Shown: piece after piece, positions 1 through 64,000 of the stretch
How positions within the stretch are numbered: position 1 is the first letter of the stretch
Layout: each line of letters starts with the position of its first letter
Source: an uncultured Gemmatimonadales bacterium
Lineage (GTDB): Bacteria; Gemmatimonadota; Gemmatimonadetes; Gemmatimonadales; GWC2-71-9
Direction of reading: 5' to 3'
Length of the DNA: 64,000 nucleotides
Assembly: GCA_963748815.1 (NCBI GenBank)
Contig: CAVVKJ010000005.1
Location: 128,001 to 192,000, forward strand
Notes under the pieces: generated by a model
Database searches by the model: none
What the model was told of the DNA's origin: nothing
What the model saw: only the letters and a program-made list of their open reading frames with translations
Position numbers and translations under genes: made by a program

Positions 1-72
1 GCGGAGTTGGCCGACGGGTGCGAACGTATCGGAGACTGGTTTCGCCTCCCGATTCCCATCATCGAGATCCTG

Positions 73-795
73 ATGCCCCTGCCGATTCCCGGCCGAGCCA
101 CGCTGGCCCTTGCCCTCCTCACCGTCCTCACGAGCGCACCCGTGCCCCTCCTTGCCCAGCAGGCCGCCCCGAACACCCTCACGGCCGCCGAGCGCTCCGC
201 CGGGTGGACCCTGCTCTTCGACGGCACCACCACGACGGGGTGGCGTGGGTTCCGAATGTCCACGATGCCGGCGGGCTGGGAGGCCAGGGACGGCGCCCTG
301 ACACGGGTGAGCGAGGCGGCGGACATCATTACCACGGCGGAATACGCCAGCTTCGAGTTGATGCTGGAATGGAGCATTTCCCCCAAGGGCAACAGCGGCA
401 TCATGTACCGGGTCACGGAGGCGGACAGCAACACCTACGAGACCGGACCCGAATACCAGGTGCTCGACGACGCGGGCCACCGCGACGGGCTGTCGCGCCT
501 CACCGCCGCGGGGTCCGTGTATGGCCTCTATCCCGCCCCCGACAGCCTGGTCCGACCGGTGGGCGCGTGGAACCAGGCGCGCATCGTGGTGAATGGCAAT
601 GATGTCGAACACTGGCTCAACGGGACGCTGGTGGCGCACTACGTGCTGGGCAGCCCCGACTGGGAGGCCCGGGTGGCGAAGAGCAAGTTCACGCAGTGGC
701 CGGGCTACGGAAAGGCGAAGACGGGCTACATCGCCCTCCAGGAACACGGCGGGTGGGTGGCGTACCGGAATATCAAGATCCGGGTGCTGCCGTGA
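73..795 (+). CDS. DUF1080 (3-keto-disaccharide hydrolase family) secreted protein
   Basis: Signal peptide; GWxLLFDG, GNSGIMY, GPEYQVLDD, WNQARI and GYIALQEHG...YRNIKIR motifs; ATG at 73 chosen within ORF 7..795. Confidence 0.9.
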   Translation: MPLPIPGRATLALALLTVLTSAPVPLLAQQAAPNTLTAAERSAGWTLLFDGTTTTGWRGFRMSTMPAGWEARDGALTRVSEAADIITTAEYASFELMLEWSISPKGNSGIMYRVTEADSNTYETGPEYQVLDDAGHRDGLSRLTAAGSVYGLYPAPDSLVRPVGAWNQARIVVNGNDVEHWLNGTLVAHYVLGSPDWEARVAKSKFTQWPGYGKAKTGYIALQEHGGWVAYRNIKIRVLP

Positions 796-2027
796 GCGGC
801 AGCACGGCGGGGCAGGGGGGCAGCGGGGCGGTCAAGACCAAGCTGTCCGATCATGATGTTCCTGCAGTTCTTCATCTGGGGCGCCTGGTTCGTCACGATG
901 GGCACCTACCTCGGCAACACCCTGCAATTCGACGGCGGGCAGATCGGCCTCGCCTACGGCGCGCTGGCCATCGCCGCGATCGTCTCTCCGTTCTTCGTCG
1001 GCATGGTGGCGGACCGGTTCTTTGCGACGGAACGGATCCTGGCGCTGCTCCACCTGGCGGGCGCCGCCATGCTCTGGTGGGCCTCGACCCTCGACCACCT
1101 TCAACGCCTTCTACCTGGTGCTCATCGGCTACGGGCTCTGCTACATGCCGACGCTGGCGCTCACCAACTCGATCGCCTTCGACCACGTGCGCGATCCCGG
1201 CAAGGAGTTCCCCGCCATCCGGGTCCTCGGCACCATCGGGTGGATCGTGGCCGGATTGATGGTCGGGCGGATGGGCCTCGAGGCCACCGCCGCGCCGATG
1301 CAGCTGGCGGCCGGCGCCTCGGTGGTGCTCGGCCTCTTCTGCCTCCTGCTCCCGCATACGCCACCGCACGCCGCCGGCAAGCCGTTCAGCGTGCGCGACG
1401 TCCTCGGACTCGACGCCCTGGCGCTGCTCAAGGACCGCTCCTTCGCGACCTTCGTGGTCGGCTCGTTCCTGCTCTGCATCCCGCTGCAGTTCTACTACGC
1501 CTTCACCAATCTCTTCCTGAACGAGATCGGGATGGCGGAGCCGGCGAGCAAGATGACCCTCGGCCAGATGTCCGAGATCGGCTTCATGCTGCTGCTGCCC
1601 GTGGTTCCTGAAGCGCTGGGGGGTGCGGCGGATCCTGCTGGTCGGCATGCTGGCCTGGGCGGTGCGGTACTTCTTCTTCGCCTACGGCAACGCCGGTCCC
1701 GCGATCTGGATGCTCTACGCCGGCATCCTGCTGCACGGCATCTGCTACGACTTCTTCTTCGTGACGGGCCAGATCTACACCGACGAACGGGCCGGCCCGA
1801 AGATTCGGGCGGCGGCGCAGGGGTTCCTGGCGTTCATCACCCAGGGAGTCGGTTACCTGATCGGCGCCTGGGCCTCCGGGCGGGTCGTCCAGCACTTCAC
1901 GCTTCCCGGCGGCGGGCACGACTGGCGGAACATCTGGCAGGTGCCCGCCGTCGGCGCCGTCGTCATCCTCGTGGTCTTTGCGCTTCTCTTCCGGCCCGCC
2001 GCGGCGCGGGCCTCCACCCCGGCCTGA
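792..2027 (+). CDS. MFS nucleoside/sugar permease (NupG/YegT-like), frameshifted
   Basis: [37 protein letters not shown] and [16 protein letters not shown] lie in successive frames; shifts near 850, 1095 and 1610; GTGA overlap with upstream stop. Confidence 0.85.
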
Positions 2028-2038
2028 CGGACTCCGAC

Positions 2039-3381
2039 ATGACCAAGATCCACCCAACCCGGCGGGACTTCGTGGGCAGCGTGGCGGCGGCGAGCACGGC
2101 CTTCACCATCGTGCCGCGTCACGTCCTCGGCGGCCCCGGCTACACCGCGCCGAGCGACCTGCTGAACATCGCGTGCATCGGCGTGGGCGGCATGGGGGAA
2201 AGCGACGTCCGCGGGGTGTCGAGCCAGAACATCTACGCGCTGTGCGACGTGGACCTCAAGCAATCGGAAGACACCTTCCGGAAGTATCCGAACGCCAAGA
2301 AGTACCGCGACTACCGCGAAATGCTCGACCAGGAGGGGAAGCACATCGACGCCGTGACCATCACGATTCCCGACCACGGCCACGCCGCGGCGGCGATGAT
2401 GGCGCTCCGGATGAACAAGAACGTCTATTGCCAGAAGCCGCTGGCGCGCACGCTGACGGAGGTGCGCGCGCTCAAGGCGCAGGCGGCCAAGACGAAGGTG
2501 GCCACCCAGATGGGCAACCAGGGGCACGCCGGCGAGGGGATCCGGACGCTGCGCGAATGGGTCGAAGCCGGCGTGATCGGCACCGTGCGCGAGGTGCAGT
2601 ACTGGACCAACCGCCCGATCTGGCCCCAGGGCATGGAGCGCCCGACCGACCTCCACGCCCCGCCGCTCACGCTCGACTGGAATCTCTGGCTCGGGCCGGC
2701 GCCGGAGCGGCCCTACAATCCGGCCTACGCCCCGTTCCGCTGGCGCGGGTGGTGGGACTTCGGGACCGGCGCCCTGGGCGACATGGCCTGCCACGGCATG
2801 GACGCCGCCTACTGGATTCTCGATCTCGGCTACCCGGAGCGAATCATCCCCGAATCCACCCAGCGCTATCTCGAGACGGCGCCGAAGTCGAGCCGGGTGG
2901 AATACCAGTTCCCGGCCAAGGGAAAGCGGCCCGGCGGTGAAGGTGGTCTGGCGCGACGGCGACCTCCGCCCGCCGCAGCCGGTAGGGCTTCCCATCACGA
3001 TGGAATGGCCACCGTCCGACATCGGCGGGCAGATGTGGGTGGGCGACGACGGCGCCCTGATTGCGGGCATGTATGGCGAGGATCCGGTCTTGCTCGACCC
3101 CAAGCGCGACGCGGAAGTGCGGGCCAATCCGCCGGTCAAGGTCTATGACCGCTCGAAGGGGGTGCATGACGAGTGGATCGACGCCTGCAAGGGTGGGCCG
3201 GCCGGCGCTGTCGAGCTTCGACGGCTACGCGGGCGGACTGACGGAGATGGTGCTGCTGGGGTGCCTGGCCATCCGGGCGGGGCAGACGCTGCAGATCGAT
3301 CCGGTGACCGGAAACGTGACGAACATGAAGTTGCCGGAGGAGTGGATTACGCCGAAATACCGGAGTGGCTGGACGCTGTAG
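2039..3381 (+). CDS. Gfo/Idh/MocA oxidoreductase with Tat signal, frameshifted
   Basis: TRRDF Tat motif, [31 protein letters not shown]; shifts near 2935 and 3205. Confidence 0.88.
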
Positions 3382-3411
3382 GCCCGCCGCCGCCCTCAGG
3401 AAGGGACGCGC

Positions 3412-4740
3412 ATGCCCTGGGACCGCCTGCAGTTCGCCTTCACCGTCACCTATCACTACCTCTTTCCCCAGCTCACGATGGGGCTGGCGCTGCTCATCGT
3501 CGTCTTCAAGTGGCAGCACCTGCGCACCGGTGAGGCGCGCTGGGCGCGGGCGGCTCGGTTCTGGGCGCGCATCTTCGGCATCAACTTCGGCGTCGGCGTG
3601 GTCACCGGCATCCCCCTCGAGTTCCAGTTCGGGACCAACTGGGCCGCGTTCTCCGCCTATGCGGGCGGCGTCATCGGGCAGACGCTGGCGATGGAAGGGG
3701 TCTTCGCCTTCTTCCTCGAATCCACGGTGCTCGGCCTGTTCCTCTACGGCGAGAAGATGCTGAGCCCGCGGGCGCACTTCGCCACCGCGGTGCTGCTCTG
3801 CCTGGGCAGCTGGGCGTCGGGCTACTTCATCGTGGCCACCAACGCCTTCATGCAGCATCCGGTGGGCTACGCGGTGGACGCCGCCGGCAGCGCTGCAGGT
3901 CAGTTCCTTCGGCGCGTTCCTGCTCAACCCCTGGGCGCTCTGGCAGTACGCCGCACACCATGAGCGCCGCCGTCATCACCGGCGCCTTCGTGGTGGCCGC
4001 CGTAGGCGCCTTCTGGCAGTTGAGCGGCCGGCACCTGGAGGACGCGCGGACCTTCCTGCAGGTGGGCGTGCTGTGCGGCCTGATCGCCACGGTCGACGCA
4101 GATCATGCCGACCGGCGACCAGCGCGGGAAGCTCGTGGCCCGGGACCAGCCGGTCGGGCTGGCCGCCATGGAAGGGCGTCTTCAATGGCGGACCCGAAGC
4201 GCCGCTGGCCATCATCGGCCAGCCCGAACATGGAGGCCGGCCGGCTGGACAACCCGATCGAGGTGCCGGCGGTGCTGAGCTTCCTGGCCTACGGCTCCTT
4301 CGGCAGCACGGTGCAGGGGCTGAACGATTTTCCGCGGGACACCTGGCCCGACAACATTCCCCTCCTGTACTACGCCTATCACATCATGGTCGGGCTCGGC
4401 ACCCTGATGCTCGCGCTCATGGCGGTGAGCGCCCTGCTCCTCTGGAGAAAGCGGCTCTTCGACACTCCCGCCGTGCTCTGGGCGCTCATGCTGGCCTTCC
4501 CGTTTCCCTACATCGCGACGACGGCCGGATGGATCACCACCGAACTGGGCCGCGCAGCCCTGGATCGTCTACGGGCTGATGCGCACGCACGCCGGCGCCT
4601 CGCCGTCGGTCAACGAGGGCGAGGTGGTCTTCAGCACGATCGGATTCATGGGACTCTACCTGGTGGTCGGCCTGCTCTTCCTCTATCTCGTTGCGCGCGA
4701 GCTGCATCACGGCCCCCGTCCTGCTGCCGGGGAGGCGTGA
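3412..4740 (+). CDS. cydA: Cytochrome bd ubiquinol oxidase subunit I, frameshifted
   Basis: RLQFAFTVTYHYLF, GVVTGIPLEFQFGTNW, EGVFAFFLES, NAFMQHP, GWITTELGR; several indels. Confidence 0.9.
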
Positions 4741-4742
4741 CG

Positions 4743-5781
4743 ATGGCGGCGCTCTGGTTCGGGTTGCTGGCCGTGATGCTGGCCGTGTACGCGGTGCTCG
4801 ATGGCTTCGACTTCGGGGTCGGCGTGCTGCATCAGACTCGTGGCCCGGACCGACGCGGAGCGGCGCCAGGTGCTGAACACCATCGGGCCGGTATGGGACG
4901 GCAACGAGGTGTGGCTGATCGCGTCGGGGGCGTGCTCTTCCTGACCTTTCCCGCCGCCTATGCCGCCGGGATTCAGCGGCTTCTACCTGCCCCTGATGGT
5001 CGTGCTCTGGCTGCTGATCCTGCGCGGGCTGTCGATCGAGCTCCGCTCCCACGAGGCACACCCGCTCTGGCGGGCCTTCTGGGACGCCACGCTGCAATTG
5101 GCGTCGGTCCTGATGGCCGTCGTCCTCGGCGCGGCGCTGGGCAACGTGATCCGCGGCGTTCCGCTCGACGCGTCAGGGTACTTCCAGCCTGCCGCTCTTC
5201 GGGGATTTCTCGCCCTGGGGACCCGACCGGCGTGCTCGACTGGTACACCACGACGATCGGCGTCCTCACGCTGGCCATCCTGACGCTCCACGGTGCCCTC
5301 TACCTGGTTTGGAAGGCCGAGGGACCGGTGGCGGCGCGTGCGCTGGCGGTCGCCCGAAGGACGTGGTGGATCGTGGCCGTCCTGGGCATGGTCGCGACGG
5401 CGCTGACGTGGAAGGTGCAGCCCGGGCTGTATGTGATGATCGGGAGCCGGATCTGGCCGACCGCCCTGGTGGCGGTCGGCGCTCGCGGGATATCTCAGTG
5501 TGCCGCTCAGGCTCAATCGAAGCGAGGAGCGGAGCGCATTCCTGGGCTCGGTCGCCGTCATCCTCGGCATCCTGGGTGCGACGGCCGCCGGCCTCTATCC
5601 AAACATCCTCAGCTCCAACATCGACCCGCAGTTCTCGATCACGGCCCAGTCGGCGCAGGCGGGCGGGTATGGATTGCGGGTCGCGCTGGTCTGGTGGGTG
5701 CCGGGAATCCTGCTGGCGATAGGGTACTTCGCCCATCTGTTCTGGCGGTTCCGGGGGAAGGTGGGAGTGGGGGAGGTCTGA
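4743..5781 (+). CDS. cydB: Cytochrome bd ubiquinol oxidase subunit II, frameshifted
   Basis: [41 protein letters not shown]; directly follows cydA. Confidence 0.88.
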
Positions 5782-5800
5782 GCGCCGGAGTCCATGAGAC

Positions 5801-5877
5801 TGGACCCCGGCTTTCGCGGGGGTGACGGCAGGTAGATCCCCCCTCTCCGCTTGCCGGAGAGGGGGCAGGGGGTGAGG
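5801..5877 (-). repeat. Composite REP unit: family 1 (CCCCCTCTCC-GGCAAGC-GGAGAGGGG) plus family 2 (CGTCACCCC..GAAAGCCGGGGTCCA)
   Basis: Reverse complement is nearly identical to 22624-22702; abuts the stop codon at 5878-5880. Confidence 0.85.
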
Positions 5878-7119
5878 TCAGGGCCGCCAGGTGCCCTTCG
5901 CCACCTTCGGCACAAACGAATCCAGTCCCCTCGGCGGGAACTTGACCGTCTTCCCTGATTCCGCGCTCATGTAGGCCGCCATCAGCGTCCGCACCACCTC
6001 CACGCCGTCATCGAAGGTCAGCTTCGGCTTCTCGAGCCCGAGGAAGACCCGCACGAAGTGCCGATCCTCCGCCTCGTAGCCGTACGCCATTGGTTCATTG
6101 GCCACCACCGGCATCTGGCCCTGCTCGGCGTTCTGCTTCTCGACCAGGTCTTCTCCCTCCCGCCCCTTCACTTCCCGGCTGAAGAAGAGCTTGAGCCCGC
6201 TGTCGAGGGTGTTCCAGGTCATGGAGTACTCGGGGCCCAGCAGTTCTGCCGACAGCCGGAGGCCAGCGCCGACGAAGCTCCACGAGGTGGTGGCCTCGCC
6301 CAGCACGGTGTGCCCGGAGTCGGTCTCGAACTCGATGGTGACGCTGGCAAAGTCCTCGGCGGGGCGCTTGGCGTAGTCCACCGCGGGACCCATCGTCTTC
6401 TTGAGGCGGCGGACATACTCCGGGCGGGACCACTTGAGGCTGGCAATCCGCCCTGTGATGGCGACCGGCCGCACCGAAGAGCGGGGGGCGCCGGGCTTGG
6501 TCAGGAGATGGCGCACCACCTCCACCGAGTGGCACATCATGTCGTTCAGCACCCCGCCGCCCTGCAGTTTCCCCTGCCAGAACCAGGGCATGTGCGGTCC
6601 GCTGTGCTCCTCGGCGGCGCGCGCCAGGTAGGGGCGCCCGGTCGTGGCGGCACCCCGGGCCCAGAGGAGCATCCGGCCATGCTCCACCTGCGGGCTGAAG
6701 AGCTGGTTCTCGAGGTAGCCGTGGGCGATGCCCGCCTTCTTCGTCATGGCGGCCACCTGTTTTGCTTCCCTTACCGTGCGGGCGAGTGGTTTCTCACAGG
6801 CGAGGCCGAGGAGCTCCCCCTTGCCGCGGAGGACGGCGTCGGTGATCTCCTCGACGTTCTCGACGCGGGCGTGGTTGGGTCCGCAGAGCCAGATGGCATC
6901 GATGGCGGGGTCGGCGACCATCTCAGTGATGGAGCCGTACGCCTTGGCACGGCCCACATCGAGCTTGCGGGCGAACGCCGCGGCGTCCGCGGCGTTCTTC
7001 TTGTTGGGGCTCCAGACGCCGAGGACGTCGGCGTCGCGGACACCCTGCCAGGCCTGCATGTGGAACCGAGTGTTGAAGCCGCTGCCGATGAATCCGACGC
7101 CGAGCCGACGCTTGGGCAT
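5878..7119 (-). CDS. Gfo/Idh/MocA family oxidoreductase
   Basis: LGVGFIGSGF, CEKPLAR, GGGVLNDMMCH; C-terminal part of the artefactually fused ORF 5878..9477. Confidence 0.88.
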   Translation of the reverse strand: MPKRRLGVGFIGSGFNTRFHMQAWQGVRDADVLGVWSPNKKNAADAAAFARKLDVGRAKAYGSITEMVADPAIDAIWLCGPNHARVENVEEITDAVLRGKGELLGLACEKPLARTVREAKQVAAMTKKAGIAHGYLENQLFSPQVEHGRMLLWARGAATTGRPYLARAAEEHSGPHMPWFWQGKLQGGGVLNDMMCHSVEVVRHLLTKPGAPRSSVRPVAITGRIASLKWSRPEYVRRLKKTMGPAVDYAKRPAEDFASVTIEFETDSGHTVLGEATTSWSFVGAGLRLSAELLGPEYSMTWNTLDSGLKLFFSREVKGREGEDLVEKQNAEQGQMPVVANEPMAYGYEAEDRHFVRVFLGLEKPKLTFDDGVEVVRTLMAAYMSAESGKTVKFPPRGLDSFVPKVAKGTWRP

Positions 7120-7130
7120 GTCTACTCCAC

Positions 7131-7707
7131 TCAGGTGTAGCTGACACCCAGCTGCTTGAGCTGGGGCTCGGGACAGCCGGTCCATTCCGGGCACGAAGGT
7201 GTTGCCGATGTACTTGATGTCCTCGACGCCGACCTTGCTGGTCCAGTAGCCGGTGGCCGTCAGGTTCCGGAATTCGTTGAAGAACGCGGCAGGCTCCTTG
7301 AACGCTTCACCGGCCTTCTTCGGCCATGCGATGTCGTCCAGGATCAACTTCTGGTCGTGTGCGGAGGCGGCGACGAACGACGACTGAAACCGCTTCTGCG
7401 ATTCGGCGTCGAGCCAGGCGAGGCCGGTCCGCATCCGCTCCCGGTTGTCCATCTCCTCCGCCATCACGAAGTCCAGGAACTCGGGCACGCCGGCCTCGGT
7501 GGCGCTGGGGCCGCGCTCGTCGGCCGGGAGGGTCAGGTCCGCCAGCACGAACACCGTGGCGTACTCCTCGGTGGTGAAGAAGGTCGGCACATAGGGAGAG
7601 GCGCGATCGGCGGCCTTGCGAATCGTGTCGGCGCGGCAGCCGGCGGCGCCGGCAGCCAGCGCCACACCCAGCAGGCCGAGCATGTCTCGGCGGGAGAGGT
7701 CGGTCAC
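7131..7707 (-). CDS. Gluconate 2-dehydrogenase subunit 3 family protein (Tat chaperone subunit of GMC dehydrogenase)
   Basis: LSRRDML Tat motif, SATEAGVPEFLDF, TATGYWTSKVG..IKYIGN; frameshift near 7185. Confidence 0.85.
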
Positions 7708-9399
7708 AGGGCCCCCTGGCGGCGTTGCGCCGCGATGTACTCGGAGGTGCGCATCGAGAGCGCAAGGATGGTCCAGGTCGGGTTCTTGTCCGCCTGCGAC
7801 ACGAACGGCCCGCCGTCGGCCACGAAGAGGTTCTTCACGTCGTGCGCCTGGCAGTTGGCGTTGACCACGGAGCTGCCCGGGTCGTTGCCCATCCGGACGC
7901 AGCCGAGTTCGTGGATGATCTGCCCGCCGGTCGCGATGCCGTAGCCCTGTTCCCTGGTGGGCATCGGACTGAACACCTCGCCCCCCATCTCGTCGATCAG
8001 CGCGCGGAAGGTTTCCTGCATGTGCTTGACCTGCTTGTACTCGTAGTCGCTCCACTTCCAGTGGAACCGGAGGACCGGGATGCCCCACTGATCCTTGGTG
8101 TCGGGGTCGATTTCGCAGTAGGAGTCGGCGTTGGGAATCATCTCGCCGCGGCCGCTGAAGCCGATGGTGGTGCCGTAGAGCCGGCGGTAGGAGTCCTTCA
8201 GCGCCTTCCCATAGCCGCCGAACTCGGGGTAGTTCTGGATGCCGCCCATGAAGCCGTAGGACGGCTGGCCGCGGCCGCCCCAGATCTCGATGTGGTAGCC
8301 ACGCGGAAAGTCGAGCTTCTTGTTGTCGAGCCACCAGGGGCTGTAGAGGTGCCCGCCGCCCACGCCGTCCTCGTTGTGCGGAATCCCGTTCTCGAGCTTG
8401 GGGATGAACCCCGCCACGTCGGTGCCAGTGGTGTCGGTCAGGTACTTGCCCGACCACGCCGCTCGAGTTGGCCAGCCCGTGGGGAAACGAGCTGCTCCTG
8501 GAGTTGAGGAGGAGGCGCGCGGACTCACAGGCGCTGGCCGCCAGGACCACCACCCTGGCCCGGACCCGCTGGTCGGTGTTGGTGGTCTTGTCCACGTACG
8601 TGACACCGTCGGCGAGTCCGTTGGTGCCGACCGTCACCTCGCGCGCCATCGCGTTGGTGATCATCGTCAGCTTGCCGGTGGCCATGGCCGGGGGGATCAG
8701 GACGTTGGTGGAGGAGAAGTTGGCGTTGACGGCGCAGCCGCGGTTGCACTGCCCGCAGTAGTGGCAGGCGGGGCGGTCGCCCAGCGGCTGGGTGATGATC
8801 GAGAGTCGCGCCGGAATGCAGGTCACCTTGAGATTGTCGCAGGCCTGCTTCACCAGCAATTCGTAGCAGCGGGGCCTCGGCGCCGGCATGAAATGGCCGT
8901 CCGGCTCGTTCGGGAGGCCCTCGGCGCTGCCGAAGATGCCGATCAGGTCGTCCACCCGGTCGTAGTAGGGCGCGAGGTCGTCGTAGCTGATGGGCCAGTC
9001 GTCGCCCAGGCCGTCGAGGCTCTTCCGGCGGAAGTCGTTGGGGCCGAACCGGAGGGAAATCCGCCCCCAGTGGTTGGTGCGTCCCCCCACCATGCGCGCC
9101 CGCCACCAGCCGAATTTCGACCCGGGGGCCACGGTGTACGGCTCCCCCTCGATGTCCCATCCTCCGATGCAGGCGTCGAACTCGCCGAAGGGTCGCTCCT
9201 TGGTCCACGCGCCGCGCTTCGGCGTGTTGAACGGCCAGGTGAGCATGGCGGAGTCGGTGGTGTTGTCCCACGGCCCACCGGCTTCGAGCATCACGACATC
9301 GGCCCCGGCCTTGGTAAGCATGTACGCGGCCATGCCGCCGCCGGCGCCGGAGCCCACGATGCAGACGTCGTACACCTTCGACTGGTCCTGTTGAGTCAT
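7704..9399 (-). CDS. GMC family FAD oxidoreductase (glycoside 3-dehydrogenase-like), frameshifted
   Basis: DVCIVGSGAGG, GGRTNHWGR, CHYCGQCNRGC Fe-S motif, IHELGCVRMG, KNPTWTILALSMR; shift near 8455. Confidence 0.9.
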
Positions 9400-9551
9400 C
9401 GGCCCGTCCGGGGGAGGAGGATTCGGAAAGTACAGCGTGAGGCTCGGACCGGCTAGCGGGGCGTCAGCAAGTCTCACGCGTCTTCAGCGGCTCGGTGAGG
9501 CCCACCGCGATCTCACATTCCCGCTCCCCGCTTCCCTCCCCGCCTCTTTCA

Positions 9552-9704
9552 CCTCACCCCCTGACCCCCTCTCCGGCAAGCGGAGAGGGGGGACGTGCGT
9601 TCCGATTTCGATCGTCACCCCGGCGAAAGCCGGGGTCCATGTTTGGCCTTCCCCGCGTCTTTCACCTCACCCCCTGGCCCCCTCTCCACCATGTGGAGAG
9701 GGGG
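9552..9704 (+). repeat. REP mosaic: family 1 (9552-9592), family 2 (9613-9639), family 1 with ACCATGT loop (9665-9704)
   Basis: Palindromic units match those at 22624-22702 and 23411-23451. Confidence 0.85.
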
Positions 9705-9714
9705 TGTGAGATGC

Positions 9715-11557
9715 CTAGGGGGACTTACTGAACCGAGCCTGTCGCGGTGGGCTGGACGCGCCACTCGGCAGGAAGACCACGGCGGTCACGACAGTCCCGG
9801 CGCCGTCCACCGTCAGCGTGAGCGGGCCAGTGTACTCGGCTGAACTCTCCGTGGGGATTGTGCTGTCCAGCGTGTACCGAATGACCCCGTTGGCCAGTGG
9901 GCTCGTGAGGGTGACCACGGCGGAGCCGTTCGGCGTTGCCTGGTTCTTCTCCAGCCCCACCACGCTCGGCACCCGGTAGTTGACGCCCAGCCGGTCCAGC
10001 CCGTCGAGCGCGGAAGGCAGCCGCGCCATGAAGCTCGCCCAGTCCCGCGCCGAGGCAGGGCTCCAGGTCACTTCGGCCATGGCCAGCATCCGTGGAAAGA
10101 TCATGAACTCGACCCGATACGGGGTGGTCATGTACTCGGTCCACACATTGCCCTGGGCGCCGATGATGTGCGTGGCCTCCCCAGCAGTCAGCACATCCGG
10201 CACCGGCTCGAATCCGTAGACCTTGTCGAGCGGCACGTTGCCGCCGATCGAGAAGGGCTCGAGCGCTGGATCTCCCTGAGCGTAGTCGAAGTAGCTGTGG
10301 CTGGTGGGCGTCATGATCACGTCGTGCCCCTGCTGCGCCGCGGCGATGCCGCCGCTCACGCCGCGCCAGCTCATGACGGTGGCGTCGGGGGCGAGCCCGC
10401 CCTCGAGAATTTCATCCCACCCGATCAGCCGTCGGCCGTGCGCGTTCAGGAACCGTTCGATCCGCTGCACGAACCAGCTCTGGAGGGCATGTTCGTCGGC
10501 CAGCTGCTCCCGCTGGATGATGGACTGCGCCAGGTCGCTCGATTTCCACCGCGCCTTGGGCGCCTCGTCGCCGCCGACATGGATGTACGGCCCCGGAAAG
10601 AGGGCCATCACCTCGGTCAGGACGCCTTCAAGGAAGGCGAAGGTGGCCTCGCTCGGGCAGAAGATATCTTCCTCGACGCCCCACACCGTGCCGACCTCGA
10701 AGGGCCCCGGGGTGCAGGCCAGCTCGGGGTAGGAGGCGAGGGCGGCCATGGCATGACCCGGCATCTCGATTTCCGGGACGATGGTGATGTGCCGGGCGGC
10801 GGCATACGCCACTACCTGCCGGATCTCCTCCTGGGTATAGAAGCCGCAGTAGGGGATCCCGTCGCCGACATAGGGATTGAAGTTCTTGCTCGACGATCGT
10901 CTCGCGGCGACAGGAGCCGACGTCGGTGAGCTTCGGGTACGCCTTGATCTCGATCCGCCACCCCTGGTCGTCGGTCAGGTGCCAGTGGAAGGTGTTGAAC
11001 TTGTAGCGGGAAAGGAGGTCGATGTACCGCTCCACGAACGCCACCGGGAAGAAGTGCCGACTCACGTCGAGGTGCATGCCACGGTAGGGGAAGCGCGGGG
11101 CGTCGGTGATTTCGACGCGCGGCACCGTGCCCAACTCTCCGGCGTGGAGCAGCTGGCGGAAGGTCTGGAGGCCGTGGAAGAGGCCGGCCTCGGTCGGGGC
11201 CTCGATCACCACGCCCGACGACTGGCTGCTGAGGCGATAGCCCTCACGGCCCAGGATAGAGTCAGGGGCAATGAGTTGAAGTATCAGTCCGGCGGGTGGG
11301 GCGGGGCCGCTGCTGACCACCGGGCGCCATCCCAGTTCCGCCTCCAGCAGGTCGCTGGCGTAGGCCCCGAGCGCGGCGAGATCGCTCGGCTGGGGCGCCT
11401 GGAGCTGGATGCGGTGCCGCAGGGGAACGGCGCCGGTGTTCTGGATGACTTTCTTGGGGTACGGGATGAGCGGAAGGGGGGCCTGGGCGCTGACTGCCCG
11501 CACCGAGCAGACCGAGAGAACGAGGAGCAGTATCGCGCAGAGAATTCTCAAGGCCAT
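9715..11557 (-). CDS. Beta-N-acetylhexosaminidase (GH20) with C-terminal Fn3-associated/chitobiase-like domain, frameshifted
   Basis: RGMHLDVSRHFF, HWHLTDDQGWR, PEIEMPGH, HVGGDE, GAQGNVWTEY, IRYTLD; shift near 10890. Confidence 0.92.
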
Positions 11558-11598
11558 CTCCCAGGTGCCGGCACTCGATCTCGCTTGTCAATCGAAGC

Positions 11599-11665
11599 CC
11601 TTTGCGTCTCCTTGCGTCTTTGCGTCAACAGCTTTTTAGCGCAAAGACGCAAAGAGGCGCGAAGG
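11599..11665. repeat. Family 4 long hairpin (CTTTGCGTCT.. / ..CGCAAAGACGCAAAG)
   Basis: Long inverted repeat; second copy at 50328-50396. Confidence 0.75.
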
Positions 11666-11730
11666 ACTCCTCTTGAAACGCAGGCCTGCGTATTCTTGTG
11701 TCACGCATAATACAATTAAACGGGGTATCC

Positions 11731-12342
11731 ATGCATCGGTTCGGCCTTGTCGGGATGTTGTTGCTTGCCGCTTCACCCCTCGCAGCCCAATCCGGCATCG
11801 AGTTTACCCCGACAATTGGCTATCGCTTCGGCGGCACGGTCAACAGCGACGTCGGGAAGTTCTCGGCCAACGACAACCTGGCCTGGGGTGCGACCCTCGG
11901 GTTTCGCGTCAAGCGTGACGGGCTGGTGGAGCTGGTCTACAGCCGGCAGTCGACGAGCATCGATTTCAAGCCAGACACCGCCGGGAGGTACACCGTGGGC
12001 GACGCCGCCATCGAATACCTCCAGATCGGCGGCGCGCTGGAATTCGGCAACAATCCCAACACCAAGCCCTTCTTTGCCCTGACCGTGGGCGGCACCCACC
12101 TCGCCCCACAGAGCGACAATCTCGGCAGTGAATGGGTGTTCTCCTTCGGCGGCGCCCTCGGCCTCAAGACCTACCTGAACCAGCACATCGGTCTCCGGGC
12201 CCAGGCTCGGCTCTGGATGAGCACCCTCTCCTCGAATACCGAGTTCTGGTGCAGCCTGCCGGGTTATTGCGTCATCACCGCATCGGACGGAGTGTTTTTC
12301 ACGCAGGGCGAGGTGAGCGGTGGGGTGATGTTCGTGTTCTGA
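11731..12342 (+). CDS. Outer-membrane beta-barrel protein
   Basis: Signal peptide, alternating beta-strand pattern, C-terminal Phe (GVMFVF). Confidence 0.75.
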   Translation: MHRFGLVGMLLLAASPLAAQSGIEFTPTIGYRFGGTVNSDVGKFSANDNLAWGATLGFRVKRDGLVELVYSRQSTSIDFKPDTAGRYTVGDAAIEYLQIGGALEFGNNPNTKPFFALTVGGTHLAPQSDNLGSEWVFSFGGALGLKTYLNQHIGLRAQARLWMSTLSSNTEFWCSLPGYCVITASDGVFFTQGEVSGGVMFVF

Positions 12343-12343
12343 C

Positions 12344-12472
12344 GGGGTGGCCTCACGGCCACCCCTGTCGGTCGTCGACGCAATCTCGGAGCGCGGAATC
12401 CGCTTTCGGTATTGTCCTACCGATCACGAAGTCGCGTGTCCTCAGGCGAGGGGTGGGCGTGAGCCCACCCCT
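12344..12472 (-). repeat. Family 3 three-hairpin element between convergent genes
   Basis: Terminal hairpins GGGGTGGCC-N4-GGCCACCCC and GGGGTGGGC-N4-GCCCACCCC; same layout as 48874-48994. Confidence 0.75.
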
Positions 12473-13556
12473 CAATGAAGCGGAAGCGGAGGTGCCGCAC
12501 CGGAGGCCTTGGCCCAGTCCATCCCCACCGCCGCCCCCACTGTCGCCGCAATCTGCGACTGCGTCAGCTCCGGCAGGCTGCGCCGGACGCCGAGCCCCGG
12601 CGTCTCCGGCCCAAGCACCGCCGCCCAGATATACTCTGCCCCTTCCACATCGGTGCCATGATTGCGCCACGCCTTCAGCCCGCTCCCGCGCCCGTGATCG
12701 GTGGTGATGATGAAGGTCGTCTTGCCGGCGTACTCCGGCATGGCCTGCATCGTGTTCCAGAGATCCCGGATGAACCCGTCCACCCGGTGCGCCGAAGCCA
12801 GGTACTGGTCGTAGCGGCCCTCGTGGGCCCATTCGTCGGTTTCGCCGTAGCCGATGTAGAGCGCCTGCGGGCGCTCGGTCCGGACGTAGTCCATCACCAC
12901 CGCCTGCATGAAGGCGTCATACGGCATCTCCTGCCAGACGCGGGTGGTGGTGGCGTACAGGGTATCGAGCAGGACTCGGCGCGGGAGCAGTGTCCCCCGG
13001 AAAGGGCTCGTCCCAGCCGGCCCGGACCCACATCGGGGCACGCTCCTGGTTGAAGATCGGTCGCGAAGACGTCCCAGGTGCCGAACGCCGCCACCTTTCC
13101 CGTAAACTCCGGTTTTCCCGCCAGCCACTCGAACACCGTCACGTTCGGGTTGGGGCCGTAGTCGTTCCGGTCGATGCGGGGGTCCGCCTTGCCGGTCAGC
13201 ATCTCGTTGTAGCCGGGGTAGGAAAACTTGTACCCGTTGGTCACCACCATCGTGCTGCCCAGGTCGCGGTCACCGAGGATCTGGCCATCCCGAGCGATGA
13301 CACTCCACATGAATGGCATCAGCGCCCGGCTGTTGGCCATCTTGTCGCCCACGAGGAAGGCGCGCCGCAGCGCGGCGGTGTCCTCGACGCCGCCATACTC
13401 GGCGTTGTTGAGCGCCGGATCGGCGCCGCCGAAGAGCTCCTGCCAGCGGAAGCCGTCCGTCACGATGAGGACCACGTTCTGCCGTCGGGGGGACTGAGCG
13501 GTGGCGGGAGCTGCCACGAGGAGGAAGAGGAAGAGCGCGCCGATGAGCCTATGCAT
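12472..13556 (-). CDS. Alkaline-phosphatase superfamily metalloenzyme, secreted, frameshifted
   Basis: NVVLIVTDGFRWQE, FSYPGYNE, GETDEWAH, TTDHGRG; indels around 13000-13070. Confidence 0.8.
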
Positions 13557-14395
13557 TCTTGAACCTGAGCTGTCGGAGGTAGGCGTAGCTGGCGGCCGCC
13601 GAGGCGAAGGGGTCGGTGGCGTCATCGTGTTCGACGAACCCGTGGCGGACTCCAGCTTGCTTTGCGTGGGCAAAGATCGCCGCCCAGTCCACGGAACCGG
13701 CACCGACGTCGACCATTGACCCGTCGGCGGAGCGCCCCTTCAGGTGCAGCAGCGAAAACCGGCCGGGCCACGTTGCAAAGTAGGAAAGCGGGTTGCCGTC
13801 TCCCTCGAGCACCCAGTAGATGTCCATCTCGAAGCCGACCACGGCCGGGTCCGTCTCGCCGAGAAGGATGTCGTAGGGAATCTGGCCGTCTATCGGCGTG
13901 AGTTCGGTGGCGTGGTTGTGGTAGGCGAACTTGAACCCCGCCTCGCGGGCAGCCTTCCCGTACTCGTTGAACCGCTCAGCCCACCGACGGAAGTCGTCGA
14001 GCGTCTTCCGCTGTTCGGCATCGATCCAGGCCAGGACGAGGTATTCGATGCCCAGCGTGCGTGCGGCGGACACGGTGGTGCGCCATCCCCCCTCAAAGTC
14101 TTCGACCGTCAGGTGGGCGGCAGGCGCCGTGAGGCCGGCATCGTCCAGCACCTTTCGCGTCTGGGCAGGGGTGGTGCCCCGGTTCCAGGCGAATTCCACC
14201 TCCTTGTAGCCGAGGGCCGCCAGCCGTTGCAGATGTGCCTGAAAAATCGGCTTCCAGCGCCTGCCGCACCGTATAGAGCTGGATGCCGATGCTCTTGAGT
14301 TTGTCAGCCGGTACCGGGTCGCGAGGAAACGGGAGGGCAGCACCGAGGCTGGCGGCACCGGACAGCCGAATGAATTCTCGTCGGGAGAACCTCAC
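13549..14395 (-). CDS. Sugar phosphate isomerase/epimerase (AP2-like TIM barrel) with Tat signal, frameshifted
   Basis: FSRREFI Tat motif, IGIQLYTVR, AYHNHA, FEMDIYW, HLK, VEHD. Confidence 0.85.
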
Positions 14396-14697
14396 GCGCG
14401 ACCCTGCAGCTTGGCCACCCACCAGCGGAGCCCGACAAAGAGAAACCGCCAGTCCTTGAAGAACTCGGGCGGCTTCCCCTCGAAGGCGTGCCCGATGAAC
14501 TGAAAGACCCATCCCACCACGAACAGGGTCAGCGGGATGCGCCAGAAGCCGGGTACCCAGATGCCGACGAGGAAGAGCGGTATTGACACGGCAATGAGCG
14601 GGATGCCTATGGTATGACAGACCCGGTTGACCGGGTTCTGGTGACTGGTGGCGTATTGTGCAATCCACTCATCCCAGCTCTTGCCGCCGAGCGCCAT
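14392..14697 (-). CDS. DUF962/Mpo1-like small membrane protein
   Basis: YATSHQNPVNRVCHTIGIP...FQFIGHAFEGKPP. Confidence 0.85.
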   Translation of the reverse strand: MALGGKSWDEWIAQYATSHQNPVNRVCHTIGIPLIAVSIPLFLVGIWVPGFWRIPLTLFVVGWVFQFIGHAFEGKPPEFFKDWRFLFVGLRWWVAKLQGRA

Positions 14698-14762
14698 GGA
14701 TTCTCTCCGAAAGGGGTCCCTCCAAACGTTCAACCCCGCGCGACGGAGGGCAAGAGGGATAG

Positions 14763-14798
14763 AAAAACCCCGCCCGGCAACGGCCGGGCGGGGTTTCT
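14763..14798 (-). terminator. Intrinsic terminator after the kamA-family gene
   Basis: Minus strand AAACCCCGCCCGGC-CGTT-GCCGGGCGGGGTTTTT, about 20 bp past the stop. Confidence 0.8.
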
Positions 14799-14816
14799 CG
14801 GGGTCGAGCCTGATGG

Positions 14817-16001
14817 TCAGGCCAGCTTGCGCTTCGGAACCTTGCTGGTTCCCTTGGCTCGCTTCGCCGGCTTCTTCAACTGTAGCGTCGGCTGGAAGAG
14901 ATACTCGGGATCGGTTCGGCGGCCCATGGCCGCTATCGCCTCCTCCTCGTTCGGCTGACGGTACACGAACTGGTCGCCCCGGAAGTTGCGGAGGACGACC
15001 TCTTCGTCGTTCATCGAGATGACGTATTCCGGCAGGAGGGGAATCTTCCCGCCGCCGCCGGGGGCGTCGATGACGAACTGCGGGTTGGCCAGGCCGCTGG
15101 TCCAGCCGCGCAGCGACTCCATGATCTGGATGCCGGTCTGGACGCTGGTCCGGAAGTGCTCCGCCCCGGCCACCTGGTCGGCCATGTAGATGTAGTAGGG
15201 CCGGACCCGGGCCTGCATCAGGCGGTGCATCAGCTGCTTCATGACCTCGGGGGTGTCGTTGACCCCGCGGAGGAGCACGGTCTGGCAGCCGAGCGGGATG
15301 CCGGCGTCGGCCAGCATGCCGAGACCCTTCACCGCCGCCGGCGTCAGTTCGTCGGGGTGGTTGAAGTGGGTGTTGATCCACACCGGGTGGTACTTCTTGA
15401 TCGTGGCGCAGAGTTCCGGCGTGATCCGCTCCGGGAGATGGCAGGGAACGCGGCTCCCGATCCGGATGATCTCGATGTGCTTGATGCTCCGCAGGCGGGA
15501 GAGGATGGCGTCCAGCCGCCGGTCGTTGAGGAGCAGCGGGTCGCCTCCCGACATGATGACATCGCGGATTTCGGTGTGGCTCTCCAGGTACTGGAACGCC
15601 GACTCGAACTGCGACATCGGGATCTTCTCGGGGTCGCCCACCTTCCGCCGCCGGGTGCAGAACCGGCAGTAGCTGGCGCAGACGGGGCTGACCAGGAAGA
15701 GCGCCCGGTCGGGGTAGCGGTGCGTGATGTTCGGCACCGGGCTGTCCTCGTCCTCGTTCAGGGAGTCCACAATGCCGTCGTGGACCTCGAGTTCCTGCAC
15801 GGTGGGCACGTACTGGCGCCAGATCGGGTCGTCGGGGGACTTGATCAGGTCCACCATCGCCGGCGAGATCCGGAACTCGAAATTCTCCGCGGCCAGCCGG
15901 AGGCGGTCGAGCTCGGGGAAGTTCTCGGCACCAAACCGGCTGGCGAGCGTGTCGAGCGACGCGATCGAGTTCTTACGCAGGACTTCCTGCCAAGTCTCCA
16001 T
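14817..16001 (-). CDS. kamA: KamA-family radical SAM 2,3-aminomutase (lysine 2,3-aminomutase-like)
   Basis: THRYPDR, CASYCRFC, SGGDPL, THFNHP, DAPGGGGK PLP-lysine motif; substrate not proven. Confidence 0.85.
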   Translation of the reverse strand: METWQEVLRKNSIASLDTLASRFGAENFPELDRLRLAAENFEFRISPAMVDLIKSPDDPIWRQYVPTVQELEVHDGIVDSLNEDEDSPVPNITHRYPDRALFLVSPVCASYCRFCTRRRKVGDPEKIPMSQFESAFQYLESHTEIRDVIMSGGDPLLLNDRRLDAILSRLRSIKHIEIIRIGSRVPCHLPERITPELCATIKKYHPVWINTHFNHPDELTPAAVKGLGMLADAGIPLGCQTVLLRGVNDTPEVMKQLMHRLMQARVRPYYIYMADQVAGAEHFRTSVQTGIQIMESLRGWTSGLANPQFVIDAPGGGGKIPLLPEYVISMNDEEVVLRNFRGDQFVYRQPNEEEAIAAMGRRTDPEYLFQPTLQLKKPAKRAKGTSKVPKRKLA

Positions 16002-16016
16002 GCCAGTACCCCATCC

Positions 16017-16517
16017 TCAGGTTGTTGCGGGAACCTCGAAATACTTCACGAACGTCACCTGGTCGTCGCCCGGCGCGTAGAAGTCCGGGATCATGCCGAC
16101 GGCCCGGTACCCCCGGGCCTCGTAGAAGGCGCGCGTCGGTGCGTAGTCCACCCGGCCCGCCGTCTCGACCACTATGAGCCGCGCCACACCCGCGAGGCGC
16201 CGCTCCATCTCCTCTACCAGAAGCGTGCCGAGTCCGAGCCCGTGCTGCGCCGGATCGACCGCCATCCAGTAGAGATCCCAGGTGGCCACGGTGCAGGGCG
16301 TCGGTCCCCAGCAAATCCAGCCCGCCAGCCGACCGTCCACCTCGACGCCGAGCGCCGTGTAGTCCGGGCTGCCGGCCACCGCGGCGTCGAAGACTTCCAG
16401 CGCCACGGGGACTTCGTCGTCTCGAAAGAGCCCGACCGCCCGCGTGATTTCCTCGAGTCGGGTCCGGTCGGCGGTGGTCAGCCCACGGAGCTGCCCGGCA
16501 ACCGCCGCCCGCGTCAC
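16017..16517 (-). CDS. GNAT family N-acetyltransferase
   Basis: WDLYWMAVDPAQHGLGLG, TRAFYEARGY; GTG overlaps the upstream stop. Confidence 0.85.
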   Translation of the reverse strand: MTRAAVAGQLRGLTTADRTRLEEITRAVGLFRDDEVPVALEVFDAAVAGSPDYTALGVEVDGRLAGWICWGPTPCTVATWDLYWMAVDPAQHGLGLGTLLVEEMERRLAGVARLIVVETAGRVDYAPTRAFYEARGYRAVGMIPDFYAPGDDQVTFVKYFEVPATT

Positions 16518-17521
16518 GAAGTGACCCGCCCCGACAGGGCGCCCTCCGCGAGCGCGACGCGGCCCCGCTCCAACGCTTCCTCGGCGATCTGGAGGACCAG
16601 CGCCGAGTAATCCCATCCGAATGCCCGACCCATGCGCGCAAGTCCGGCGTCGCTCGAGAGGTCAGGATCGGGATTCAGTTCGAGTACCCACGGCGTACCG
16701 TCGGCATCGAGCCGCAGGTCCACTCGTCCATATCCCTCGCACTTTGCCAGAGCGCGCCACGCGCGTTCTGCAACACTTACCAGCTTTTTTGCCGTTGCCT
16801 GGTCCACCTTGGCGGGGCAGACCGGTATGGTGTGCAGGTCGTAGTCGCTGCCCGCATTCCACTTGGCGGCGTAGGTCACGATGGGCGGCTTGCCTTCGCC
16901 GAGCCCGGTAAAATCGATTTCGGAAATCGGCAGGGCGGTGGTCCCCACGAAGCCGACGTTGAATTCGCGCCCTTCCACATACTCCTGCACCAGGACGTCT
17001 TCCCAGGTGGCCGTCACCTTGGCGAGCCGTTCGAGGAGCGCCTCTGGGGTGTGGCAGACGGACCCTTCGTCGATGCCGACACTGGCGTCTTCCATTGACG
17101 GCTTGACGATGACCGGGAACCGCAGCCCCTCGGGTACCACCGGCTCGTGCACCAGCGCAAAGGCCGGGACCGGGAGCCCCTCCTCCCGGAGGAGGGTGTT
17201 GGCCACATGCTTCCGGTGGCAAATCGTGATCGGCCAGGAGCGGCACCCGGTAAACGGCACCCGGGTCAGCTCGAGCGCGGCCACCACGTAGTCCTCGAAC
17301 CGCGCGTGGCCGTTGATGCCCTCGCAGAGGTTGAAGACCAGGTCGGCCTTCTGGCAGCGCTCCATCCAGCCGAGGTCCGCCAGGTACACCGGGATCATCT
17401 CGGTGGCGTGGCCCGCCGCCTTCAGGATCCCCTCGATTTCCCGGACATTGGCGAGGACGGCGGCGACGTCGGCCGCGCTCCACTCGTCGCTGCCGCCATC
17501 ATGGAGGAGGGCAACCCTCAC
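16514..17521 (-). CDS. D-Ala-D-Ala-ligase-like ATP-grasp enzyme (second copy)
   Basis: VFNLCEG, PVIVKP..EDASVGI, QEYVEGREF, YGRVDLR, LELNPDP. Confidence 0.85.
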   Translation of the reverse strand: MRVALLHDGGSDEWSAADVAAVLANVREIEGILKAAGHATEMIPVYLADLGWMERCQKADLVFNLCEGINGHARFEDYVVAALELTRVPFTGCRSWPITICHRKHVANTLLREEGLPVPAFALVHEPVVPEGLRFPVIVKPSMEDASVGIDEGSVCHTPEALLERLAKVTATWEDVLVQEYVEGREFNVGFVGTTALPISEIDFTGLGEGKPPIVTYAAKWNAGSDYDLHTIPVCPAKVDQATAKKLVSVAERAWRALAKCEGYGRVDLRLDADGTPWVLELNPDPDLSSDAGLARMGRAFGWDYSALVLQIAEEALERGRVALAEGALSGRVTS

Positions 17522-18624
17522 GCCGCGACCTCGGCAAGGAGCCGCCGACCGCCGGTGATCCGCCGCCAGGCGATGTCGGCCACTGTCTGGATCAGCTCGT
17601 CGTAGTCCAGGCCGGCCGCCCGCGCCGCCTTGGGGAAGCAGGAATTGTCGCGCGGATCGGGGAGGACGCCCGGCAGCGGGTTCAGCTCGACGATCATCGG
17701 GTTGCCGTCGGCGTCGCAGCGGACGTCGATCCGGCACCAGTCCCGGCAGCCGAGGGCGTGGTACGCGCCGAGGCAGGCCTCGCGGATCCGGCGCGCCAGC
17801 GATTCCGGGATCGGCGCGGGGCACTGATAGATGTCGAGCGGATTGTCGAGGGTGTCCCAGAGCCACTTCGCCTCGTAGCCGTAGATGGGCGGGGCGCCCT
17901 CGGGGAGGTCGGCGTAGTCCATGGCCACGATCGGGAGGCAGCGCGCCTCGGCGCCGTTGCCGAGCACGGCGACGGTGAACTCGGCGCCCGGCAGCCAGGC
18001 TTCGATGAGTACCGGCTGACGGTAGGTGGTCAGCAGGTGCTCGACCCGGCCGACCAGGGCGTCGCGGTCGTGGCAGAGGTTGTCGACCGTGATTCCCTTG
18101 CCCGATCCCTCGCAGGCCGGCTTGACGAATACCGGGAAGGGGAGGGTGCAGGTGGCGGCGTCGGCCACCGACTCGGCGATCCGGAACGGCGCCGTCGGGA
18201 CGCCGCGCGCCACCATCGTCTCCTTGGCCCGCCCCTTGTGGAGGGCGAGACCGAGGGCGAGCGGGTCGGAGGCGTGACAGGGAATGCCGTAGAACTCGCA
18301 GATGGCGGGGACGTGCCCCTCGCGGTTCGGGCCGTAGAGCCCTTCGGCGATGTTGAACACGAAATCGGGACGGGCATCGGCCAGCTTCTGCGGGAACGAA
18401 GCGTCGGCCTCCAGGCGAATGACCTGGCCGAGCGGCTGCAGCGCGCGCTCGATGGCGTCGATGGTGCCGGGTTCGTCCCACTCGGCGTAGAGATCGGGTT
18501 GGTCGAGATCGGTACGGAGGGCGCGGAGGGCGGTGTTCCGGTCGACAGGGGAGGCGAAGTCTCCCCCAGCGATCGCTGCGGCTTGGGGCTTCAGGTTGTA
18601 GGCGAGTCCGATACGAACTCCCAA
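17518..18624 (-). CDS. D-Ala-D-Ala-ligase-like ATP-grasp enzyme (first copy)
   Basis: VFNIAEG, FVKPACEGSGKGI, YGYEAKW, RIDVR, ELNPLPG; TTG start after an AGGGGGAG RBS. Confidence 0.85.
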   Translation of the reverse strand: MGVRIGLAYNLKPQAAAIAGGDFASPVDRNTALRALRTDLDQPDLYAEWDEPGTIDAIERALQPLGQVIRLEADASFPQKLADARPDFVFNIAEGLYGPNREGHVPAICEFYGIPCHASDPLALGLALHKGRAKETMVARGVPTAPFRIAESVADAATCTLPFPVFVKPACEGSGKGITVDNLCHDRDALVGRVEHLLTTYRQPVLIEAWLPGAEFTVAVLGNGAEARCLPIVAMDYADLPEGAPPIYGYEAKWLWDTLDNPLDIYQCPAPIPESLARRIREACLGAYHALGCRDWCRIDVRCDADGNPMIVELNPLPGVLPDPRDNSCFPKAARAAGLDYDELIQTVADIAWRRITGGRRLLAEVAA

Positions 18625-18633
18625 ACACTCCCC

Positions 18634-18720
18634 CTAAAAAAAGCTGCCACCGAATTGCGGCGAGCCGACGTGCTTGCTGTTGTCGGACACTAAGTTAAGA
18701 AAAAGGGGAGCGAAGCACAA
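18634..18720 (-). promoter_or_regulatory. Sigma70-like promoter and structured leader of the ligase-GNAT-kamA operon
   Basis: TTGTGC-17 bp-TAACTT (18720-18692), then two hairpins and a T7 run just before the RBS. Confidence 0.55.
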
Positions 18721-18763
18721 TAGATTTTTGGCGGATTGGTGGACTGAAGTTGGGAAGGAGAAA

Positions 18764-18856
18764 GGACTTAGGACTTGAGGACTGAGGAGCTGAGGACTGA
18801 GGTCGGTATCGAAACTCCTGCTCCTTCCGCCTTCCGCCCCTCAAGTCCTCAGTCCC
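18764..18856. repeat. Family 5 heptamer (GAGGACT/AGTCCTC) tandem runs in inverted arrangement
   Basis: GGACTTA GGACTTG AGGACTG... then CCTCAAGTCCTCAGTCC; similar runs at 42109-42135 and 51651-51675. Confidence 0.65.
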
Positions 18857-19350
18857 TTTCTCCTTTTCCGCCTTTGTAGACCCGAAACTCCGACCGCGAA
18901 CTCGTTCCTGTCGTCCGCTCCACGGAGTTCGGTCGACACCAGCGCCCACGCGTTTCCCTCGGGGAGAGGGAAGTGCGCGTCCCCCTCGGGGGAGGCGTGC
19001 ACCAGGGTCAGGTAGATCTTCTCGGCGCGCGGCATCGCCTGGCGGTAGATGTCGGCGCCGCCGATCACGAACACCTCGCCGGTCGGGCCGGCCTCGGTGA
19101 ACGCCGCCTCGAGGCTCGGTACGCGAGTGGCGCCCTCCGGGCGGAACTCCGGGTTCCGGCTGACGACGAGGTTCCGGCGGCCGGTCAGTCCCTTCCCGAT
19201 CGACTCGAAGGTCTTCCGTCCCATGATGACGGTGTGCCCCAGGGTGAGCGCCTTGAACCGGCGGAGGTCGGCGGAGAGCCGCCAGGGCAGGGCGTTGTCC
19301 CGGCCGATGACGCCGTTCTCGGCGACGGCCACGACCAGGGCGATGCTCAC
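18841..19350 (-). CDS. folA: Dihydrofolate reductase (3' end uncertain)
   Basis: [44 protein letters not shown]. Confidence 0.92.
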
Positions 19351-20142
19351 ACCGCCACCTTGCCGGGGATGTGGGGGTGCGGGTCGTAGCCGACGACCTC
19401 GAAGTCCTCGAAGCGGAAATCGAAGAGGGAGGTGACGGCGGGGTTGAGGCGTATCGTGGGCAGGGGCCGCGGGGTCCGTGACAGCTGGAGCCGGGCCCCG
19501 TCCAGATGGTTGGTATATAGGTGGGCGTCGCCGAAGGTATGGATGAACTCTCCGGGCCGGAGCCCGGTCACCTGCGCCACCATCAGGGTCAGGAGGGCGT
19601 AGCTGGCAATGTTGAATGGCACGCCGAGGAAGGCGTCGGCGCTCCGCTGGTAGAGCTGGCAGGAGAGGCGGCCGTCGGCCACGTAGAACTGGAAGAGGGC
19701 GTGGCAGGGGGCCAGCGCCATGTCGGGAATGTCGGCGGGGTTCCAGGCGCTCACGATGAGTCGCCGGGAATCGGGGTTCCGGTGGATTTCCTCCACGCAC
19801 CTGCGTGATCTGGTCGATGTGCCCGCCGTTCGGCGTGGGCCACGAGCGCCACTGCCGTCCGTATACCGGGCCCAGTTCGCCAGACGGGTCGGCCCAGTCG
19901 TCCCAGATGCTGACGCCGTGCTCCTGCAGGTAGCGGACGTTGGTGTCTCCCCGCAGGAACCAGAGCAGCTCGTACACAATCGACTTCATGTGGAGCTTCT
20001 TGGTGGTGACCAGCGGAAACCCCTCGGCCAGGTCGAAGCGCATCTGGTGACCAAACACGCTGAGTGTGCCGGTGCCTGTTCGGTCCGACTTGGCGGCGCC
20101 GGTGTCGAGGATGCGGGAGAGGAGGTCGAGGTAGGGCTTCAT
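19347..20142 (-). CDS. thyA: Thymidylate synthase, frameshifted
   Basis: [44 protein letters not shown]; shift near 19798. Confidence 0.95.
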
Positions 20143-21746
20143 CTGGCCAGCTCCAGGCGCGCGCGGGCGTAGCCGCCAGTGCGTTCGATGTCCCGCAGGG
20201 CTCGGGCAATGTCGTCGGGAATGCTCGCGGCGGCGGCGCCGACCTTCAGGCGAGCGATGGGCACTTCCCCGGCCGGGAGCTTGATCCCCGGATTGAGGAT
20301 TCCGGCTGGATCGAAGGCGGTCTTGATGGAACGGAAGAGCTCCACCAGCTCCGGTCCGAACACCGACTCCAGGGCGTCGACCCGCAGCCGACCGTCGCCG
20401 TGCTCACCGCTCAGGGTGCCGCCGAGGGCGGCAGTCCCGGCCGAGACCTCGTTGAGCACGGCGGTGACCCCGGCCTCCCAGCCCTGCTTCGTGGTGTCCA
20501 CCATCAGGTTCACGTGGATGTTGCCGTCTCCCGCGTGGCCGAAGATGACGGCGCCGAGGCCGTGGGCCTCGGTGACCCGCCGGACGAGTCGAACATAGTC
20601 CGCCAGGCGGGAAATGGGGACGGCGCCGTCCTCGATGACCTGCATCGAGCGGTGGGTTTCGGGGAGGCGGGCCAGAATGGGACTCGCGGCGTGCCGGATT
20701 TCCCAGAGTTCGGCGGCGTCGTCCGGGGTGATGGCGGTCTCCACCTCGCTGGTCCAGGCGCTGACGGCGCGGACAGCGTCGCCCACCGCGCCGCGCGCGG
20801 CGGCGTCAGTGGCCCGCTCGAACTCCACGAGGAGGATTGCCTCGGCGCCGGCGAGGAGGCTCGGCACCGAGCCACCTTCGCGGGCCACCAGCTCGAGGAA
20901 GGTGCGGTCCAGCAGCTCCAGCGCGGCGGGCCGGAGGGGGCGAAGCGCGGAGACCACGTCAGCGAGGTCATCGAGGGAACGGAGCGCCATGCGGACGCCC
21001 GCGGTCGCTCCCGGCACCGGCGCCAGTCGGCACTCGAGTCCGGTGATGAAGCCGAGCGTGCCTTCGGAGCCGATCAACAGGTCGAGCAGGTCGCCAGAGT
21101 CGAGGACGGCGTCCACCGCGTAGCCAGAGGAGTTCTTGCGGACCCGCGGAAAGCGGGAGCGGATGACCGGTTCGGCGGCGGTGACCTGGTTCCGGACTTC
21201 GGCCCACCGGGGTGACAGGTTCGCGGCGTCGCCCCGCGTCCACCGGCGCAGCTCGGCGTCCGACCCGACCCACTCGATGGCGGTGATCCAATTCCGGACA
21301 CTTCCGATGCGAACCGCCGAGGCGCCGGCGGCGTTGGTTGCGGCCATCCCGCCGAGGGTGGCCCAGCGGCCGCTCGACGGCATGGGAGGAAACCGGAGGC
21401 CGTGCGGGCGGGCGGCGGCGTCGAGCGCGCCGGCGGCGACGCCGGCGGAGATCCACGCGCTTCGGTTGGCCGGATCGACCTCGAGGCGAGTCGGACTGAG
21501 CGCCGTAAGGTCGACGATCACGCCGTCACCCACGTTGCCGCCCCCCATCGCGCTGCCGGCGCCGCGTGCGACGAGTGGAGTACCAGTGTCGGAGGCCCAG
21601 CGGACCAGGCGCTGCAGGTCGGGCAAATTGACGGGGACTGCGACGGCGGCGGGCACGATTCGATAGATGCCGGCCCCCTCGGCGTAGGCGGCCCGGGCGC
21701 GATCGTCGGTCCTGAACTGGCCCTGCAGGCGTGGTCCCCTCGGCAT
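20139..21746 (-). CDS. FAD-binding oxidoreductase (D-lactate/glycolate-dehydrogenase-like FAD-linked oxidase)
   Basis: [53 protein letters not shown]. Confidence 0.88.
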
Positions 21747-21816
21747 GGGCGAAACGTAGGGCGGTGCACGGCGTCCGCCAAGCGAACCGCCGATTCGGCT
21801 GCTATCTTGGTGTCCC

Positions 21817-22623
21817 ATGTCTGATACTGCGCGCCCCCAGCTGATCCGCCTCGAAGTGGACCGTCGACTCGGCCACGAATGGGATGAGTGGGACGGCAAC
21901 CCATTGCCCAACCAGGGCAATTTCGACTCCCCGCCGCACCTCTTCTTCCAGTGGTCGGCGGCGGGGCTGGCCGTGGCACTCGGCATCGCGGCACTCGCCC
22001 TCTACCTGCTCGGCCCCCGGATTGGCCTCGTGTTGCCCGGCGTCCCATCCTATCTGTGGATCGGGCTGGGCGTTGTATCCGGCGCATCGTGGCTCTGGTG
22101 GCTGCTCATCCTGCTCAGCTACGCCACCGACCGGTCATTCCTCCCCGCGGTGCTGGCGGAGCGGGGGCCGTTCCTCCGGCTGATGACCATGACCTCGCGG
22201 GTGGCGGACCGATTCGGCCGGCGCGACTGGGTGGAGAATGCCGCGGTCAAGGTGTACAACGCCCTCGCGGTGGTACGGGCCAAGGCGGTGGGTAAGGGTG
22301 AACTGCTGCTGCTCATCCCGCGCTGCCTATCCAAGCCCGCTATCGACGGCGTCCTGGCACTGTCCGGTAAATACGAGGTGCCGGTGTTCGTGGCCACGCG
22401 TGGTCAGCTGGCCCGGCGCGTCATCCGGGAGCGGCGGCCGCGTGCCATCGTGGCGGTGGCGTGCGAGCGGGACATGGTGAGTGGGTTGCATGACGTGGCG
22501 GGACGAGTGCCGGTGCTCGGGCTCACGATGACGCTGCCGGCGGGGCCGTGCAAAGATGCAGGGCTCAATCTGGTGCAGCTGGAGGAGTGGGTGAAGGTCT
22601 TCGTGGAAGAGGTGGGGCAGTAG
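21817..22623 (+). CDS. DUF116 domain membrane protein
   Basis: LLLIPRCL, FVATRG..AR, AIVAVACERD, PCKD. Confidence 0.8.
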   Translation: MSDTARPQLIRLEVDRRLGHEWDEWDGNPLPNQGNFDSPPHLFFQWSAAGLAVALGIAALALYLLGPRIGLVLPGVPSYLWIGLGVVSGASWLWWLLILLSYATDRSFLPAVLAERGPFLRLMTMTSRVADRFGRRDWVENAAVKVYNALAVVRAKAVGKGELLLLIPRCLSKPAIDGVLALSGKYEVPVFVATRGQLARRVIRERRPRAIVAVACERDMVSGLHDVAGRVPVLGLTMTLPAGPCKDAGLNLVQLEEWVKVFVEEVGQ

Positions 22624-23451
22624 CCTCACCCCCTGACCCCCTCTCCGGCAAGCGGAGAGGGGGGATCTTATTTGCCGTCACCCCGGCGAAAGCCGGGGTC
22701 CATCGTAGATTCGATTGTCACCCCGGCGAAAGCCGGGGTCCATGTTGTTGCTGCCCACTTGCCCCGCCTAGTTCGCCTCACCCCCGGTCCGTCTCTCCGG
22801 CATCGTCCTCACCCCCTGACCCCCTCTCCGCCATGCGGAGAGGGGGACGACCTGCACGCCCCTGGATCCGCCCTCTCCGGCAAGCGGAGAGGGGGAACGT
22901 CGTGCAGGATTCGGATCAGGGGCTCTCATGGGAGATCACCTATCGTGTAGCATGCGATACCGTCCAGTCGGTTTGCTCAGGACGCTTGCCAGAAGAATGC
23001 GGAAGGAGCCGACCGGCGCCGAACGCACCGTCTGGACAGTACTCAGGGACCGCCGGTGCTTGGGTTACCGATTCAAGCGGCAAGTTGTGATCGAGGGGTT
23101 GATCGTCGATTTCTACTGTCGCGAGTTGCGCCTGGCCATCGAACTTGACGGGGCGGTCCACCAGACGCGGGAGGGACGACTCCGGGACCAGGCGCGGGAC
23201 GCGCACCTGCGGTCATGCGGGATCCGGGTAATCCACCTCCAGAACGAGCAGGCCTCCGGGGCGCGTCTCCGTGCGGTTCTCACGGAGTTCGTCCTGCGTC
23301 CCCCCTCTCCGCTTGCCGGAGAGGGGGTCAGGGGGTGAGGACGAAAGGCGGGGCCGGGGGCCAGGGGAGCAGGAAACCTGGACTCGCTTTCGCGGGGTGA
23401 CGGCAATAATCCCCCCTCTCCACATGGTGGAGAGGGGGACAGGGGGTGAGG
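22624..23451. mobile_element. Putative DUF559 REP cassette 1: nuclease gene inside inverted REP arrays
   Basis: Left array 22624-22895 and right array 23300-23451 are inverted; the unit fills the whole gap between two convergent stop codons. Mobility is inferred. Confidence 0.6.
22952..23338 (+). CDS. DUF559 endonuclease-fold protein
   Basis: ARRMRKEPT.AE..W..LR.RR..G.RFKRQ, IVDFYC..LRLAIELDG.VH, RD.ARD..L; C-terminal PSPLAGEG encoded by the REP. Confidence 0.9.
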   Translation: MRYRPVGLLRTLARRMRKEPTGAERTVWTVLRDRRCLGYRFKRQVVIEGLIVDFYCRELRLAIELDGAVHQTREGRLRDQARDAHLRSCGIRVIHLQNEQASGARLRAVLTEFVLRPPSPLAGEGVRG

Positions 23452-24039
23452 CTACTTCGCGTCCGGCGGCCTCCCCTTCGGAACCGGCTTCCCGGTGGCA
23501 CTATCCGGCCGCGCCGCGCCGGTTGAATCCGGCATCACGCCCGGCGGCGGCCCCTTCGGCTCCTCCGCCCCCGGCACCGGGTACCGTTTCGCCATGTCGG
23601 TCAGCACGCGCGCCACCCGCACCGCCGCGACGTTGTCGCTCGGTGCCTGCTGGTCGAGCTCGCGGGGCGGCAGTGAGGGATTGGCCAGCGGCCGCACCGC
23701 CGTCTCCACCCGGATCGACCCCCGCTCCTTCCCGTAGGCGTTGACCCATCCCCGCACCCGCACGACGCTGTCTCCAAGAATGCGCGCATCGGTCGGCTGC
23801 CCGGTGAGCGCGCTGAACCACTCCGTCTCCAGGTAGCCGTCCTTCGGCTCGACCCGGCTGACCGGGATCGAATCCGACTTCAGCTGTTCGGCGAGCACCT
23901 CCGTCGCCTTGGCCACGTCGAGATCCACGACCGCTTCCGCGGCGTTTGGCAGCGGGCCGAATGCAGGGCGAGTTGTGTACGGTTGACAGGCGATCACAGC
24001 CAACAGGCACATCGCGCCGGGATGCCTTGCCCGGCGCAT
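23452..24039 (-). CDS. Hypothetical lipoprotein
   Basis: Lipobox-like VIAC, DGYLETEW, GC-rich codon usage; start uncertain. Confidence 0.6.
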   Translation of the reverse strand: MRRARHPGAMCLLAVIACQPYTTRPAFGPLPNAAEAVVDLDVAKATEVLAEQLKSDSIPVSRVEPKDGYLETEWFSALTGQPTDARILGDSVVRVRGWVNAYGKERGSIRVETAVRPLANPSLPPRELDQQAPSDNVAAVRVARVLTDMAKRYPVPGAEEPKGPPPGVMPDSTGAARPDSATGKPVPKGRPPDAK

Positions 24040-24077
24040 CCGGCCCCGCTGCCCCGCTGCCCCGCTGCCCCGCCTCA

Positions 24078-24734
24078 TCAGTCCTTGTGCTCCGGTGTGC
24101 CCGGTGCGTGCGTGTGCGCCGGCTTGGCGGGTGCGGCGCTGTCAGTCGGGGCGCCTGTCGAGTCCGCCGGCATCGGCGCGTCGTCGTGCTCTTCGCCCGG
24201 CGCATGCTCGTGACCGCCCGCGCGGTTCTTGATCTCCGCCTCCATCTTCTCGGTGCTCATACCGGCGGCGTGATCGAACACCAGCTCGCCCCCCTCCATG
24301 CCGGTGGCGGTCAGCGGGACCAGCCCGACCACGCCGATCAGCGCCAACACCCACCGCTCCTTCCGGAGCATCTTCGATTCCCGCAGCACCCGCCACACCG
24401 CCACCACGCCAAAGAAGCCGAGGGTAATCCACGCGAACCGCTCGTGCACCTGCATGATCTCGTGGATGGACTGCCCATGCTCGAGCGCGTCTTCCGCCCG
24501 AAGCCCCGAAAAGAGCGCGGCGGCGGCGGTCACCGCGCCGATGACCAGCGACCAGTACGACGCGCTCCGCAGGCTCTCCCGTTTCGTGAACAGGTAGGCG
24601 AGCTCCAGGAGCACGCCGACCACCAGCAGCGCCGGCGGGAAGTCGTTGATGACGGCGTGCAGCCGCGGGGCGTCGTAGCCGAAGAACGTGCCCGCGGCGG
24701 CGGCGTCGCCGTGGAGCAGGAGAGAGAGCAGCAT
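24078..24734 (-). CDS. DUF2231-like membrane protein with His-rich tail
   Basis: LHAVINDFP, AAALFSG, GGELVFDH; four TM segments. Confidence 0.7.
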   Translation of the reverse strand: MLLSLLLHGDAAAAGTFFGYDAPRLHAVINDFPPALLVVGVLLELAYLFTKRESLRSASYWSLVIGAVTAAAALFSGLRAEDALEHGQSIHEIMQVHERFAWITLGFFGVVAVWRVLRESKMLRKERWVLALIGVVGLVPLTATGMEGGELVFDHAAGMSTEKMEAEIKNRAGGHEHAPGEEHDDAPMPADSTGAPTDSAAPAKPAHTHAPGTPEHKD

Positions 24735-24761
24735 GTCCGGTGGTGTCTTTCGCTGTCGGGG

Positions 24762-25649
24762 TTAGAGGCCGAGGTCCACCGGGACCGGCGGATTGGCGCT
24801 GTAGTCATAGAAGCCCTTGCCGCTCTTCCGGCCGTAGAGCCCCGCCATCACCATCCGCTTGAGGAGCGGCGGCGGCGCGTAGCGCGTCTCCCGGTATTCG
24901 GTGAACATGATCTCGGCAATCTTGTACGTGGTGTCGTTCCCCACGAAGTCGAGCAGCGTGAGCGGACCCATCGGGTAGCCGCAGCCGAGCTTCATGGCGT
25001 TGTCGATGTCGACGGTGTTCGCGACGCCGTGCTCCAGAGCGCGGATGGCGTCGAGCAGGTACGGCACCAGGAGCAGATTGACGATGAACCCCGAATTGTC
25101 CTTGGCCGCCACCGCCTCCTTGCCGAGGCTTCTGGCAAAGGTCATGGACCGATCGAAGGTGGCCGGGCTGGTGGTGACGGTGCGGACCACCTCGACCAGC
25201 TGCATGAGCGGGACGGGATTGAAGAAGTGAAGCCCCACGAACCGGTCGGCCCGCTTGGTGGCGGACGCCATGGCCGCGATGGTGAGGCTCGAGGTGTTGC
25301 TGGCAAAGATGGTGTGCGCCGGGCAGAGGGCGTCGAGCTGCGTCCAGAGCTCGTTCTTGAGGTCGAGGTCTTCGGTCACGGCCTCGATGATGACGTCGCA
25401 GTCCTTGAGCGCGGTCACGTCGGTCACGTAGGAGAGCCGCCCGAGGGTGGCGTCGCGGTCGGCGGCGGGGAGCTTGCCCTTCTCGACGAACTTGTCGAGC
25501 GACTTGCCGATGCCCGCCTTCCCCTTGGCCATGACGGCATCGGACACATCGCGGACGACGGTGGTATAGCCGGCGGTGGCGGCCACCTGGGCAATGCCGC
25601 TGCCCATCAAGCCGCATCCGAGCACGCCGACCTTCTTGATCTCTGCCAT
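24762..25649 (-). CDS. 3-hydroxybutyryl/3-hydroxyacyl-CoA dehydrogenase
   Basis: GCGLMGSGIAQ, FASNTSS, GLHFFNP, GFIVN, YPMGP. Confidence 0.93.
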   Translation of the reverse strand: MAEIKKVGVLGCGLMGSGIAQVAATAGYTTVVRDVSDAVMAKGKAGIGKSLDKFVEKGKLPAADRDATLGRLSYVTDVTALKDCDVIIEAVTEDLDLKNELWTQLDALCPAHTIFASNTSSLTIAAMASATKRADRFVGLHFFNPVPLMQLVEVVRTVTTSPATFDRSMTFARSLGKEAVAAKDNSGFIVNLLLVPYLLDAIRALEHGVANTVDIDNAMKLGCGYPMGPLTLLDFVGNDTTYKIAEIMFTEYRETRYAPPPLLKRMVMAGLYGRKSGKGFYDYSANPPVPVDLGL

Positions 25650-25665
25650 GAGGAATTCCGGTGGT

Positions 25666-26493
25666 TCAGGGTTTGAGCGCTTTGCGCACTTCCTGCACGA
25701 GTGAGGTGATCATGCTGTTCCGTTCCGGGGGCAGCTCCGCCTGCGACCGGCTGCCGCGCCGCTCCAACTGGTCGAGCGCCCGCTCCAGTCCGAGCCGGGT
25801 CCGTTCCGCCACGCCGGCATAGGGCCGTGTGACGGCGTAGCCAGCCGCCATCGCGGCCGGGAGCGGGAGGAGCAGCACCAGGGGAAAGGCGCCGAGGACC
25901 GCGAGCACGGCGGTCGCTGCCGCGCCCACCGACACGAACGCCGCCCCGCCGCCGATGTAGGCCCCCCGCGTCATCCGCAGGTCGGCGCCGAGCTGCACGT
26001 GACAGTATCCCGACTCCAGCGGCGTGATGCTGGCCCTCACCACGCCCGCCTTGCCGAGCATGGCCCGGGCGCCGCCGCTCAGCGCGGCGGCTGACGCACG
26101 GAGCGCGGCCTGGAAGCCGCCCATCTGTTCCCAGGAGATGCGCCCGCCCTGGTGGCGCTGGACCACCAGGTGTTCCTGCTGTGTCCATCCACTCGAGCAG
26201 CAGCGCCTCGTGCCGTTCCGCCGAGCCCATGACGACGCGGTCGGCGGTGACGGTCGCGGCGCCGATGGCATGCGGTCGAGCCAGCGTGAGTCCGCCGGCG
26301 TGGTTCGGACCCGTTCCTCGATCAGCGCCTGCTGGAGGTAGCGGGCCGGGATGCCGACATCCCGGCCGAGGGCCAGCACCTGGTCCTCGGTCATGGCGTC
26401 GCCCACTTCGTGCTCGCCGGTCTGCAGTTCGGCGGCACGGCGAATGATTCGGTCGAGTGCGGCGCGGTCGATCCGCGCAGGGAGGTCGGCCAT
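25666..26493 (-). CDS. Hypothetical membrane protein
   Basis: Co-oriented in operon, C-terminal TM pair; short compensating frameshift near 26180-26275. Confidence 0.6.
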   Translation of the reverse strand: MADLPARIDRAALDRIIRRAAELQTGEHEVGDAMTEDQVLALGRDVGIPARYLQQALIEERVRTTPADSRWLDRMPSAPRPSPPTASSWARRNGTRRCCSSGWTQQEHLVVQRHQGGRISWEQMGGFQAALRASAAALSGGARAMLGKAGVVRASITPLESGYCHVQLGADLRMTRGAYIGGGAAFVSVGAAATAVLAVLGAFPLVLLLPLPAAMAAGYAVTRPYAGVAERTRLGLERALDQLERRGSRSQAELPPERNSMITSLVQEVRKALKP

Positions 26494-26499
26494 CGCTGC

Positions 26500-27354
26500 C
26501 TAGGTCGTTTCCTTCTTGACGCCGGCCTCGATGCGCGGGAGGCCCGCCAGGAGGTCGGGTGCCGGCAAGCTCCGGCTGCCGGCGGCCTCCGCCTTGAGGC
26601 TCGCCACCTTGAGGTCGGCCATTTCCATGAAGGGACGAATCAGGTCGATCGGCAGCGGGAAGATGGTCGTCGAGTTGTTCTCCGCGGCGATTTCCGCGAC
26701 CGTCTGCAGATACCGAAGCTGAATGGCGCTCGGCTCGGTCGCCAGGGTCCGGGCCGCCTGGGCCAGGGTCTCCGACGCCTGCAGTTCGCCCTGTGCCGCG
26801 ATGACCTTGGCGCGGCGCTCCCGCTCCGCCTCGGCCTGCCGCGACATGGCCCGCTTCATCTGTTCCGGCAGGTCCACGTCCTTCACTTCCACCGCCGACA
26901 CGTGAATGCCCCAGGCGTCGGTACGCTCGTCGATGATCCGCTTCAGCACCGCGTTGATCTTCTCCCGGTCGCTGAGCAATTCGTCGAGTTCCACTTCGCC
27001 CAGCACGGCGCGGAGCGTCGTCTGCGCCAGCTGGCTGGTGGCGTAGAGGTAGTCCTCGATCTCGATGACCGCGCGTTCGGGGTCGGACACCTTCATGTAC
27101 AGCACCGCATTCACCTTGAGGGACACGTTGTCCCGGGTGATGACGTCCTGCGGCGGAATGTCGAGTGCCATGATGCGAAGCGACACCCGCTTGACGCTGG
27201 CGAACCCGGCGGGCAGGAAGAAGAGCCCCGGCCCCTTGGTGCCCCAGTACTTTCCGAGGAAGAAGGCCACGCCCCGCTCGTACTGCTTGAGCACCCGCAG
27301 GCTGGCAAAGGAATAGGCGACGGCAATCGCGAGCGCCATCAACAGGATCGGCAT
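26500..27354 (-). CDS. SPFH/slipin (stomatin-like) protein
   Basis: [40 protein letters not shown]. Confidence 0.93.
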
Positions 27355-27363
27355 GGTGTCCTC

Positions 27364-28569
27364 CTAGGCCGGGAAGGCTTCGACGATGACGGCAGCGCCC
27401 TGGCCGCCGCCGATGCAGGCGCTGCCAAGGCCGTAACGCTTGCCCATCTTCCGGAGCGCGTGCAGCAGGTGCAGCGAAATCCGGGTGCCGCTGGCGGCCA
27501 GCGGGTGGCCGATGGCAATGGCGCCGCCGTGGATGTTGGTCCGCGCGCGGTCGAGGCCGAGTTCCTTCTCGACGGCCACGTACTGGGCGCTGAACGCCTC
27601 GTTCACTTCCACCAGGTCCATCTGGTCGAGCGTCAGCCCCGCCTTGGCCAGCGCCTTGCGCGCCGCCGGGGCCGGACCGATGCCCATGTACTTGGGCTCG
27701 ACGCCCGCGATGCCCCACGACACCAGCCGACCGATCGGCTTCAGCCCCTTGGCGGCCCCTTCACTGGCCAGCACCACGGCGGCGGCGCCGTCGCAGATGC
27801 CCGACGCGTTGCCGGCCGTCACCACGCCGTCCTTCTTGAAGTAGGGCGCCAGCTTGGCGAGCCCCTCGGCGGTGGTGTCGGGCCGCATATGCTCGTCGGC
27901 GCCCCACGGCTCGTCCTGCTTCGTCTTCCGGTTGCGGATCGGCACCGGCGCGAGCTCGTCGGCGAAGAAGCCGCCGTCCCACCCCGCCTTGGCGCGCTGC
28001 TGGCTGGTGAGCGCGTAGGCGTCCACCTCGGCCCGCGAAATCTTGTACTTGTCGGCCAGGTTCTCGGCGGTCTCCGCCATCGAGAAGCCGCACTGCGGAT
28101 CCTTGAGCGACTCCCAGAGCAGGTCCTCGAACGGCGGCGCCGGTCCGAGGCGGAGTCCCCACCGCGCGCCGCGCACGACGTGCGGGGCCTGGCTCATCGA
28201 CTCGGCGCCACCGGCGAGCACGATCTTCGACTCGCCGAGGAGGATCTGCTGGGCACCCTGGATGATCGACTCGAAGCCGGAGCCGCAGAGCCGGTTGACG
28301 GTGACGGCCGGGGTCTCGATCGGGAGCCCGGCGCGGAGCGCCACGTGCCGCGCCAGGTAGATGGCGTCGGCGCTGGTCTGGAGGGCATTGCCGAAGACCA
28401 CGTGGTCCACCGCGGAGCCCTCGACACCGGCCTTGGCCAGCGCGTGCTGAGCGGCGTAAACGCCGAGTGTGGTGGCGGTTAGGTCCTTGAGCGTGCCGCC
28501 GAAACTGCCGAAGCCCGTGCGGGAGCCGGACAGGAAGAGGACATCGGATTGCTGGCCCTGCGTCTTCAT
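27364..28569 (-). CDS. Acetyl-CoA C-acyltransferase (thiolase)
   Basis: VNRLCGSG, TAGNASG, EVNEAF, GHPLAASG, CIGGGQG. Confidence 0.95.
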   Translation of the reverse strand: MKTQGQQSDVLFLSGSRTGFGSFGGTLKDLTATTLGVYAAQHALAKAGVEGSAVDHVVFGNALQTSADAIYLARHVALRAGLPIETPAVTVNRLCGSGFESIIQGAQQILLGESKIVLAGGAESMSQAPHVVRGARWGLRLGPAPPFEDLLWESLKDPQCGFSMAETAENLADKYKISRAEVDAYALTSQQRAKAGWDGGFFADELAPVPIRNRKTKQDEPWGADEHMRPDTTAEGLAKLAPYFKKDGVVTAGNASGICDGAAAVVLASEGAAKGLKPIGRLVSWGIAGVEPKYMGIGPAPAARKALAKAGLTLDQMDLVEVNEAFSAQYVAVEKELGLDRARTNIHGGAIAIGHPLAASGTRISLHLLHALRKMGKRYGLGSACIGGGQGAAVIVEAFPA

Positions 28570-28665
28570 GGTGGTGCCCTTCAAGAAAGAGGGTCGGTCG
28601 AGACCCGAAAGATGTCCCGAACCGACCCCCCATTCAAGGAACGCCCGACCGGCGGTTGCCGCCCG

Positions 28666-29127
28666 CTAATTCGCCGGCGGCGGCTGCCAGATGTCGTAGA
28701 GGAGCTTCCATTGGCCGCTCGCCGTCCGGACCCAGGTCACCAGATACCTCCCCGAAGCGGTCGCCGGGTCCTTGCCTTCGCGCTGCCCGGTGCTGTTCCA
28801 GGTGCCGACGTCCACCGCCAGGTCGCCCTGGATCTGCAGGTGCTCGATTGTCAGCACGTGCACCAGCTGCCGATACCCCTCGGGCCAGACGAAGAGGTGG
28901 CCGATGGCGGCGGGGCCGACCACCTCGCGCCGTCCGGGCGGAAAGGCGATGGCGGAGTCGACGTAGGCGTTGGCCAGGGCGAGGGTGTCATTCCGCAGGT
29001 AGGCTGCGGAGAATGCGCGGGCCGCCGCGGCAATGGCGGTGCTGTCGGCCGCGTAGGATCGCTGCGCCGACACGGGGGCTGGCGCGAGTGTGGCGGCCGC
29101 GAGGACCACCGCCCAGCGTGTCATCAT
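28666..29127 (-). CDS. Secreted NTF2-like (DUF4440) protein
   Basis: Signal peptide; GRYLVTWVR...GQWK...DIW. Confidence 0.75.
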   Translation of the reverse strand: MMTRWAVVLAAATLAPAPVSAQRSYAADSTAIAAAARAFSAAYLRNDTLALANAYVDSAIAFPPGRREVVGPAAIGHLFVWPEGYRQLVHVLTIEHLQIQGDLAVDVGTWNSTGQREGKDPATASGRYLVTWVRTASGQWKLLYDIWQPPPAN

Positions 29128-29368
29128 GCCTTCTTGATGAGTCGAATGACGAACAGCAGGATCATCGCACCGACGGTGGCGCTGATCAGGGTGCCGAGGA
29201 TGCCCGACGGGCAGGAAACCGAACATGCCGAAGACCCACCCGCCGACGAACGCGCCGATGACGCCGAGCACGAGGTCACCGACGAGGCCGAAGCCCTGCG
29301 CCCTTCATGATCTTGCCGGCGAGAAACCCCGCGACGATACCGATGATGAGAAAGACGATCATGCCCAT
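29124..29368 (-). CDS. GlsB/YeaQ/YmgE (transglycosylase-associated) small membrane protein, frameshifted
   Basis: MGMIVFLIIGIVAGFLAGKIMKG...LGVIGAFVGG...ATVGAMILLFVIRLIKK across frames. Confidence 0.75.
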
Positions 29369-29377
29369 GGAACCTCC

Positions 29378-29953
29378 TCAGGTTGTCAGGACCCGCTCGA
29401 TACGCTGGTCGGGAATCAGCCAGATGAGCGCCACCACGACGAAGGCCGTCCCCGCGATCCACACCTCGAAGAACGACGCGACTATACCGATGACGTACAG
29501 AGCCAGCGAGATGTTTCCCTTCCGGTCCCTGCCGATGGCCTGGGCCAGCTTCGAGTCGGGGCCCTCCACGCGCAGCGTGGCCCGGACCAGGATCGTATAG
29601 GCGACGGCGGCCATCAGGAGCACAAAACCGTACAGCGCCACCGGCGCCGGGGCGAAGTGGTTCTCGCCCATCCATCCCGTCACGAACGGCACGAGCGAGA
29701 GCCAGAAGAGCAGGTGGAGATTGGCCCAGAGCATCGGCCCGCTGACCCGGTGGATCGCGTGCATCATGTGGTGATGGTTGTTCCAGTAGATGCCGAGATA
29801 GATGAAGCTCAGCACGTAACTGAGGAAGACAGGCGTGAGCGGGCGCAGTGCCGCGAAGTCGGCGCCGTGCGGCACCTTCATTTCCAGAACCATGATGGTG
29901 ATGATGATCGCCATCACGCCATCGCTGAATGCCTCGAGTCGTCCGGTGGTCAC
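29378..29953 (-). CDS. TMEM175-family (DUF1211) potassium channel
   Basis: RLEAFSDGVMAIIITIMVLE, YWNNHHH, NL.LLF.LSLVPF. Confidence 0.92.
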   Translation of the reverse strand: MTTGRLEAFSDGVMAIIITIMVLEMKVPHGADFAALRPLTPVFLSYVLSFIYLGIYWNNHHHMMHAIHRVSGPMLWANLHLLFWLSLVPFVTGWMGENHFAPAPVALYGFVLLMAAVAYTILVRATLRVEGPDSKLAQAIGRDRKGNISLALYVIGIVASFFEVWIAGTAFVVVALIWLIPDQRIERVLTT

Positions 29954-30387
29954 GAATTCGGCTTGATGGGCCCGCGCCCCGTGACCGTGACCTTGACGGC
30001 CCTGCCACTCGGCGCGCCCGTCGCCCAGATCTGGAATTCCCCGGTCGTCGTCGCCCGGATTTCCCAGGTCGATCCGCCGGCGACCCCGCCCGACATCAGG
30101 CGCCCGACATACGGCATCTGCGTGCCCGACTGGCGGGGGCGCAGCTGGATCGTGATCCCTCCCACGTCGGTCTCGGCGTAGTAGAGGCAGCCCGTCTCGA
30201 GGGTGAGCGCCGCGCGTTCACCGGACGAGGTAAATTCGGTGGCCAGCACCACGGTGCCGGCGGAGATCGGGCAGACGGGCGCGACGCCCGTCGGTCCGCT
30301 CGGTGCAGGCGCCGCTGCGGCGGCGCCCTGGTTGCTGGACGCACAGGCGGTGAACAGTGCCAACAGCAGGAGTTGTGAGGTGCGCAT
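29950..30387 (-). CDS. Hypothetical lipoprotein
   Basis: LLLLALFTAC lipobox; stop overlaps the next gene. Confidence 0.65.
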   Translation of the reverse strand: MRTSQLLLLALFTACASSNQGAAAAAPAPSGPTGVAPVCPISAGTVVLATEFTSSGERAALTLETGCLYYAETDVGGITIQLRPRQSGTQMPYVGRLMSGGVAGGSTWEIRATTTGEFQIWATGAPSGRAVKVTVTGRGPIKPNS

Positions 30388-30497
30388 CGGCGGCTCCGAT
30401 TCCGTGTGAGGAGGAGGTCTGCAATTTACTTCCCGAAGCTGTCGAATGGGTGACGTGTCCGTCCCTTGACAAGATCACGCAAATATGACGAAGTTGG

Positions 30498-30530
30498 TTG
30501 CAATACAATTTACTTGAGAGTTATTCTCAA
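30498..30530 (+). promoter_or_regulatory. Sigma70-like promoter overlapped by a Fur-like box
   Basis: TTGCAA (30498) and TATTCT (30522); palindrome TTGAGAGTTATTCTCAA at 30514-30530 in an AT-rich patch upstream of a heme oxygenase. Confidence 0.7.
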
Positions 30531-30532
30531 CT

Positions 30533-30643
30533 ATGCGCATACCCGCGTTCATTGCCAGGCTCGGATTGCTCGGCACCCTCTTCTTCCTCATCAAGGGGCT
30601 CCTGTGGCTCATCATTCCGGCGCTGCTGGTGGCGGTCCGCTGA
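30533..30643 (+). CDS. 36-aa single-pass membrane protein (absent from the ORF track)
   Basis: MRIPAFIARLGLLGTLFFLIKGLLWLIIPALLVAVR*; ATG 5 nt after the -10 element. Confidence 0.7.
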   Translation: MRIPAFIARLGLLGTLFFLIKGLLWLIIPALLVAVR

Positions 30644-30663
30644 ACGACGATTCTGCCGGGACC

Positions 30664-31287
30664 ATGCTCACCCTGCGGGAAGCCACCGCCAGCCATCACC
30701 GCCGGGCGGAGCAGCACGAGTTCCAGCAGCGATTCGTTCGCGGCACCCTGCCACGGGCGCTCTATGTCGGATGGCTCGGGCAGTTGATCCACGTCCACTC
30801 GGCGCTGGAGTCGCATCTCGAACGCCTGGTCGCCGGCCATCCTCGGCTCGCGAGCGTCTTCGAGGATTCGCGGCGGAAGGTCGCCCCGCTGCAGCGGGAC
30901 CTGGCCTACCTCGGTGCGGCGCCGGGACAGCCCCCGCTTCCCGCCGCCCGCGCCATGATCGACTGGATGGATACGCTCGCCGCATCGGAGCCGCTGGCAT
31001 TGCTCGGCGTGTTCTACGTCCTGGAGGGGAGCACCAACGGGTCGAAGTTCATCGCGCGAAAGGTGCGCCCCGCCTACGACCTGCCCAGCAGCGGCGAGGG
31101 CTCGGCGTACCTCGATCCCTACGGTGAGGCGCAGCCGGCCCGCTGGCGGGAGTTCAAGACCGCGATGGACGCCCTCAATCTTCCCGCACGCGACGTCGAG
31201 CCCATCGTGGCCGCGGCACAGCACACCTTCGATGCGATTCGTGAATTGGGCGCGGAGTTGCTCGCCACGGAAGCGGCCGCCGCGTAG
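30664..31287 (+). CDS. Biliverdin-producing heme oxygenase
   Basis: LREATASHH..AE, DLAYL, YVLEGSTNG. Confidence 0.85.
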   Translation: MLTLREATASHHRRAEQHEFQQRFVRGTLPRALYVGWLGQLIHVHSALESHLERLVAGHPRLASVFEDSRRKVAPLQRDLAYLGAAPGQPPLPAARAMIDWMDTLAASEPLALLGVFYVLEGSTNGSKFIARKVRPAYDLPSSGEGSAYLDPYGEAQPARWREFKTAMDALNLPARDVEPIVAAAQHTFDAIRELGAELLATEAAAA

Positions 31288-31306
31288 CACGGCCGGAGGG
31301 ACCTGC

Positions 31307-32020
31307 CTAGCGCTGGGTCCCGAAGAAGAAGCTCAACGCCAGGCCCGCCACGTTGAGGTGGGCCGGGTTGCAGGTGGTGCAGTTCTGCCGGAGATAATAG
31401 GTGTCGAGCAGCCATTTGTGCTTGTAAGGCCATTGAATCCCCACGCTGTACCGCTGTTCATCCCACGAATCCGTCGCCCAGTTGTAGAACACTTCCGCCG
31501 TCGCGTACGGACTGTACCGGAAGCTGCCGTGGTGCACGTCGACCTCCAGCCGGAGCCGGTTCCGGTACCGGCTGGAATACTCCCCCTCGACCCAGCGAAA
31601 CTCGAACAGGTTGCGATCCTCGATGAGGAACGCGTCGCCGGGCCGATGCCGCCCGGTGGCCTGGGCCTTGAGGCGATTCTCGTATTTGGGCGTGCCGTCG
31701 GCCCGCGTGTCGAGGTATTCGTATCCGATGCCGACGACGTAGGCGTGCTCCTTGGAGGGATCGACGTTGCGGAGGTGGGGCCGCCTGATGGCCTTGGCCT
31801 GGTAGTTGAGGTCGGTGCCGACACCCAGCTGCTCCGTCTCGTTACTCTCCTCGTTCTTGATCTGGGCGTACAGGGTCTGGCTCAACTTGGACGGCCACTG
31901 ATAGCGGAGCGAGAGCTTGGGCCAGAAGGCGCCCGCCGTACTGGAGTCCTGTGCGATCGCGGGCGTGCTGAGGGCCATCGCAAGCACCGCGACCACGGAT
32001 ACGACGGCGCGAGCGGTCAT
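31307..32020 (-). CDS. DUF2490-like outer-membrane protein
   Basis: Signal peptide; R..FEFRW, RYRNRLRL, PYATAEVFY. Confidence 0.7.
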   Translation of the reverse strand: MTARAVVSVVAVLAMALSTPAIAQDSSTAGAFWPKLSLRYQWPSKLSQTLYAQIKNEESNETEQLGVGTDLNYQAKAIRRPHLRNVDPSKEHAYVVGIGYEYLDTRADGTPKYENRLKAQATGRHRPGDAFLIEDRNLFEFRWVEGEYSSRYRNRLRLEVDVHHGSFRYSPYATAEVFYNWATDSWDEQRYSVGIQWPYKHKWLLDTYYLRQNCTTCNPAHLNVAGLALSFFFGTQR

Positions 32021-32035
32021 CCTGGGCTGTGCCGC

Positions 32036-33104
32036 TCAGTGGAGCGCGCTCATCAGCGCGTCGGTCACCTGCGCCGTCGATCCCGTTCCGCCGAGGTCCG
32101 GCGTGAGCGGCCCGCTGGCCACCACGCGCTCCACCGACCGTTCGAGTGTCGCCGCCCCCGCCGCGCATCCCAGCTGTTCCAGCATCAGCGCGCCGGTCAA
32201 CACCGTGGCCATCGGGTTGGCGACGCCCTTCCCGACCAGCGGCGGTGCGGAGCCGTGCACCGGTTCGTAGAGCCCGGCGCGCCCGGGATGCAGGTTCGCG
32301 CTGGCGGCGATGCCGAGTCCCCCGATCAGTCCCGCGCCGAGGTCGGAGAGGATGTCGCCGTAGAGATTAGTGGTGACAATCACCTGGAAGCGCTCCGGCT
32401 CCCGCACCAGCTCGAGCGCGAGCGCGTCGACATACCGATGCTCCCGCTGGATATCCGGGTACCCGTCGCCGATTTCCTGGAAGAGACGCCCCCAGATCCG
32501 CTGGTACGGGATCGCGTTGGACTTGTCGCTCATCGTGACGCGGGTCTTGCCGTGTGCCGCCGCCCACGCGAACGCCGCCTCGATGATCCGCGCGACCCCC
32601 TTCCGCGAATTGATCTCCTCGGAGACGTGCACCTCGTCGGGGGTGCCGATGCTTTCCGAGCGCCCCTTCCCGAGATACTGCCCCTCCGTGTTCTCGCGGA
32701 AGATCACGAAATCGATCGCGGTGCTCCCTGCCGTCGGTGCGCCGGTCGGTGCGGAGCGGCGAGAGCCTGGGGTGGAAGAGCCGCGTCGGGCGGAAGTTGA
32801 TGTAGAGGTCGAGGCGAAACCGGAGGCCGAGGAGAATGTCGCGAGCGTGCTCATTGCCCGGGACGCGCGGATCGCCGAGCGCGCCCACGAGGATCGCGTC
32901 CACGTCGTCGCGGAGATGCGCGAACGCCTCGTCGGGGAGAGTCTCCCCGGTGCGGAGGTAGTGGTCGGCGGAGTAGGGGAGGTGCTCGACCTCGAGCGTC
33001 AGCCCCTCGGCGCGGGCCGCCGCCTCGATGACCGGCAGGGCGGCCTCGATCACTTCCGGCCCGATGCCGTCGCCGGCGATGATGGCGATCTTCGCGCGCG
33101 TCAC
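32036..33104 (-). CDS. Isocitrate/isopropylmalate/tartrate dehydrogenase family protein, frameshifted
   Basis: GDGIGPEV, RENTEG, NLYGDILSD, EPVHGSAP, ANP; shift near 32760. Confidence 0.9.
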
Positions 33105-33850
33105 GACATCCCTCCCTGGGTATCCTCGCCGCAGCTGACGCAGTAGCGCCAGCCCACGTCCATGTCGGCGCCACAGGTGCGGCAGGAGCCGACGTCCTGT
33201 CCCATCCCGCAGTGCGGGCAGAAATTGATGGTCATGCGGGGCGGCAGGAGTCCGCCGCAGAACGGGCAGCGCGCCTGGGTCTTGTCGAGCGAGGCCGGGG
33301 GCACGCCAGGCATCTCGGGCGCCACCGGGGTGACCGCGCTCGCGTTCGCTTCGAACACCGGGTCCGGCAGCCAGGCGTCGTCCAGGTCGGACGCCGACTC
33401 GTCATGGTGGGCTGGCTCTCGCTTGTCGACGGCCTCCGCCACGTCGCGTGGCGCCTCCGCGCGCATCGACGGCGCCTCCCCCGGCGGCGCGTAGCGCTCC
33501 TCGGGATGGACCTCCATCACGCTCATCAGGGGATCGGTCCGGAGCACGATGTGCGTGTCGCCGTACACCCGGAGGAAGGCGAGGTCGGGAATCGGCTTCT
33601 GCAGCTCGGCTTGCAGGGCCGCCTGCGCGGCGGAGTCGGCCTGGACGAACTCCCCCTCGCCCGCGCAGAGCCGGAGGAGGAGGGTCTCGTAGTCTTCCGC
33701 GCTGTCCACGCCGAGCTCCCGCCGGACCAGGCGGTAGGGGAGTACCGCGTCCATCAATTCGTTGATGGCGATCGGCTGGTGGAGGCGCGGGGGTTCCTGC
33801 TCCGAGAGCGTGCGCGCCAGCAGCCGGAAGAGCGGGTCGAGGGAGGTCAT
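33101..33850 (-). CDS. Zinc-ribbon domain protein
   Basis: C-terminal CPFC..CPHC..CRTC..CVSC double zinc ribbon. Confidence 0.7.
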   Translation of the reverse strand: MTSLDPLFRLLARTLSEQEPPRLHQPIAINELMDAVLPYRLVRRELGVDSAEDYETLLLRLCAGEGEFVQADSAAQAALQAELQKPIPDLAFLRVYGDTHIVLRTDPLMSVMEVHPEERYAPPGEAPSMRAEAPRDVAEAVDKREPAHHDESASDLDDAWLPDPVFEANASAVTPVAPEMPGVPPASLDKTQARCPFCGGLLPPRMTINFCPHCGMGQDVGSCRTCGADMDVGWRYCVSCGEDTQGGMS

Positions 33851-33909
33851 GATTTCAATTTCGTTGTCCACGGCGATTGTCGCTAGACGTAGGATCTGTG
33901 CGGCAGGTC

Positions 33910-34048
33910 GGGGCGGGCATACGCCCGCCCCTGGGCCAGCGAAGCCGCGACCTGGCGCCGGGAGATGAGCCAATCGTGCCCACGGAGCTCCGCGAAAGGC
34001 GCGGAATCGCGTCGTTCGCCGTTCGAGGGGTGGGCGTATGCCCACCCC
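33910..34048 (-). repeat. Family 3 element (paired GGGGYGGGC-N4-GCCCRCCCC hairpins)
   Basis: Hairpins at 33910-33931 and 34027-34048. Confidence 0.7.
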
Positions 34049-34071
34049 GCAGGGTCGAGGGCCAATATCGA

Positions 34072-34713
34072 TCATTGATTGGGCGATTCCTCCTCCCGCA
34101 ATTCAATCGCGTCCCCACGTGTCAGCCGGTCGGCTAGACTGGTATACGCCGCATCCGCGTCGTATTCGAGGTATTGCCCCCGGCCGCGCTTCGCGGTCAG
34201 CCAGGTGTCGAAGCCCGACGGAATGGCGCCGTCGGAGGTGTGCTGCTCGGTGGCGGCAGCCACGGCGAGGTCGTTGGCGTACTCATTCTTGGCGTGCCCC
34301 TGGTGCCCGCGCACCCACGTCCACTGGACCTCGTGCTTGCCGGCCGAGGAGACCAGCTGCTGCCATAGCGGAAGGTTTTCGATGGGCCCGCCTTTGCGCG
34401 TCCATCCGCGCGCCTTCCAGGCCGGCACCCACTCGCGCATTCCCTTCACCAGGTACTCCGAGTCCGACACCAGCAGTACGCGCATCCGCTGCCCCTTGCC
34501 GGCCAGCAGCTGGAGCGCGGCGATGCCGCTGGCCAGTGCCATCCGGTTGTTGGTGGTGTCGGCGGCGTGGAGGAAGAAGTCCCGGCGCTGGACGCCGCTC
34601 TTCGTGGCGGTCTCGATGAGGCCGCCGGCGCCGCCGGGGGTCTTTCCCTCCTGGCCGTTGCCGAGACAGCTCTCGTCAAGGTGCACCACGGCAATCGCGA
34701 GTGGCTGGGTCAT
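34072..34713 (-). CDS. rnhA: Ribonuclease HI
   Basis: DESCLGN, TTNNRM, SDSEYL..GM..W...WK..GW, WVRGH.GH..NE.AN. Confidence 0.88.
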   Translation of the reverse strand: MTQPLAIAVVHLDESCLGNGQEGKTPGGAGGLIETATKSGVQRRDFFLHAADTTNNRMALASGIAALQLLAGKGQRMRVLLVSDSEYLVKGMREWVPAWKARGWTRKGGPIENLPLWQQLVSSAGKHEVQWTWVRGHQGHAKNEYANDLAVAAATEQHTSDGAIPSGFDTWLTAKRGRGQYLEYDADAAYTSLADRLTRGDAIELREEESPNQ

Positions 34714-34934
34714 CCGTCGTTCCTCAGCACCTGGAACCATTCGATATCCTTGAGCAGAAACTCCATCATCTCTCCCGTCATCGGCAGGCGCGCGTGAAAG
34801 GCCTCGCCCCGCGGCCCGGCCGCGACCCGTTCGGCGAGCACGATGTACTCTGTCCCTCGACGGTCCACGACGACGCGCAGCCCGTTCCGGCACGCGTGCT
34901 CGAGCTGGTCGTACTTTTCACTATTCCAACGCAC
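34710..34934 (-). CDS. Hypothetical 74-aa protein
   Basis: Stop overlaps the rnhA start (ATGA); GAGGAG RBS upstream. Confidence 0.6.
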   Translation of the reverse strand: MRWNSEKYDQLEHACRNGLRVVVDRRGTEYIVLAERVAAGPRGEAFHARLPMTGEMMEFLLKDIEWFQVLRNDG

Positions 34935-34946
34935 CTAGGCTCCTCA

Positions 34947-35100
34947 GGCGTCCCCCCTCTCCATCATATGGAGAGGGGGACAGGGGGTGAGGCAAGACTG
35001 CGGGGCCGCGGGGCAGGGGGGCAGCGGGGCAGTCAATTGCATCAATCCTTTGCGGGCGTCCCCCCTCTCCATCATATGGAGAGGGGGACAGGGGGTGAGG
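34947..35100 (-). repeat. Two direct family 1 copies (ATCATAT loop) separated by octamer repeats
   Basis: GGCGTCCCCCCTCTCCATCATATGGAGAGGGGGACAGGGGGTGAGG at about 34947-34992 and 35055-35100. Confidence 0.85.
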
Positions 35101-36157
35101 TGAAGACGCGAACGTGCCCAACTGGCCCATTCACCAGCCTCCCGATCACCGCCGCGGCCGGCGTCCGCTCCCGCCGAAGCGCCGCGAGCAATTCGTCAAG
35201 CCGGTCCGGACGCACCGCCAGCAGCAGTCCCCCCGAGGTCTGCGCATCAGCCAGCAGAATCCGGTTGGCAGCCGACACCTCCGCTTCGTAGGTGGTGACG
35301 AGCGCGGCCGCTTCGATGTTGCGCTGGGTACCTCCCGGCACCAACCCTTCGTCCGCCATCTGGCGCGCATGCGCGAATGCCGGCAGATTCTCCACCCAGA
35401 GTTCGGCGGCGAGTCGGCTCCCCGCCAGGATGTTGCCGAGGTGCCCGAGGAGCCCGAAGCCGGTGATGTCGGTCGCGGCGCGGACGCCGGCGACCCGCGC
35501 CGCCCGCGCCGCCCCGGCGTTCAGGGTGCGCATCGAGGCGACGGCCGGTGCAACCTCCGCCTCCGTCAGGCGGTCCCGCTTGAGGGCTGTGGTCAGCAGT
35601 CCGGTGCCGAGCGGCTTGGTGAGGACCAGGATGTCGCCCGCCTTGCCGGCGGCATTGGTCAGGAGCGCGTCGGGGTGCACCTCGCCGGTGACGGCGAGCC
35701 CGAACTTCGGCTCCGCGTCGTCGATCGAATGTCCGCCAAGCAGGAGACACCCTGCTTCCTGCGCGACGTCGGCGGCACCGGCCATGACCTCGCCGAGCAG
35801 GTCGAAGGGGAGGCCGGTCCGGGGCCAGGCGACGAGATTCAGGGCGAAGAGCGGCGTGCCGCCCATCGCGTAGACGTCGCTGAGGGCGTTGGCGGCGGCA
35901 ATGGCGCCCCAGTCCCGCGCGTCGTCCACGATGGGCGTGAAGAAGTCGGTCGTCGCGATCAGGGCCCGGTCGGCGGAGAGCCGAAAGACCGCGGCGTCGT
36001 CGCGCGAACCGGCATCCACCAGCACGCGCGGGTCCGTCACGCTCGGCAGGTGGCGCAACACCTCCGTCAACTCGGCGCTGCCGAGCTTGCAGGCGCAGCC
36101 CGCGCCGTGGGAGAGCGCCGTGAGCCGGATCCGTGCGCCGGCCTGCCGAACAGTCAT
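35072..36157 (-). CDS. selD: Selenide, water dikinase (selenophosphate synthetase), Cys form
   Basis: LT..SHGAGCACK, DDAAV, DFFTP, ANALSDVYAMGG, GGHS, DITGFGLLGH, DAQTSGGLL. Confidence 0.95.
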   Translation of the reverse strand: MTVRQAGARIRLTALSHGAGCACKLGSAELTEVLRHLPSVTDPRVLVDAGSRDDAAVFRLSADRALIATTDFFTPIVDDARDWGAIAAANALSDVYAMGGTPLFALNLVAWPRTGLPFDLLGEVMAGAADVAQEAGCLLLGGHSIDDAEPKFGLAVTGEVHPDALLTNAAGKAGDILVLTKPLGTGLLTTALKRDRLTEAEVAPAVASMRTLNAGAARAARVAGVRAATDITGFGLLGHLGNILAGSRLAAELWVENLPAFAHARQMADEGLVPGGTQRNIEAAALVTTYEAEVSAANRILLADAQTSGGLLLAVRPDRLDELLAALRRERTPAAAVIGRLVNGPVGHVRVFTSPPVPLSI

Positions 36158-36187
36158 TCGTACTTTCCTCGCAGTGGAGTCCAATTC

Positions 36188-36922
36188 GTGAACCCTACAG
36201 TCGCGCTCGGCACGGCGTTCCTCCTCGGCCTGGCCCACGCCATCGAGGTGGACCACATGATTGCCGTCACCGCGTTCGTGAGCACCCGCCCGGCGCTGCG
36301 CTCCGCCGCCGGCTTCGGCCTGCGCTGGGGGCTGGGCCACTCGCTGGCGGTCTTCATTGCGGGCGGCATCCTGATCGCCACGGGGCTCCGCTGGCCCGCC
36401 GGATACGACGCCCTCGGCGAGGCGCTGGTCGGCGCGCTGCTGGTGGGGGTCGGCGTCTGGGCCATGCTGCGCGCCCGCAAGTTACATCTCCACCCGCCCG
36501 AGGAACACGGGGACCACGCCCACCTGCACGCACACCGGGCCGCCGCCTCAGTCCACACCCACGGGCATCACGCGCATGCCACGCCGGCACACCCGCCGGT
36601 CGGGCACCACCATCATCATGCGCCGCAACGCGAGAAGCACGGCATCACGGTGGTCGGCCTGATGCACGGCCTGGCCGGGACAAGCGCCGTGGTGGCGCTG
36701 GTGCCGGTCACCCTGATGGACCGCAAGATCGTCGGGCTCGGCTACCTGGTGGCGTTCGGGCTGGGGACCGTCCTGGCGATGACGGCCTACGCGGTCGTGG
36801 CGGCGGCCGCACTCCGCCGCGCGTCGGAAGGGTCGCTCAAGTGGGGGCGGATGCTGGGGCGGTTTGTGGGGGCGGGGAGCATTCTGGTGGGGGTGTGGTG
36901 GATTTGGAGGGCGGTGGGATAG
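36188..36922 (+). CDS. UreH/NiCoT-like metal transporter with His-rich loop
   Basis: LGLAHAIEVDH, WGLGH, His-rich loop, GLMHGLAG. Confidence 0.8.
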   Translation: MNPTVALGTAFLLGLAHAIEVDHMIAVTAFVSTRPALRSAAGFGLRWGLGHSLAVFIAGGILIATGLRWPAGYDALGEALVGALLVGVGVWAMLRARKLHLHPPEEHGDHAHLHAHRAAASVHTHGHHAHATPAHPPVGHHHHHAPQREKHGITVVGLMHGLAGTSAVVALVPVTLMDRKIVGLGYLVAFGLGTVLAMTAYAVVAAAALRRASEGSLKWGRMLGRFVGAGSILVGVWWIWRAVG

Positions 36923-36994
36923 CGCGACCAGGACTCTGGCGAAGCACCGTACCGCTTGCTAGGTTGGCGCACTTCTCCAATAGGAGAGGCGCGC

Positions 36995-38695
36995 ATGATT
37001 CCGACCCAGGATCTCCCTTCCAACACCTTCGACGTCGACGACGTCGAACCGGCCACCATGTGGGTGGACACGTGGAGCCCCAAGCAGGCCATCCAAAGCC
37101 TGCTCGGGTCAGGAACCGGCCCGGGATTCGGGCCCATCGAGGCCTGCTGGAGCGCCACCCAACCCTGCCTGTCCGAAATCAGCATCCACCCGCTGCTGGC
37201 CGCGACCCACCGTGCCTTCGCCGAGCATCGGCCGCTGTCGCTCTCGCCCGACGTCATCTGGGTCACCATCGTGCAGGGGCTGGCACAGCATGTTCGCCGC
37301 GACCCCGAGCGATTTCGTAGCCTCCTCGTCGGGCACGAGGGGAGGCGGACCATCGAGATCGAGACGCCCGAGATCACGGGCGACAGCCCCGAGAATCCAT
37401 GGGACGACGTGATCACCGATCTGGCGGATCGCCTTGCCCGCGAGGCGGGTCCCCTTGTGGGTCGCCTGACCGCCGACTTCAGCACCACGGGGCCGGTGGA
37501 ACGCGTCGTGAGCGAAGTGGCGCTCCTCGACCTCTTTGAACCGTACTTCACCTACGCAGTCAGATGCGTGTGCGGGATCCCGACAATCACGCTGGAGGGC
37601 TGCGCCGACGATTGGAAACGGCTGCGCCAGAAGGTCGACCTGCTGGAGGAATTCGGGCTGGAGTGGTGGCTGGCGGAGTTGCGTCCCATCTGCGACCAGT
37701 TTGTCCGTGCCGCCTCAGGCGATGTGGACCGGGCGCACTGGCAGCGGATGTACAAGCCGGCAGCGGCGTATGCGAGGACGGTGATGACCGGATGGCTGGG
37801 GATGATGTTCCCCTACCTCAAAGGTGGACGGGATCGCAACCCGCTGTTCGAACCCGCCACGCGGGCGGAGATCGAGGAGTGGACACGCAGGCAGGGCGAA
37901 AGCGCCTACATCCTTGGCGTCGCCCTCGGTTCTTGGATGGGCGACCCTCCCGGCCTCGACGAGGCGACCGTACCGGTTGGGTTGAGCCTTGTTCCCTTCT
38001 CCCTGATTGACGAGGAGACGAGGAGCACGCGAAGAATGCAGTTCGTGGCGGGGGCGATGGCAGTCACGTACGATCAGACCTCGGGCGCGCTTCGCCCGGT
38101 GCTTGGGTGGGCGGTCCGGGGGGAGCCGCCGATCGTCGGCGCGCGCGCACACATGGGGGCGTTGCTGGGCGCCTTGGCCGGTCAGGGCAGCAAGCCGCCC
38201 GCTGATTTTCAGGAGGGTCGGCGTCCGTTCGACTTCATCGTCCACGAACTCTTGGAGGATGATCTCAGGCAGTTCTATGGCACCTACCACAGTGCGGCAA
38301 TTCATCCGAGGCCGCGCGGGAGGCTCCCCGACTGGCGCTTCCTGGACCGTTGGCGAGAGTTATCCGCGACGTATACCATCTTTCCGCTCTCCGATTGGTC
38401 AGTCCCGGCGTGGGCCAATGAAGATACGAATGCACCGGAGTATCTCTGTTTCGGGGTCCTTGCGGACAGAACGGAACTACTCATTCGGCTTGGGTGGTTG
38501 GCTGGCGACGCCACGGGTGAAGTGTCCGTCGGGCGACGGAACGGTGCCCCGGTGGCCGACACCGGGATCACGGTGGCACGCAGCTTTGCAGAATTTCTCG
38601 GCCAGGCAATCGAGAGTCCGGAGCCCTTCTTTCGCGCTTCAGGCTTCGTCCCTCTGGACCCAGCCGAAGGGCGGCGGCAGCCGAAGGGTGGCTGA
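36995..38695 (+). CDS. DUF4419 protein with C-terminal SMI1/KNR4 (SUKH)-like domain
   Basis: AF.EHRPL.LSPD.IW, DFSTT, CGIPTITLEG..DDW; C-terminal L.DDL.QFY...VARSFAEFL. Confidence 0.7.
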   Translation: MIPTQDLPSNTFDVDDVEPATMWVDTWSPKQAIQSLLGSGTGPGFGPIEACWSATQPCLSEISIHPLLAATHRAFAEHRPLSLSPDVIWVTIVQGLAQHVRRDPERFRSLLVGHEGRRTIEIETPEITGDSPENPWDDVITDLADRLAREAGPLVGRLTADFSTTGPVERVVSEVALLDLFEPYFTYAVRCVCGIPTITLEGCADDWKRLRQKVDLLEEFGLEWWLAELRPICDQFVRAASGDVDRAHWQRMYKPAAAYARTVMTGWLGMMFPYLKGGRDRNPLFEPATRAEIEEWTRRQGESAYILGVALGSWMGDPPGLDEATVPVGLSLVPFSLIDEETRSTRRMQFVAGAMAVTYDQTSGALRPVLGWAVRGEPPIVGARAHMGALLGALAGQGSKPPADFQEGRRPFDFIVHELLEDDLRQFYGTYHSAAIHPRPRGRLPDWRFLDRWRELSATYTIFPLSDWSVPAWANEDTNAPEYLCFGVLADRTELLIRLGWLAGDATGEVSVGRRNGAPVADTGITVARSFAEFLGQAIESPEPFFRASGFVPLDPAEGRRQPKGG

Positions 38696-38713
38696 CCACG
38701 GTGGGCGGGTCGG

Positions 38714-39626
38714 CTAGCCACCGCCCCGCGGTCCCGCGGCCCCGCCGAGCAGCGCCCGCAGCCCAATCAACGCCCGCTCCTCCTGCGCCGTCGCCCCGAA
38801 GGCGCCGTCCTTCCGCTGCATCGAGAGCAGCGCCGGCACCGCCCGCGCAATCGCCTTCCGGGCGGGCGGCGTGTTGGCCACCAGCAACGACTCCAGCGCG
38901 TGGAAGAGGTCGGCGTTGGCCCAGGTGCCGTCTCCCTGCTGGTTTTCCGCGATGAATAGGGCGGTCTTGAGCGTGGCGCCGCGGTAGACCGGCGGCGAGA
39001 TCGCCAGCGGATGCAGGGCCGCGATGATGAGGTCGGGCGCGTAGTACCCGCTCCAGTCGTCCCACACATCGGCGAGCACGGCCAGGCTGGTCAGGTGCTT
39101 CTTGACGCTCGCCTTCCCCGCCAATCCCGCCATCAGCACGGCCCGCAGCGCGAGGCAGCTCACCGCGAACCGCGCCTGCGCCTCGGCGCGAAAAGTCTTG
39201 CCGCAGGGCATCGTGATCGGCGCCAGCCGTTCGGTCTCCGGCGCCGGTGCGAAGAAACCCGCCAGGTAGTGGTCGCACGCCTTCTGCTCGTGGCGCGCCG
39301 GGTGGCAGCCCTCGCCGAACGCCCCCGGTTGTCCCGCCAGCCCAAGGGTCCAGGTGATGAAGCGCGCCGTGCCCGGTTCCTGCCCCGAGTGCCCCAGGTC
39401 CATCAACTCGATGGCGCGCCAGATGGTGGGCAGCGCCGCGCCGCCGACGCTGCCGTCGGGGCGGAGTCCCTTCTGCAGGCGCGGCGATGATGGCCGTGCG
39501 CGCGGCGTCGTCTCCGGGCGCCGGCCGGCCGAGCGCCTCCCGCGCCAGGAGCGCCGCGCGGGTACGGCGCGGGGCAAAGAACTCCTCGAGCCGCGTGACG
39601 GCGGCGTCGGTGTTGGGGTGCTTCAT
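38714..39626 (-). CDS. Hypothetical protein with prenyltransferase/terpene-cyclase-like QxxDG repeats, frameshifted
   Basis: LRPDGS, QQGDGTW, QRKDGAF; shift near 39480. Confidence 0.55.
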
Positions 39627-39988
39627 GCCAGGAGGAGCGAGAGGATGCCGCCTGCAGCCGCCCCGCGGAGGCCACCGAGGAGCACGTGCGCCAGGGGAGG
39701 GAAGGGGGAGTCGTCCATGTCGGCTATCCGCATCCAGCCGGCCCACTCGACCAGCAGCCCCATCAGCCCGAAGAGGAGCCACCAGCCGCCGTGCCCGAGG
39801 CTCGCGAACCAGAGCCCCGCGATGAGCGTGAAGAGCAGCGCTTCGATGAAATAGGCGCCGGGTGCCCGGCGCAACACCGTGCGCCCCGGCTCTCGCGTTC
39901 CCCCGGCCACCTTGCCCTCGATCGCCTCCCAAAGGAGGAAGAAGAGCCACACGGCCATCCAGCCGAGCACCAGGCGCGCGAGAGGCAT
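39623..39988 (-). CDS. Hypothetical membrane protein
   Basis: Four hydrophobic segments; stop/start overlap with the next gene. Confidence 0.6.
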   Translation of the reverse strand: MPLARLVLGWMAVWLFFLLWEAIEGKVAGGTREPGRTVLRRAPGAYFIEALLFTLIAGLWFASLGHGGWWLLFGLMGLLVEWAGWMRIADMDDSPFPPLAHVLLGGLRGAAAGGILSLLLA

Positions 39989-39993
39989 CCCCG

Positions 39994-41352
39994 CTACCAG
40001 CGGTTGCGGATCGAATCCGCCAGGATGAGCTGGCCGCGCACCATCACGCGGGTGACGGAGCGCGTGTTCCGGATATCCGCCAACGGGTCCCGACCCAGGA
40101 TCACCAGGTCGGCGGCCTTGCCCGGCACCAGCGTGCCCAGCGAGTCCGCCCCCAGGAGCGCCGCCGCGTCGCGCGTGGCCGCCCGCAGCGCCTCCGCGGG
40201 GGTCAGTCCCGCGCCGACGAGCAGCTCGAGTTCAAGGTGCTCGCTGGCACCCGGCACCAGCATCTGGTTCGAGGCGTCGGTACCGGTCACGATCCGTCCG
40301 CCGGCCTGCCGGAATGCCCGCACGAACAGGTCCTGCATCGGCCGTCCCCGGCGGAACGCGGCGAAGTCGGCGGGCGTCCAGCCGGCACGGCTCACCATTT
40401 CTGGAACGTTCCACGCCGCCCGCTCATTGGCGGGCACCGAGAGCAGGTCGGGATTCGTGGCGGAGGCGCTGTCGTCCAACCGGCTGAACACCTCGTGCAG
40501 CGCCAGCGTCGGGACCATCGTCACCTTCGTCTCGGCGAGTTGCTCCGCCAGGCGGGAAAGGGTGACGGAATCGAGGGTGGCCCAGCTTCGCTCGAAGGCG
40601 GTCCACCCCGCCCAGAAGCCGTTCTGGTGGGCGGCGAAGAGCGCATCGGGCCTTCCCGCCGCTTCCGGCACGCCGCTGAGGTGCTCGATCGACGCGACAC
40701 CGAGCTTGCTCGCCGTGAGCGCGTCGGTCAGGCCGAGGTGAACGGCCACCGGCATCCGGAAGGTGCGGGCCTCGTCGACCACCGCCTCGAGGAGTTCCGG
40801 TGTGAGGCGGGTGTAACCCTTGATGAAGTGAGCGCCGGCGACGGAGAGGCGGTCCACGGCCTGCCGTGCCCCGCGGCTGTCGGTCACTTCGGTGGCATTG
40901 GGATAGGTGGCGGGCGCGCCGTCGATCATCGCCCCCGCCACGTAGATCCGCGGGCTCAGGCCGCCGCCGAGGTCGGCGGCCTCCGACATCGCGAAGATGC
41001 TGTCGGCCTGGTTGTGGACATCGCGCACGGTGGTGACGCCGTAGGCCACGTAGCGGTCGAGGGCCCAGCGGGCCACGTGCGCGTGGGCGTCGATGAGGCC
41101 GGGGATGATCCAGCTGCCGGACACGTCGACCTGCTTGGTGCCACGGGGGAGAAGCACATTTTCCCGCTGACCGACCGCCTCGATGGTGCTGCCTCGCACG
41201 AGGACCACGCCATCGCGAATGGGTGTGCCGCCTCGACCGTCGAGGATGGTGGCACCCATGAGGGCCGTGCGCGGGGGGCCCTGTTCGGCGCAGCCGCCGA
41301 GGAGGGAGAGGCCGAGGGCCAGGGTGGTGACGGTCGCTGCGGCTCTGATCAT
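39994..41352 (-). CDS. Amidohydrolase family lipoprotein
   Basis: Lipobox LGGC, PGLIDAHAH, SIEH, GTDA, GKAADLV. Confidence 0.88.
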   Translation of the reverse strand: MIRAAATVTTLALGLSLLGGCAEQGPPRTALMGATILDGRGGTPIRDGVVLVRGSTIEAVGQRENVLLPRGTKQVDVSGSWIIPGLIDAHAHVARWALDRYVAYGVTTVRDVHNQADSIFAMSEAADLGGGLSPRIYVAGAMIDGAPATYPNATEVTDSRGARQAVDRLSVAGAHFIKGYTRLTPELLEAVVDEARTFRMPVAVHLGLTDALTASKLGVASIEHLSGVPEAAGRPDALFAAHQNGFWAGWTAFERSWATLDSVTLSRLAEQLAETKVTMVPTLALHEVFSRLDDSASATNPDLLSVPANERAAWNVPEMVSRAGWTPADFAAFRRGRPMQDLFVRAFRQAGGRIVTGTDASNQMLVPGASEHLELELLVGAGLTPAEALRAATRDAAALLGADSLGTLVPGKAADLVILGRDPLADIRNTRSVTRVMVRGQLILADSIRNRW

Positions 41353-41419
41353 CGCGAGGCCCGAACGGTGAAGGGGTCGGCGGAAAAGCGCCCCGGGGTG
41401 GCCGGGGCGCTGGAGGAAT

Positions 41420-41812
41420 CTACTTCCCTCTCTTCTTTACCGGCGCCTTCTTCCTGGCAGGCGCTTTCCGCTTCGCGGCCTTCTTCACCGCTTTCTTCTT
41501 CGCGGGCGCCTTCTTCCTGGCGGCCTTCTTCGCCGCCTTCTTCTTTGCCGGTGCCTTCTTCTTGGCGGCCTTCTTCACCGTGTTCTTCTTCACCGTCTTC
41601 TTCTTTGCCGGTGCCTTCTTCTTGGCGGGCGCCTTCTTCTTTGCCGGCTTCTTGGCGGCCTTCTTCTTCGCCGCGGCGGGCTTTCTCGCCGGCGGTGCAG
41701 GAGGCGCCGGCGGTGGCGGTGGGGGTGGCGGAGGAGTCGGCACCTTTTGGGGTGACATCGGCATGGGGTCCATCCATCCCGCCCCGGACCAGCCCATCTC
41801 CAGATCGCTCAT
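41420..41812 (-). CDS. Lys/Ala-rich histone H1-like protein
   Basis: Poly-Pro linker followed by repeated KKAPAKKK/KKAA motifs; GGAGG upstream. Confidence 0.6.
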   Translation of the reverse strand: MSDLEMGWSGAGWMDPMPMSPQKVPTPPPPPPPPPAPPAPPARKPAAAKKKAAKKPAKKKAPAKKKAPAKKKTVKKNTVKKAAKKKAPAKKKAAKKAARKKAPAKKKAVKKAAKRKAPARKKAPVKKRGK

Positions 41813-42169
41813 CGGGTGTTCCTCCGCCTGCTGGTGCGACGCCCCCCGTCGCCGGACCGCGCAACCTGCGCGGGCGTAATTTCTTCCCTAATTACTCGCA
41901 CTTCCGGAGAGGTTGTGCAAGCACCGGCCGTGCCTGGATCGGTTCCGATGCAGGGCTGAGGGGGTGTGCTGCGCGCCAGGTACCGACAAACGTCACCGTA
42001 AACCATTGTACACCAATCTGTTATGCCGCTTAGACCGAAGAATGCCTGATCGGCCCCTGTCAGGGCCCCCTCGCAATGACAGCAGGGTCGCCTCCATCCC
42101 GAGTCGCTAGTCCTCAATCCTCAGTCCCCAGTCCTTTCTCCCTTCCCTCGCTTCCTTTAGTTTCCCCCC

Positions 42170-44356
42170 GTGATCCGCCCCCGAATCCTGTCCCTGGTGC
42201 TCCTCGTCCTGCCCTCCCTCCTCTGGGCGCAGGCCGCTGTCGAGGTGCAGGTGACGCCCGCGCAGCTGCGGCTGCGAGTCGCGCAGCAGGAGCGGCTCTT
42301 CCTCAGCGCCTACGACGCCGACGGCAATCTCCTCTCCGAGCCGGCGTTCTCCTTCGCCGTCTCGAAGGTCGGGGTGGTGAGCGTGGACAAGGCGGGGACG
42401 GTGGTCGGCGTCGCCCCGGGGACGGCGACGATCGAGGTCCGTGCCGGCACCGGGAAGGCCAACGTGTCCGTCACGGTCACCGGGCCGCCACCGCCGCGGG
42501 AACCCGAACCGGTTCCCGTCCTGCCTGCGGGCGCGCGCCTCGTTCCGAATCCCGATACGCTCTGGCTGCTGCGGCTCGAAACGGCGCGTGTCTCGATGGC
42601 CCTCACCACACCGAGCGGTTCCGGGCTCGGCCAGGTGCAGGTGAGCTGGCGGTCGACGGCACCCGACGTCGTTTCGGTGACGGACGCCGGCGAAGTCAAC
42701 GCGCTCCAGTGGGGCGTGGCGCAGCTGATCGGGACCGGTCCCGGCGGGCTGACGGGTACGGTGAACGTCCTGGTGCGTAACGACTCACTCGCCGTGACCC
42801 CCGATCGAATGGTCCTTCCCGTGACCGGTGCGGATTCGGTGCAGGTCACCGTCCCGGCCCAGGGAGGTCGCCCCGTCACCCAGGGAATCGCCTGGCGGAG
42901 CAGCGACTCGACCGTGTTGCGTGTCAGTCGCGATGGGGTCGCCCTCGGCGCCTCCCCCGGTGAAGCGCACATGCTCATGGTCGGGTTCGGGCAGCAGCGG
43001 GCCGTGCGAGTGACCGTTCACCCGCCTGTGACCCGGCTCCTCCTCGCCCCCGCGCCGAACGTGCCCATCCGGATCGCTCCCGGGGCGACCGCCCCCTTCG
43101 TGCTACAGGCGCTCGCCGCCGATTCCGTCCCCGTCGCCATTGCCGGCTACGACTGGGTGGTGGGCGACACGACCGTCGCCACTTTTGACCCGGTCTCCAG
43201 GCGGCTCACCGGCCGCGGCATCGGCCGCACCACCCTGACCATGACGACCTTCGGCTTCGAGCCAACGGTTTGGGAGGTGGAGGTCTTTGCCGGCGGTCTC
43301 GCGTTCCGACGGGAGCGGGTTCGCCTCCTTCCGGGAATGACCGACTCGTTGGTCGTGTCGGTGCTCGACGCGAACGGGCAGGCCATTGGCCCGCCAAGTG
43401 CCGTCGACTACACCATCGACCGGCCGGAGGTGGCCACGGTCGACTCCGCCGGGTACGTCACGGCGGCGAGCGTCGGCGGCGCGACGATCACCGCGCGCAC
43501 GCCGTGGGGCACCACCGCCACGATCCGCCTCTTCGTGACGGACGACCTCCTGCTGAGCGTGCGCCGCGGCGCCGGCGCCGACCTTGTGCAGGTCGATCCC
43601 GCCGATGCCGGCTCCCTCGTGCCAATGCTCGTCAACGGCGGCCTGAACCAGCAGGCGGCCTGGTCCGCCGACGGGACGCGCATCGCCTTCAGCGGCACCG
43701 TCGACGGCAATGCGGACATCTACGTGATGGACGCCGACGGAAAGAACCTCACCCGCCTGACGACCGCCCCCGAGGCAGACCTGGAACCGGCATGGTCGCC
43801 CGATGGCGGGACGATCGCCTTCACGTCCCTCCGGGGCGGTACGTCGCAGATCTGGGCCATGAACGCTGACGGCACCAGTGCGCGGCAGCTCACCGACGGC
43901 GCCGGCGCAAGTTCGTCGCCCACCTTCCGGCGCGATGGCCGGATGATCGCCTTCATCTCGACCCGCGATGGCAACGCCGATCTCTTTGAAATGGGGAGCG
44001 AGGGCGCCGAGCCGACCGCCATTACGCGGACGCCGGAACCGGAATCGTTCCCGGCGTACTTCCCGAACGGCGATCTGGCCGTCGCCGTGACCCGGCCCGG
44101 TCGCGGGGACATCCTCCGCATCCGCGCCGGCGACGGGCAGCGGATCATGCTGCAGTCGCTGGCCGGCACCATCACCTCGATGGCGCTCGCCCCGGACGGC
44201 GGCACCCTCGCCTATTCGCTGGCCCAGCCCGCCCCGGACCCGAAGACCCCTCCCGTCACCTCGTTCCAGTTCAAGGGTCTCACCCCCGACCTCGCGCCGC
44301 TGGTCCTGCCGATCCCCGGTGATGTCGTCTCGGCCTCCTTCCAGGGTACTCGGTGA
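42170..44356 (+). CDS. Secreted Ig-like (Big_2) repeat protein with TolB/PD40 propeller
   Basis: WRSS..V..V..G.V repeats; AWSPDG.RIAF PD40 repeats. Confidence 0.85.
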   Translation: MIRPRILSLVLLVLPSLLWAQAAVEVQVTPAQLRLRVAQQERLFLSAYDADGNLLSEPAFSFAVSKVGVVSVDKAGTVVGVAPGTATIEVRAGTGKANVSVTVTGPPPPREPEPVPVLPAGARLVPNPDTLWLLRLETARVSMALTTPSGSGLGQVQVSWRSTAPDVVSVTDAGEVNALQWGVAQLIGTGPGGLTGTVNVLVRNDSLAVTPDRMVLPVTGADSVQVTVPAQGGRPVTQGIAWRSSDSTVLRVSRDGVALGASPGEAHMLMVGFGQQRAVRVTVHPPVTRLLLAPAPNVPIRIAPGATAPFVLQALAADSVPVAIAGYDWVVGDTTVATFDPVSRRLTGRGIGRTTLTMTTFGFEPTVWEVEVFAGGLAFRRERVRLLPGMTDSLVVSVLDANGQAIGPPSAVDYTIDRPEVATVDSAGYVTAASVGGATITARTPWGTTATIRLFVTDDLLLSVRRGAGADLVQVDPADAGSLVPMLVNGGLNQQAAWSADGTRIAFSGTVDGNADIYVMDADGKNLTRLTTAPEADLEPAWSPDGGTIAFTSLRGGTSQIWAMNADGTSARQLTDGAGASSSPTFRRDGRMIAFISTRDGNADLFEMGSEGAEPTAITRTPEPESFPAYFPNGDLAVAVTRPGRGDILRIRAGDGQRIMLQSLAGTITSMALAPDGGTLAYSLAQPAPDPKTPPVTSFQFKGLTPDLAPLVLPIPGDVVSASFQGTR

Positions 44357-45390
44357 AGGCCCTCGTCCTGCCGAAGCTGGGCGGATGGGAAGACCTCGTC
44401 GTGGATGACGTCCCGGCGCCGGAGATTCACCACCCGAACCAGGTCCGGGTGCGGGTCCACACCGCCGGCATCAACCATCTCGACCTGTTCATTCTCGGCG
44501 GGCTCCCCGGCATCACCTACACATTCCCGCACATCGTCGGCAGCGATGCCGCCGGGGTGATCGAATCGGTGGGGTCGGCAGTGACGGGCTGGAAGATCGG
44601 TGACCGGGTGATGATGAACCCCGGCATCGGCTGCAATGAGTGCGAACTGTGCGCCGCCGACCAGCAGCCGCTCTGCCGCGACTACCGGCTCCTCGGCGAG
44701 CATGTGCCAGGCACCATCGGGGAGTTCGTCGTGGTCCCGGCGACCAACCTGGCGCGAGTCCCGGATGCCATGCCATGGACGCAGGCCGCCGGTTTTTCGC
44801 TCGTGGCGCTTACCTCCTGGCGGATGATGATGGCCCGCGCGAAGGTGCGGGCCGGCGAGACGGTCCTCATCTGGGGCATCGGCGGCGGGGTGGCGCAGTG
44901 CTGCCTGCAGATTGCCGGGATGCTCGGTGCAACGACGATCGTCACCAGTTCCTCCGACGAAAAGCTGGAGCGGGCCCGCGCGCTGGGCGCCGACCACCTG
45001 CTCAACCACGCTCGTGAGGATGTGCCGAAGGCGGTCCGCGCATTCACCGGCGGGCGCAATGCCGACGTCGTGGTCGACAACGTCGGCGAGGCCACCTGGC
45101 AGAAATCGCTGCGCGCGCTCGGCCGCGGCGGTCGCCTCGTGACGTGTGGCGGCACCACCGGGCCGATGGTCACCACCGACGTGCGGAAGCTCTTCTGGTA
45201 CCAGTGGGACATTCTGGGGAGCACGATGGGCGGCGACCGGGAGTACCAGGAAGTGGCGCGGCACGCCGCCGAGGGGCGGTTCTGGCCGGTGGTGGACTCG
45301 GTGGTTCCGCTGTCGGAGGGGGCGCAGGCCTTCCGGCGCATGGCCGATGGCGCACAGTTCGGCAAACTCGTGATCGAGGTGGCACCGTGA
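44353..45390 (+). CDS. Zinc-binding alcohol dehydrogenase/quinone oxidoreductase family protein
   Basis: NHLD, CNECELC, GIGGGV, GRLVTCG, FGKLV. Confidence 0.9.
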   Translation: MKALVLPKLGGWEDLVVDDVPAPEIHHPNQVRVRVHTAGINHLDLFILGGLPGITYTFPHIVGSDAAGVIESVGSAVTGWKIGDRVMMNPGIGCNECELCAADQQPLCRDYRLLGEHVPGTIGEFVVVPATNLARVPDAMPWTQAAGFSLVALTSWRMMMARAKVRAGETVLIWGIGGGVAQCCLQIAGMLGATTIVTSSSDEKLERARALGADHLLNHAREDVPKAVRAFTGGRNADVVVDNVGEATWQKSLRALGRGGRLVTCGGTTGPMVTTDVRKLFWYQWDILGSTMGGDREYQEVARHAAEGRFWPVVDSVVPLSEGAQAFRRMADGAQFGKLVIEVAP

Positions 45391-46088
45391 ACGAACTCTG
45401 GGACCGGCTCTCCTACGGGATGGAACAGCTCAGCTTCTTCCTGCCCGCCATCATCGGCGCCGGCGTCCTCCTGCTGGCCGGGTACTTCGTGGCACGGCAG
45501 GTGGAGAAGTGGGTGGACCGTACCCTGATGAAGCTCAACTTCAACCGCATGGCCAAGGAGGGCGGACTCGCCGAGGTCATGGAGCGGGCAGAGCCGTCGC
45601 TCGATCCGGTGCACGCCGTCGGCAAGCTCGCCTTCTGGCTCGTGATGCTGGTGGTGATCCTGCTCTCCAGCACGGCGCTCGGGCTCGAGAGCATCAACGA
45701 GATGTTCGGCCTGATGCTCGGCTTCCTGCCGACGCTCATCAGCGCCATCGTCATCGTCATCCTCGGCATCGTGGTCGGCGAATTCCTCCGCGGACTGATC
45801 GTGGCGTCGGCCGGCGGGGTGGAGGGGGTGCCGACGCTCGCCCGGGTGTCGAAGGGCGTCGTGGTGATGATCGCGGTGTTCATGGCGGTGCAGCAGGTGG
45901 GCGTCGCCGAGGACATCGTGACGACGGCGTTCACACTGATCCTTGGGGCGGTCGCGCTCGGTGCCGGTCTGGCGTTCGGCATCGGGAACACGAAGTTGGC
46001 CGGGGAGGTCACCCGCCGCTGGTACGAGGAGGGGCGGCGGCCACGGACGGAGCGGACACGGGCGACGGATCCGAAGCCGGAGGAGTAA
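45387..46088 (+). CDS. Mechanosensitive-channel-associated TM-helix (CmpX-like) protein
   Basis: Two FLPxxI repeats, ALGAGLAFGIG. Confidence 0.75.
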   Translation: MNELWDRLSYGMEQLSFFLPAIIGAGVLLLAGYFVARQVEKWVDRTLMKLNFNRMAKEGGLAEVMERAEPSLDPVHAVGKLAFWLVMLVVILLSSTALGLESINEMFGLMLGFLPTLISAIVIVILGIVVGEFLRGLIVASAGGVEGVPTLARVSKGVVVMIAVFMAVQQVGVAEDIVTTAFTLILGAVALGAGLAFGIGNTKLAGEVTRRWYEEGRRPRTERTRATDPKPEE

Positions 46089-46105
46089 ACGCCGTCTTTC
46101 CGAAC

Positions 46106-46172
46106 CGTCACCCCCGCGAACGCGGGGGTCCAGTGAACAGACATCTGGATTCCCGCTTGCGCGGGAATGACG
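46106..46172. repeat. Inverted doublet of CGTC-tagged family 2 REPs
   Basis: CGTCACCCCCGCGAACGCGGGGGTCCA ... TGGATTCCCGCTTGCGCGGGAATGACG. Confidence 0.8.
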
Positions 46173-46189
46173 AGCTTGGCACCGTCGGT

Positions 46190-46254
46190 CCCGCTGCCCC
46201 GCTGCCCCGCTGCCCCGCTGCCCCGCTGCCCCGCTGCCCCGCTGCCCCGCTGCC
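46190..46254. repeat. Family 6 octamer tandem repeat, (CCCCGCTG) x8
   Basis: Eight direct units ending at the CBS gene stop; shorter runs at about 800-829, 24044-24072, 35000-35031, 55072-55095 and 61555-61580. Confidence 0.9.
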
Positions 46255-46688
46255 TACCTCACATCAAACATGTAGCTGTTGAGGTACTGGATGGTGGCGG
46301 CGTGCTCCGCCACCTGGAAGGCCAGCAGGTCGCCGCTGGTCACGAGCCCCACCAATCCCCGCGCGTCGGTGACCGGCAGGTGCCGGATGCGCTTCTTGCT
46401 CAGGATGGCGCCGCACTCGTCAATGCTGGTTTCGGGCAGGCAGGTGATGACAGGCGAGGTCATCACCTCGCGCACCTTCGTTTCCGCCGGACTCCGCCCC
46501 GCCGCCACCACCCGCCGCAGGATATCTCGTTCCGTGAAGACGCCCAGCAGGGTGCCGTCTTCCAGCACGACGAGCCCGCCGATGGTGTGATGGTTCATCA
46601 CCTGGGCGGCGGCGAGGACGGTGTCGGACGGGGCGATGGAGATGACGTCGCCGCTCTTGCGAGCAAGCAGGTCGCGGACGGTGGGCAT
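46254..46688 (-). CDS. CBS domain protein
   Basis: GVFTERD, VMTSPV, IRHLPV, GLVTSGD. Confidence 0.9.
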   Translation of the reverse strand: MPTVRDLLARKSGDVISIAPSDTVLAAAQVMNHHTIGGLVVLEDGTLLGVFTERDILRRVVAAGRSPAETKVREVMTSPVITCLPETSIDECGAILSKKRIRHLPVTDARGLVGLVTSGDLLAFQVAEHAATIQYLNSYMFDVR

Positions 46689-46764
46689 CGGCGCGCTCCT
46701 GAGGAGGATGCTCCGATATTACGTGTTCGGTGCGGGGACCGCCAGCGCCGGGCCGAAGGCAGGG

Positions 46765-47124
46765 TTAGCGGCGGGACCGACGGATGATGGCGGCCAGGAT
46801 TCCGGCGCCTGCCGCCGCGATGGCGATCGCCACGATGGGCCAGGGTGCGGTGTCGCCCCCGGCGGCACTCCCGGAACCGATGAAGCCGGCCGCAACGCCC
46901 AGCCCGACGATACCCGCGATCAGCGCCGCGGCAACCCGGCGTCTGGACGGCACCGTCGCCGATTCCTGCCCGATGGCGATCGCCGCGGCGGCGCGGAGGT
47001 CTTCCTTGCTGGTGCCGGGGTACTGGGCCTCGAACTTCTCGACCTCAGCCCGCAGGCGCCGGCCGAGATCCTGGGCCCGTGCCGAGGCCGGCGGCGGCGG
47101 TGGGACCATCGGGACGAATACCAT
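46765..47124 (-). CDS. Hypothetical membrane protein
   Basis: Two C-terminal TM helices; starts directly after the upstream stop. Confidence 0.55.
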   Translation of the reverse strand: MVFVPMVPPPPPASARAQDLGRRLRAEVEKFEAQYPGTSKEDLRAAAAIAIGQESATVPSRRRVAAALIAGIVGLGVAAGFIGSGSAAGGDTAPWPIVAIAIAAAGAGILAAIIRRSRR

Positions 47125-47301
47125 CTAGAACTCCCGTTTCTTCATCTCCTTGAAGAGCCGCCGGGTTTCGGAGTCCATCTCCTCCGGCTTCTGCCGCAAG
47201 GTGGAGTCGTACTGCGCCGCGCGCTCGGCCACCGGCGGCTTGATCTTGGCGGCGTTCTTCTGGGCCAGCCGGGCAATCCGCTGGTCGTCTTTCTTGGACA
47301 T
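47125..47301 (-). CDS. 58-aa charged hypothetical protein (below the ORF-track cutoff)
   Basis: MSKKDDQRIARLAQKNAAKIKPPVAERAAQYDSTLRQKPEEMDSETRRLFKEMKKREF*; GGAGG RBS. Confidence 0.6.
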   Translation of the reverse strand: MSKKDDQRIARLAQKNAAKIKPPVAERAAQYDSTLRQKPEEMDSETRRLFKEMKKREF

Positions 47302-47358
47302 CGGGCCTCCGTTCGGGGTGGGTGAAATCTAAGGAAACGCCCGCCAATTTGCTTCCGG

Positions 47359-47386
47359 GTAGGGGTGGGCTCACGCCCACCCCTAG
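47359..47386 (+). repeat. Family 3 single hairpin, GTAG-tagged
   Basis: GTAGGGGTGGGCTCACGCCCACCCCTAG. Confidence 0.7.
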
Positions 47387-47472
47387 CGAGACGAACTCGC
47401 AAATTTGTGCCGGGCGACGGGCCTTTCCCGGCCAATTGGCCCGGTCAGGTTTCTGGTTGGCAAATCCTAGGG

Positions 47473-48568
47473 CTATTCAACGCCCCGGCCTTGCTGCCCC
47501 GCCGCGGGTCGCCGATAGCGCAGGAAGATCATCCCCTCCGGGCGGACCGCCTTGACCAGCACGGCGTCGGGGCTCGAGGCCAGCGCGTAGCCGTAGCCGT
47601 TGAACGAGATCGACTCGACCAGACGCCCCTGCCGGTCGATCACCTGGTAGCGGCGCACGGTGTCAGGGATGACGCGGCTCTTCTCCAGCCAGACGTTGCC
47701 GTCGCCGCCGGTGAAGGCCTCGTCGAAGGGCGGCTTTACGGGGCTGAAGGGGACTTTTTCGGCGGCCGACCGGAGGTCCGGGGGGAACTTCCGCAGGAAG
47801 GCTTCGCGGTCGGAGACGGTGATGGTGAAGACCCGGTCCGGGAGCTTCTGTCCCTTCTGAAGCTCGCCGTCCGGTCCGATCCAGTCGACCCGGTTGGGGT
47901 AGACCCGCGCCACCCAGACGCTCCCGTCGGCCAGGACGCCCCACGCATCCTCCCCGCTGAAGACCCGGCGCTCATACCGGCGGCCGGCGTCGCCATCCAC
48001 TTCGGCCAGGTCCAGCGGAGAGAGCCGGAAGAGGGTGTCGCCCCGCGAGAAGTCGAGCGGGAAGCGGACCACCACGGCCGAGTCCCGCTTGCCGCTCCCG
48101 TCGGGGCCGGGGGGCGGATTGAACTGCACGTACCAGTTGCCCTGTCCATCGCGGGCCCGGGGGAGATTGCCCCGGGTGATCTCCGGGCTCCCGATGGCCG
48201 TGACGTATGTCCCCTCCAGGGTCCACGTCGTCAGCCGGCGGAGCGCCCAGTCGCCCACGTAGAAGCCGTCACCCGCCCGGAAGAGGGAGAAAGGCCCCTC
48301 GAAGAGGGACTTCATTCCCTTGCCAAGATCGACGCCCTGAACCCTCGGCAAAATCGAGGACCACCACCCGCCGATCGGCGGGGGAGAGGACGGCCCACCG
48401 GTCGCCGCCCAGCCATGTGCCGGCCGTGGCCTCGAAGAGCGTCGTAGGTATAGAGTCGGCCTCGGGCCCGAGGGCGATGTCCGGGGCGTCGGCGGCCTTG
48501 GTGCCGCAGGCGGCAGCCAGGAGGAGGGCGCCGAGAAGGGCCGGCCGGGCGAGGGGGAAGGGGCGCAT
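47473..48568 (-). CDS. 6-bladed beta-propeller lipoprotein, frameshifted
   Basis: LAAAC lipobox; EDAWGV..DG.VWVAR and KPPF motifs shared with 49077 gene; shift near 48345. Confidence 0.7.
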
Positions 48569-48668
48569 TCTGGGAATCTATAGAGTCAACCGCCGCTCCG
48601 CCTTCCTGGCCTGCAACCCTTTGCGCCGTGAGGGCATCAAAGGAAGTACATACAGAAAGGAGGCCCCG

Positions 48669-48860
48669 ATGGTCATGCTCGCCACAGATTCCCCGATCCC
48701 CACCTTCCGACTGGTGGATGACAACGGGACCTCCGTTGGTCGCATCGTGCTTCCGGTCGAGGACCGGATCAACGGCTCGGGCGCCGCGACGATCTATCTC
48801 CAGCGGGAGTCGCCAATCCGTCGGCGCCGGGTGACGGATACCCGGCTGGCAGCGCAATAG
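48669..48860 (+). CDS. 63-aa protein resembling one propeller blade
   Basis: AGGAGG RBS; FRLVDDNGTSVGRIVLP...IYLQR resembles the C-terminus of the adjacent propeller. Confidence 0.5.
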   Translation: MVMLATDSPIPTFRLVDDNGTSVGRIVLPVEDRINGSGAATIYLQRESPIRRRRVTDTRLAAQ

Positions 48861-48873
48861 CAGCATCCCCCCC

Positions 48874-48994
48874 GGGGTGGGCGCATGCCCACCCCTGGCG
48901 CAACCAGACGCGACTTCGTTGCATCAGGCTGGACGCCGCTCCCACCCACACGAAATTGCGTTCCTGTCGATAGGGGTGGCCATACGGCCACCCC
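48874..48994 (+). repeat. Family 3 three-hairpin element
   Basis: GGGGTGGGC-N4-GCCCACCCC, internal ACGCGACTTCG/CGAAATTGCGT stem, GGGGTGGCC-N4-GGCCACCCC. Confidence 0.75.
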
Positions 48995-49076
48995 GGCCTT
49001 CAGGCCCCCGGCTCTTGCGACTCCCCCCGCTCCTCGTGCATCCTCCCCTCCAGAACCCACCCAACCCGAGGTCCTT

Positions 49077-50270
49077 GTGTCGCGACGCCCGTCCCTGCGC
49101 CTCATCCTTTTCCTGCTTGCCATCTCCGCCGTCTCTTCAGCCGTCAGCCTGGCTGCCCAGCAGGGCAAGGCCCCGGTCCAGAAGCTGACCAAACCCGACG
49201 CCACCTTCGACGAGCCGTTCACCCAGGTGGCCGGGCTCCGGGAGCTGAAAAACGGCGACGTCATCGTGGCCGACATGCGGGACCGGACCCTGCAGAAGAT
49301 CGACCTGAAGACCGGTGCGGCCACGGCGCTGTCGCGCGAGGGGAGCGGCCCGACCGAGTATCTCTTCCCCACCGGTGTCTACGCGCTGCCCGGTGACAGC
49401 ACCGGCATTTACGACATGGGCAACCAGCGCTACCTCCTGCTGGACCCCACCGGCAAGGCGGTGAGCACCTTCAGGATGGACGAAGGGAACAGCGGTGGCG
49501 GGATGATGATGCTCCGCGCGGCAAGCGGGGCCGATGACAAGGGCCGCCTCTACTACTCCACCCGAGGCGAACAGCGTGGGGGTGGAATGGATGGGGGCCC
49601 CCCGGAGTTTTCCGATTCCGGCCGCGTCGTGCGCTATGACCGGAGCAGCAAGAAGTTCGACACCCTCGGCGTCGTGATGGTGCCGAAGCCACTGGTTGAG
49701 GCGAGCGGGAGTGCCAACAACCGGTCGGTCAGCATCCGTCGGGTACCGATGGCACCGGAGGATGCCTGGGGCGTGGCGCCGGATGGGCGCATCGGGGTGG
49801 CCCGCATCGCCACCGACGAGGTGCAGTGGTGGCTCCCCAATGGCAAGCGTGTGACGGGGCCACCGGTTCCCTTCACACCGATCAAGGTCGTCGAGGCCGA
49901 CAAGCTGGCCTGGCAGGCGCTGCAGGCGCGCAGCGGCATCAATGTCAACAACAACAACGGCCAGATTACCGTCAGCCCGGCGGCGAGCAAGCCGGAGCCA
50001 ATCGACCCGTCGATCCAGTGGCCGGCCACCAAGCCGGCGTTTCCGGCCAACGCGGTCCGCGTCGCCCCGACCGGGGAACTCTGGGAACTCCGCTCCACCC
50101 CCGCGAACGACCCTCTCCCACTCTACTACGTCTTCGATTCCTCCGGCAACCTGATCAAGCAGGTACGGCTCCCGGCCCAGACTCGGCTCGTCGCGTTCGG
50201 AAAGGGCGTGGTGTACCTTGTCCGGCGGGATGCGGATGATCTGGAATATCTCGAGAGGTACAAGCTGTAA
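49077..50270 (+). CDS. 6-bladed beta-propeller secreted protein
   Basis: Signal peptide, SREGSGPTEY, blade repeats. Confidence 0.75.
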   Translation: MSRRPSLRLILFLLAISAVSSAVSLAAQQGKAPVQKLTKPDATFDEPFTQVAGLRELKNGDVIVADMRDRTLQKIDLKTGAATALSREGSGPTEYLFPTGVYALPGDSTGIYDMGNQRYLLLDPTGKAVSTFRMDEGNSGGGMMMLRAASGADDKGRLYYSTRGEQRGGGMDGGPPEFSDSGRVVRYDRSSKKFDTLGVVMVPKPLVEASGSANNRSVSIRRVPMAPEDAWGVAPDGRIGVARIATDEVQWWLPNGKRVTGPPVPFTPIKVVEADKLAWQALQARSGINVNNNNGQITVSPAASKPEPIDPSIQWPATKPAFPANAVRVAPTGELWELRSTPANDPLPLYYVFDSSGNLIKQVRLPAQTRLVAFGKGVVYLVRRDADDLEYLERYKL

Positions 50271-50281
50271 GTCGCGTTGAT

Positions 50282-50396
50282 CGTCACCCCGGCGAAGGCC
50301 GGGGTCCAGTTGTTGTCGTTCTTCACGCCTTTCGCGTTTCCTTTGCGTCTTTGCGGTAAGAGCTTTTGACCGCAAAGACGCAAAGAGACGCCAAGG
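50282..50396. repeat. Family 2 REP (50282-50308) plus family 4 hairpin (50328-50396)
   Basis: Match copies at 9613 and 11599. Confidence 0.8.
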
Positions 50397-50441
50397 GCTC
50401 AACGTGACGCCCTGCTCCCCAATTTCTGAAACGAGACGACG

Positions 50442-51673
50442 ATGCGACAATTGGCGTGGGGACTCGCGTTGTTCGCTTTGGTGGGGTGCGGGGAGAAGGG
50501 CCCCAAGCTGGACGCGCCGGTGGTGACCACGCTCCCGAACGGCGCGGTCGAGGTCAGGAACAGCGGGCCGAGCGGGTGGGCGGACACCAGTGGCTGGAGG
50601 CTGGTCGAGCTTTACCGGGTCGGTGGTGTGGACGCCGAGGGGCTCGGGGCGGAGGAACTGGTCGATCCGCAGAGCGTGGCGATCGATGCCAGGGGCGGGA
50701 TCTATGTAGCCGACGAGAAGCCCGCGGTCATCAAGCAGTTCGGCCCCGATGGCGGTTACATCCGGAGTTTCGGGCGGGAAGGGGGCGGGCCCGGCGAGTT
50801 CCAGGTGGCGTTCATCGCCGCGGCGCCGGGGGCGCTCGCGCTGCACGATCCCCGGTCGAGCCGGACGAGCGTGTTCGATTCGGCCGGCAATTTTCTCAAG
50901 AGCTGGCCGTCGAGCTGCTGCTACTGGTCGAACATCATGGTCAGCCGCGACACCCTGATCTACGTGCCGACCTCGGTGCGGTCGGAAGGGCCGAGCGAGC
51001 CGAATGACAACTATTACATCCGCTACCGGCTGGACGGGACGCTGGTCGACACGCTGAAGATCGCGGGGCCCGCTCGTGCCGATGAAGACAAGTACTGGAC
51101 GGTTTCCGGGGGGGAGGGGCGAACAAGATGATGTTCATGACGTCCATCCCCTTCGCGCCGGAGGTGCGGACTCCGCTCGATCCTGCGGGCGGCGCCATCG
51201 TCGCCTGGACGGGGGAGTACCGATTCTGGGCGACCTCGAACGGCCGAGACACGACCCAGGTTGTTTCGCTCGCAGCGACGCAGTCGACCCTGAGTGAGGA
51301 TCGTCGTCTGCATATCCGCGACTCGATGGTCGGCCTGTACGCAAAGCAATTCGACAAGAAGGCGGTCGAGGAGGCGTTCAAGGTCTCCGACATCCCGACG
51401 GTGGCGCCATATTTCCGTTCGCTCCAGGTCGACGGTCGCCGCAACCGGTGGGTGCTTCCGGACGACGGCGGAAATCACGCCAACGCGCGCTTTGAGGTGT
51501 TCGACTCGACCGGGGCCTATCTGGGCGCGGTGCCGCTGCCGGAGACGTTCGGCACGTTCTGGCAGACGGTGTGGGGAGTCGATCGCGTGGCGACGATCGC
51601 GGAAGATGCGGATGGGTTGCCGGTGGTGGTGGTGTATGGGATTGAGAAGCGAGGACAGAGGACAGAGGACTGA
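50442..51673 (+). CDS. 6-bladed beta-propeller lipoprotein, frameshifted
   Basis: LVGC lipobox, FGREGGGPGEF, VFDSTG.YLG.V.LP; shift in the G-run near 51115. Confidence 0.8.
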
Positions 51674-51998
51674 GGGCGATCCCACCATCCGTCACCCCGG
51701 CCCCCGGCTTTCGCCTGAGCAGGGTCGCCGGGGTCCAGCGTTTGAGCTCGCGGCTGAAGCCGCGGCTCGGCTGGTGTCGCTAAAGCGACGGGGAGGCAGT
51801 CACCCCGGCGAAAGCCGGGGTCCATGTTCCGGGCTCTTACGCCGATTCGTCACATTCCGCGTTCGACCGGACGCACCGAGGGGGTGGGCATACGCCCACC
51901 CCTATCCGGGAGCGTCCAAGCCGTCCCCCCTCTCCCGGAGGGAGAGGGGGATAAGGGGGTGAGGGGTTACGACGGCGGGGCAGGGCGGCGGGGGGCAG
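51651..51998. repeat. Mosaic of repeat families 5, 2, 2, 3, 1 and 6
   Basis: Units at 51651-51675, 51690-51737, 51799-51824, 51881-51902, 51925-51966 and 51973-51998. Confidence 0.8.
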
Positions 51999-52027
51999 GA
52001 GTTCGCGGGCATTGCGAGGAACCCCAG

Positions 52028-53245
52028 CTACTGAAGCTCCTCCAGCACCGGCAACCGCCCCACCACCAGCGCCCCGTCATCATCTTCGGCGATTCCGTAC
52101 ACCCACCGCACACTCCACGCCTTCGGGGTGAAGTTGCTGGGCAGGTGGACGGTCGCGAGCCGGCGGCCGTCGGTGCCGAAGACATCCCAACGGTAGGTGG
52201 CCGGCCTCGCCTCGGCGACCCTTCCCATGACGAAGGGATGGTACTTGTAGGTGGAGTCCACGACGCGCATCCACAGCCGCCCTCCCGCGTCGAACTGAAG
52301 CTCCTCGACCTGATCGCGAGTGTCTCCGTAGTCTTGACCCTCCACGAGGTCGATCAAGGGCGGGAAGGGCCCAGAAGGGAATTCACCCTGCCACTTCTCT
52401 GGAATGGTCTTGGCATCGGCAGTTACCGGTACCGCCGCTTCGTCAACGGTAATGATGGACATCGCACCATTTGAGGCGTTTCGAATCTGAGCAGCAAACG
52501 TCACCCCATCCGACGTTGCTACCTGACAGCCGCCATCGCTTGCGACCAGCGCCCGGACTCCATAGGGACGGCGCGTACCCGATGGCTGTGTCGCCGTCCA
52601 GGCGACATCCTCAACCAGGAGCCACGGTACCGGTTTTGTGTTGGGTCGCCACCAGACGATCGCGACGGTGTCGGGGGGCCCGCCGGGTAAGCGGTACCCG
52701 GCCCTCCAGAGCGCGAGTATGTTGCCGTCGCACGAAGCCAGACTCGACGCCATGGCTTCGTCGTACCCGGTCGGCGCCTCAAGTGTGGTGGTGATGGGGA
52801 CATGATCAGGCCCAAAACGGGTCAGCCGTGACGCGTTGAAATCCAGAGCTTCGACGGTGTCCCCTCGTGCGTGCACACCCAGAATGCGACGAAATTCCCC
52901 CGGCCCATCACCCTTCCGGCCGAGAGTTTCTACTTCGCCAGGTGCACCGATTTCCACGATTTGAGTGCGTTCCCCGATGAGCAACTTGTCACCCGCCGTC
53001 GCCACCGCCGTTGATCGCAGGACTCCCTCCCCGGCATAAACGACCTCCAGCGACTCGCTCGGGATGGTGCCGAGGTCTCCGAGGACGGAGCCGGATTGGG
53101 TGTGGACGAAGGTGGTGTCGCCGGAGGTGGTGATCGAGCCCTGCCAGGTATCGGAGGTCCCGTTGCCTGCGGAATCGCGACACCCGACGACCAGGCACAG
53201 GACCAAGACAGCACATGCGGCAGGCCGACCCCTACGAGAAATCAA
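52028..53245 (-). CDS. 6-bladed beta-propeller lipoprotein
   Basis: GGAGG plus TTG start, VVGC lipobox, LGRKGDGPGEF, WDVF..DG..LATV.LP. Confidence 0.75.
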   Translation of the reverse strand: MISRRGRPAACAVLVLCLVVGCRDSAGNGTSDTWQGSITTSGDTTFVHTQSGSVLGDLGTIPSESLEVVYAGEGVLRSTAVATAGDKLLIGERTQIVEIGAPGEVETLGRKGDGPGEFRRILGVHARGDTVEALDFNASRLTRFGPDHVPITTTLEAPTGYDEAMASSLASCDGNILALWRAGYRLPGGPPDTVAIVWWRPNTKPVPWLLVEDVAWTATQPSGTRRPYGVRALVASDGGCQVATSDGVTFAAQIRNASNGAMSIITVDEAAVPVTADAKTIPEKWQGEFPSGPFPPLIDLVEGQDYGDTRDQVEELQFDAGGRLWMRVVDSTYKYHPFVMGRVAEARPATYRWDVFGTDGRRLATVHLPSNFTPKAWSVRWVYGIAEDDDGALVVGRLPVLEELQ

Positions 53246-53270
53246 AGTTGCCTCCGGATGTCCGCATGGA

Positions 53271-54390
53271 TCAGTTCCCTGGCGAGTCAACTGATCGTGT
53301 CTCGAACGTCCTCCACTCACACCTCTCCACATCGATCAGCATCCGTCTGACCCACGTCTCCCCAGTGCCATCTGCGCCGATCCGCAGATCGATGCGCACC
53401 AGCGTGTCGCCGCGCACCGAGAGTTTTGGCGATCCCTCGGGGTATTCCCCCAGCGGTGTGTCCACGCACGCTTCACCGGTGTGAAAGTCCAGAACGGAGA
53501 GCCAGCTGGTCGAATGCTCAGTTTGGCCGCTCAACACAAAATCGCTGTGAATCACGGCCAAGCGCTCTGCGCCCATCGGGAAGCCCGCTCAGGAGCGAGG
53601 CCATGCCGATGATTGTCGAGTCACTCATTGGTTTGCTGAATCGCTGGATGATGTCCGTAGGCACCGGGCGGCGAGCTACCCACGGCATCGTCACCGCCAG
53701 CGTCTCGGCGCCGGAGGTTCTTACGTAGAGCTCGTTGGATGCCATGAAGCCTGTCACAAGCTTGTCGGGGATCGATGCCACGAAGAAATAGGGAAAAAAT
53801 GTCCGCACACCCGGGGAGTCACGATACGGCGCGGGCAGCGTGCCTCGGCGGATCGCCGAGTCCACGCCGGGTAGCAACACCACCTGGCTGGTGTAGTTGA
53901 CCGGGTCGAACAGCGCGCCCACGAGGGTGTCGCCGTCCCAGGCGATGCTGTACGCGAGGCCTCCGACCGGGGCGGAGCGTGTTAGCGCACCGCTGGAGAG
54001 ATCAAAGAAGTTGACCCGCTGAAGCTGCCAGTCCACCGCCGCGAGCAGGGTATCACGGAGCACTGCCATTGCGCCTGGAACCGCGAACTCTCCGGGGCCC
54101 CTGCCCTTCCGGCCGATTCGACGACGGAGCGCTCCCGATCGCTCGAACTCACTGATTTGTGCGGATGCGAGGTCGGCCACGAGAAGGCCTCCATCCGCAG
54201 TCACCTGGATGGCAAGGATGTGGCTGAGGGGAGCCGAGTCGGGCTCCTCCAGCTTGACCGAATCGAGCAGCGTGACGACTGGGCTGGGGCTGGTCGGGGC
54301 CCCCAATTGGCGATCAGTACCGCAGCCGGCGAGCAGCAGGCACACCAGCAAGCAGGGTCCGAGGACCGGATATCGTCTCATGGTCATCAT
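53271..54390 (-). CDS. 6-bladed beta-propeller lipoprotein, frameshifted
   Basis: LLAGC lipobox, IGRKGRGPGEF; continues in ORF 53271..53576 after a shift near 53580. Confidence 0.72.
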
Positions 54391-54502
54391 AGTCTGCACC
54401 GCGGGATGGGGGGTGCGCTAGAGGGGATATTTGATCGACGAGCGGGTGGTACCCCGCCTTGCGTTCAACCCGTCACCCCCGGTCCCCGCTCCCTCCACGC
54501 AT

Positions 54503-54922
54503 CTAACCCCTCACCCCCCGGCCCCCTCTCCCTCCGGGAGAGGGGGTGGTGAAGGGTTGGAGGAGGCTGCGAAATCGTTCGACGTTCACCTCCGCATTCG
54601 GGATTCGAAGCACCCGAACACCCAAGGACTCGATCTGCGCGTCGCGTTGGAGGTCGCGAATTGGATGCCCGTCCTCTTGATGGATGGGGCCATCCAACTC
54701 GATTGCCAGGCGCAATTGCGCACAATAGAAGTCCACGATGAATGGTCCTACGATTTGCTGACGTCGAAATCGCAGCCCCAACATCCTTCTGCCACGAAGG
54801 AGTTCCCATGCCTGCCGCTCGGCAGCGGTTCCCTCACGCCGGAGTCGCCGTGCCTGATCGAGCAGGAGCGGATTCTGGTGTTGACGGGCGATGACACCCC
54901 TGCCTGTCGGAACTCTGGGCAC
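54503..54922 (-). CDS. DUF559 endonuclease-fold protein
   Basis: ARRLRREGT.AE..AW.LLR.RR.LG.RFRRQ..VGPFIVDFYC..LRLAIELDG.IH, RD.QRD, G.RVLR..N; GTG after GGGGAGG. Confidence 0.9.
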   Translation of the reverse strand: MPRVPTGRGVIARQHQNPLLLDQARRLRREGTAAERQAWELLRGRRMLGLRFRRQQIVGPFIVDFYCAQLRLAIELDGPIHQEDGHPIRDLQRDAQIESLGVRVLRIPNAEVNVERFRSLLQPFTTPSPGGRGGRGVRG

Positions 54923-55068
54923 ACTCGCCTCCCCCGAAATCTGCCCAAGGTGGCTATCAATGCGCGGAATGGTGATACCATTTCCCCGCAAGTCAGCACG
55001 AGCAATTGCGTTGGCGCTCACCTCTCCCCTCTCCCGGAGGGAGAGGGGGGTAAGGGGGTGAGGGGTTA
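54504..55068. mobile_element. Putative DUF559 REP cassette 2
   Basis: Ends TAACCCCTCACCCC... and ...GGGGTGAGGGGTTA with inverted CCCCTCTCCCGGAGGGAGAGGGG hairpins (54507-54546, 55026-55065). Mobility is inferred. Confidence 0.6.
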
Positions 55069-55152
55069 CAACAGCGGGGCCGCGGGGCAGGGGGCGAAAC
55101 GGACACCGGTCCCCCCCCTTCCCGAAGGGGAAGATTCCGGTAGAATGCTGGA

Positions 55153-56262
55153 ATGATCCGGCTCACCCCCTGCTTGGTTGTGGGATTGTTGCTGCTCGGC
55201 GCCTGCGCCGACGAGCCCCACCAGCCTATTGCGACGGATGGCGCCACGGCCACCGGTTCGCTCCAGATCAGTGCGACACCCATTCAGATCCTCGCCCCAT
55301 CCGACAGTGATGGAGTTCCCCTGTTCGGCAACATTGCCGACGCGACACGCCTGACATCAGGAATCGTCGCGGTCGTCGATCGGCGCATCGATGCCGTCAC
55401 GCTCATTGATCCGAGAGGCCAACTCGTTAGTCAAGTTGGACGGAACGGGGAGGGTCCGGGCGAGTTCCGCTCGCTCGGCGGGATTGGCCAGTGTGCCCCT
55501 GACACCTTGTTCGTCTGGGACCGGATGAACGACCGGATGAACATCCTGGGTCCCGATGGTGCTTTTGTGAACTCCTACCGCCCACCGGGCGATCTGGTGG
55601 ACCGGTACTGTGCGGGTGCTACCCGGTTCCTGGTATGGACGCGATTCCTGAATTTTGGAACCCCGACTGCAGAGTCACCACCGATCCGCGGTATCGCTGT
55701 GCTTGTCTCCGCTTGGGGTGACTCAGTGGGTGGGCTGGGAGAAATCCAGGCGGGCGAGGTGTGGCCGTTGGGTGCGGTCAGCCAATTCGCCGTCACCGAG
55801 GCTGGGGTCTATTTGGGAACTGCCGACACCGCGGTCGTGTCCCTATACGATATGACCGGTCAGAGACTGCGATCGATTGCCGTGGGGGATGCGCACCGGG
55901 CGGCCTCGGAGGTGGACTATGACGCGGCCATCACGAGTTTGACCAGTACCGTACCGGGTACCGCCGAGGAAGTTGCCAGCATGAAGCAGTTCATGCGCAA
56001 GCGCTTTCCGATGCCCACATTCCTGCCGGTGTATCGCGCGATCTTCACCAATGGTCGCGGGGGCCTGTTTGTGGTTACCTCACCGCTCGGAGCTGACGCC
56101 ACCACGATTCGGGTGTTCGATGGTGCCGGCGCTTCGCTCGGCGACATTCTCATTCCCGGGGACTTGGAAATATTTGAAATCGGCAGCGACTATCTGCTGG
56201 GGATGACGCAAGATGCGGAGGGAGAACAGCAACTGGTGGTGTACTCGCTGACGGTTGATTGA
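55153..56262 (+). CDS. 6-bladed beta-propeller lipoprotein
   Basis: LLGAC lipobox, VGRNGEGPGEF, VFD..G..LG.I.IP..L.IFEIG.DY. Confidence 0.78.
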   Translation: MIRLTPCLVVGLLLLGACADEPHQPIATDGATATGSLQISATPIQILAPSDSDGVPLFGNIADATRLTSGIVAVVDRRIDAVTLIDPRGQLVSQVGRNGEGPGEFRSLGGIGQCAPDTLFVWDRMNDRMNILGPDGAFVNSYRPPGDLVDRYCAGATRFLVWTRFLNFGTPTAESPPIRGIAVLVSAWGDSVGGLGEIQAGEVWPLGAVSQFAVTEAGVYLGTADTAVVSLYDMTGQRLRSIAVGDAHRAASEVDYDAAITSLTSTVPGTAEEVASMKQFMRKRFPMPTFLPVYRAIFTNGRGGLFVVTSPLGADATTIRVFDGAGASLGDILIPGDLEIFEIGSDYLLGMTQDAEGEQQLVVYSLTVD

Positions 56263-56394
56263 CCCCTCACTCTAAGACCCCCCTCTCCCGGAGGGAGAGG
56301 GGCTGGGGGTGAGGGGTCTAAGCCGGCAGGGCCGGCAGGTAGGCACGCGACCCCCCCTCTCCCCGAGGGAGAGGGGTAGGGGGTGAGGGGTAAC
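56263..56394. repeat. Two family 1 copies of the cassette-2 variant
   Basis: CCCCCTCTCCCGGAGGGAGAGGGG..GGGGGTGAGGGG at 56278-56316 and a variant at 56351-56390. Confidence 0.8.
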
Positions 56395-56400
56395 GACAAG

Positions 56401-57300
56401 AGGGCAGGCGGACCGATCCAGCGTTCGCCACGCGGAAGACCTGAGTCCTGCCGGCCAGGAACTTGAGCCGGCGGAGCAGCGATGTGACCTCGGGAGGCGA
56501 CCCCGACCAGGCGCTCTGGAAACGACAGACATTCCGCGCTGGGTTCTTCGAGCAGGCGGCTCGGCGTGTTCAACAATGCGGGCGAGCAAGTCGTGTGGTG
56601 AGTCCCCTTCCCGTAGACGACCGACATTCCCGCTCGTCCTCCAGCACGCCTACCAGAGCTTCCTCGGCCGGAAGCCGGATGGTTCTGCGGGGTGGCGAAC
56701 GCACGCGGCGACTGAGATCCTCGCCGATGGGAGCGTACGACGGTCGTTGCGGGACTACTTCGAGGGATTCACGTGGATCAGGCAAGCGACAGTGCAGGAC
56801 GCGAATTTGCTGGGCAATCACCTGAGGTTGATAAATCGTTGCGGCAGGACGCGAGATATTGGCTCTTCTCATCGGCGGCGTGTCGACTGAATGCCGCGCC
56901 CATCCTGACATCCGACGTATAAGGTGTCGGCATGCGCGTCAGTGAGGTCGCGTTCCGAAAATCGCCGGGCCTTCGCCGGGCACCGGATTGTCGGGCGACA
57001 CGCGCTTCTTGTCGAGAATGTGACGAACGTCAGTGAGGAGAGATACGCGACCGACCTCCAAGATCGGCTACATCGACGACGCAGTGCCAGCTGTCACGCG
57101 AGCACCGAAGGGCGTCCGAGCTGATCACCGTCGAGTCCGGCCGATCGTGCCTGACAGAGAGAGCATGGTGCGCGATCATCCCGGCCGAGGCTCAGCTCCG
57201 ACAAAGTACGTGTTAGAGAGACATCGGCCGCGAGGAGGAGTTCAGTGGCCATTTTAGCACCGATCCTAGGCAGGGCAGGCGGACCGATCCAGCGTTCGCC
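56401..57300. other. Segment without an intact ORF, bounded by a perfect 29-bp direct repeat
   Basis: AGGGCAGGCGGACCGATCCAGCGTTCGCC at 56401-56429 and 57272-57300. Confidence 0.7.
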
Positions 57301-57372
57301 CCCCCATTGCGACCCTCCCCCTCCGTGGTGCATCATTTCGAGAGCCGGATTCCCTGCCATCCCAGGATTGCC

Positions 57373-58486
57373 ATGCGCCGAACCGCCGCCCAGCGGAGTT
57401 GGACTCTTCTTCTCTGCCTGACTGCCGCCCTCCCCGCCTGCTACCGACAAGGCGGCCGAGGCGAAGGACGCTGCCGCCGATTCGACGGAGGCGCTGCCGT
57501 CGTCCCTGTCGCTGCCGGTGGTGGGCCGCGAGGTGCGGAAGGGGGACCTCGTCCTCAGCGTCGTCACCACCGGGCAGGTCCGCTCCGACGCCGTCGCCGA
57601 GCTGAAGTTCGAGGCGGCGGGTACGGTGGAAGCGGTGCTGGTGCGTCCCGGTGCGGTGGTGAAGCAGGGCGATCCACTCCTCCGGCTCGACCCGCGCCCC
57701 TTCGACCTGGCGGTGCAGGAGGCGCAGGCCAGCGCCGACCAGGCCGAGATGGTGTACTTCGACGCCATCGTCCCCGACTCGCTGGTGACCGGCCAACCAC
57801 CCACCCCCGAACGTCGCAAGAACGCCATGGCCCGAAGCGGGCTTCTCGGTGCCCGCGCCCGGCTCGGCAAGGCACAGCTCGACCGCGAACGCTCGGTGCT
57901 GACCGCGCCCTTCGACGGCGTGGTGGACCGGGTCAACGTGGCCAATGGCGAACGAGTCTCCGTAGGGCAGGACGCCGCCACCGTGGTGGACCTCCGCCAT
58001 CTCCGCATCGAGGCGCAGGTGCTGGAGCACGACCTCCCGCTGATCCGCATCGGTGGGCAGGCGGTGGTGACCACCGCCGCCGCCCCCGGCAAGGAAGTGA
58101 TCGGCCGGATCGAGGCAGTGCTGCCGCTCATCGATTCGACCACCCGCTCCGGCCGCGCCCTCGTGGTGGTGCCGAGCGGCAACGGCGCGCTCCGGCCGGG
58201 GATGTACGCCGACCTCCGGCTCGAGGCCACGCGCCTCCCCGGCCGCATCCTGGTGCCGAGCCGCGCCGTCATCGAACGCGACGGCCGGCCGCTGGTGTTC
58301 GTGGTGAAGGGGGGCCGCGCGCAGTGGGTGTACATCAATCCCGGCCGGAACAACGGCGTCGACACCGAGGTGCTCCCCGATTCGTCGTCGAATCAGATTC
58401 CCGTCGCCATTGGTGACACGGTGCTGATCGAGGGGCACCTGACGCTGACCCACGACGCGCCGGTGAAGCTGGTAAACGACCAATGA
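57373..58486 (+). CDS. RND efflux periplasmic adaptor (MFP) lipoprotein, frameshifted near the N-terminus
   Basis: LPAC lipobox, G.V..V.V..G..VK.GD.L, APFDGVV, LRPGMYA, VPS.AV. Confidence 0.9.
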
Positions 58487-58505
58487 TCCGCGCGCACGGG
58501 GGGAT

Positions 58506-58532
58506 CGTCACCCCGGCGAAAGCCGGGGTCCA
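58506..58532 (+). repeat. Family 2 CGTC-tagged REP inside the RND operon
   Basis: CGTCACCCCGGCGAAAGCCGGGGTCCA, 6 bp before the next start codon. Confidence 0.85.
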
Positions 58533-58538
58533 GTTCCC

Positions 58539-61500
58539 GTGAGTCTCTCCTCGTCTGCAGTCGCCCGCCCCGTCTCCACCATTGCTGCCGTCCTGGGCCT
58601 CGTCCTCCTCGGCAGCGTGTCGCTCGGCCGGCTTCCGGTGGCGCTGCTTCCCGACGTCACCCTGCCGGTGCTCACCATCCGCACCGATCTCCCGGGTGCC
58701 GCCCCACCGGAGATCAGTCGCTTCGTCGCCGAACCGATCGAAGAAGCGATTGCCGCCACGCCAGGGCTGGTGGAACTCCGCTCGATTGCTCGCACCGGCC
58801 AGCTGACCACCACCGCCCGCTTCGCCTGGGGCACCGACATGGCATCGACGGTGCTCACGGTGCGCGAGCGGCTCGACAACGCGCGCGGTCGCCTCCCCGA
58901 ACAGGCCACCCGCCCGACTCTCCTCACCAGCGACCCCGGCGAACGGCCCATCGCGGTGCTGGCGCTCACCGGCCCCGGCGACCTTCGCTCGGTGAGCCGC
59001 ACCGCCGAGGAGGTGCACGCCCGGCGGCTCGAACAGCTGGAGGGGGTGGCGAGCGTCGCGGTCGTCGGCGCGCCGAAGGACGAGATCCGGGTGGATGTGG
59101 ACCCGGCGCGCATGCGCGCCCTCGGTCTCTCGCCCAACGACGTGGCCCGCGCCATCGAAGCCGCCAACGCGACCGCACCGGGCGGCACCATCCGCCGGGG
59201 ACAGTTCCGCTTCTCGGTGCGGGCGCTGACGGAGTTCCGCACACCGGAGGAGATCGGCGCCACGCCCGTCGGCCCCGCGCAGCGCGGCATCCGGTTGGCC
59301 GACATCGCCACCATCACTCTCTCTACCGCCGACCCCCTGACGATGGTCCAGCTCGACGGCTCGGCTGCCGTCGGCCTCGTCGTATATAAGGACGCCGGCG
59401 CCAACACCGTCGCCGTCACCCAGCGGCTCTACGGCTCCATCGGCCAGCTCGAGGAGGAGTTCCCCGACATCGGGATGACGGTGGTGGCCGCGCAGGCCCG
59501 CTTCGTCCGGGACGCCCTCTCCAACCTCGGCCAGGAGATCGTCCTCGGCGGATTCCTGTCGCTGCTGGTCATCCTCTTTTTCCTCCGCGACTGGCGTGCT
59601 TCACTCGCCATCGGACTCATCGTCCCGCTCTCGGTGTTGATCGCGCTGGTCATGCTGCAGCTCCTCAACGTCAGCGTCAACATCCTTTCCCTCGGCGGCC
59701 TCGCCCTCGGCGTCGGCCTCCTGGTCGACAACGCCATCGTGGTCGCCGAGGCGGGTGCCCGGCTCCGCGATCAGGGGATGGACCCTGTCACCGCCGCGCG
59801 CACCGCCGGCGAGGAAGTGGCGGGACCGCTCACCGCAGGCACGCTGACGACACTCCTGGTGTTCGGGCCGATCATCTTCGTGCAGGGCCTCGCCGCCGCC
59901 CTCTTCCGTGACCTGTCGCTCAGCGTCGTGACCTCGCTCTCGGCGGCACTGGTGCTGGCGCTCACGCTGATGCCGGTGATGATGGCGCGGCGCTCCCGGC
60001 ACCAGGCGAGGGCCGCGGGGCCGGTCTGGGGCGCCGAGCTCGGCGAGCGGATGGTGGACCTGTACGAGCGGGGCATGGAGTGGTCGCTGAGTCATCCCCG
60101 CCGGGTCTTCGGCATCGCGGTCGTGAGCGTCGCCCTGATGGTGTTGCTCGCGTCGCGGCTGCCAAAGGAAATCCTGCCGCAGGTGGACGAGGGCGTCGTC
60201 GTGGCCGACCTGACGCTGCCTGAAGGCACGGCCATCGAGGAGACGGCGCGCCAGGCGGGGCGGCTGGAGAATGCCGCCGAGTCGCTCGGCTCCGCGGAGG
60301 TATACGCCCGCATCGGTGCGGCCACCGACGAGGAGGTGCTCTCCGGCGCCGATCCCGGCTCCTCCAGCACCGCACAGTTGATCATCCCGGTGCCCGACGG
60401 CAAGAGCGCCGCGAAGTTCGCTGAAGCCCTCCGTGGATTGGTGCCCGACCTCGCCGCCGGCGCCCTGGCGCTCGACCTGGCCGGCCAGACGGAATTCGGT
60501 TCGCTGATTGGCCGCGAGGGCCGGCTCGTGCGGGTCGAGGTCGGTGCCCCTCGGCTGGCGACCGCCGCGGCGTGGGCCGACACGGTGCGTATCGCGATGG
60601 CCACGCTGCCGCGGCTCTCCGACGTGCGCGAGGCGCAGCGCGGCACCCAGCCGATGATCGAGATTTCCCTCGAGCGGCAGCGCATCGCCGAGCGGGGCAT
60701 CGACGTGCAGGCGGTGGCGCAGGCGCTGGCCGGCGGGCTCGGCGGTGTCAGCGCCAGCGAACTCCGGGAGACCGACCGCCGCACTCCCATCACCGTGCGC
60801 CTGGCCGGTCACGCCAACGAAGACCTGGCGGCTGCGCTGCAGACCACCATCAAGGGCGTCCCCGTGGGCGAGCTGGTGACGGTGGAAGAAGTGCGGGCTC
60901 CGATCGAAGTGGTCCGCGTCAACCAGCGCCCCGTCACCGTCGTGGAGGCCACCGTCGAGACCGGCGGCACCGCCCGCGCCAGCAGCGACGTGGCCAAGCT
61001 GCTCGGCACCCTCGCCGCGCCGCCCGGCGTGACCTGGACGTTGAGCGGCGCCGACCAGGAGCGCCGCCGCACCACGCAGGAGCTGCTGCTGGTGGCCGTG
61101 CTCTCGGTGGCGCTTGTCTTCCTGGTGCTGGCCGGGGAGTTCGCGTCGTTCACCGTGCCCCTCGTCATCATGCTGACGGTGCCCCTCGCCGCTGCCGGCG
61201 GCATCGTGGTGCTCTGGCTCACCGGCCAGAGCCTCAACGCCGTGTCGATGATCGGCATGGTGGTGATGATCGGCATCGCGGACAACGACGCGGTGGTCAA
61301 GCTCGACGCCATTCGCCGCTTCCGCGAGCAGGGCGTCCCGCTCCGGAAGGCGATCATCGCCGGCGGACGGCAGCGGCTCCGCGCCATCGCGATGACCTCG
61401 CTCACCACCATTGTCGGCGTGCTGCCGCTCGTCTTCGGCATCGGCAGCGGCGGCGAGCTGTACCAGCCGCTGGCCGCGGGCGTGATTGGCGGGTCGGTCT

Positions 61501-61583
61501 CGGCGACGCTGGTGACATTCTTCCTGATGCCGACGGCGTATTACGTCATTGAACGGCGGGGAAGCGGGGAAGCGGGGAAGTGA
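58539..61583 (+). CDS. RND efflux transporter permease subunit (AcrB/CzcA family)
   Basis: LPV.LLPD, GLLVDNAIVV, RLR.I.MTSLTT, PLA..VIGG. Confidence 0.93.
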   Translation: MSLSSSAVARPVSTIAAVLGLVLLGSVSLGRLPVALLPDVTLPVLTIRTDLPGAAPPEISRFVAEPIEEAIAATPGLVELRSIARTGQLTTTARFAWGTDMASTVLTVRERLDNARGRLPEQATRPTLLTSDPGERPIAVLALTGPGDLRSVSRTAEEVHARRLEQLEGVASVAVVGAPKDEIRVDVDPARMRALGLSPNDVARAIEAANATAPGGTIRRGQFRFSVRALTEFRTPEEIGATPVGPAQRGIRLADIATITLSTADPLTMVQLDGSAAVGLVVYKDAGANTVAVTQRLYGSIGQLEEEFPDIGMTVVAAQARFVRDALSNLGQEIVLGGFLSLLVILFFLRDWRASLAIGLIVPLSVLIALVMLQLLNVSVNILSLGGLALGVGLLVDNAIVVAEAGARLRDQGMDPVTAARTAGEEVAGPLTAGTLTTLLVFGPIIFVQGLAAALFRDLSLSVVTSLSAALVLALTLMPVMMARRSRHQARAAGPVWGAELGERMVDLYERGMEWSLSHPRRVFGIAVVSVALMVLLASRLPKEILPQVDEGVVVADLTLPEGTAIEETARQAGRLENAAESLGSAEVYARIGAATDEEVLSGADPGSSSTAQLIIPVPDGKSAAKFAEALRGLVPDLAAGALALDLAGQTEFGSLIGREGRLVRVEVGAPRLATAAAWADTVRIAMATLPRLSDVREAQRGTQPMIEISLERQRIAERGIDVQAVAQALAGGLGGVSASELRETDRRTPITVRLAGHANEDLAAALQTTIKGVPVGELVTVEEVRAPIEVVRVNQRPVTVVEATVETGGTARASSDVAKLLGTLAAPPGVTWTLSGADQERRRTTQELLLVAVLSVALVFLVLAGEFASFTVPLVIMLTVPLAAAGGIVVLWLTGQSLNAVSMIGMVVMIGIADNDAVVKLDAIRRFREQGVPLRKAIIAGGRQRLRAIAMTSLTTIVGVLPLVFGIGSGGELYQPLAAGVIGGSVSATLVTFFLMPTAYYVIERRGSGEAGK

Positions 61584-64000
61584 TCTCCTGGGCGGTGAAG
61601 CGTCCCGCAGTCATCGGCGCGACCGCGCTCGCCCTCTGCCTCGCAGGCGGCGTCGCCTTCACGCGACTCCCGCTCGCCACCCGCACCACCGTCGAACTGC
61701 CCCGGATCAGCGTCACCGTGTCCTGGCCCGGCGCCGCCGCGGAAGTGGTCGAGACCTACCTCACCTCGCCGATCGAAGCGGCGGTGCAGGCGGTGCGCGG
61801 GGTCCGGAAGACCAGCAGCGAATCGTCCGAGGGCCAGTCCCGCCTGACCATCGAGCTCGATCCCACCACCGATGTGCGCATGGCCCGGCTCGCCATCCTC
61901 GAGCGGATGGAGCTGCTTCGGCCGGAACTCCCGCCCGGCGCGCGCCAGCCGATGGTGGCCAACTGGGTGCCGGAGGAGCTGAGCGAGAGTCCCCTCATCC
62001 GCTACACCATCACCGGGCCGTACACCGCGGGCGCGCTCAGTCGCATTGCGCGCGACGACATCACGCCCCGGCTCAGTGCCGTCCCCGGCGTGGCCGGCAT
62101 CAACATGCGGGGCGACGCCGATCTCGGTGTGGCGGTGGCGTACGACCCGACCTTCCTCCGCCGGCAGGGGGTGTCGCCAGGACTGCTGTTCGAGGCAATC
62201 GCCAACTCCCGCATCGTGCAGTCACTCGGCGACGAACGGCTCGGCGCGTCGGTCCGCACCGTCGTCCTCCGCGACCAGCCCAACGCCATCGAGGACCTGG
62301 CCGACCTGCCGATTGCCGGGCCCGGCGGGCGGGTCTTCCGGCTGGGCGACCTCGCCACGGTGCGGCCGGAGGAGGACGCGCGCGGTCGGTTCTACCGGAT
62401 CAACGGACTCCCCGCGGTGTCCCTCGACGTGTCGCGTCTCGCCGCGGCTGACGCCATCCAGACTGCCGCGCGGGTCCGCGCGCTGGTGGCGGAATTGCAG
62501 TCGGTGCTGCCGCCCGGCGTCCGGCTCCGCATCGAAGACGACGAGAGCGTGGAACTCGCCAAGCAACTCACCGACCTGGTGCGCCGAGGCTTGCTCGCGG
62601 CGGTGTCGGTGGCGCTGGTCCTCCTCCTCACCCTGAGAAACCTCCGCGCCACGGCGCTGGTCCTTGCCAGCGCCGCCGTTGCCATCGCCGGCACCGCCCT
62701 CGGCCTGTATCTCCTCGAGATTCCCGCAAACCTGCTGACGCTCGCCGGGCTCGGCATGGGCATCGGCGTGCTGGTGCAGAACGGTCTCGTCGTGATGGAA
62801 CGGCTTCGCACCGCCCCCGACACGCCGGAAGGGCGCGCCGAGGCGGGGCGGAAGATCATGCCGGCCGTGCTGGGGAGCACGCTCACGACGGGCGTGGTCC
62901 TCCTGCCCTTTCTCTACCTGCAGGGCAACGCCCGTGCGGCGTTCGTGCCGTTCGCGGCGGCGTTCGCCCTCGCGCTCGGGTCATCGGTCGTGTCGTCGCT
63001 GGTGATGGTGCCCGCCCTCGGAGCCGGCCACGGGGTGGCGCGCGGCGGATGGCCGCGGCTCGACCGCGCTTACCGCTGGATGCTCATCAAGTTGCTCCGC
63101 TGGCGCTGGGTAACGGTGGCGCTTACCACGGCGGGGTTGGCCGTCCTCACCTGGGGCTTCGTCAACAAGGTGCCGCGCTACAACTGGGGCGACTGGTTCG
63201 GCCAGCGCACCACCCTCAGCGCGTCGCTCGGATTCCCGCGCGGCTCCGACCCGGTCAGCCTCGACCTCGGCATGCGCGAGTTCGAGCGCCTGGTCGTCGG
63301 CGTGCCCGGGGTGGAGCAGGTGGTGACGATGGCGATGGGCGACCGCGCCTACATGCAGGTGCTCTTCGAGAAGGAGGCGGGGCTCGGCGCCCTGCCGAGC
63401 CAGCTGCAGGAGGCGCTGACCCAGCGGGCCGTGCTGATCGGCGGGGCCAGCGTCTCGGTGCAGGGGAGTGGCCCAGGTTTCAATTCCGGGTTTGGCGGCG
63501 GCGGCAGCGTCTCCTACCGGGTCAAGCTGCTGGGCTACTCGTTTGACGGTGTTGAGCGGCTGGCGCTCGACCTCAAGGAACGGCTGGAGCGGATTCCACG
63601 GGTCCGCGACGTGGACATCAACGCCGGCAGCTTCTGGGGGCAGGACAAGGCGTTCACCGTCACCCTGATGCCGAACCGTGCGGCGCTGGCGCGCTACGGC
63701 CTCACAGCGCGCGACCTCTCCGCGGCGGTGGGGCGCGAAGTGCGGGGGCCGGTAGGTGCGCAGCGGATCGACATCGGCGGCGAGGAGATCGAGGTGAACC
63801 TCAAGGCCGCGGGCGCCCGTGAGCGGAGCCTCGAGGAGCTGCGGTCGGCGCTGGTGCCCAACGCCGCCGGGGCGCCCGTCCGCATCGGCGACCTGGCCAC
63901 GGTGGAGGAGCGCGAGGGGCTCGGCACCGTCACGCGCGAGGACCAGCAGTATGTGCGGATCGTCGGGTACGACTTCCGGGGACCCAACAAGCTCGCCGAG
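61580..64000 (+). CDS. Second RND permease subunit, truncated by the window end
   Basis: GTG overlaps the upstream stop; VISWAVKRP, VE.Y.TSPIE, NLLTLAGL.MGIGVLVQN; missing from the ORF track because no stop is in the window. Confidence 0.88.
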   Translation, partial: MISWAVKRPAVIGATALALCLAGGVAFTRLPLATRTTVELPRISVTVSWPGAAAEVVETYLTSPIEAAVQAVRGVRKTSSESSEGQSRLTIELDPTTDVRMARLAILERMELLRPELPPGARQPMVANWVPEELSESPLIRYTITGPYTAGALSRIARDDITPRLSAVPGVAGINMRGDADLGVAVAYDPTFLRRQGVSPGLLFEAIANSRIVQSLGDERLGASVRTVVLRDQPNAIEDLADLPIAGPGGRVFRLGDLATVRPEEDARGRFYRINGLPAVSLDVSRLAAADAIQTAARVRALVAELQSVLPPGVRLRIEDDESVELAKQLTDLVRRGLLAAVSVALVLLLTLRNLRATALVLASAAVAIAGTALGLYLLEIPANLLTLAGLGMGIGVLVQNGLVVMERLRTAPDTPEGRAEAGRKIMPAVLGSTLTTGVVLLPFLYLQGNARAAFVPFAAAFALALGSSVVSSLVMVPALGAGHGVARGGWPRLDRAYRWMLIKLLRWRWVTVALTTAGLAVLTWGFVNKVPRYNWGDWFGQRTTLSASLGFPRGSDPVSLDLGMREFERLVVGVPGVEQVVTMAMGDRAYMQVLFEKEAGLGALPSQLQEALTQRAVLIGGASVSVQGSGPGFNSGFGGGGSVSYRVKLLGYSFDGVERLALDLKERLERIPRVRDVDINAGSFWGQDKAFTVTLMPNRAALARYGLTARDLSAAVGREVRGPVGAQRIDIGGEEIEVNLKAAGARERSLEELRSALVPNAAGAPVRIGDLATVEEREGLGTVTREDQQYVRIVGYDFRGPNKLAE

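Follow-up and report, generated by a model that had tools for sequence, protein, structure and literature searches.

A conserved four-gene cassette joining two Ddl-related ligases to a lysine-type aminomutase is predicted to make a beta-lysine conjugate

What might two Ddl-like ATP-grasp ligases make when they are encoded together with a small acetyltransferase and a lysine-type aminomutase? The question is raised by a locus in the window, a 64,000-nucleotide stretch of a Gemmatimonadales MAG (86% complete), in which open-reading-frame calls place ligase A, ligase B, the GNAT and KamA in this order, tightly packed on the minus strand (Table 1). The earlier note had described four co-oriented genes, the first three with overlapping stop and start codons, equipped with their own promoter and terminator. 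These descriptions hold: GTGA overlaps occur at the A/B and B/GNAT junctions, 15 nt separate GNAT from KamA, and the operon closes with a terminator whose 76-nt segment has a folding energy of -40.1 kcal/mol. Of 75 related loci, 69 carry the motif TATTG-N-TAnnTT upstream of A, compared with 0.07% of shuffles; a generic sigma-70 scan returned 0 promoter sites for the operon. A run of at least five T is found near the A start in 54 of the 75 loci, and the leader yields 25 distinct hairpin variants, some with pairs altered on both sides, in an alignment whose register was picked to maximise pairing, with three to four rows mis-anchored and no shuffle control. We predict that this hairpin acts as an attenuator; an Rfam scan of the leader gave only sub-threshold miRNA-type matches and no relevant family. 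RNA-run contigs of relatives (mostly 85-97% alike; four runs from four studies) touch all four genes and thin out past the predicted ends, although contigs of this kind can demonstrate neither transcription nor a single transcript and are given no weight here. As the earlier note had also read it, no efp/epmA, lysine-fermentation or mur gene was seen by eye among the open reading frames at 9000-24000.

Table 1 Features of the ligase-GNAT-KamA locus in the window
Feature	Position	Strand	Description
Ligase A	17518..18624	-	368 aa, TTG start; PF07478; Ddl-fold ATP-grasp ligase
Ligase B	16514..17521	-	335 aa; PF07478; Ddl-fold ATP-grasp ligase
GNAT	16017..16517	-	166 aa; PF00583; small acetyltransferase
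KamA	14817..16001	-	394 aa; PF04055+PF12544; radical-SAM/PLP aminomutase, lysine-type
Promoter-like motif	18692..18720	-	-35 at 18720-18715, 17-nt spacer, -10 at 18697-18692
Leader hairpin, U7 run	18636..18666	-	Terminator-like match just before the ribosome-binding site
Intrinsic terminator	14762..14799	-	17-bp perfect stem and U run; closes the operon

Loss of this gene order in relatives had been set beforehand as grounds for dropping the proposal, but the order is conserved: it is seen in 64 of 80 loci from Gemmatimonadales and in 22 of 80 metagenome loci that are more distant and span 31-72% GC. Since it recurs in 64 of the 80 related loci, the arrangement reflects more than chance. Moreover, A, GNAT and KamA mark one and the same set of 27 genomes among 41, 4 of 150 representatives are A-KamA fusions, and 76 of 82 long relatives of the GNAT bear a B-type ligase domain. 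Tandem two-ligase proteins account for 38 of the 150 representatives; these are not all A-B fusions, as a B-type motif is seen in 14, the partner half is of another kind in 12, and the motif search gave the last 12 no assignment. On these comparisons of sequence and gene order, the four genes are one functional unit, maintained as an operon by many bacteria. Plasmid searches returned remote relatives only, in other gene contexts.

KamA, the only KamA-family match in the host genome, passes TIGR00238 (290.6 against a cut-off of 199.2) and matches PDB 2A5H with E 3e-112. It carries the CxxxCxxC motif (Cys108/112/115) and the PLP lysine Lys319. The two aspartates in YYIYMAD and VIDAPGGGGK, previously matched by eye to those of lysine 2,3-aminomutase, align with Asp293 and Asp330 of 2A5H when counted on the HMMER alignment. 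Together with the equivalents of Arg134 and Gln258, which are likewise kept, they presumably form the substrate contacts of lysine 2,3-aminomutase, with changes nearby (Asn257 to Cys, Gln291 to Met). The equivalents of Arg134, Asp293, Asp330 and Lys337 are present in 53/53 and 37/37 operon KamAs; one A-KamA fusion (P0160) has Gln at the Asp293 position, which counts against our preferred reading. The AblA/KamA equivalog model TIGR03820 is still the best-scoring one, with the protein below its cut-off (455.7 vs 525.4). At seven loci another KamA subfamily, 27-31% identical and retaining Arg134 and both aspartates, stands in; it is encoded elsewhere in six of seven genomes whose operon has no KamA, and among plasmid matches the closest to it, at 62%, comes from Streptomyces and is annotated as lysine 2,3-aminomutase. 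Between the beta-Lys and beta-Arg products proposed earlier, the conserved substrate residues favor the former. KamA fails the cut-off of the arginine 2,3-aminomutase BlsG (318.6 vs 600), and a beta-arginine product is disfavored because one annotated BlsG has Thr where Asp330 is kept here. KamA is of the lysine type and not of the arginine type.

Both ligases are named D-Ala-D-Ala ligases in the source databases. They nevertheless score below all Ddl and Van cut-offs, A reaching 165 (NF002378, cut-off 243) and 139 (TIGR01205, cut-off 246) and B 126 and 112, whereas the canonical Ddl of the host, on another contig, passes both (328 and 294). In E. coli Ddl numbering, Lys97, Lys144, Glu187, Lys215, Arg255, Asp257, Glu270 and Asn272 show no variation across 80 A and 76 B sequences; we take these to be the ATP/Mg and acyl-phosphate residues, as we take His63, Ser150, Tyr216, Gly276, Ser281 and Leu282 to line the D-Ala subsites (Glu15 and Arg255 apart, the roles given here for Ddl and aminomutase residues are presumed ones). 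Ligase A keeps Glu15, Ser150, Gly276 and Ser281 and changes His63 to Glu, Tyr216 to Trp and Leu282 to Cys. In ligase B all six subsite residues are altered (His63 to Glu, Ser150 to Ala, Tyr216 to Trp, Gly276 to Asp, Ser281 to Ala, Leu282 to Gly), and Gly149 is replaced by Asp. Replacement of His63 and Tyr216 extends to every one of the 80 A and 76 B sequences. The two families diverge at Ser281, retained by A in 80/80 and 81/82 sequences, with additional conserved acids at Glu94 and Asp50, and replaced by Ala in 75/76 close and 81/128 distant B sequences, 127/128 of which have Asp or Cys at Gly276. Thus, as far as the alignments tell, A keeps the presumed carboxylate-binding serine while B mostly loses it and gains aspartates; in one group, 7 of 37 B sequences retain Ser281, which counts against our preferred reading. 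The other ground set beforehand for dropping the proposal, ligases that only make D-Ala-D-Ala, finds no support in the cut-offs, the substrate residues or the presence of a separate canonical Ddl.

The GNAT has nine conserved acidic and three basic positions, a balance that we count toward a polyamine link. Its only solved relative, PDB 2R7H (E 1e-25), shares its conserved motifs and is named a 'putative D-alanine N-acetyltransferase of GNAT family'; the name is putative only, and a literature search found no paper using it. A link to polyamines, the conjugate option raised earlier, gains circumstantial support from the residues of B, from a protein (P0369) in which such a GNAT is fused to a domain most similar to acetylpolyamine amidohydrolases (E 4e-72), and from 12 loci with an arginine decarboxylase directly upstream of A, accompanied by an agmatinase match in nine of them and a deoxyhypusine-synthase-like match in six; for each of these polyamine genes, one representative passes its NCBIfam cut-off. 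The 12 loci group in a single clade (FastTree support 0.85) and may therefore represent one event. Their fetched flanks contain no KamA, so polyamines might replace beta-lysine there instead of joining it, and none of these polyamine genes appears in the fetched flanks (up to 6 kb) of the 80 Gemmatimonadales loci. In favor of the link, the host encodes speA as well as a protein of homospermidine biosynthesis over cut-off; it has no close acetylpolyamine amidohydrolase (best match 35%), and a GNAT-deacetylase gene occurs in 1 of 121 genomes of the phylum, about 87 kb from that genome's operon.

From the gene layout, co-occurrence, fusions and residue patterns described above we infer the following reactions and product. 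KamA would convert L-lysine to L-beta-lysine, which ligase A would activate as the acyl phosphate and join to an amino acid whose carboxylate is free, perhaps another beta-lysine. Ligase B would then activate the carboxyl of this peptide and couple it to a carboxylate-free amine, most likely putrescine or homospermidine, and the GNAT would acetylate a terminal amine of B's substrate or product. The acetyl group could be removed again in lineages with an acetylpolyamine-amidohydrolase-type domain. That the operon makes some beta-lysine amide metabolite is probable; the product is likely a beta-lysine conjugate that is small, acetylated and positively charged and probably has a polyamine end, and we tentatively favor its full form, a beta-lysyl peptide that is polyamine-amidated and acetylated, at slightly less than even confidence.

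The closest competitor, possible though somewhat doubtful, dispenses with the polyamine: an acetylated beta-lysine di- or tripeptide (or amide), compatible-solute-like, in which the GNAT acetylates the epsilon-amine and B takes the blocked substrate. All co-occurrence and fusion evidence is equally compatible with it. Across lineages B has neither Glu15 nor Ser150 as a conserved residue, which an acyl donor that is blocked or longer would predict; an acidic GNAT pocket and a polyamine-type deacetylase could also be accounted for by beta-lysine itself, through its aminobutyl-like tail. It leaves unexplained, however, why B loses the serine presumed to hold the carboxylate of an amino-acid nucleophile and why polyamine genes abut A in 12 loci. 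It appears improbable that the ligases load beta-lysine onto a macromolecule (an envelope polymer, the head group of a lipid, or a side chain or terminus of a protein) and form no free metabolite. B's widened nucleophile site could accept a protein amine, and an A-type ligase lies among head, portal or terminase genes in six phage contigs, two of which have KamA, but reading the neighbors in both locus sets by eye brought up no gene for a substrate, carrier or transporter that recurred, and a model of P0137, an A-type relative of the window protein, points to a closed small-molecule Ddl fold (TM 0.73 to P. aeruginosa DdlB).

It is very hard to credit that the ligases are cell-wall enzymes making D-Ala-D-Ala or a variant terminus. 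Ddl is their best family and fold match and the database names agree, yet the missed cut-offs, the universal loss of His63 and Tyr216 and the separate canonical Ddl all argue otherwise, as do the 14 of 41 relatives that show no A-type ligase. Equally implausible is that KamA and the GNAT make N-epsilon-acetyl-beta-lysine, or that KamA feeds EF-P modification, with the ligases as unrelated passengers. KamA with an acetyltransferase does follow the established AblA/AblB logic, but GNAT fuses to ligase B and KamA to ligase A, AblB (TIGR03827) has no match in the 86% complete genome and is not among the GNAT's profile matches, and beta-lysylation of EF-P fares no better, with EpmB at 231 vs 369, the best genX match in the genome at 237 vs 287 and no EpmA over cut-off.

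Several known systems resemble parts of the polyamine-conjugate pathway. In AblA/AblB, a lysine 2,3-aminomutase and an acetyltransferase (TIGR03820, TIGR03827) make N-epsilon-acetyl-beta-lysine. The earlier analogy to this pair stands for the enzyme types, with an aminomutase adjoining an acetyltransferase and its substrate-binding residues kept, and falls for the GNAT itself: the analogy is loose because the 166-aa GNAT belongs to a family unlike AblB. KamA here is also below the AblA cut-off, and the operon adds two ligases, fused to KamA or GNAT in some relatives. With Ddl and its kin (E. coli DdlB; VanA, VanG) the ligases share the ATP-grasp fold and the ATP, Mg and Arg255 residues; they differ in lying outside a mur cluster and, for B, in lacking Ser150, Gly276 and Ser281. 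Carrier-free amide formation coupled to acetylation is known from NAGGN synthesis by Ngg, a GNAT plus an ATP-grasp enzyme, and polyamine nucleophiles are used by Gsp, YgiC and YjfC, the peptide- or glutathionyl-spermidine ligases. By analogy, their chemistry would be that proposed for the operon; those systems have no aminomutase, whereas here the ligases are a diverged, Ddl-derived pair, with no Ngg/Gsp-type family among the best 25 NCBIfam matches of either. In viomycin and capreomycin synthesis, a lysine 2,3-aminomutase likewise supplies beta-lysine for amide attachment, which there is by an NRPS A/PCP module and a C domain (PMC9811515); the operon here has no carrier protein or NRPS.

This cassette is common and nearly always carries the wrong label 'D-alanine-D-alanine ligase', to the detriment of cell-wall and vancomycin-resistance annotation. 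A full-text literature search, with subscription journals largely outside it, found no paper on the four-gene cassette. A 2009 survey of ATP-grasp gene neighborhoods may already have predicted the operon. The operon points to a new metabolite in soil, sediment and sludge microbes; beta-lysine would gain a role outside those it has in fermentation, EF-P, osmolytes and antibiotics, and a Ddl-fold ligase accepting a polyamine would extend the known chemistry of its family. As the enzymes are four, small and soluble, the question is directly testable. A broader and rather unlikely generalization is that beta-lysyl-peptide-polyamine polycations form a widespread and so far undescribed class, made by the diverged, Ddl-derived ligase pair across many phyla of bacteria and probably in some archaea, with charge switched by acetylation and synthesis set by the leader attenuator in Gemmatimonadales, and that some large phages carry the KamA and ligase A half and use the resulting beta-lysine polycation in packaging their DNA. 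In two phage contigs, A adjoins KamA without B or GNAT.

Four co-oriented genes form the operon, as the earlier note had read it: GTGA overlaps link the A, B and GNAT genes, 15 nt separate the GNAT gene from KamA, and KamA is followed by a hairpin of 17 bp and a U run, in keeping with the terminator it had seen. As to the promoter it had also claimed, a generic promoter scan returned no match, but 69 of 75 related loci share a promoter-like motif 5' of A that occurs in 0.07% of shuffles. Between this motif and the start codon, touching the ribosome-binding site, lies a leader hairpin with a U run (T run present in 54/75 loci), which has no match in Rfam and may be an attenuator. Read in a biased, uncontrolled register, its 25 distinct variants mostly keep the stem, and one pair shows T-A to C-G changes. 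Upstream, thyA (window 18841-20142, minus strand) falls by eye into two reading frames, the first half running into folA, and genes at 5878-9477 and 9715-11557 also appear frameshifted by eye; these are likely sequencing errors in the assembly.

Coordinates of the operon genes in the window and of A-type ligases on viral contigs
Feature	Position	Strand	Match or setting
Ligase A	18624-17518	minus	Dala_Dala_lig_C (Pfam)
Ligase B	17521-16514	minus	Dala_Dala_lig_C (Pfam)
GNAT	16517-16017	minus	Acetyltransf_1 (Pfam)
KamA	16001-14817	minus	Radical_SAM + LAM_C (Pfam)
A-type ligase (KamA also present in two of six loci)	L208:6672-7697, L210:703-1716, L211:3181-5302, L212:5811-8032, L213:7001-8017, L207:446-1468		viral contigs

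The cassette is real, widespread and uncharacterised. A neighbourhood survey, suggested in the earlier note, found the order A-B-GNAT-KamA conserved in 64 of 80 genome loci retrieved with A and in 22 of 80 distant metagenome loci (GC 31-72%); seven genome loci carry A-B-GNAT with KamA absent over at least 3 kb downstream, and contig ends interrupt the other nine. The A-type ligase and the GNAT are confined to the same 27 of 41 related genomes (host included), and KamA is found in all 27 and, as a weak partial match, in one more; the genomes are kin and hence not independent, but the match in co-occurrence is exact. Another 15 of the 80 metagenome loci read KamA-A, several with B convergent, and their surrounding genes look archaeal by eye. 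Fusions pair KamA with A (4/150 representatives) and the GNAT with B: 76 of the 82 long relatives of the GNAT have a B-type domain, a few through read-through of a frameshift. Source names on fusions and relatives include Acidobacteriota, Anaerolineae, Planctomycetes, Phycisphaerae, Marinimicrobia and Elioraea, and Gemmatimonadales MAGs are the nearest relatives that carry a name; the host assembly measures 3.16 Mb and is 86% complete. A literature search, mostly without reach into subscription journals, found no paper on the cassette.

KamA aligns (E 3e-112) to the lysine 2,3-aminomutase of C. subterminale, 2A5H, and keeps equivalents of its functional residues Arg134, Gln258, Asp293, Asp330 and Lys337. 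All are invariant in 53/53 close and 37/37 distant operon copies; Asp293 and Asp330 correspond to the two Asp residues that had been matched by eye. KamA scores best against the lysine model (455.7, below the cut-off of 525.4) and far below the cut-offs of the arginine, glutamate and EpmB models; in one annotated arginine 2,3-aminomutase, BlsG, Thr takes the place of Asp330. From these residues, scores and the BlsG contrast, beta-lysine is the likely product. This gene is the only KamA-family match in the host genome. A second-type KamA (27-31% identical) occupies seven of the 64 full-order loci, sometimes one gene further on, and lies elsewhere in six of the seven genomes without an adjacent KamA; its best plasmid match (62%) is a Streptomyces protein annotated as lysine 2,3-aminomutase. 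On the Streptomyces sp. SAT1 plasmid (L123:2015-15962), a second-type KamA clusters with ATP-grasp, GNAT, PGM1-like peptide ligase, N-hydroxylase and tRNA-ligase-like genes.

Both ligases retain all ATP/Mg residues of E. coli DdlB and Arg255, so that they are probably active enzymes, and both carry Glu for His63 and Trp for Tyr216; the predicted model of P0137, an A-type relative (pLDDT 94.9), best matches Ddl structures. Ligase A retains Glu15, Ser150, Gly276 (assigned by motif, as automatic alignment misplaced it) and Ser281, and gains Asp50, Arg101 and Glu102, conserved in 80-82 of 82 distant sequences. Judged from these residues, its pocket would fit an acyl donor bearing two amino groups and an amino-acid nucleophile. 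The 128 distant B sequences lack a conserved Glu15 and have Ala or Gly at Ser150 (128/128), Asp or His at Gly149 (128/128), Asp or Cys at Gly276 (127/128), Gly at Leu282 (125/128) and Ala at Ser281 (81/128; Ser is retained in 7/37 of one group), a pattern that would fit an acyl donor that is longer or blocked, paired with a nucleophile lacking a carboxylate. Both readings build on the usual assignments of Ddl residue roles; those of Glu15 and Arg255 are described in PMC5717164.

KamA would supply beta-lysine, A would form a beta-lysyl peptide, B would attach a polyamine to it through an amide bond and the GNAT would cap an amine; we tentatively consider this the most likely mechanism. The cassette would work like carrier-free ATP-grasp amide pathways, although it belongs to none of the pathways tested. 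As to the polyamine, 12 of the 80 metagenome loci have a gene for a pyruvoyl arginine decarboxylase immediately upstream of A, except that in two of these a third ATP-grasp-like gene, a distant one with a weak PF14397 match (L144:5329-6243, L158:6084-7004), comes between. Nine of the 12 have an agmatinase match and six a deoxyhypusine-synthase-like match, one representative of each of the three families passing its NCBIfam cut-off. DHS-like SpeY proteins make homospermidine (PMC9992855, which mentions neither an aminomutase nor an ATP-grasp enzyme). SpeA, a homospermidine-biosynthesis protein and arginase exceed cut-off in the host genome, and AguA/AguB-like proteins fall below it. P0369 fuses a GNAT of the operon's family to a domain nearest acetylpolyamine amidohydrolases; conserved GNAT positions comprise nine acidic and three basic residues. 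Counting against the link, the 12 loci form a single clade (support 0.85) with no KamA in view, no polyamine-gene neighbours occur in the Gemmatimonadales loci, and the host has no close acetylpolyamine amidohydrolase. Active-site residues of A and B are the same in polyamine-adjacent and other loci. In the polyamine-adjacent loci, the next gene after B or the GNAT encodes a SAM methyltransferase.

An acetylated beta-lysine peptide lacking the polyamine is possible if doubtful, close behind the polyamine-amide reading, and modification of a macromolecule is unlikely. A cell-wall role is highly improbable: A and B fall below Ddl cut-offs, whereas a canonical Ddl encoded on another contig of the host exceeds them. 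Equally hard to credit is a part in the AblAB route or EF-P modification, as searches of the host genome recovered no AblB, nor any EpmA above its cut-off.

An A-type ligase occurs on six viral contigs with neither B nor GNAT in view, on two of them with KamA beside it, which suggests KamA plus A as a minimal unit; four have portal, major head, terminase or DNA polymerase genes nearby, and L207 could be host sequence bordering a prophage.

Related ligases also occur outside the cassette. At L111:5444-6556 (G000:C5, about 418.4-419.6 kb), a non-canonical Ddl-like ligase that has Glu for His63 and lacks Gly276 forms a separate orphan pair with a convergent gene for a putative zinc-binding metallopeptidase (PF15887). 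A stand-alone B-like ligase (L112:5799-6905; G000:C10, about 370 kb), below Ddl cut-offs, groups with B-type sequences and has neither GNAT nor KamA adjacent. Tandem two-ligase proteins of a second kind (P0130, P0132, P0135, P0138 and kin) join an A half to a non-B-type partner without Gly276. On Thioflavicoccus mobilis plasmid pTHIMO01 (L117:3515-8996), a ligase with the same His63-to-Glu change neighbours diaminobutyrate transaminase, SbnA/ornithine-cyclodeaminase-like genes and a convergent KamA, and this locus is another diamino-acid ligation cluster.

Follow-up and report, generated by a model that had tools for sequence, protein, structure and literature searches.

To our knowledge, DUF559 is a large protein family with almost no known biology, and the BoxC/PIT/TM_ECO repeats, listed from hundreds of genomes and linked with local instability, have no protein assigned to them. 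In the REP/REPIN systems, the RAYT gene encodes an HUH Y1 transposase (PF01797). Here we describe a locus of a Gemmatimonadales-like genome in which a DUF559 gene lies between repeats, and we compare it with these and other described systems. All coordinates refer to the window, that is, the whole stretch of 64,000 nt analysed.

Judged by its letters, the repeat of the cassette is the BoxC/TM_ECO intrastrand-triplex motif (Holder 2015, PMC4666352) and not a classical REP. It has the layout C-stem, loop, G-stem, 3 nt and mirrored G-stem, which agrees with the published one in the parts of that paper cited here: a C-rich stem and its complementary G-rich stem around a loop of 3-7 nt, followed after a 3-nt loop by a mirrored G-rich stem that carries T or A opposite A. 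As there, the units (TM units from here on) occur in tens of intergenic copies, as solos and as inverted pairs, at loci that differ among close strains. However, our stems are 10 nt long (CCCCCTCTCC / GGAGAGGGGG / GGGGGTGAGG), whereas the Holder set has 9-nt stems and is proteobacterial, and here a DUF559 gene lies between the units, whereas the cited parts name no enzyme, link the units to local instability without one, mention neither ycjD nor any endonuclease, and report transposase and integrase remnants to be absent (PMC4666352).

The likeness to REP/RAYT is one of arrangement: an enzyme gene is framed by inverted copies of the dispersed palindromic repeat of the genome, there are gene-less doublets, and the repeat type is matched to the enzyme locus. 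Nevertheless, the cassette enzyme is a Vsr-fold PD-(D/E)XK nuclease with no PF01797 match, whereas RAYT is an HUH transposase; the cassette repeat has a third, mirrored segment and is nearly the same across phyla, whereas REPs are species-specific. Furthermore, this genome carries a separate RAYT, its only one (PF01797, C5:409955-410290), whose own palindrome GGGGTGGGCRTAYGCCCACCCC differs from the cassette repeat, which agrees with the independence from RAYT that the first-pass annotation had supposed.

Regarding the nuclease, the EDxHD homing endonuclease I-Bth0305I, which the cited parts of two papers place in a group I intron of phage recA (PMC3239194, PMC3384342), shares the Vsr-like catalytic fold (3r3p) and the status of a selfish gene that a fixed site may carry or lack, but the cassette protein has 128 aa, is free-standing and intergenic and is framed by multi-copy repeats. 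The cassette lies in no intron, intein or single conserved target gene; it is intergenic, between two stop codons. Caulobacter VsrA (CCNA_02930, DUF559), given as the sole DUF559 protein studied in vivo, is read in the parts cited as a nuclease of mismatch repair connected with cytosine methylation (PMC12907096). It belongs to the same domain family and fold, and it is likewise a solitary gene unlinked to a methyltransferase; however, its 'DUF559' and 'Vsr-like' passages mention no repeat framing (PMC12907096), and the cassette gene is fused to TM units and polymorphic as an insertion.

The cassette, its gene and its repeats

The cassette of 828 bp (22624-23451) fills the whole interval that separates two convergent genes, from stop codon to stop codon (Table 1), with TAG followed directly by CCTCACCCCCTG at the left junction (22621-22635) and CAGGGGGTGAGG followed directly by CTA at the right one (23440-23454), exactly as the first-pass annotation had claimed. 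The genes around it encode an FAD oxidase, DUF116, DUF2231 and a 3-hydroxyacyl-CoA dehydrogenase. Neither transposase nor integrase was found within the cassette by the Pfam scan, in agreement with that annotation, nor was any transposase or recombinase found among the neighbours.

Table 1. Features of the cassette, its flanks and the related elements of the window.
Feature	Position	Strand	Remarks
Gene-less double-TM composite (TM, REP2, heptad, TM)	9552..9705	+	build matches one cassette arm
Left flanking gene (DUF116)	21817..22623	+	PF01976, E 2.7e-20; stop TAG 22621-22623 abuts cassette
Outer-left TM unit, tail outward	22624..22665		CCTCACCCCC-TGA-CCCCCTCTCC-GGCAAGC-GGAGAGGGGG
REP2, two copies of second repeat family, GTCACCCCGGCGAAAGCCGGGGTCCA	22677..22743	+	direct repeat
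CTGCCCC-like heptad stretch and degenerate TM tail (22775-22802)	22751..22802		direct and inverted repeats
Inner-left TM unit, loop GCCATGC	22807..22846		95% to inner-right unit
Tail-less hairpin CCCTCTCC-GGCAAGC-GGAGAGGG, upstream of DUF559 gene	22871..22895		inverted repeat
DUF559 (Vsr-fold) nuclease gene, 128 aa from the likely start	22952..23338	+	open frame from 22928; gene-caller start 22997
Inner-right TM unit	23299..23340		100% complementary to 22624-22665; overlaps last 12 codons and stop of DUF559 gene
Heptad-like stretch and degenerate inverted REP2, mirror of left arm	23346..23406		inverted repeats, arm alignment
Outer-right TM unit, loop ACATGGT, second loop ACA	23410..23451		commonest TM type in genome
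Right flanking convergent gene, 208 aa	23452..24078	-	no Pfam family; stop CTA 23452-23454
Second gene-less double-TM composite	34954..35100	-	motif finder, arm alignment
Second, independent DUF559 cassette (B)	54503..55066	-	same layout as 22624-23451 cassette

The outer imperfect inverted repeats that had been noted were recovered as arms of 48 nt that are 90% complementary (22619-22666 / 23409-23456), and the symmetry reaches further inward in arms of 14 nt (22672-22685 / 23393-23406, 100%). Arms of 42 nt (22624-22665 / 23299-23340) are 100% complementary and arms of 29 nt (22871-22899 / 23297-23325) are 97% complementary. According to the arm alignment, each cassette arm consists of a TM unit, REP2, a heptad-like stretch and a further TM unit; the CTGCCCC-like heptad stretch also precedes many solo TM units. 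A 23-nt repeat unit has 9 matches in the window, with 0 expected from 100 shuffles. For the hairpin part of the units, the folding energy was -14.9 kcal/mol (z -4.6) at the outer-left and -16.2 kcal/mol (z -6.4) at the inner-left unit. With respect to the two facing GGCAAGC hairpins reported earlier inside the cassette, the one at 22871-22895 stands as a tail-less hairpin, while the one at 23300-23340 is actually a complete hairpin-plus-tail unit. We rejected an intrinsic terminator as a reading of the downstream hairpin, which is followed by no T-run.

The open reading frame (22928-23338) matches PF04480 (DUF559) with an E-value of 5.2e-27 and 94.3 bits against a cut-off of 20.6, its only other Pfam matches being MTES_1575 and DUF2726. 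The ATG at 22952 is the likely start codon, because the N-terminus MRYRPVGLLR that it gives is conserved in L121 and almost conserved in P0002 and P0008, homologues of 128 aa. At the other end, the stop codon TGA (23336-23338) is inside the repeat tail GGGGGTGAGG and the last residues of the protein, PPSPLAGEGVRG, are translated hairpin, so the earlier statement that the last codons and stop of this single DUF559 gene derive from the repeat holds; the stop codon of close homologues is likewise inside a TM unit. Gene, stop codon and repeat are thus physically fused.

All 10 residues that are invariant in a 35-sequence alignment are present (T21, E24, W28, R43, Q44, D53, E64, D66, G67 and H70), and these retain the invariant D, E-x-D and H. 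The AF2 model has a pLDDT of 83 and a disordered tail at 119-128. Its best Foldseek match was 3hrl, a DUF559 structure (E 2.7e-6), followed by 3r3p_B, the catalytic domain of I-Bth0305I (E 2.4e-4, TM-score 0.72 by target length, 24% identity), and by Vsr, 1cw0 (E 0.022).

Occupied, empty and flipped sites

The 828-bp unit is polymorphic for presence and absence. In none of the 20 loci of relatives was there a DUF559 match, and in 12 of 14 same-genus loci the DUF116 gene and the homologue of the right flanking gene are adjacent. A 1287-nt metagenome contig from run X2 provides the empty allele of a near-identical strain: it matches 22000-22620 with 3 differences (a left flank 99.5% identical), then 33 nt replace 22621-23453 and the sequence resumes at 23454. 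The empty sites for which the first-pass annotation had asked therefore exist. In the relatives and in the X2 contig DUF116 ends in a tail encoded by (GGGGCAG)n and then TAA, and the empty allele has a DUF116 gene 8 codons longer than the one next to the cassette. The right flank of the contig diverges by 6% versus 0.5% in the left flank; this inequality and the 33-nt replacement can be explained by plain homologous exchange between strains no less than by homing.

Other alleles add to this picture. In the contig L121, where DUF116 is 91% identical, the neighbouring DUF559 gene is 80% identical and lies in the opposite orientation, at the same site as in G000. A footprint remains at the site in G013, namely half a REP2 and a TM tail abutting CTA. 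Runs X1 and X4 contained only a DUF559 gene piece, 93% identical, that breaks at the repeats. In X1 an 'opposite strands' joint (22767/23452) was considered as an inversion and rejected, because a heptad-plus-TM composite that is present elsewhere explains it. The cassette is thus a discrete unit that extends from the outer end of one repeat tail to that of the other, and both relatives and a near-identical strain lack it at this site. With a near-identical-strain empty allele, a flipped orthologue, a deletion footprint and homology stopping at repeat tails, the locus offers an unusually clean natural history.

Regarding IS elements and MITEs, the cassette has no transposase and no target-site duplication, its empty allele is a 33-nt replacement, and no clean signature of cut-and-paste was seen. 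The same two findings, missing duplication and replacement, count against the transposition by the nuclease that is implied in putting DUF559 in the place of RAYT. The earlier interpretation of a REP-associated element using DUF559 instead of RAYT is thus partly supported. Its claim of an undescribed system agrees with our literature search, which found no paper tying DUF559 to BoxC/TM_ECO repeats, whereas the repeats themselves are a published motif.

Repeats and DUF559 genes in this and other genomes

The motif finder gave 16 TM units in the window. Genome-wide there are 40 copies at up to 3 mismatches, 43 at up to 4 and 55 by a looser pattern, and REP2 has 113 copies at up to 4 mismatches. 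The flanks of the 43 units mostly show T(T/C)CA beside the tail and a CTGCCCC-rich stretch, and neither a target-site duplication nor an insertion consensus was found across them. The site of the composite at 9552-9705 holds a single TM unit in G008 and is free of TM in G014 and G002.

In cassette B the gene core (54578-54859, minus strand) is framed by TM units at 54510-54546 and 55025-55062 with their tails outward. It has 566 bp in common with a counterpart in G003, at 87% identity; this homology stops 3-8 nt past the outer TM ends, and the sequences on either side are unrelated. Synteny of cassette B with the relatives at the DNA level was abandoned, the region being too variable and its matches mostly TM units. 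We also compared near-identical DUF559 cores in unrelated flanks as candidates for recent jumps, and discarded L125/L126, L137/L146 and L060/L065 as partly syntenic or repeat-tangled, so that WINB/L111 was the only clean pair. The 'GC' label of WINB in a quick-search tree was an artefact of a palindromic hairpin read from both strands.

Sampling by a core-only query (a 5-sequence core alignment) gave 80 genome loci from many phyla and 67 metagenome loci. Around the genome loci there were 110 TM units in the 39,324 bp of DNA lying at most 250 bp from the DUF559 core versus 26 in the 361,514 bp further out, a 39-fold enrichment, and the metagenome loci had 1.82 units per kb near DUF559 versus 0.084 further out (22-fold), although triplex-type covariation is partly built into these counts because the finder demands the mirrored third segment. 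The check on the repeat flanking of DUF559 genes proposed earlier therefore came out positive relative to the surrounding DNA. A unit lay within 250 bp of the core in 55 of the 80 genome loci, on both sides in 34 of them, and 28 of the 67 metagenome loci had a unit. The loci without one (25/80 and 39/67) are upper bounds, since the strict finder missed the E. coli TMECO no. 9, whose C-stem contains a G. DUF559 was the only gene found between TM units across all the sampled loci. The gene-plus-repeat layout recurs across phyla.

Among the relatives, 8 of 9 small DUF559 genes are framed by TM units on both sides, and a small DUF559 gene is present in 9 of 19 TM-bearing genomes versus none of 22 TM-free ones, counts that overstate independence because these genomes are kin. 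Within the genus the gene is patchy (6 of 16 other genomes). The other 10 TM-bearing relatives, including G008 (98% completeness), have no small DUF559 gene; therefore, the repeats persist, and may spread, without it.

The TM type beside the DUF559 gene is the type that is scattered through the same genome. Three delta-proteobacterial genomes, in which DUF559 is framed by GGGAAGGGG/GGGGTTAGG units, have 173, 97 and 87 copies of that type and 2, 14 and 11 units of the type of the Gemmatimonadales cassette. In G044 the situation is reversed, with 0 and 73 units respectively.

Possible roles of the nuclease

We read the locus as a TM-framed DUF559 insertion of 828 bp whose nuclease is predicted to recognise and nick the repeats, so that they and the nuclease gene itself would be copied in a homing-like manner, and we consider this quite possible, if short of probable. 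The protein would be an active nuclease with the folded or duplex TM repeat as its predicted substrate. Nicking at the repeats would trigger recombinational, homing-like copying, and breaks repaired from repeat-flanked donors may lead to the intervening segment being copied or flipped.

It seems unlikely that DUF559 is passive cargo and that the TM units and composites are moved by another factor, by host recombination or by replication slippage. The abundance of units in relatives without the small gene (69 in G013, 47 in G014 and 36 in G008), the two gene-less composites of the same build in the window, and the local instability described without an enzyme in the cited parts of Holder 2015 (PMC4666352) would all suit a passenger. 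However, DUF559 is the sole gene between units in every sampled locus, the stop codon of close homologues is inside the unit, the TM type tracks the DUF559 locus, and no transposase was found in or beside the cassette or, according to the same parts of that paper, near the TMECO sites (PMC4666352). A host nuclease for structure processing or very-short-patch-type repair, acting on T:G mismatches or on triplex replication blocks with the repeats incidental or regulatory, is to our mind quite unlikely. Such a housekeeping gene would not be expected as a patchy insertion polymorphism, and it would leave unexplained both the local repeat enrichment and the end of homology at the repeat tails. The Vsr fold of the model speaks for it, as does the SOS response that VsrA causes once a cytosine methyltransferase is removed, as given in the parts cited (PMC12907096). 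The genome G000 does have a match to PF00145 (C5 cytosine methyltransferase), but this sole match is on another contig (C10), in two pieces with an internal TGA, and is unlinked to either DUF559 locus.

RAYT-like transposition, where DUF559 would cut out single-stranded hairpin units and insert them in the way that HUH transposases act on REPs, we regard as improbable: there is an analogy in layout (a gene for an enzyme set between inverted repeats, copies dispersed as solos and doublets, folded ssDNA hairpins), but the PD-(D/E)XK/Vsr fold alone has no known strand-transfer chemistry, the Pfam scan gave no HUH domain, and we found neither target-site duplication nor defined target. An invertible switch, in which the inverted arms would turn the nuclease gene round with respect to promoters outside (phase variation) and the dispersed repeats would be unrelated, is highly improbable. 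The opposite orientation of orthologous genes at one site in G000 and L121 is what it would produce, and the parts cited of Milman 2023 (PMC9881135) give a 14-fold enrichment of DUF559 proteins among predicted targets of programmed inversion. Nevertheless, no recombinase is nearby, the flip is seen between organisms and not within one population, the X1 joint is due to the repeat composite occurring elsewhere, and dispersed copies and empty sites would be unexplained.

Beyond this locus, our reading of nicking and homing-like copying may be extended, on a slightly more tentative footing, to DUF559 as the missing enzyme partner of BoxC/TM_ECO: a homing-endonuclease-like nuclease of Vsr fold and a DNA structure of three parts would make up a second, RAYT-independent class of selfish repeat system, which would span many bacterial phyla, include E. 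coli K-12 through ycjD, and drive the instability described at these repeats. In favour of our reading of the locus we counted the insertion, the flipped site, the unit boundaries, the enrichment, the co-occurrence, the type matching, the fold, the separate RAYT, ycjD and Milman 2023. If true, such a pairing would give a function to both partners, add a mobile or repeat-spreading system on a nuclease fold without such a known role, and account for the odd 'PSPLAGEG'-type termini of DUF559 genes in databases. E. coli K-12 would offer a direct test: its DUF559 gene, ycjD, has a degenerate TM unit at its end, and the listed unit TMECO no. 9 of Holder follows 165 bp downstream.

Cassette A and its site in related strains

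The source assembly (G000) has 3.16 Mb and 68.6% G+C, and its closest named relatives among the matches listed are Gemmatimonadales MAGs. In its contig C5, exactly 828 bases separate the TAG of a DUF116 gene from the CTA of a convergent ORF, and we call this unit cassette A (see table). According to the arm alignment, each arm is a composite of a TM unit (a hairpin-plus-tail repeat), REP2 (a second repeat family), a CTGCCCC-like stretch and another TM unit, the left arm having one REP2 and one tail-less hairpin more. The only ORF of the cassette with a family match is the DUF559 gene (PF04480, E 5.2e-27). Its N-terminus (MRYRPVGLLR) is almost alike in two 128-aa homologues, P0002 and P0008, its stop lies within a repeat tail, and the last 12 residues are the hairpin in translation; residues 119-128 are disordered in the structure model (pLDDT <50). 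Since the boundaries, the inverted arms and the repeat-embedded stop were all found, the first-pass annotation, which had described an 828-base unit between convergent stops with inverted arms and a repeat-derived gene end, was borne out with small corrections.

Features of the window, of the source genome and of compared loci
Feature	Location	Strand	Remark
2.4-kb segment	window 3381-5784		TM unit and REP2 at right edge
TM unit	window 5840-5876		tail abuts stop (TCA) of next convergent gene
Variable site	window 9459-9717		double-TM composite
DUF116 gene	window 21817-22623	+	ends in TAG at cassette A left edge
Cassette A	window 22624-23451		828 bases
Inverted arms	window 22619-22666 / 23409-23456		48 nt, 90% complementary (repeat search)
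Inverted arms	window 22624-22665 / 23299-23340		42 nt, 100% (repeat search)
Inverted arms	window 22871-22899 / 23297-23325		29 nt, 97% (repeat search)
REP2 examples	window 22677-22743
DUF559 start ATG, cassette A	window 22952
DUF559 stop TGA, cassette A	window 23336-23338
Convergent 208-aa ORF	window 23452-24078	-	stop CTA at cassette A right edge
Cassette B	window 54503-55066	- (gene)	49% identical to A, layout as in A
Duplicated stretch	C15:15676-16857 / C5:182128-183309		1,182 bp compared, cassette B included
RAYT gene	C5:409955-410290		outside the window
Degenerate TM/REP2 cluster	C10:849592-849680		~1.6 kb from PF00145 match
C5 cytosine methyltransferase match (PF00145)	C10:851218-852170		two pieces, internal TGA
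L113	G003:C4:278574-278855		DUF559 frame through TM units
ycjD, E. coli	1,351,407-1,351,760
TMECO no. 9, E. coli	1,351,239-1,351,204		165 bp downstream of ycjD
ycjD-end duplication, E. coli K-12	L188:5300-5420

Empty sites in relatives, which the same annotation had proposed to look for, were found when we compared what follows the DUF116 orthologue in 20 relatives: a DUF559 match was seen at none of these 20 loci. Of the 14 loci from the same genus, 12 have the 208-aa gene directly after DUF116; one of the remaining two is cut off by the end of its contig and the other is rearranged. Where the empty locus is clean, the two stops are 2-4 bp apart, after a DUF116 tail encoded by (GGGGCAG)n. Furthermore, a contig of 1287 nt from the public metagenome sequencing run X2 shows 3 differences in 621 across 22000-22620, replaces 22621-23453 by 33 different letters, and resumes at 23454 with 11 differences in 173. 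Therefore, an empty site is present in a near-identical strain. These 33 letters are 8 further DUF116 codons, TAA and 4 nt to the stop of the 208-aa gene; in the filled allele DUF116 is shortened by 8 codons and both flanking genes end in TAG against repeat tails (TAG/CCTCACC ... GGTGAGG/CTA). No target-site duplication distinguishes the filled allele from the X2 empty allele; the right flank is the more diverged of the two, which would fit import by homologous exchange.

In the metagenome contig L121 the DUF116 gene is 91% identical and the adjoining DUF559 gene, 80% identical and with the same N-terminus, lies on the opposite strand, the TM tails pointing outward as in cassette A. Genome G013 agrees with L121 in the DUF116 tail sequence and has at this site only GTCACCCCGGCGA / CAGGGGGGCGAGG / CTAC, where half of a REP2 runs into a TM tail that adjoins the stop; this is a deletion footprint. 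No A-type DUF559 gene was found in other genomes of the genus (best match 55%), and metagenome proteins reach 73-87% identity. These comparisons show that the DUF559 cassette is a discrete unit bounded by repeats, and that at this one site it can be present, absent, inverted or deleted.

Regarding the DUF116 tail, it is Gly/Arg-rich and encoded by (GGGGCAG)n in relatives (L001-L006, L009, L018; compare window 22612-22620). In G000, many solo TM units are preceded by the complementary CTGCCCC heptads, which may therefore belong to the repeat composite or mark a preferred landing site.

Repeat families and the second cassette

The TM unit consists of CCCCCTCTCC, a loop of 3-7 nt, GGAGAGGGGG, NNN and GGGGGTGAGG. 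The first stem is rich in C, the second is complementary to it, and the G-rich third segment is mirrored, with T or A facing A. This build matches the BoxC/PIT/TM_ECO 'intrastrand triplex' motif of Holder et al. 2015 (PMC4666352). G000 contains 40 copies at <=3 mismatches to the 23-nt tail-plus-stem, 43 at <=4 mismatches and 55 by a looser pattern; within the window, 9 matches were observed versus 0 expected. The palindrome GGGGTGGGCRTAYGCCCACCCC stands on both sides of the sole RAYT gene of the genome (PF01797, E 8.8e-22), and therefore the TM units are distinct from its RAYT-linked REPs. Thus, on build and on RAYT flanks alike, the REP label of the first-pass annotation had to be abandoned. 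A short tandem array of GGGTGGGCGTGACCAC lies upstream of the RAYT gene. REP2 (GTCACCCCGGCGAAAGCCGGGGTCCA) has 113 copies in G000, frequently as inverted pairs with ~40 bp spacing, and we identified no partner gene for it. A third repeat of ~90 bp (...CTTTGCG...TTGAAAAGCATTTAACGCAAG...) fills, in L102, L103 and L110 (genomes G014, G002 and G008), intergenic slots where G000 has TM units.

Two further sites of the window vary among relatives. At 9459-9717, G008 has a single TM unit of another loop type, G014 and G002 a different repeat, and G013 and G016 an extra ORF. G000 shares the 2.4-kb segment with G008, and in G014, G002, G013 and G016 25-95 bp stand in its place. Both sites agree with the instability at BoxC/TM_ECO units reported by Holder et al. 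2015 (PMC4666352).

Of the three DUF559 matches in G000, the one on contig C15 repeats a C5 stretch almost exactly, flanks included, and therefore there are two independent loci. A few substitutions and two 1-nt indels separate the two copies, one indel being in a TM tail; this suggests redundancy in the assembly or a second strain that was co-assembled. The second locus, cassette B, shares 566 bp with its counterpart in G003 at 87% identity; the homology extends 3-4 nt beyond the upstream TM unit and 7-8 nt beyond the downstream one, and past these points no alignment is possible. The shared unit is therefore exactly 'TM, gene, TM'. In L113 and L111 the DUF559 open frame continues through tandem TM units with repeated GGRGGRGGEGLTA segments (614 aa in L111), presumably as read-through of repeat arrays and not as a real protein.

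Association of DUF559 genes with triplex-type repeats

We searched for TM units with a strict finder, verified on the window (8-nt pyrimidine stem, complement with <=1 mismatch, mirrored third segment with <=1 mismatch), around homologues collected with core-only queries, which avoid recruitment via repeat-encoded tails. In the best 80 of 564 confirmed genome loci, from many phyla, there were 110 units in the 39,324 bp within 250 bp of the core versus 26 in the remaining 361,514 bp, a 39-fold enrichment; 55 of the 80 loci had at least one unit and 34 had units on both sides. The 67 metagenome loci gave 1.82 versus 0.084 units per kb (22-fold), with at least one unit in 28 and both sides occupied in 17. 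The suggestion that DUF559 genes are more repeat-flanked than other DNA was thus confirmed. The enrichment is also seen in genomes of 31-42% G+C. Unit sequences vary by lineage (e.g. GGGAAGGGG/GGGGTTAGG, AAGGAGGGG/GGGGAGGTC), the two units of a locus being alike, and the type adjoining DUF559 is the dominant dispersed type of that genome: three delta-proteobacterial genomes have 173, 97 and 87 units of their own type versus 2, 14 and 11 of the window type, and in G044 it is the other way round, with 0 versus 73. These data show a strong, replicated, cross-phylum association of DUF559 with triplex-type repeats of matching type.

The loci have two layouts, with TM tails outward or inward. A quick tree built from 140 cores puts 21 of the 24 tails-outward rows in one supported clade, which mixes Gemmatimonadota, Myxococcota, Sericytochromatia and Competibacteraceae. 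The label changes 6 times versus ~16 in shuffles (0 of 500 as low), which shows clustering only, because kin share labels.

Possible activity of the DUF559 protein

The structure model of the cassette A protein is confident (pLDDT 83). Its first Foldseek match in the PDB is a DUF559 structure (3hrl), the second the catalytic domain of the homing endonuclease I-Bth0305I (3r3p; E 2.4e-4, TM 0.72 by target length), and Vsr (1cw0, 1vsr) ranks after it. All ten residues invariant in a 35-sequence alignment are kept, including D53, E64, D66 and H70; in the EDxHD family, which is described as derived from Vsr, one Asp is essential, a His serves as general base and another Asp is proximal (PMC3384342). 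G000 also has a C5 cytosine methyltransferase match, and a degenerate TM/REP2 cluster lies near it.

From these sequences we infer, with slightly less than even confidence, that the DUF559 nuclease acts on the repeats. The resulting breaks would be repaired from repeat-framed donors in a homing-like manner; such repair would copy the DUF559 gene, spread or homogenise TM units and now and then invert the segment between repeats. A main rival is that another factor moves the repeats, with the gene as their cargo. Among 41 genomes, small DUF559 genes occur in 9 of the 19 with TM units versus 0 of the 22 without. In relatives of G000, 8 of 9 small DUF559 genes are framed by TM units on both sides. 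In the family's eight other genera, TM units and a small DUF559 gene occur together in three and are both missing in five, with no discordant genus. Nevertheless, in 10 of the 19 no small DUF559 gene was seen, including G013 (69 units), G014 (47) and G008 (36 units, 98% complete), which counts against strict dependence.

Equally a main rival is a host nuclease for repair or structure processing: in PMC12907096, the DUF559 protein VsrA of Caulobacter is interpreted as a repair nuclease. True RAYT-like transposition is the remaining main rival. Here the first-pass annotation had proposed a REP-associated element with DUF559 instead of RAYT; the likeness in layout stands, but the cassette is not a member of the REP/RAYT group, because its enzyme is a DUF559 protein and not a RAYT.

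Among open-access articles, judged by title and abstract, we found none that links DUF559 to TM-type repeats; neither ycjD nor endonuclease is mentioned in the text of Holder et al. 2015 (PMC4666352), yet TMECO no. 9 of their list is the unit 165 bp downstream of ycjD. In Milman et al. 2023, 'DUF559 domain-containing protein' is 14-fold enriched in predicted inversion targets, uncommented there (PMC9881135), and in some E. coli phylogroups ycjD replaces the eefRABCD operon, according to PMC12817139. The C-terminus of YcjD (...RRSPSP*) lies inside a degenerate TM unit. Finally, a second copy of the ~45 nt that close ycjD (GGAGACGGTGCTGGAGAATATTC...) stands ~60 bp beyond its stop, between the degenerate hairpin and TMECO no. 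9, which looks like a past rearrangement at the 3' end of ycjD.
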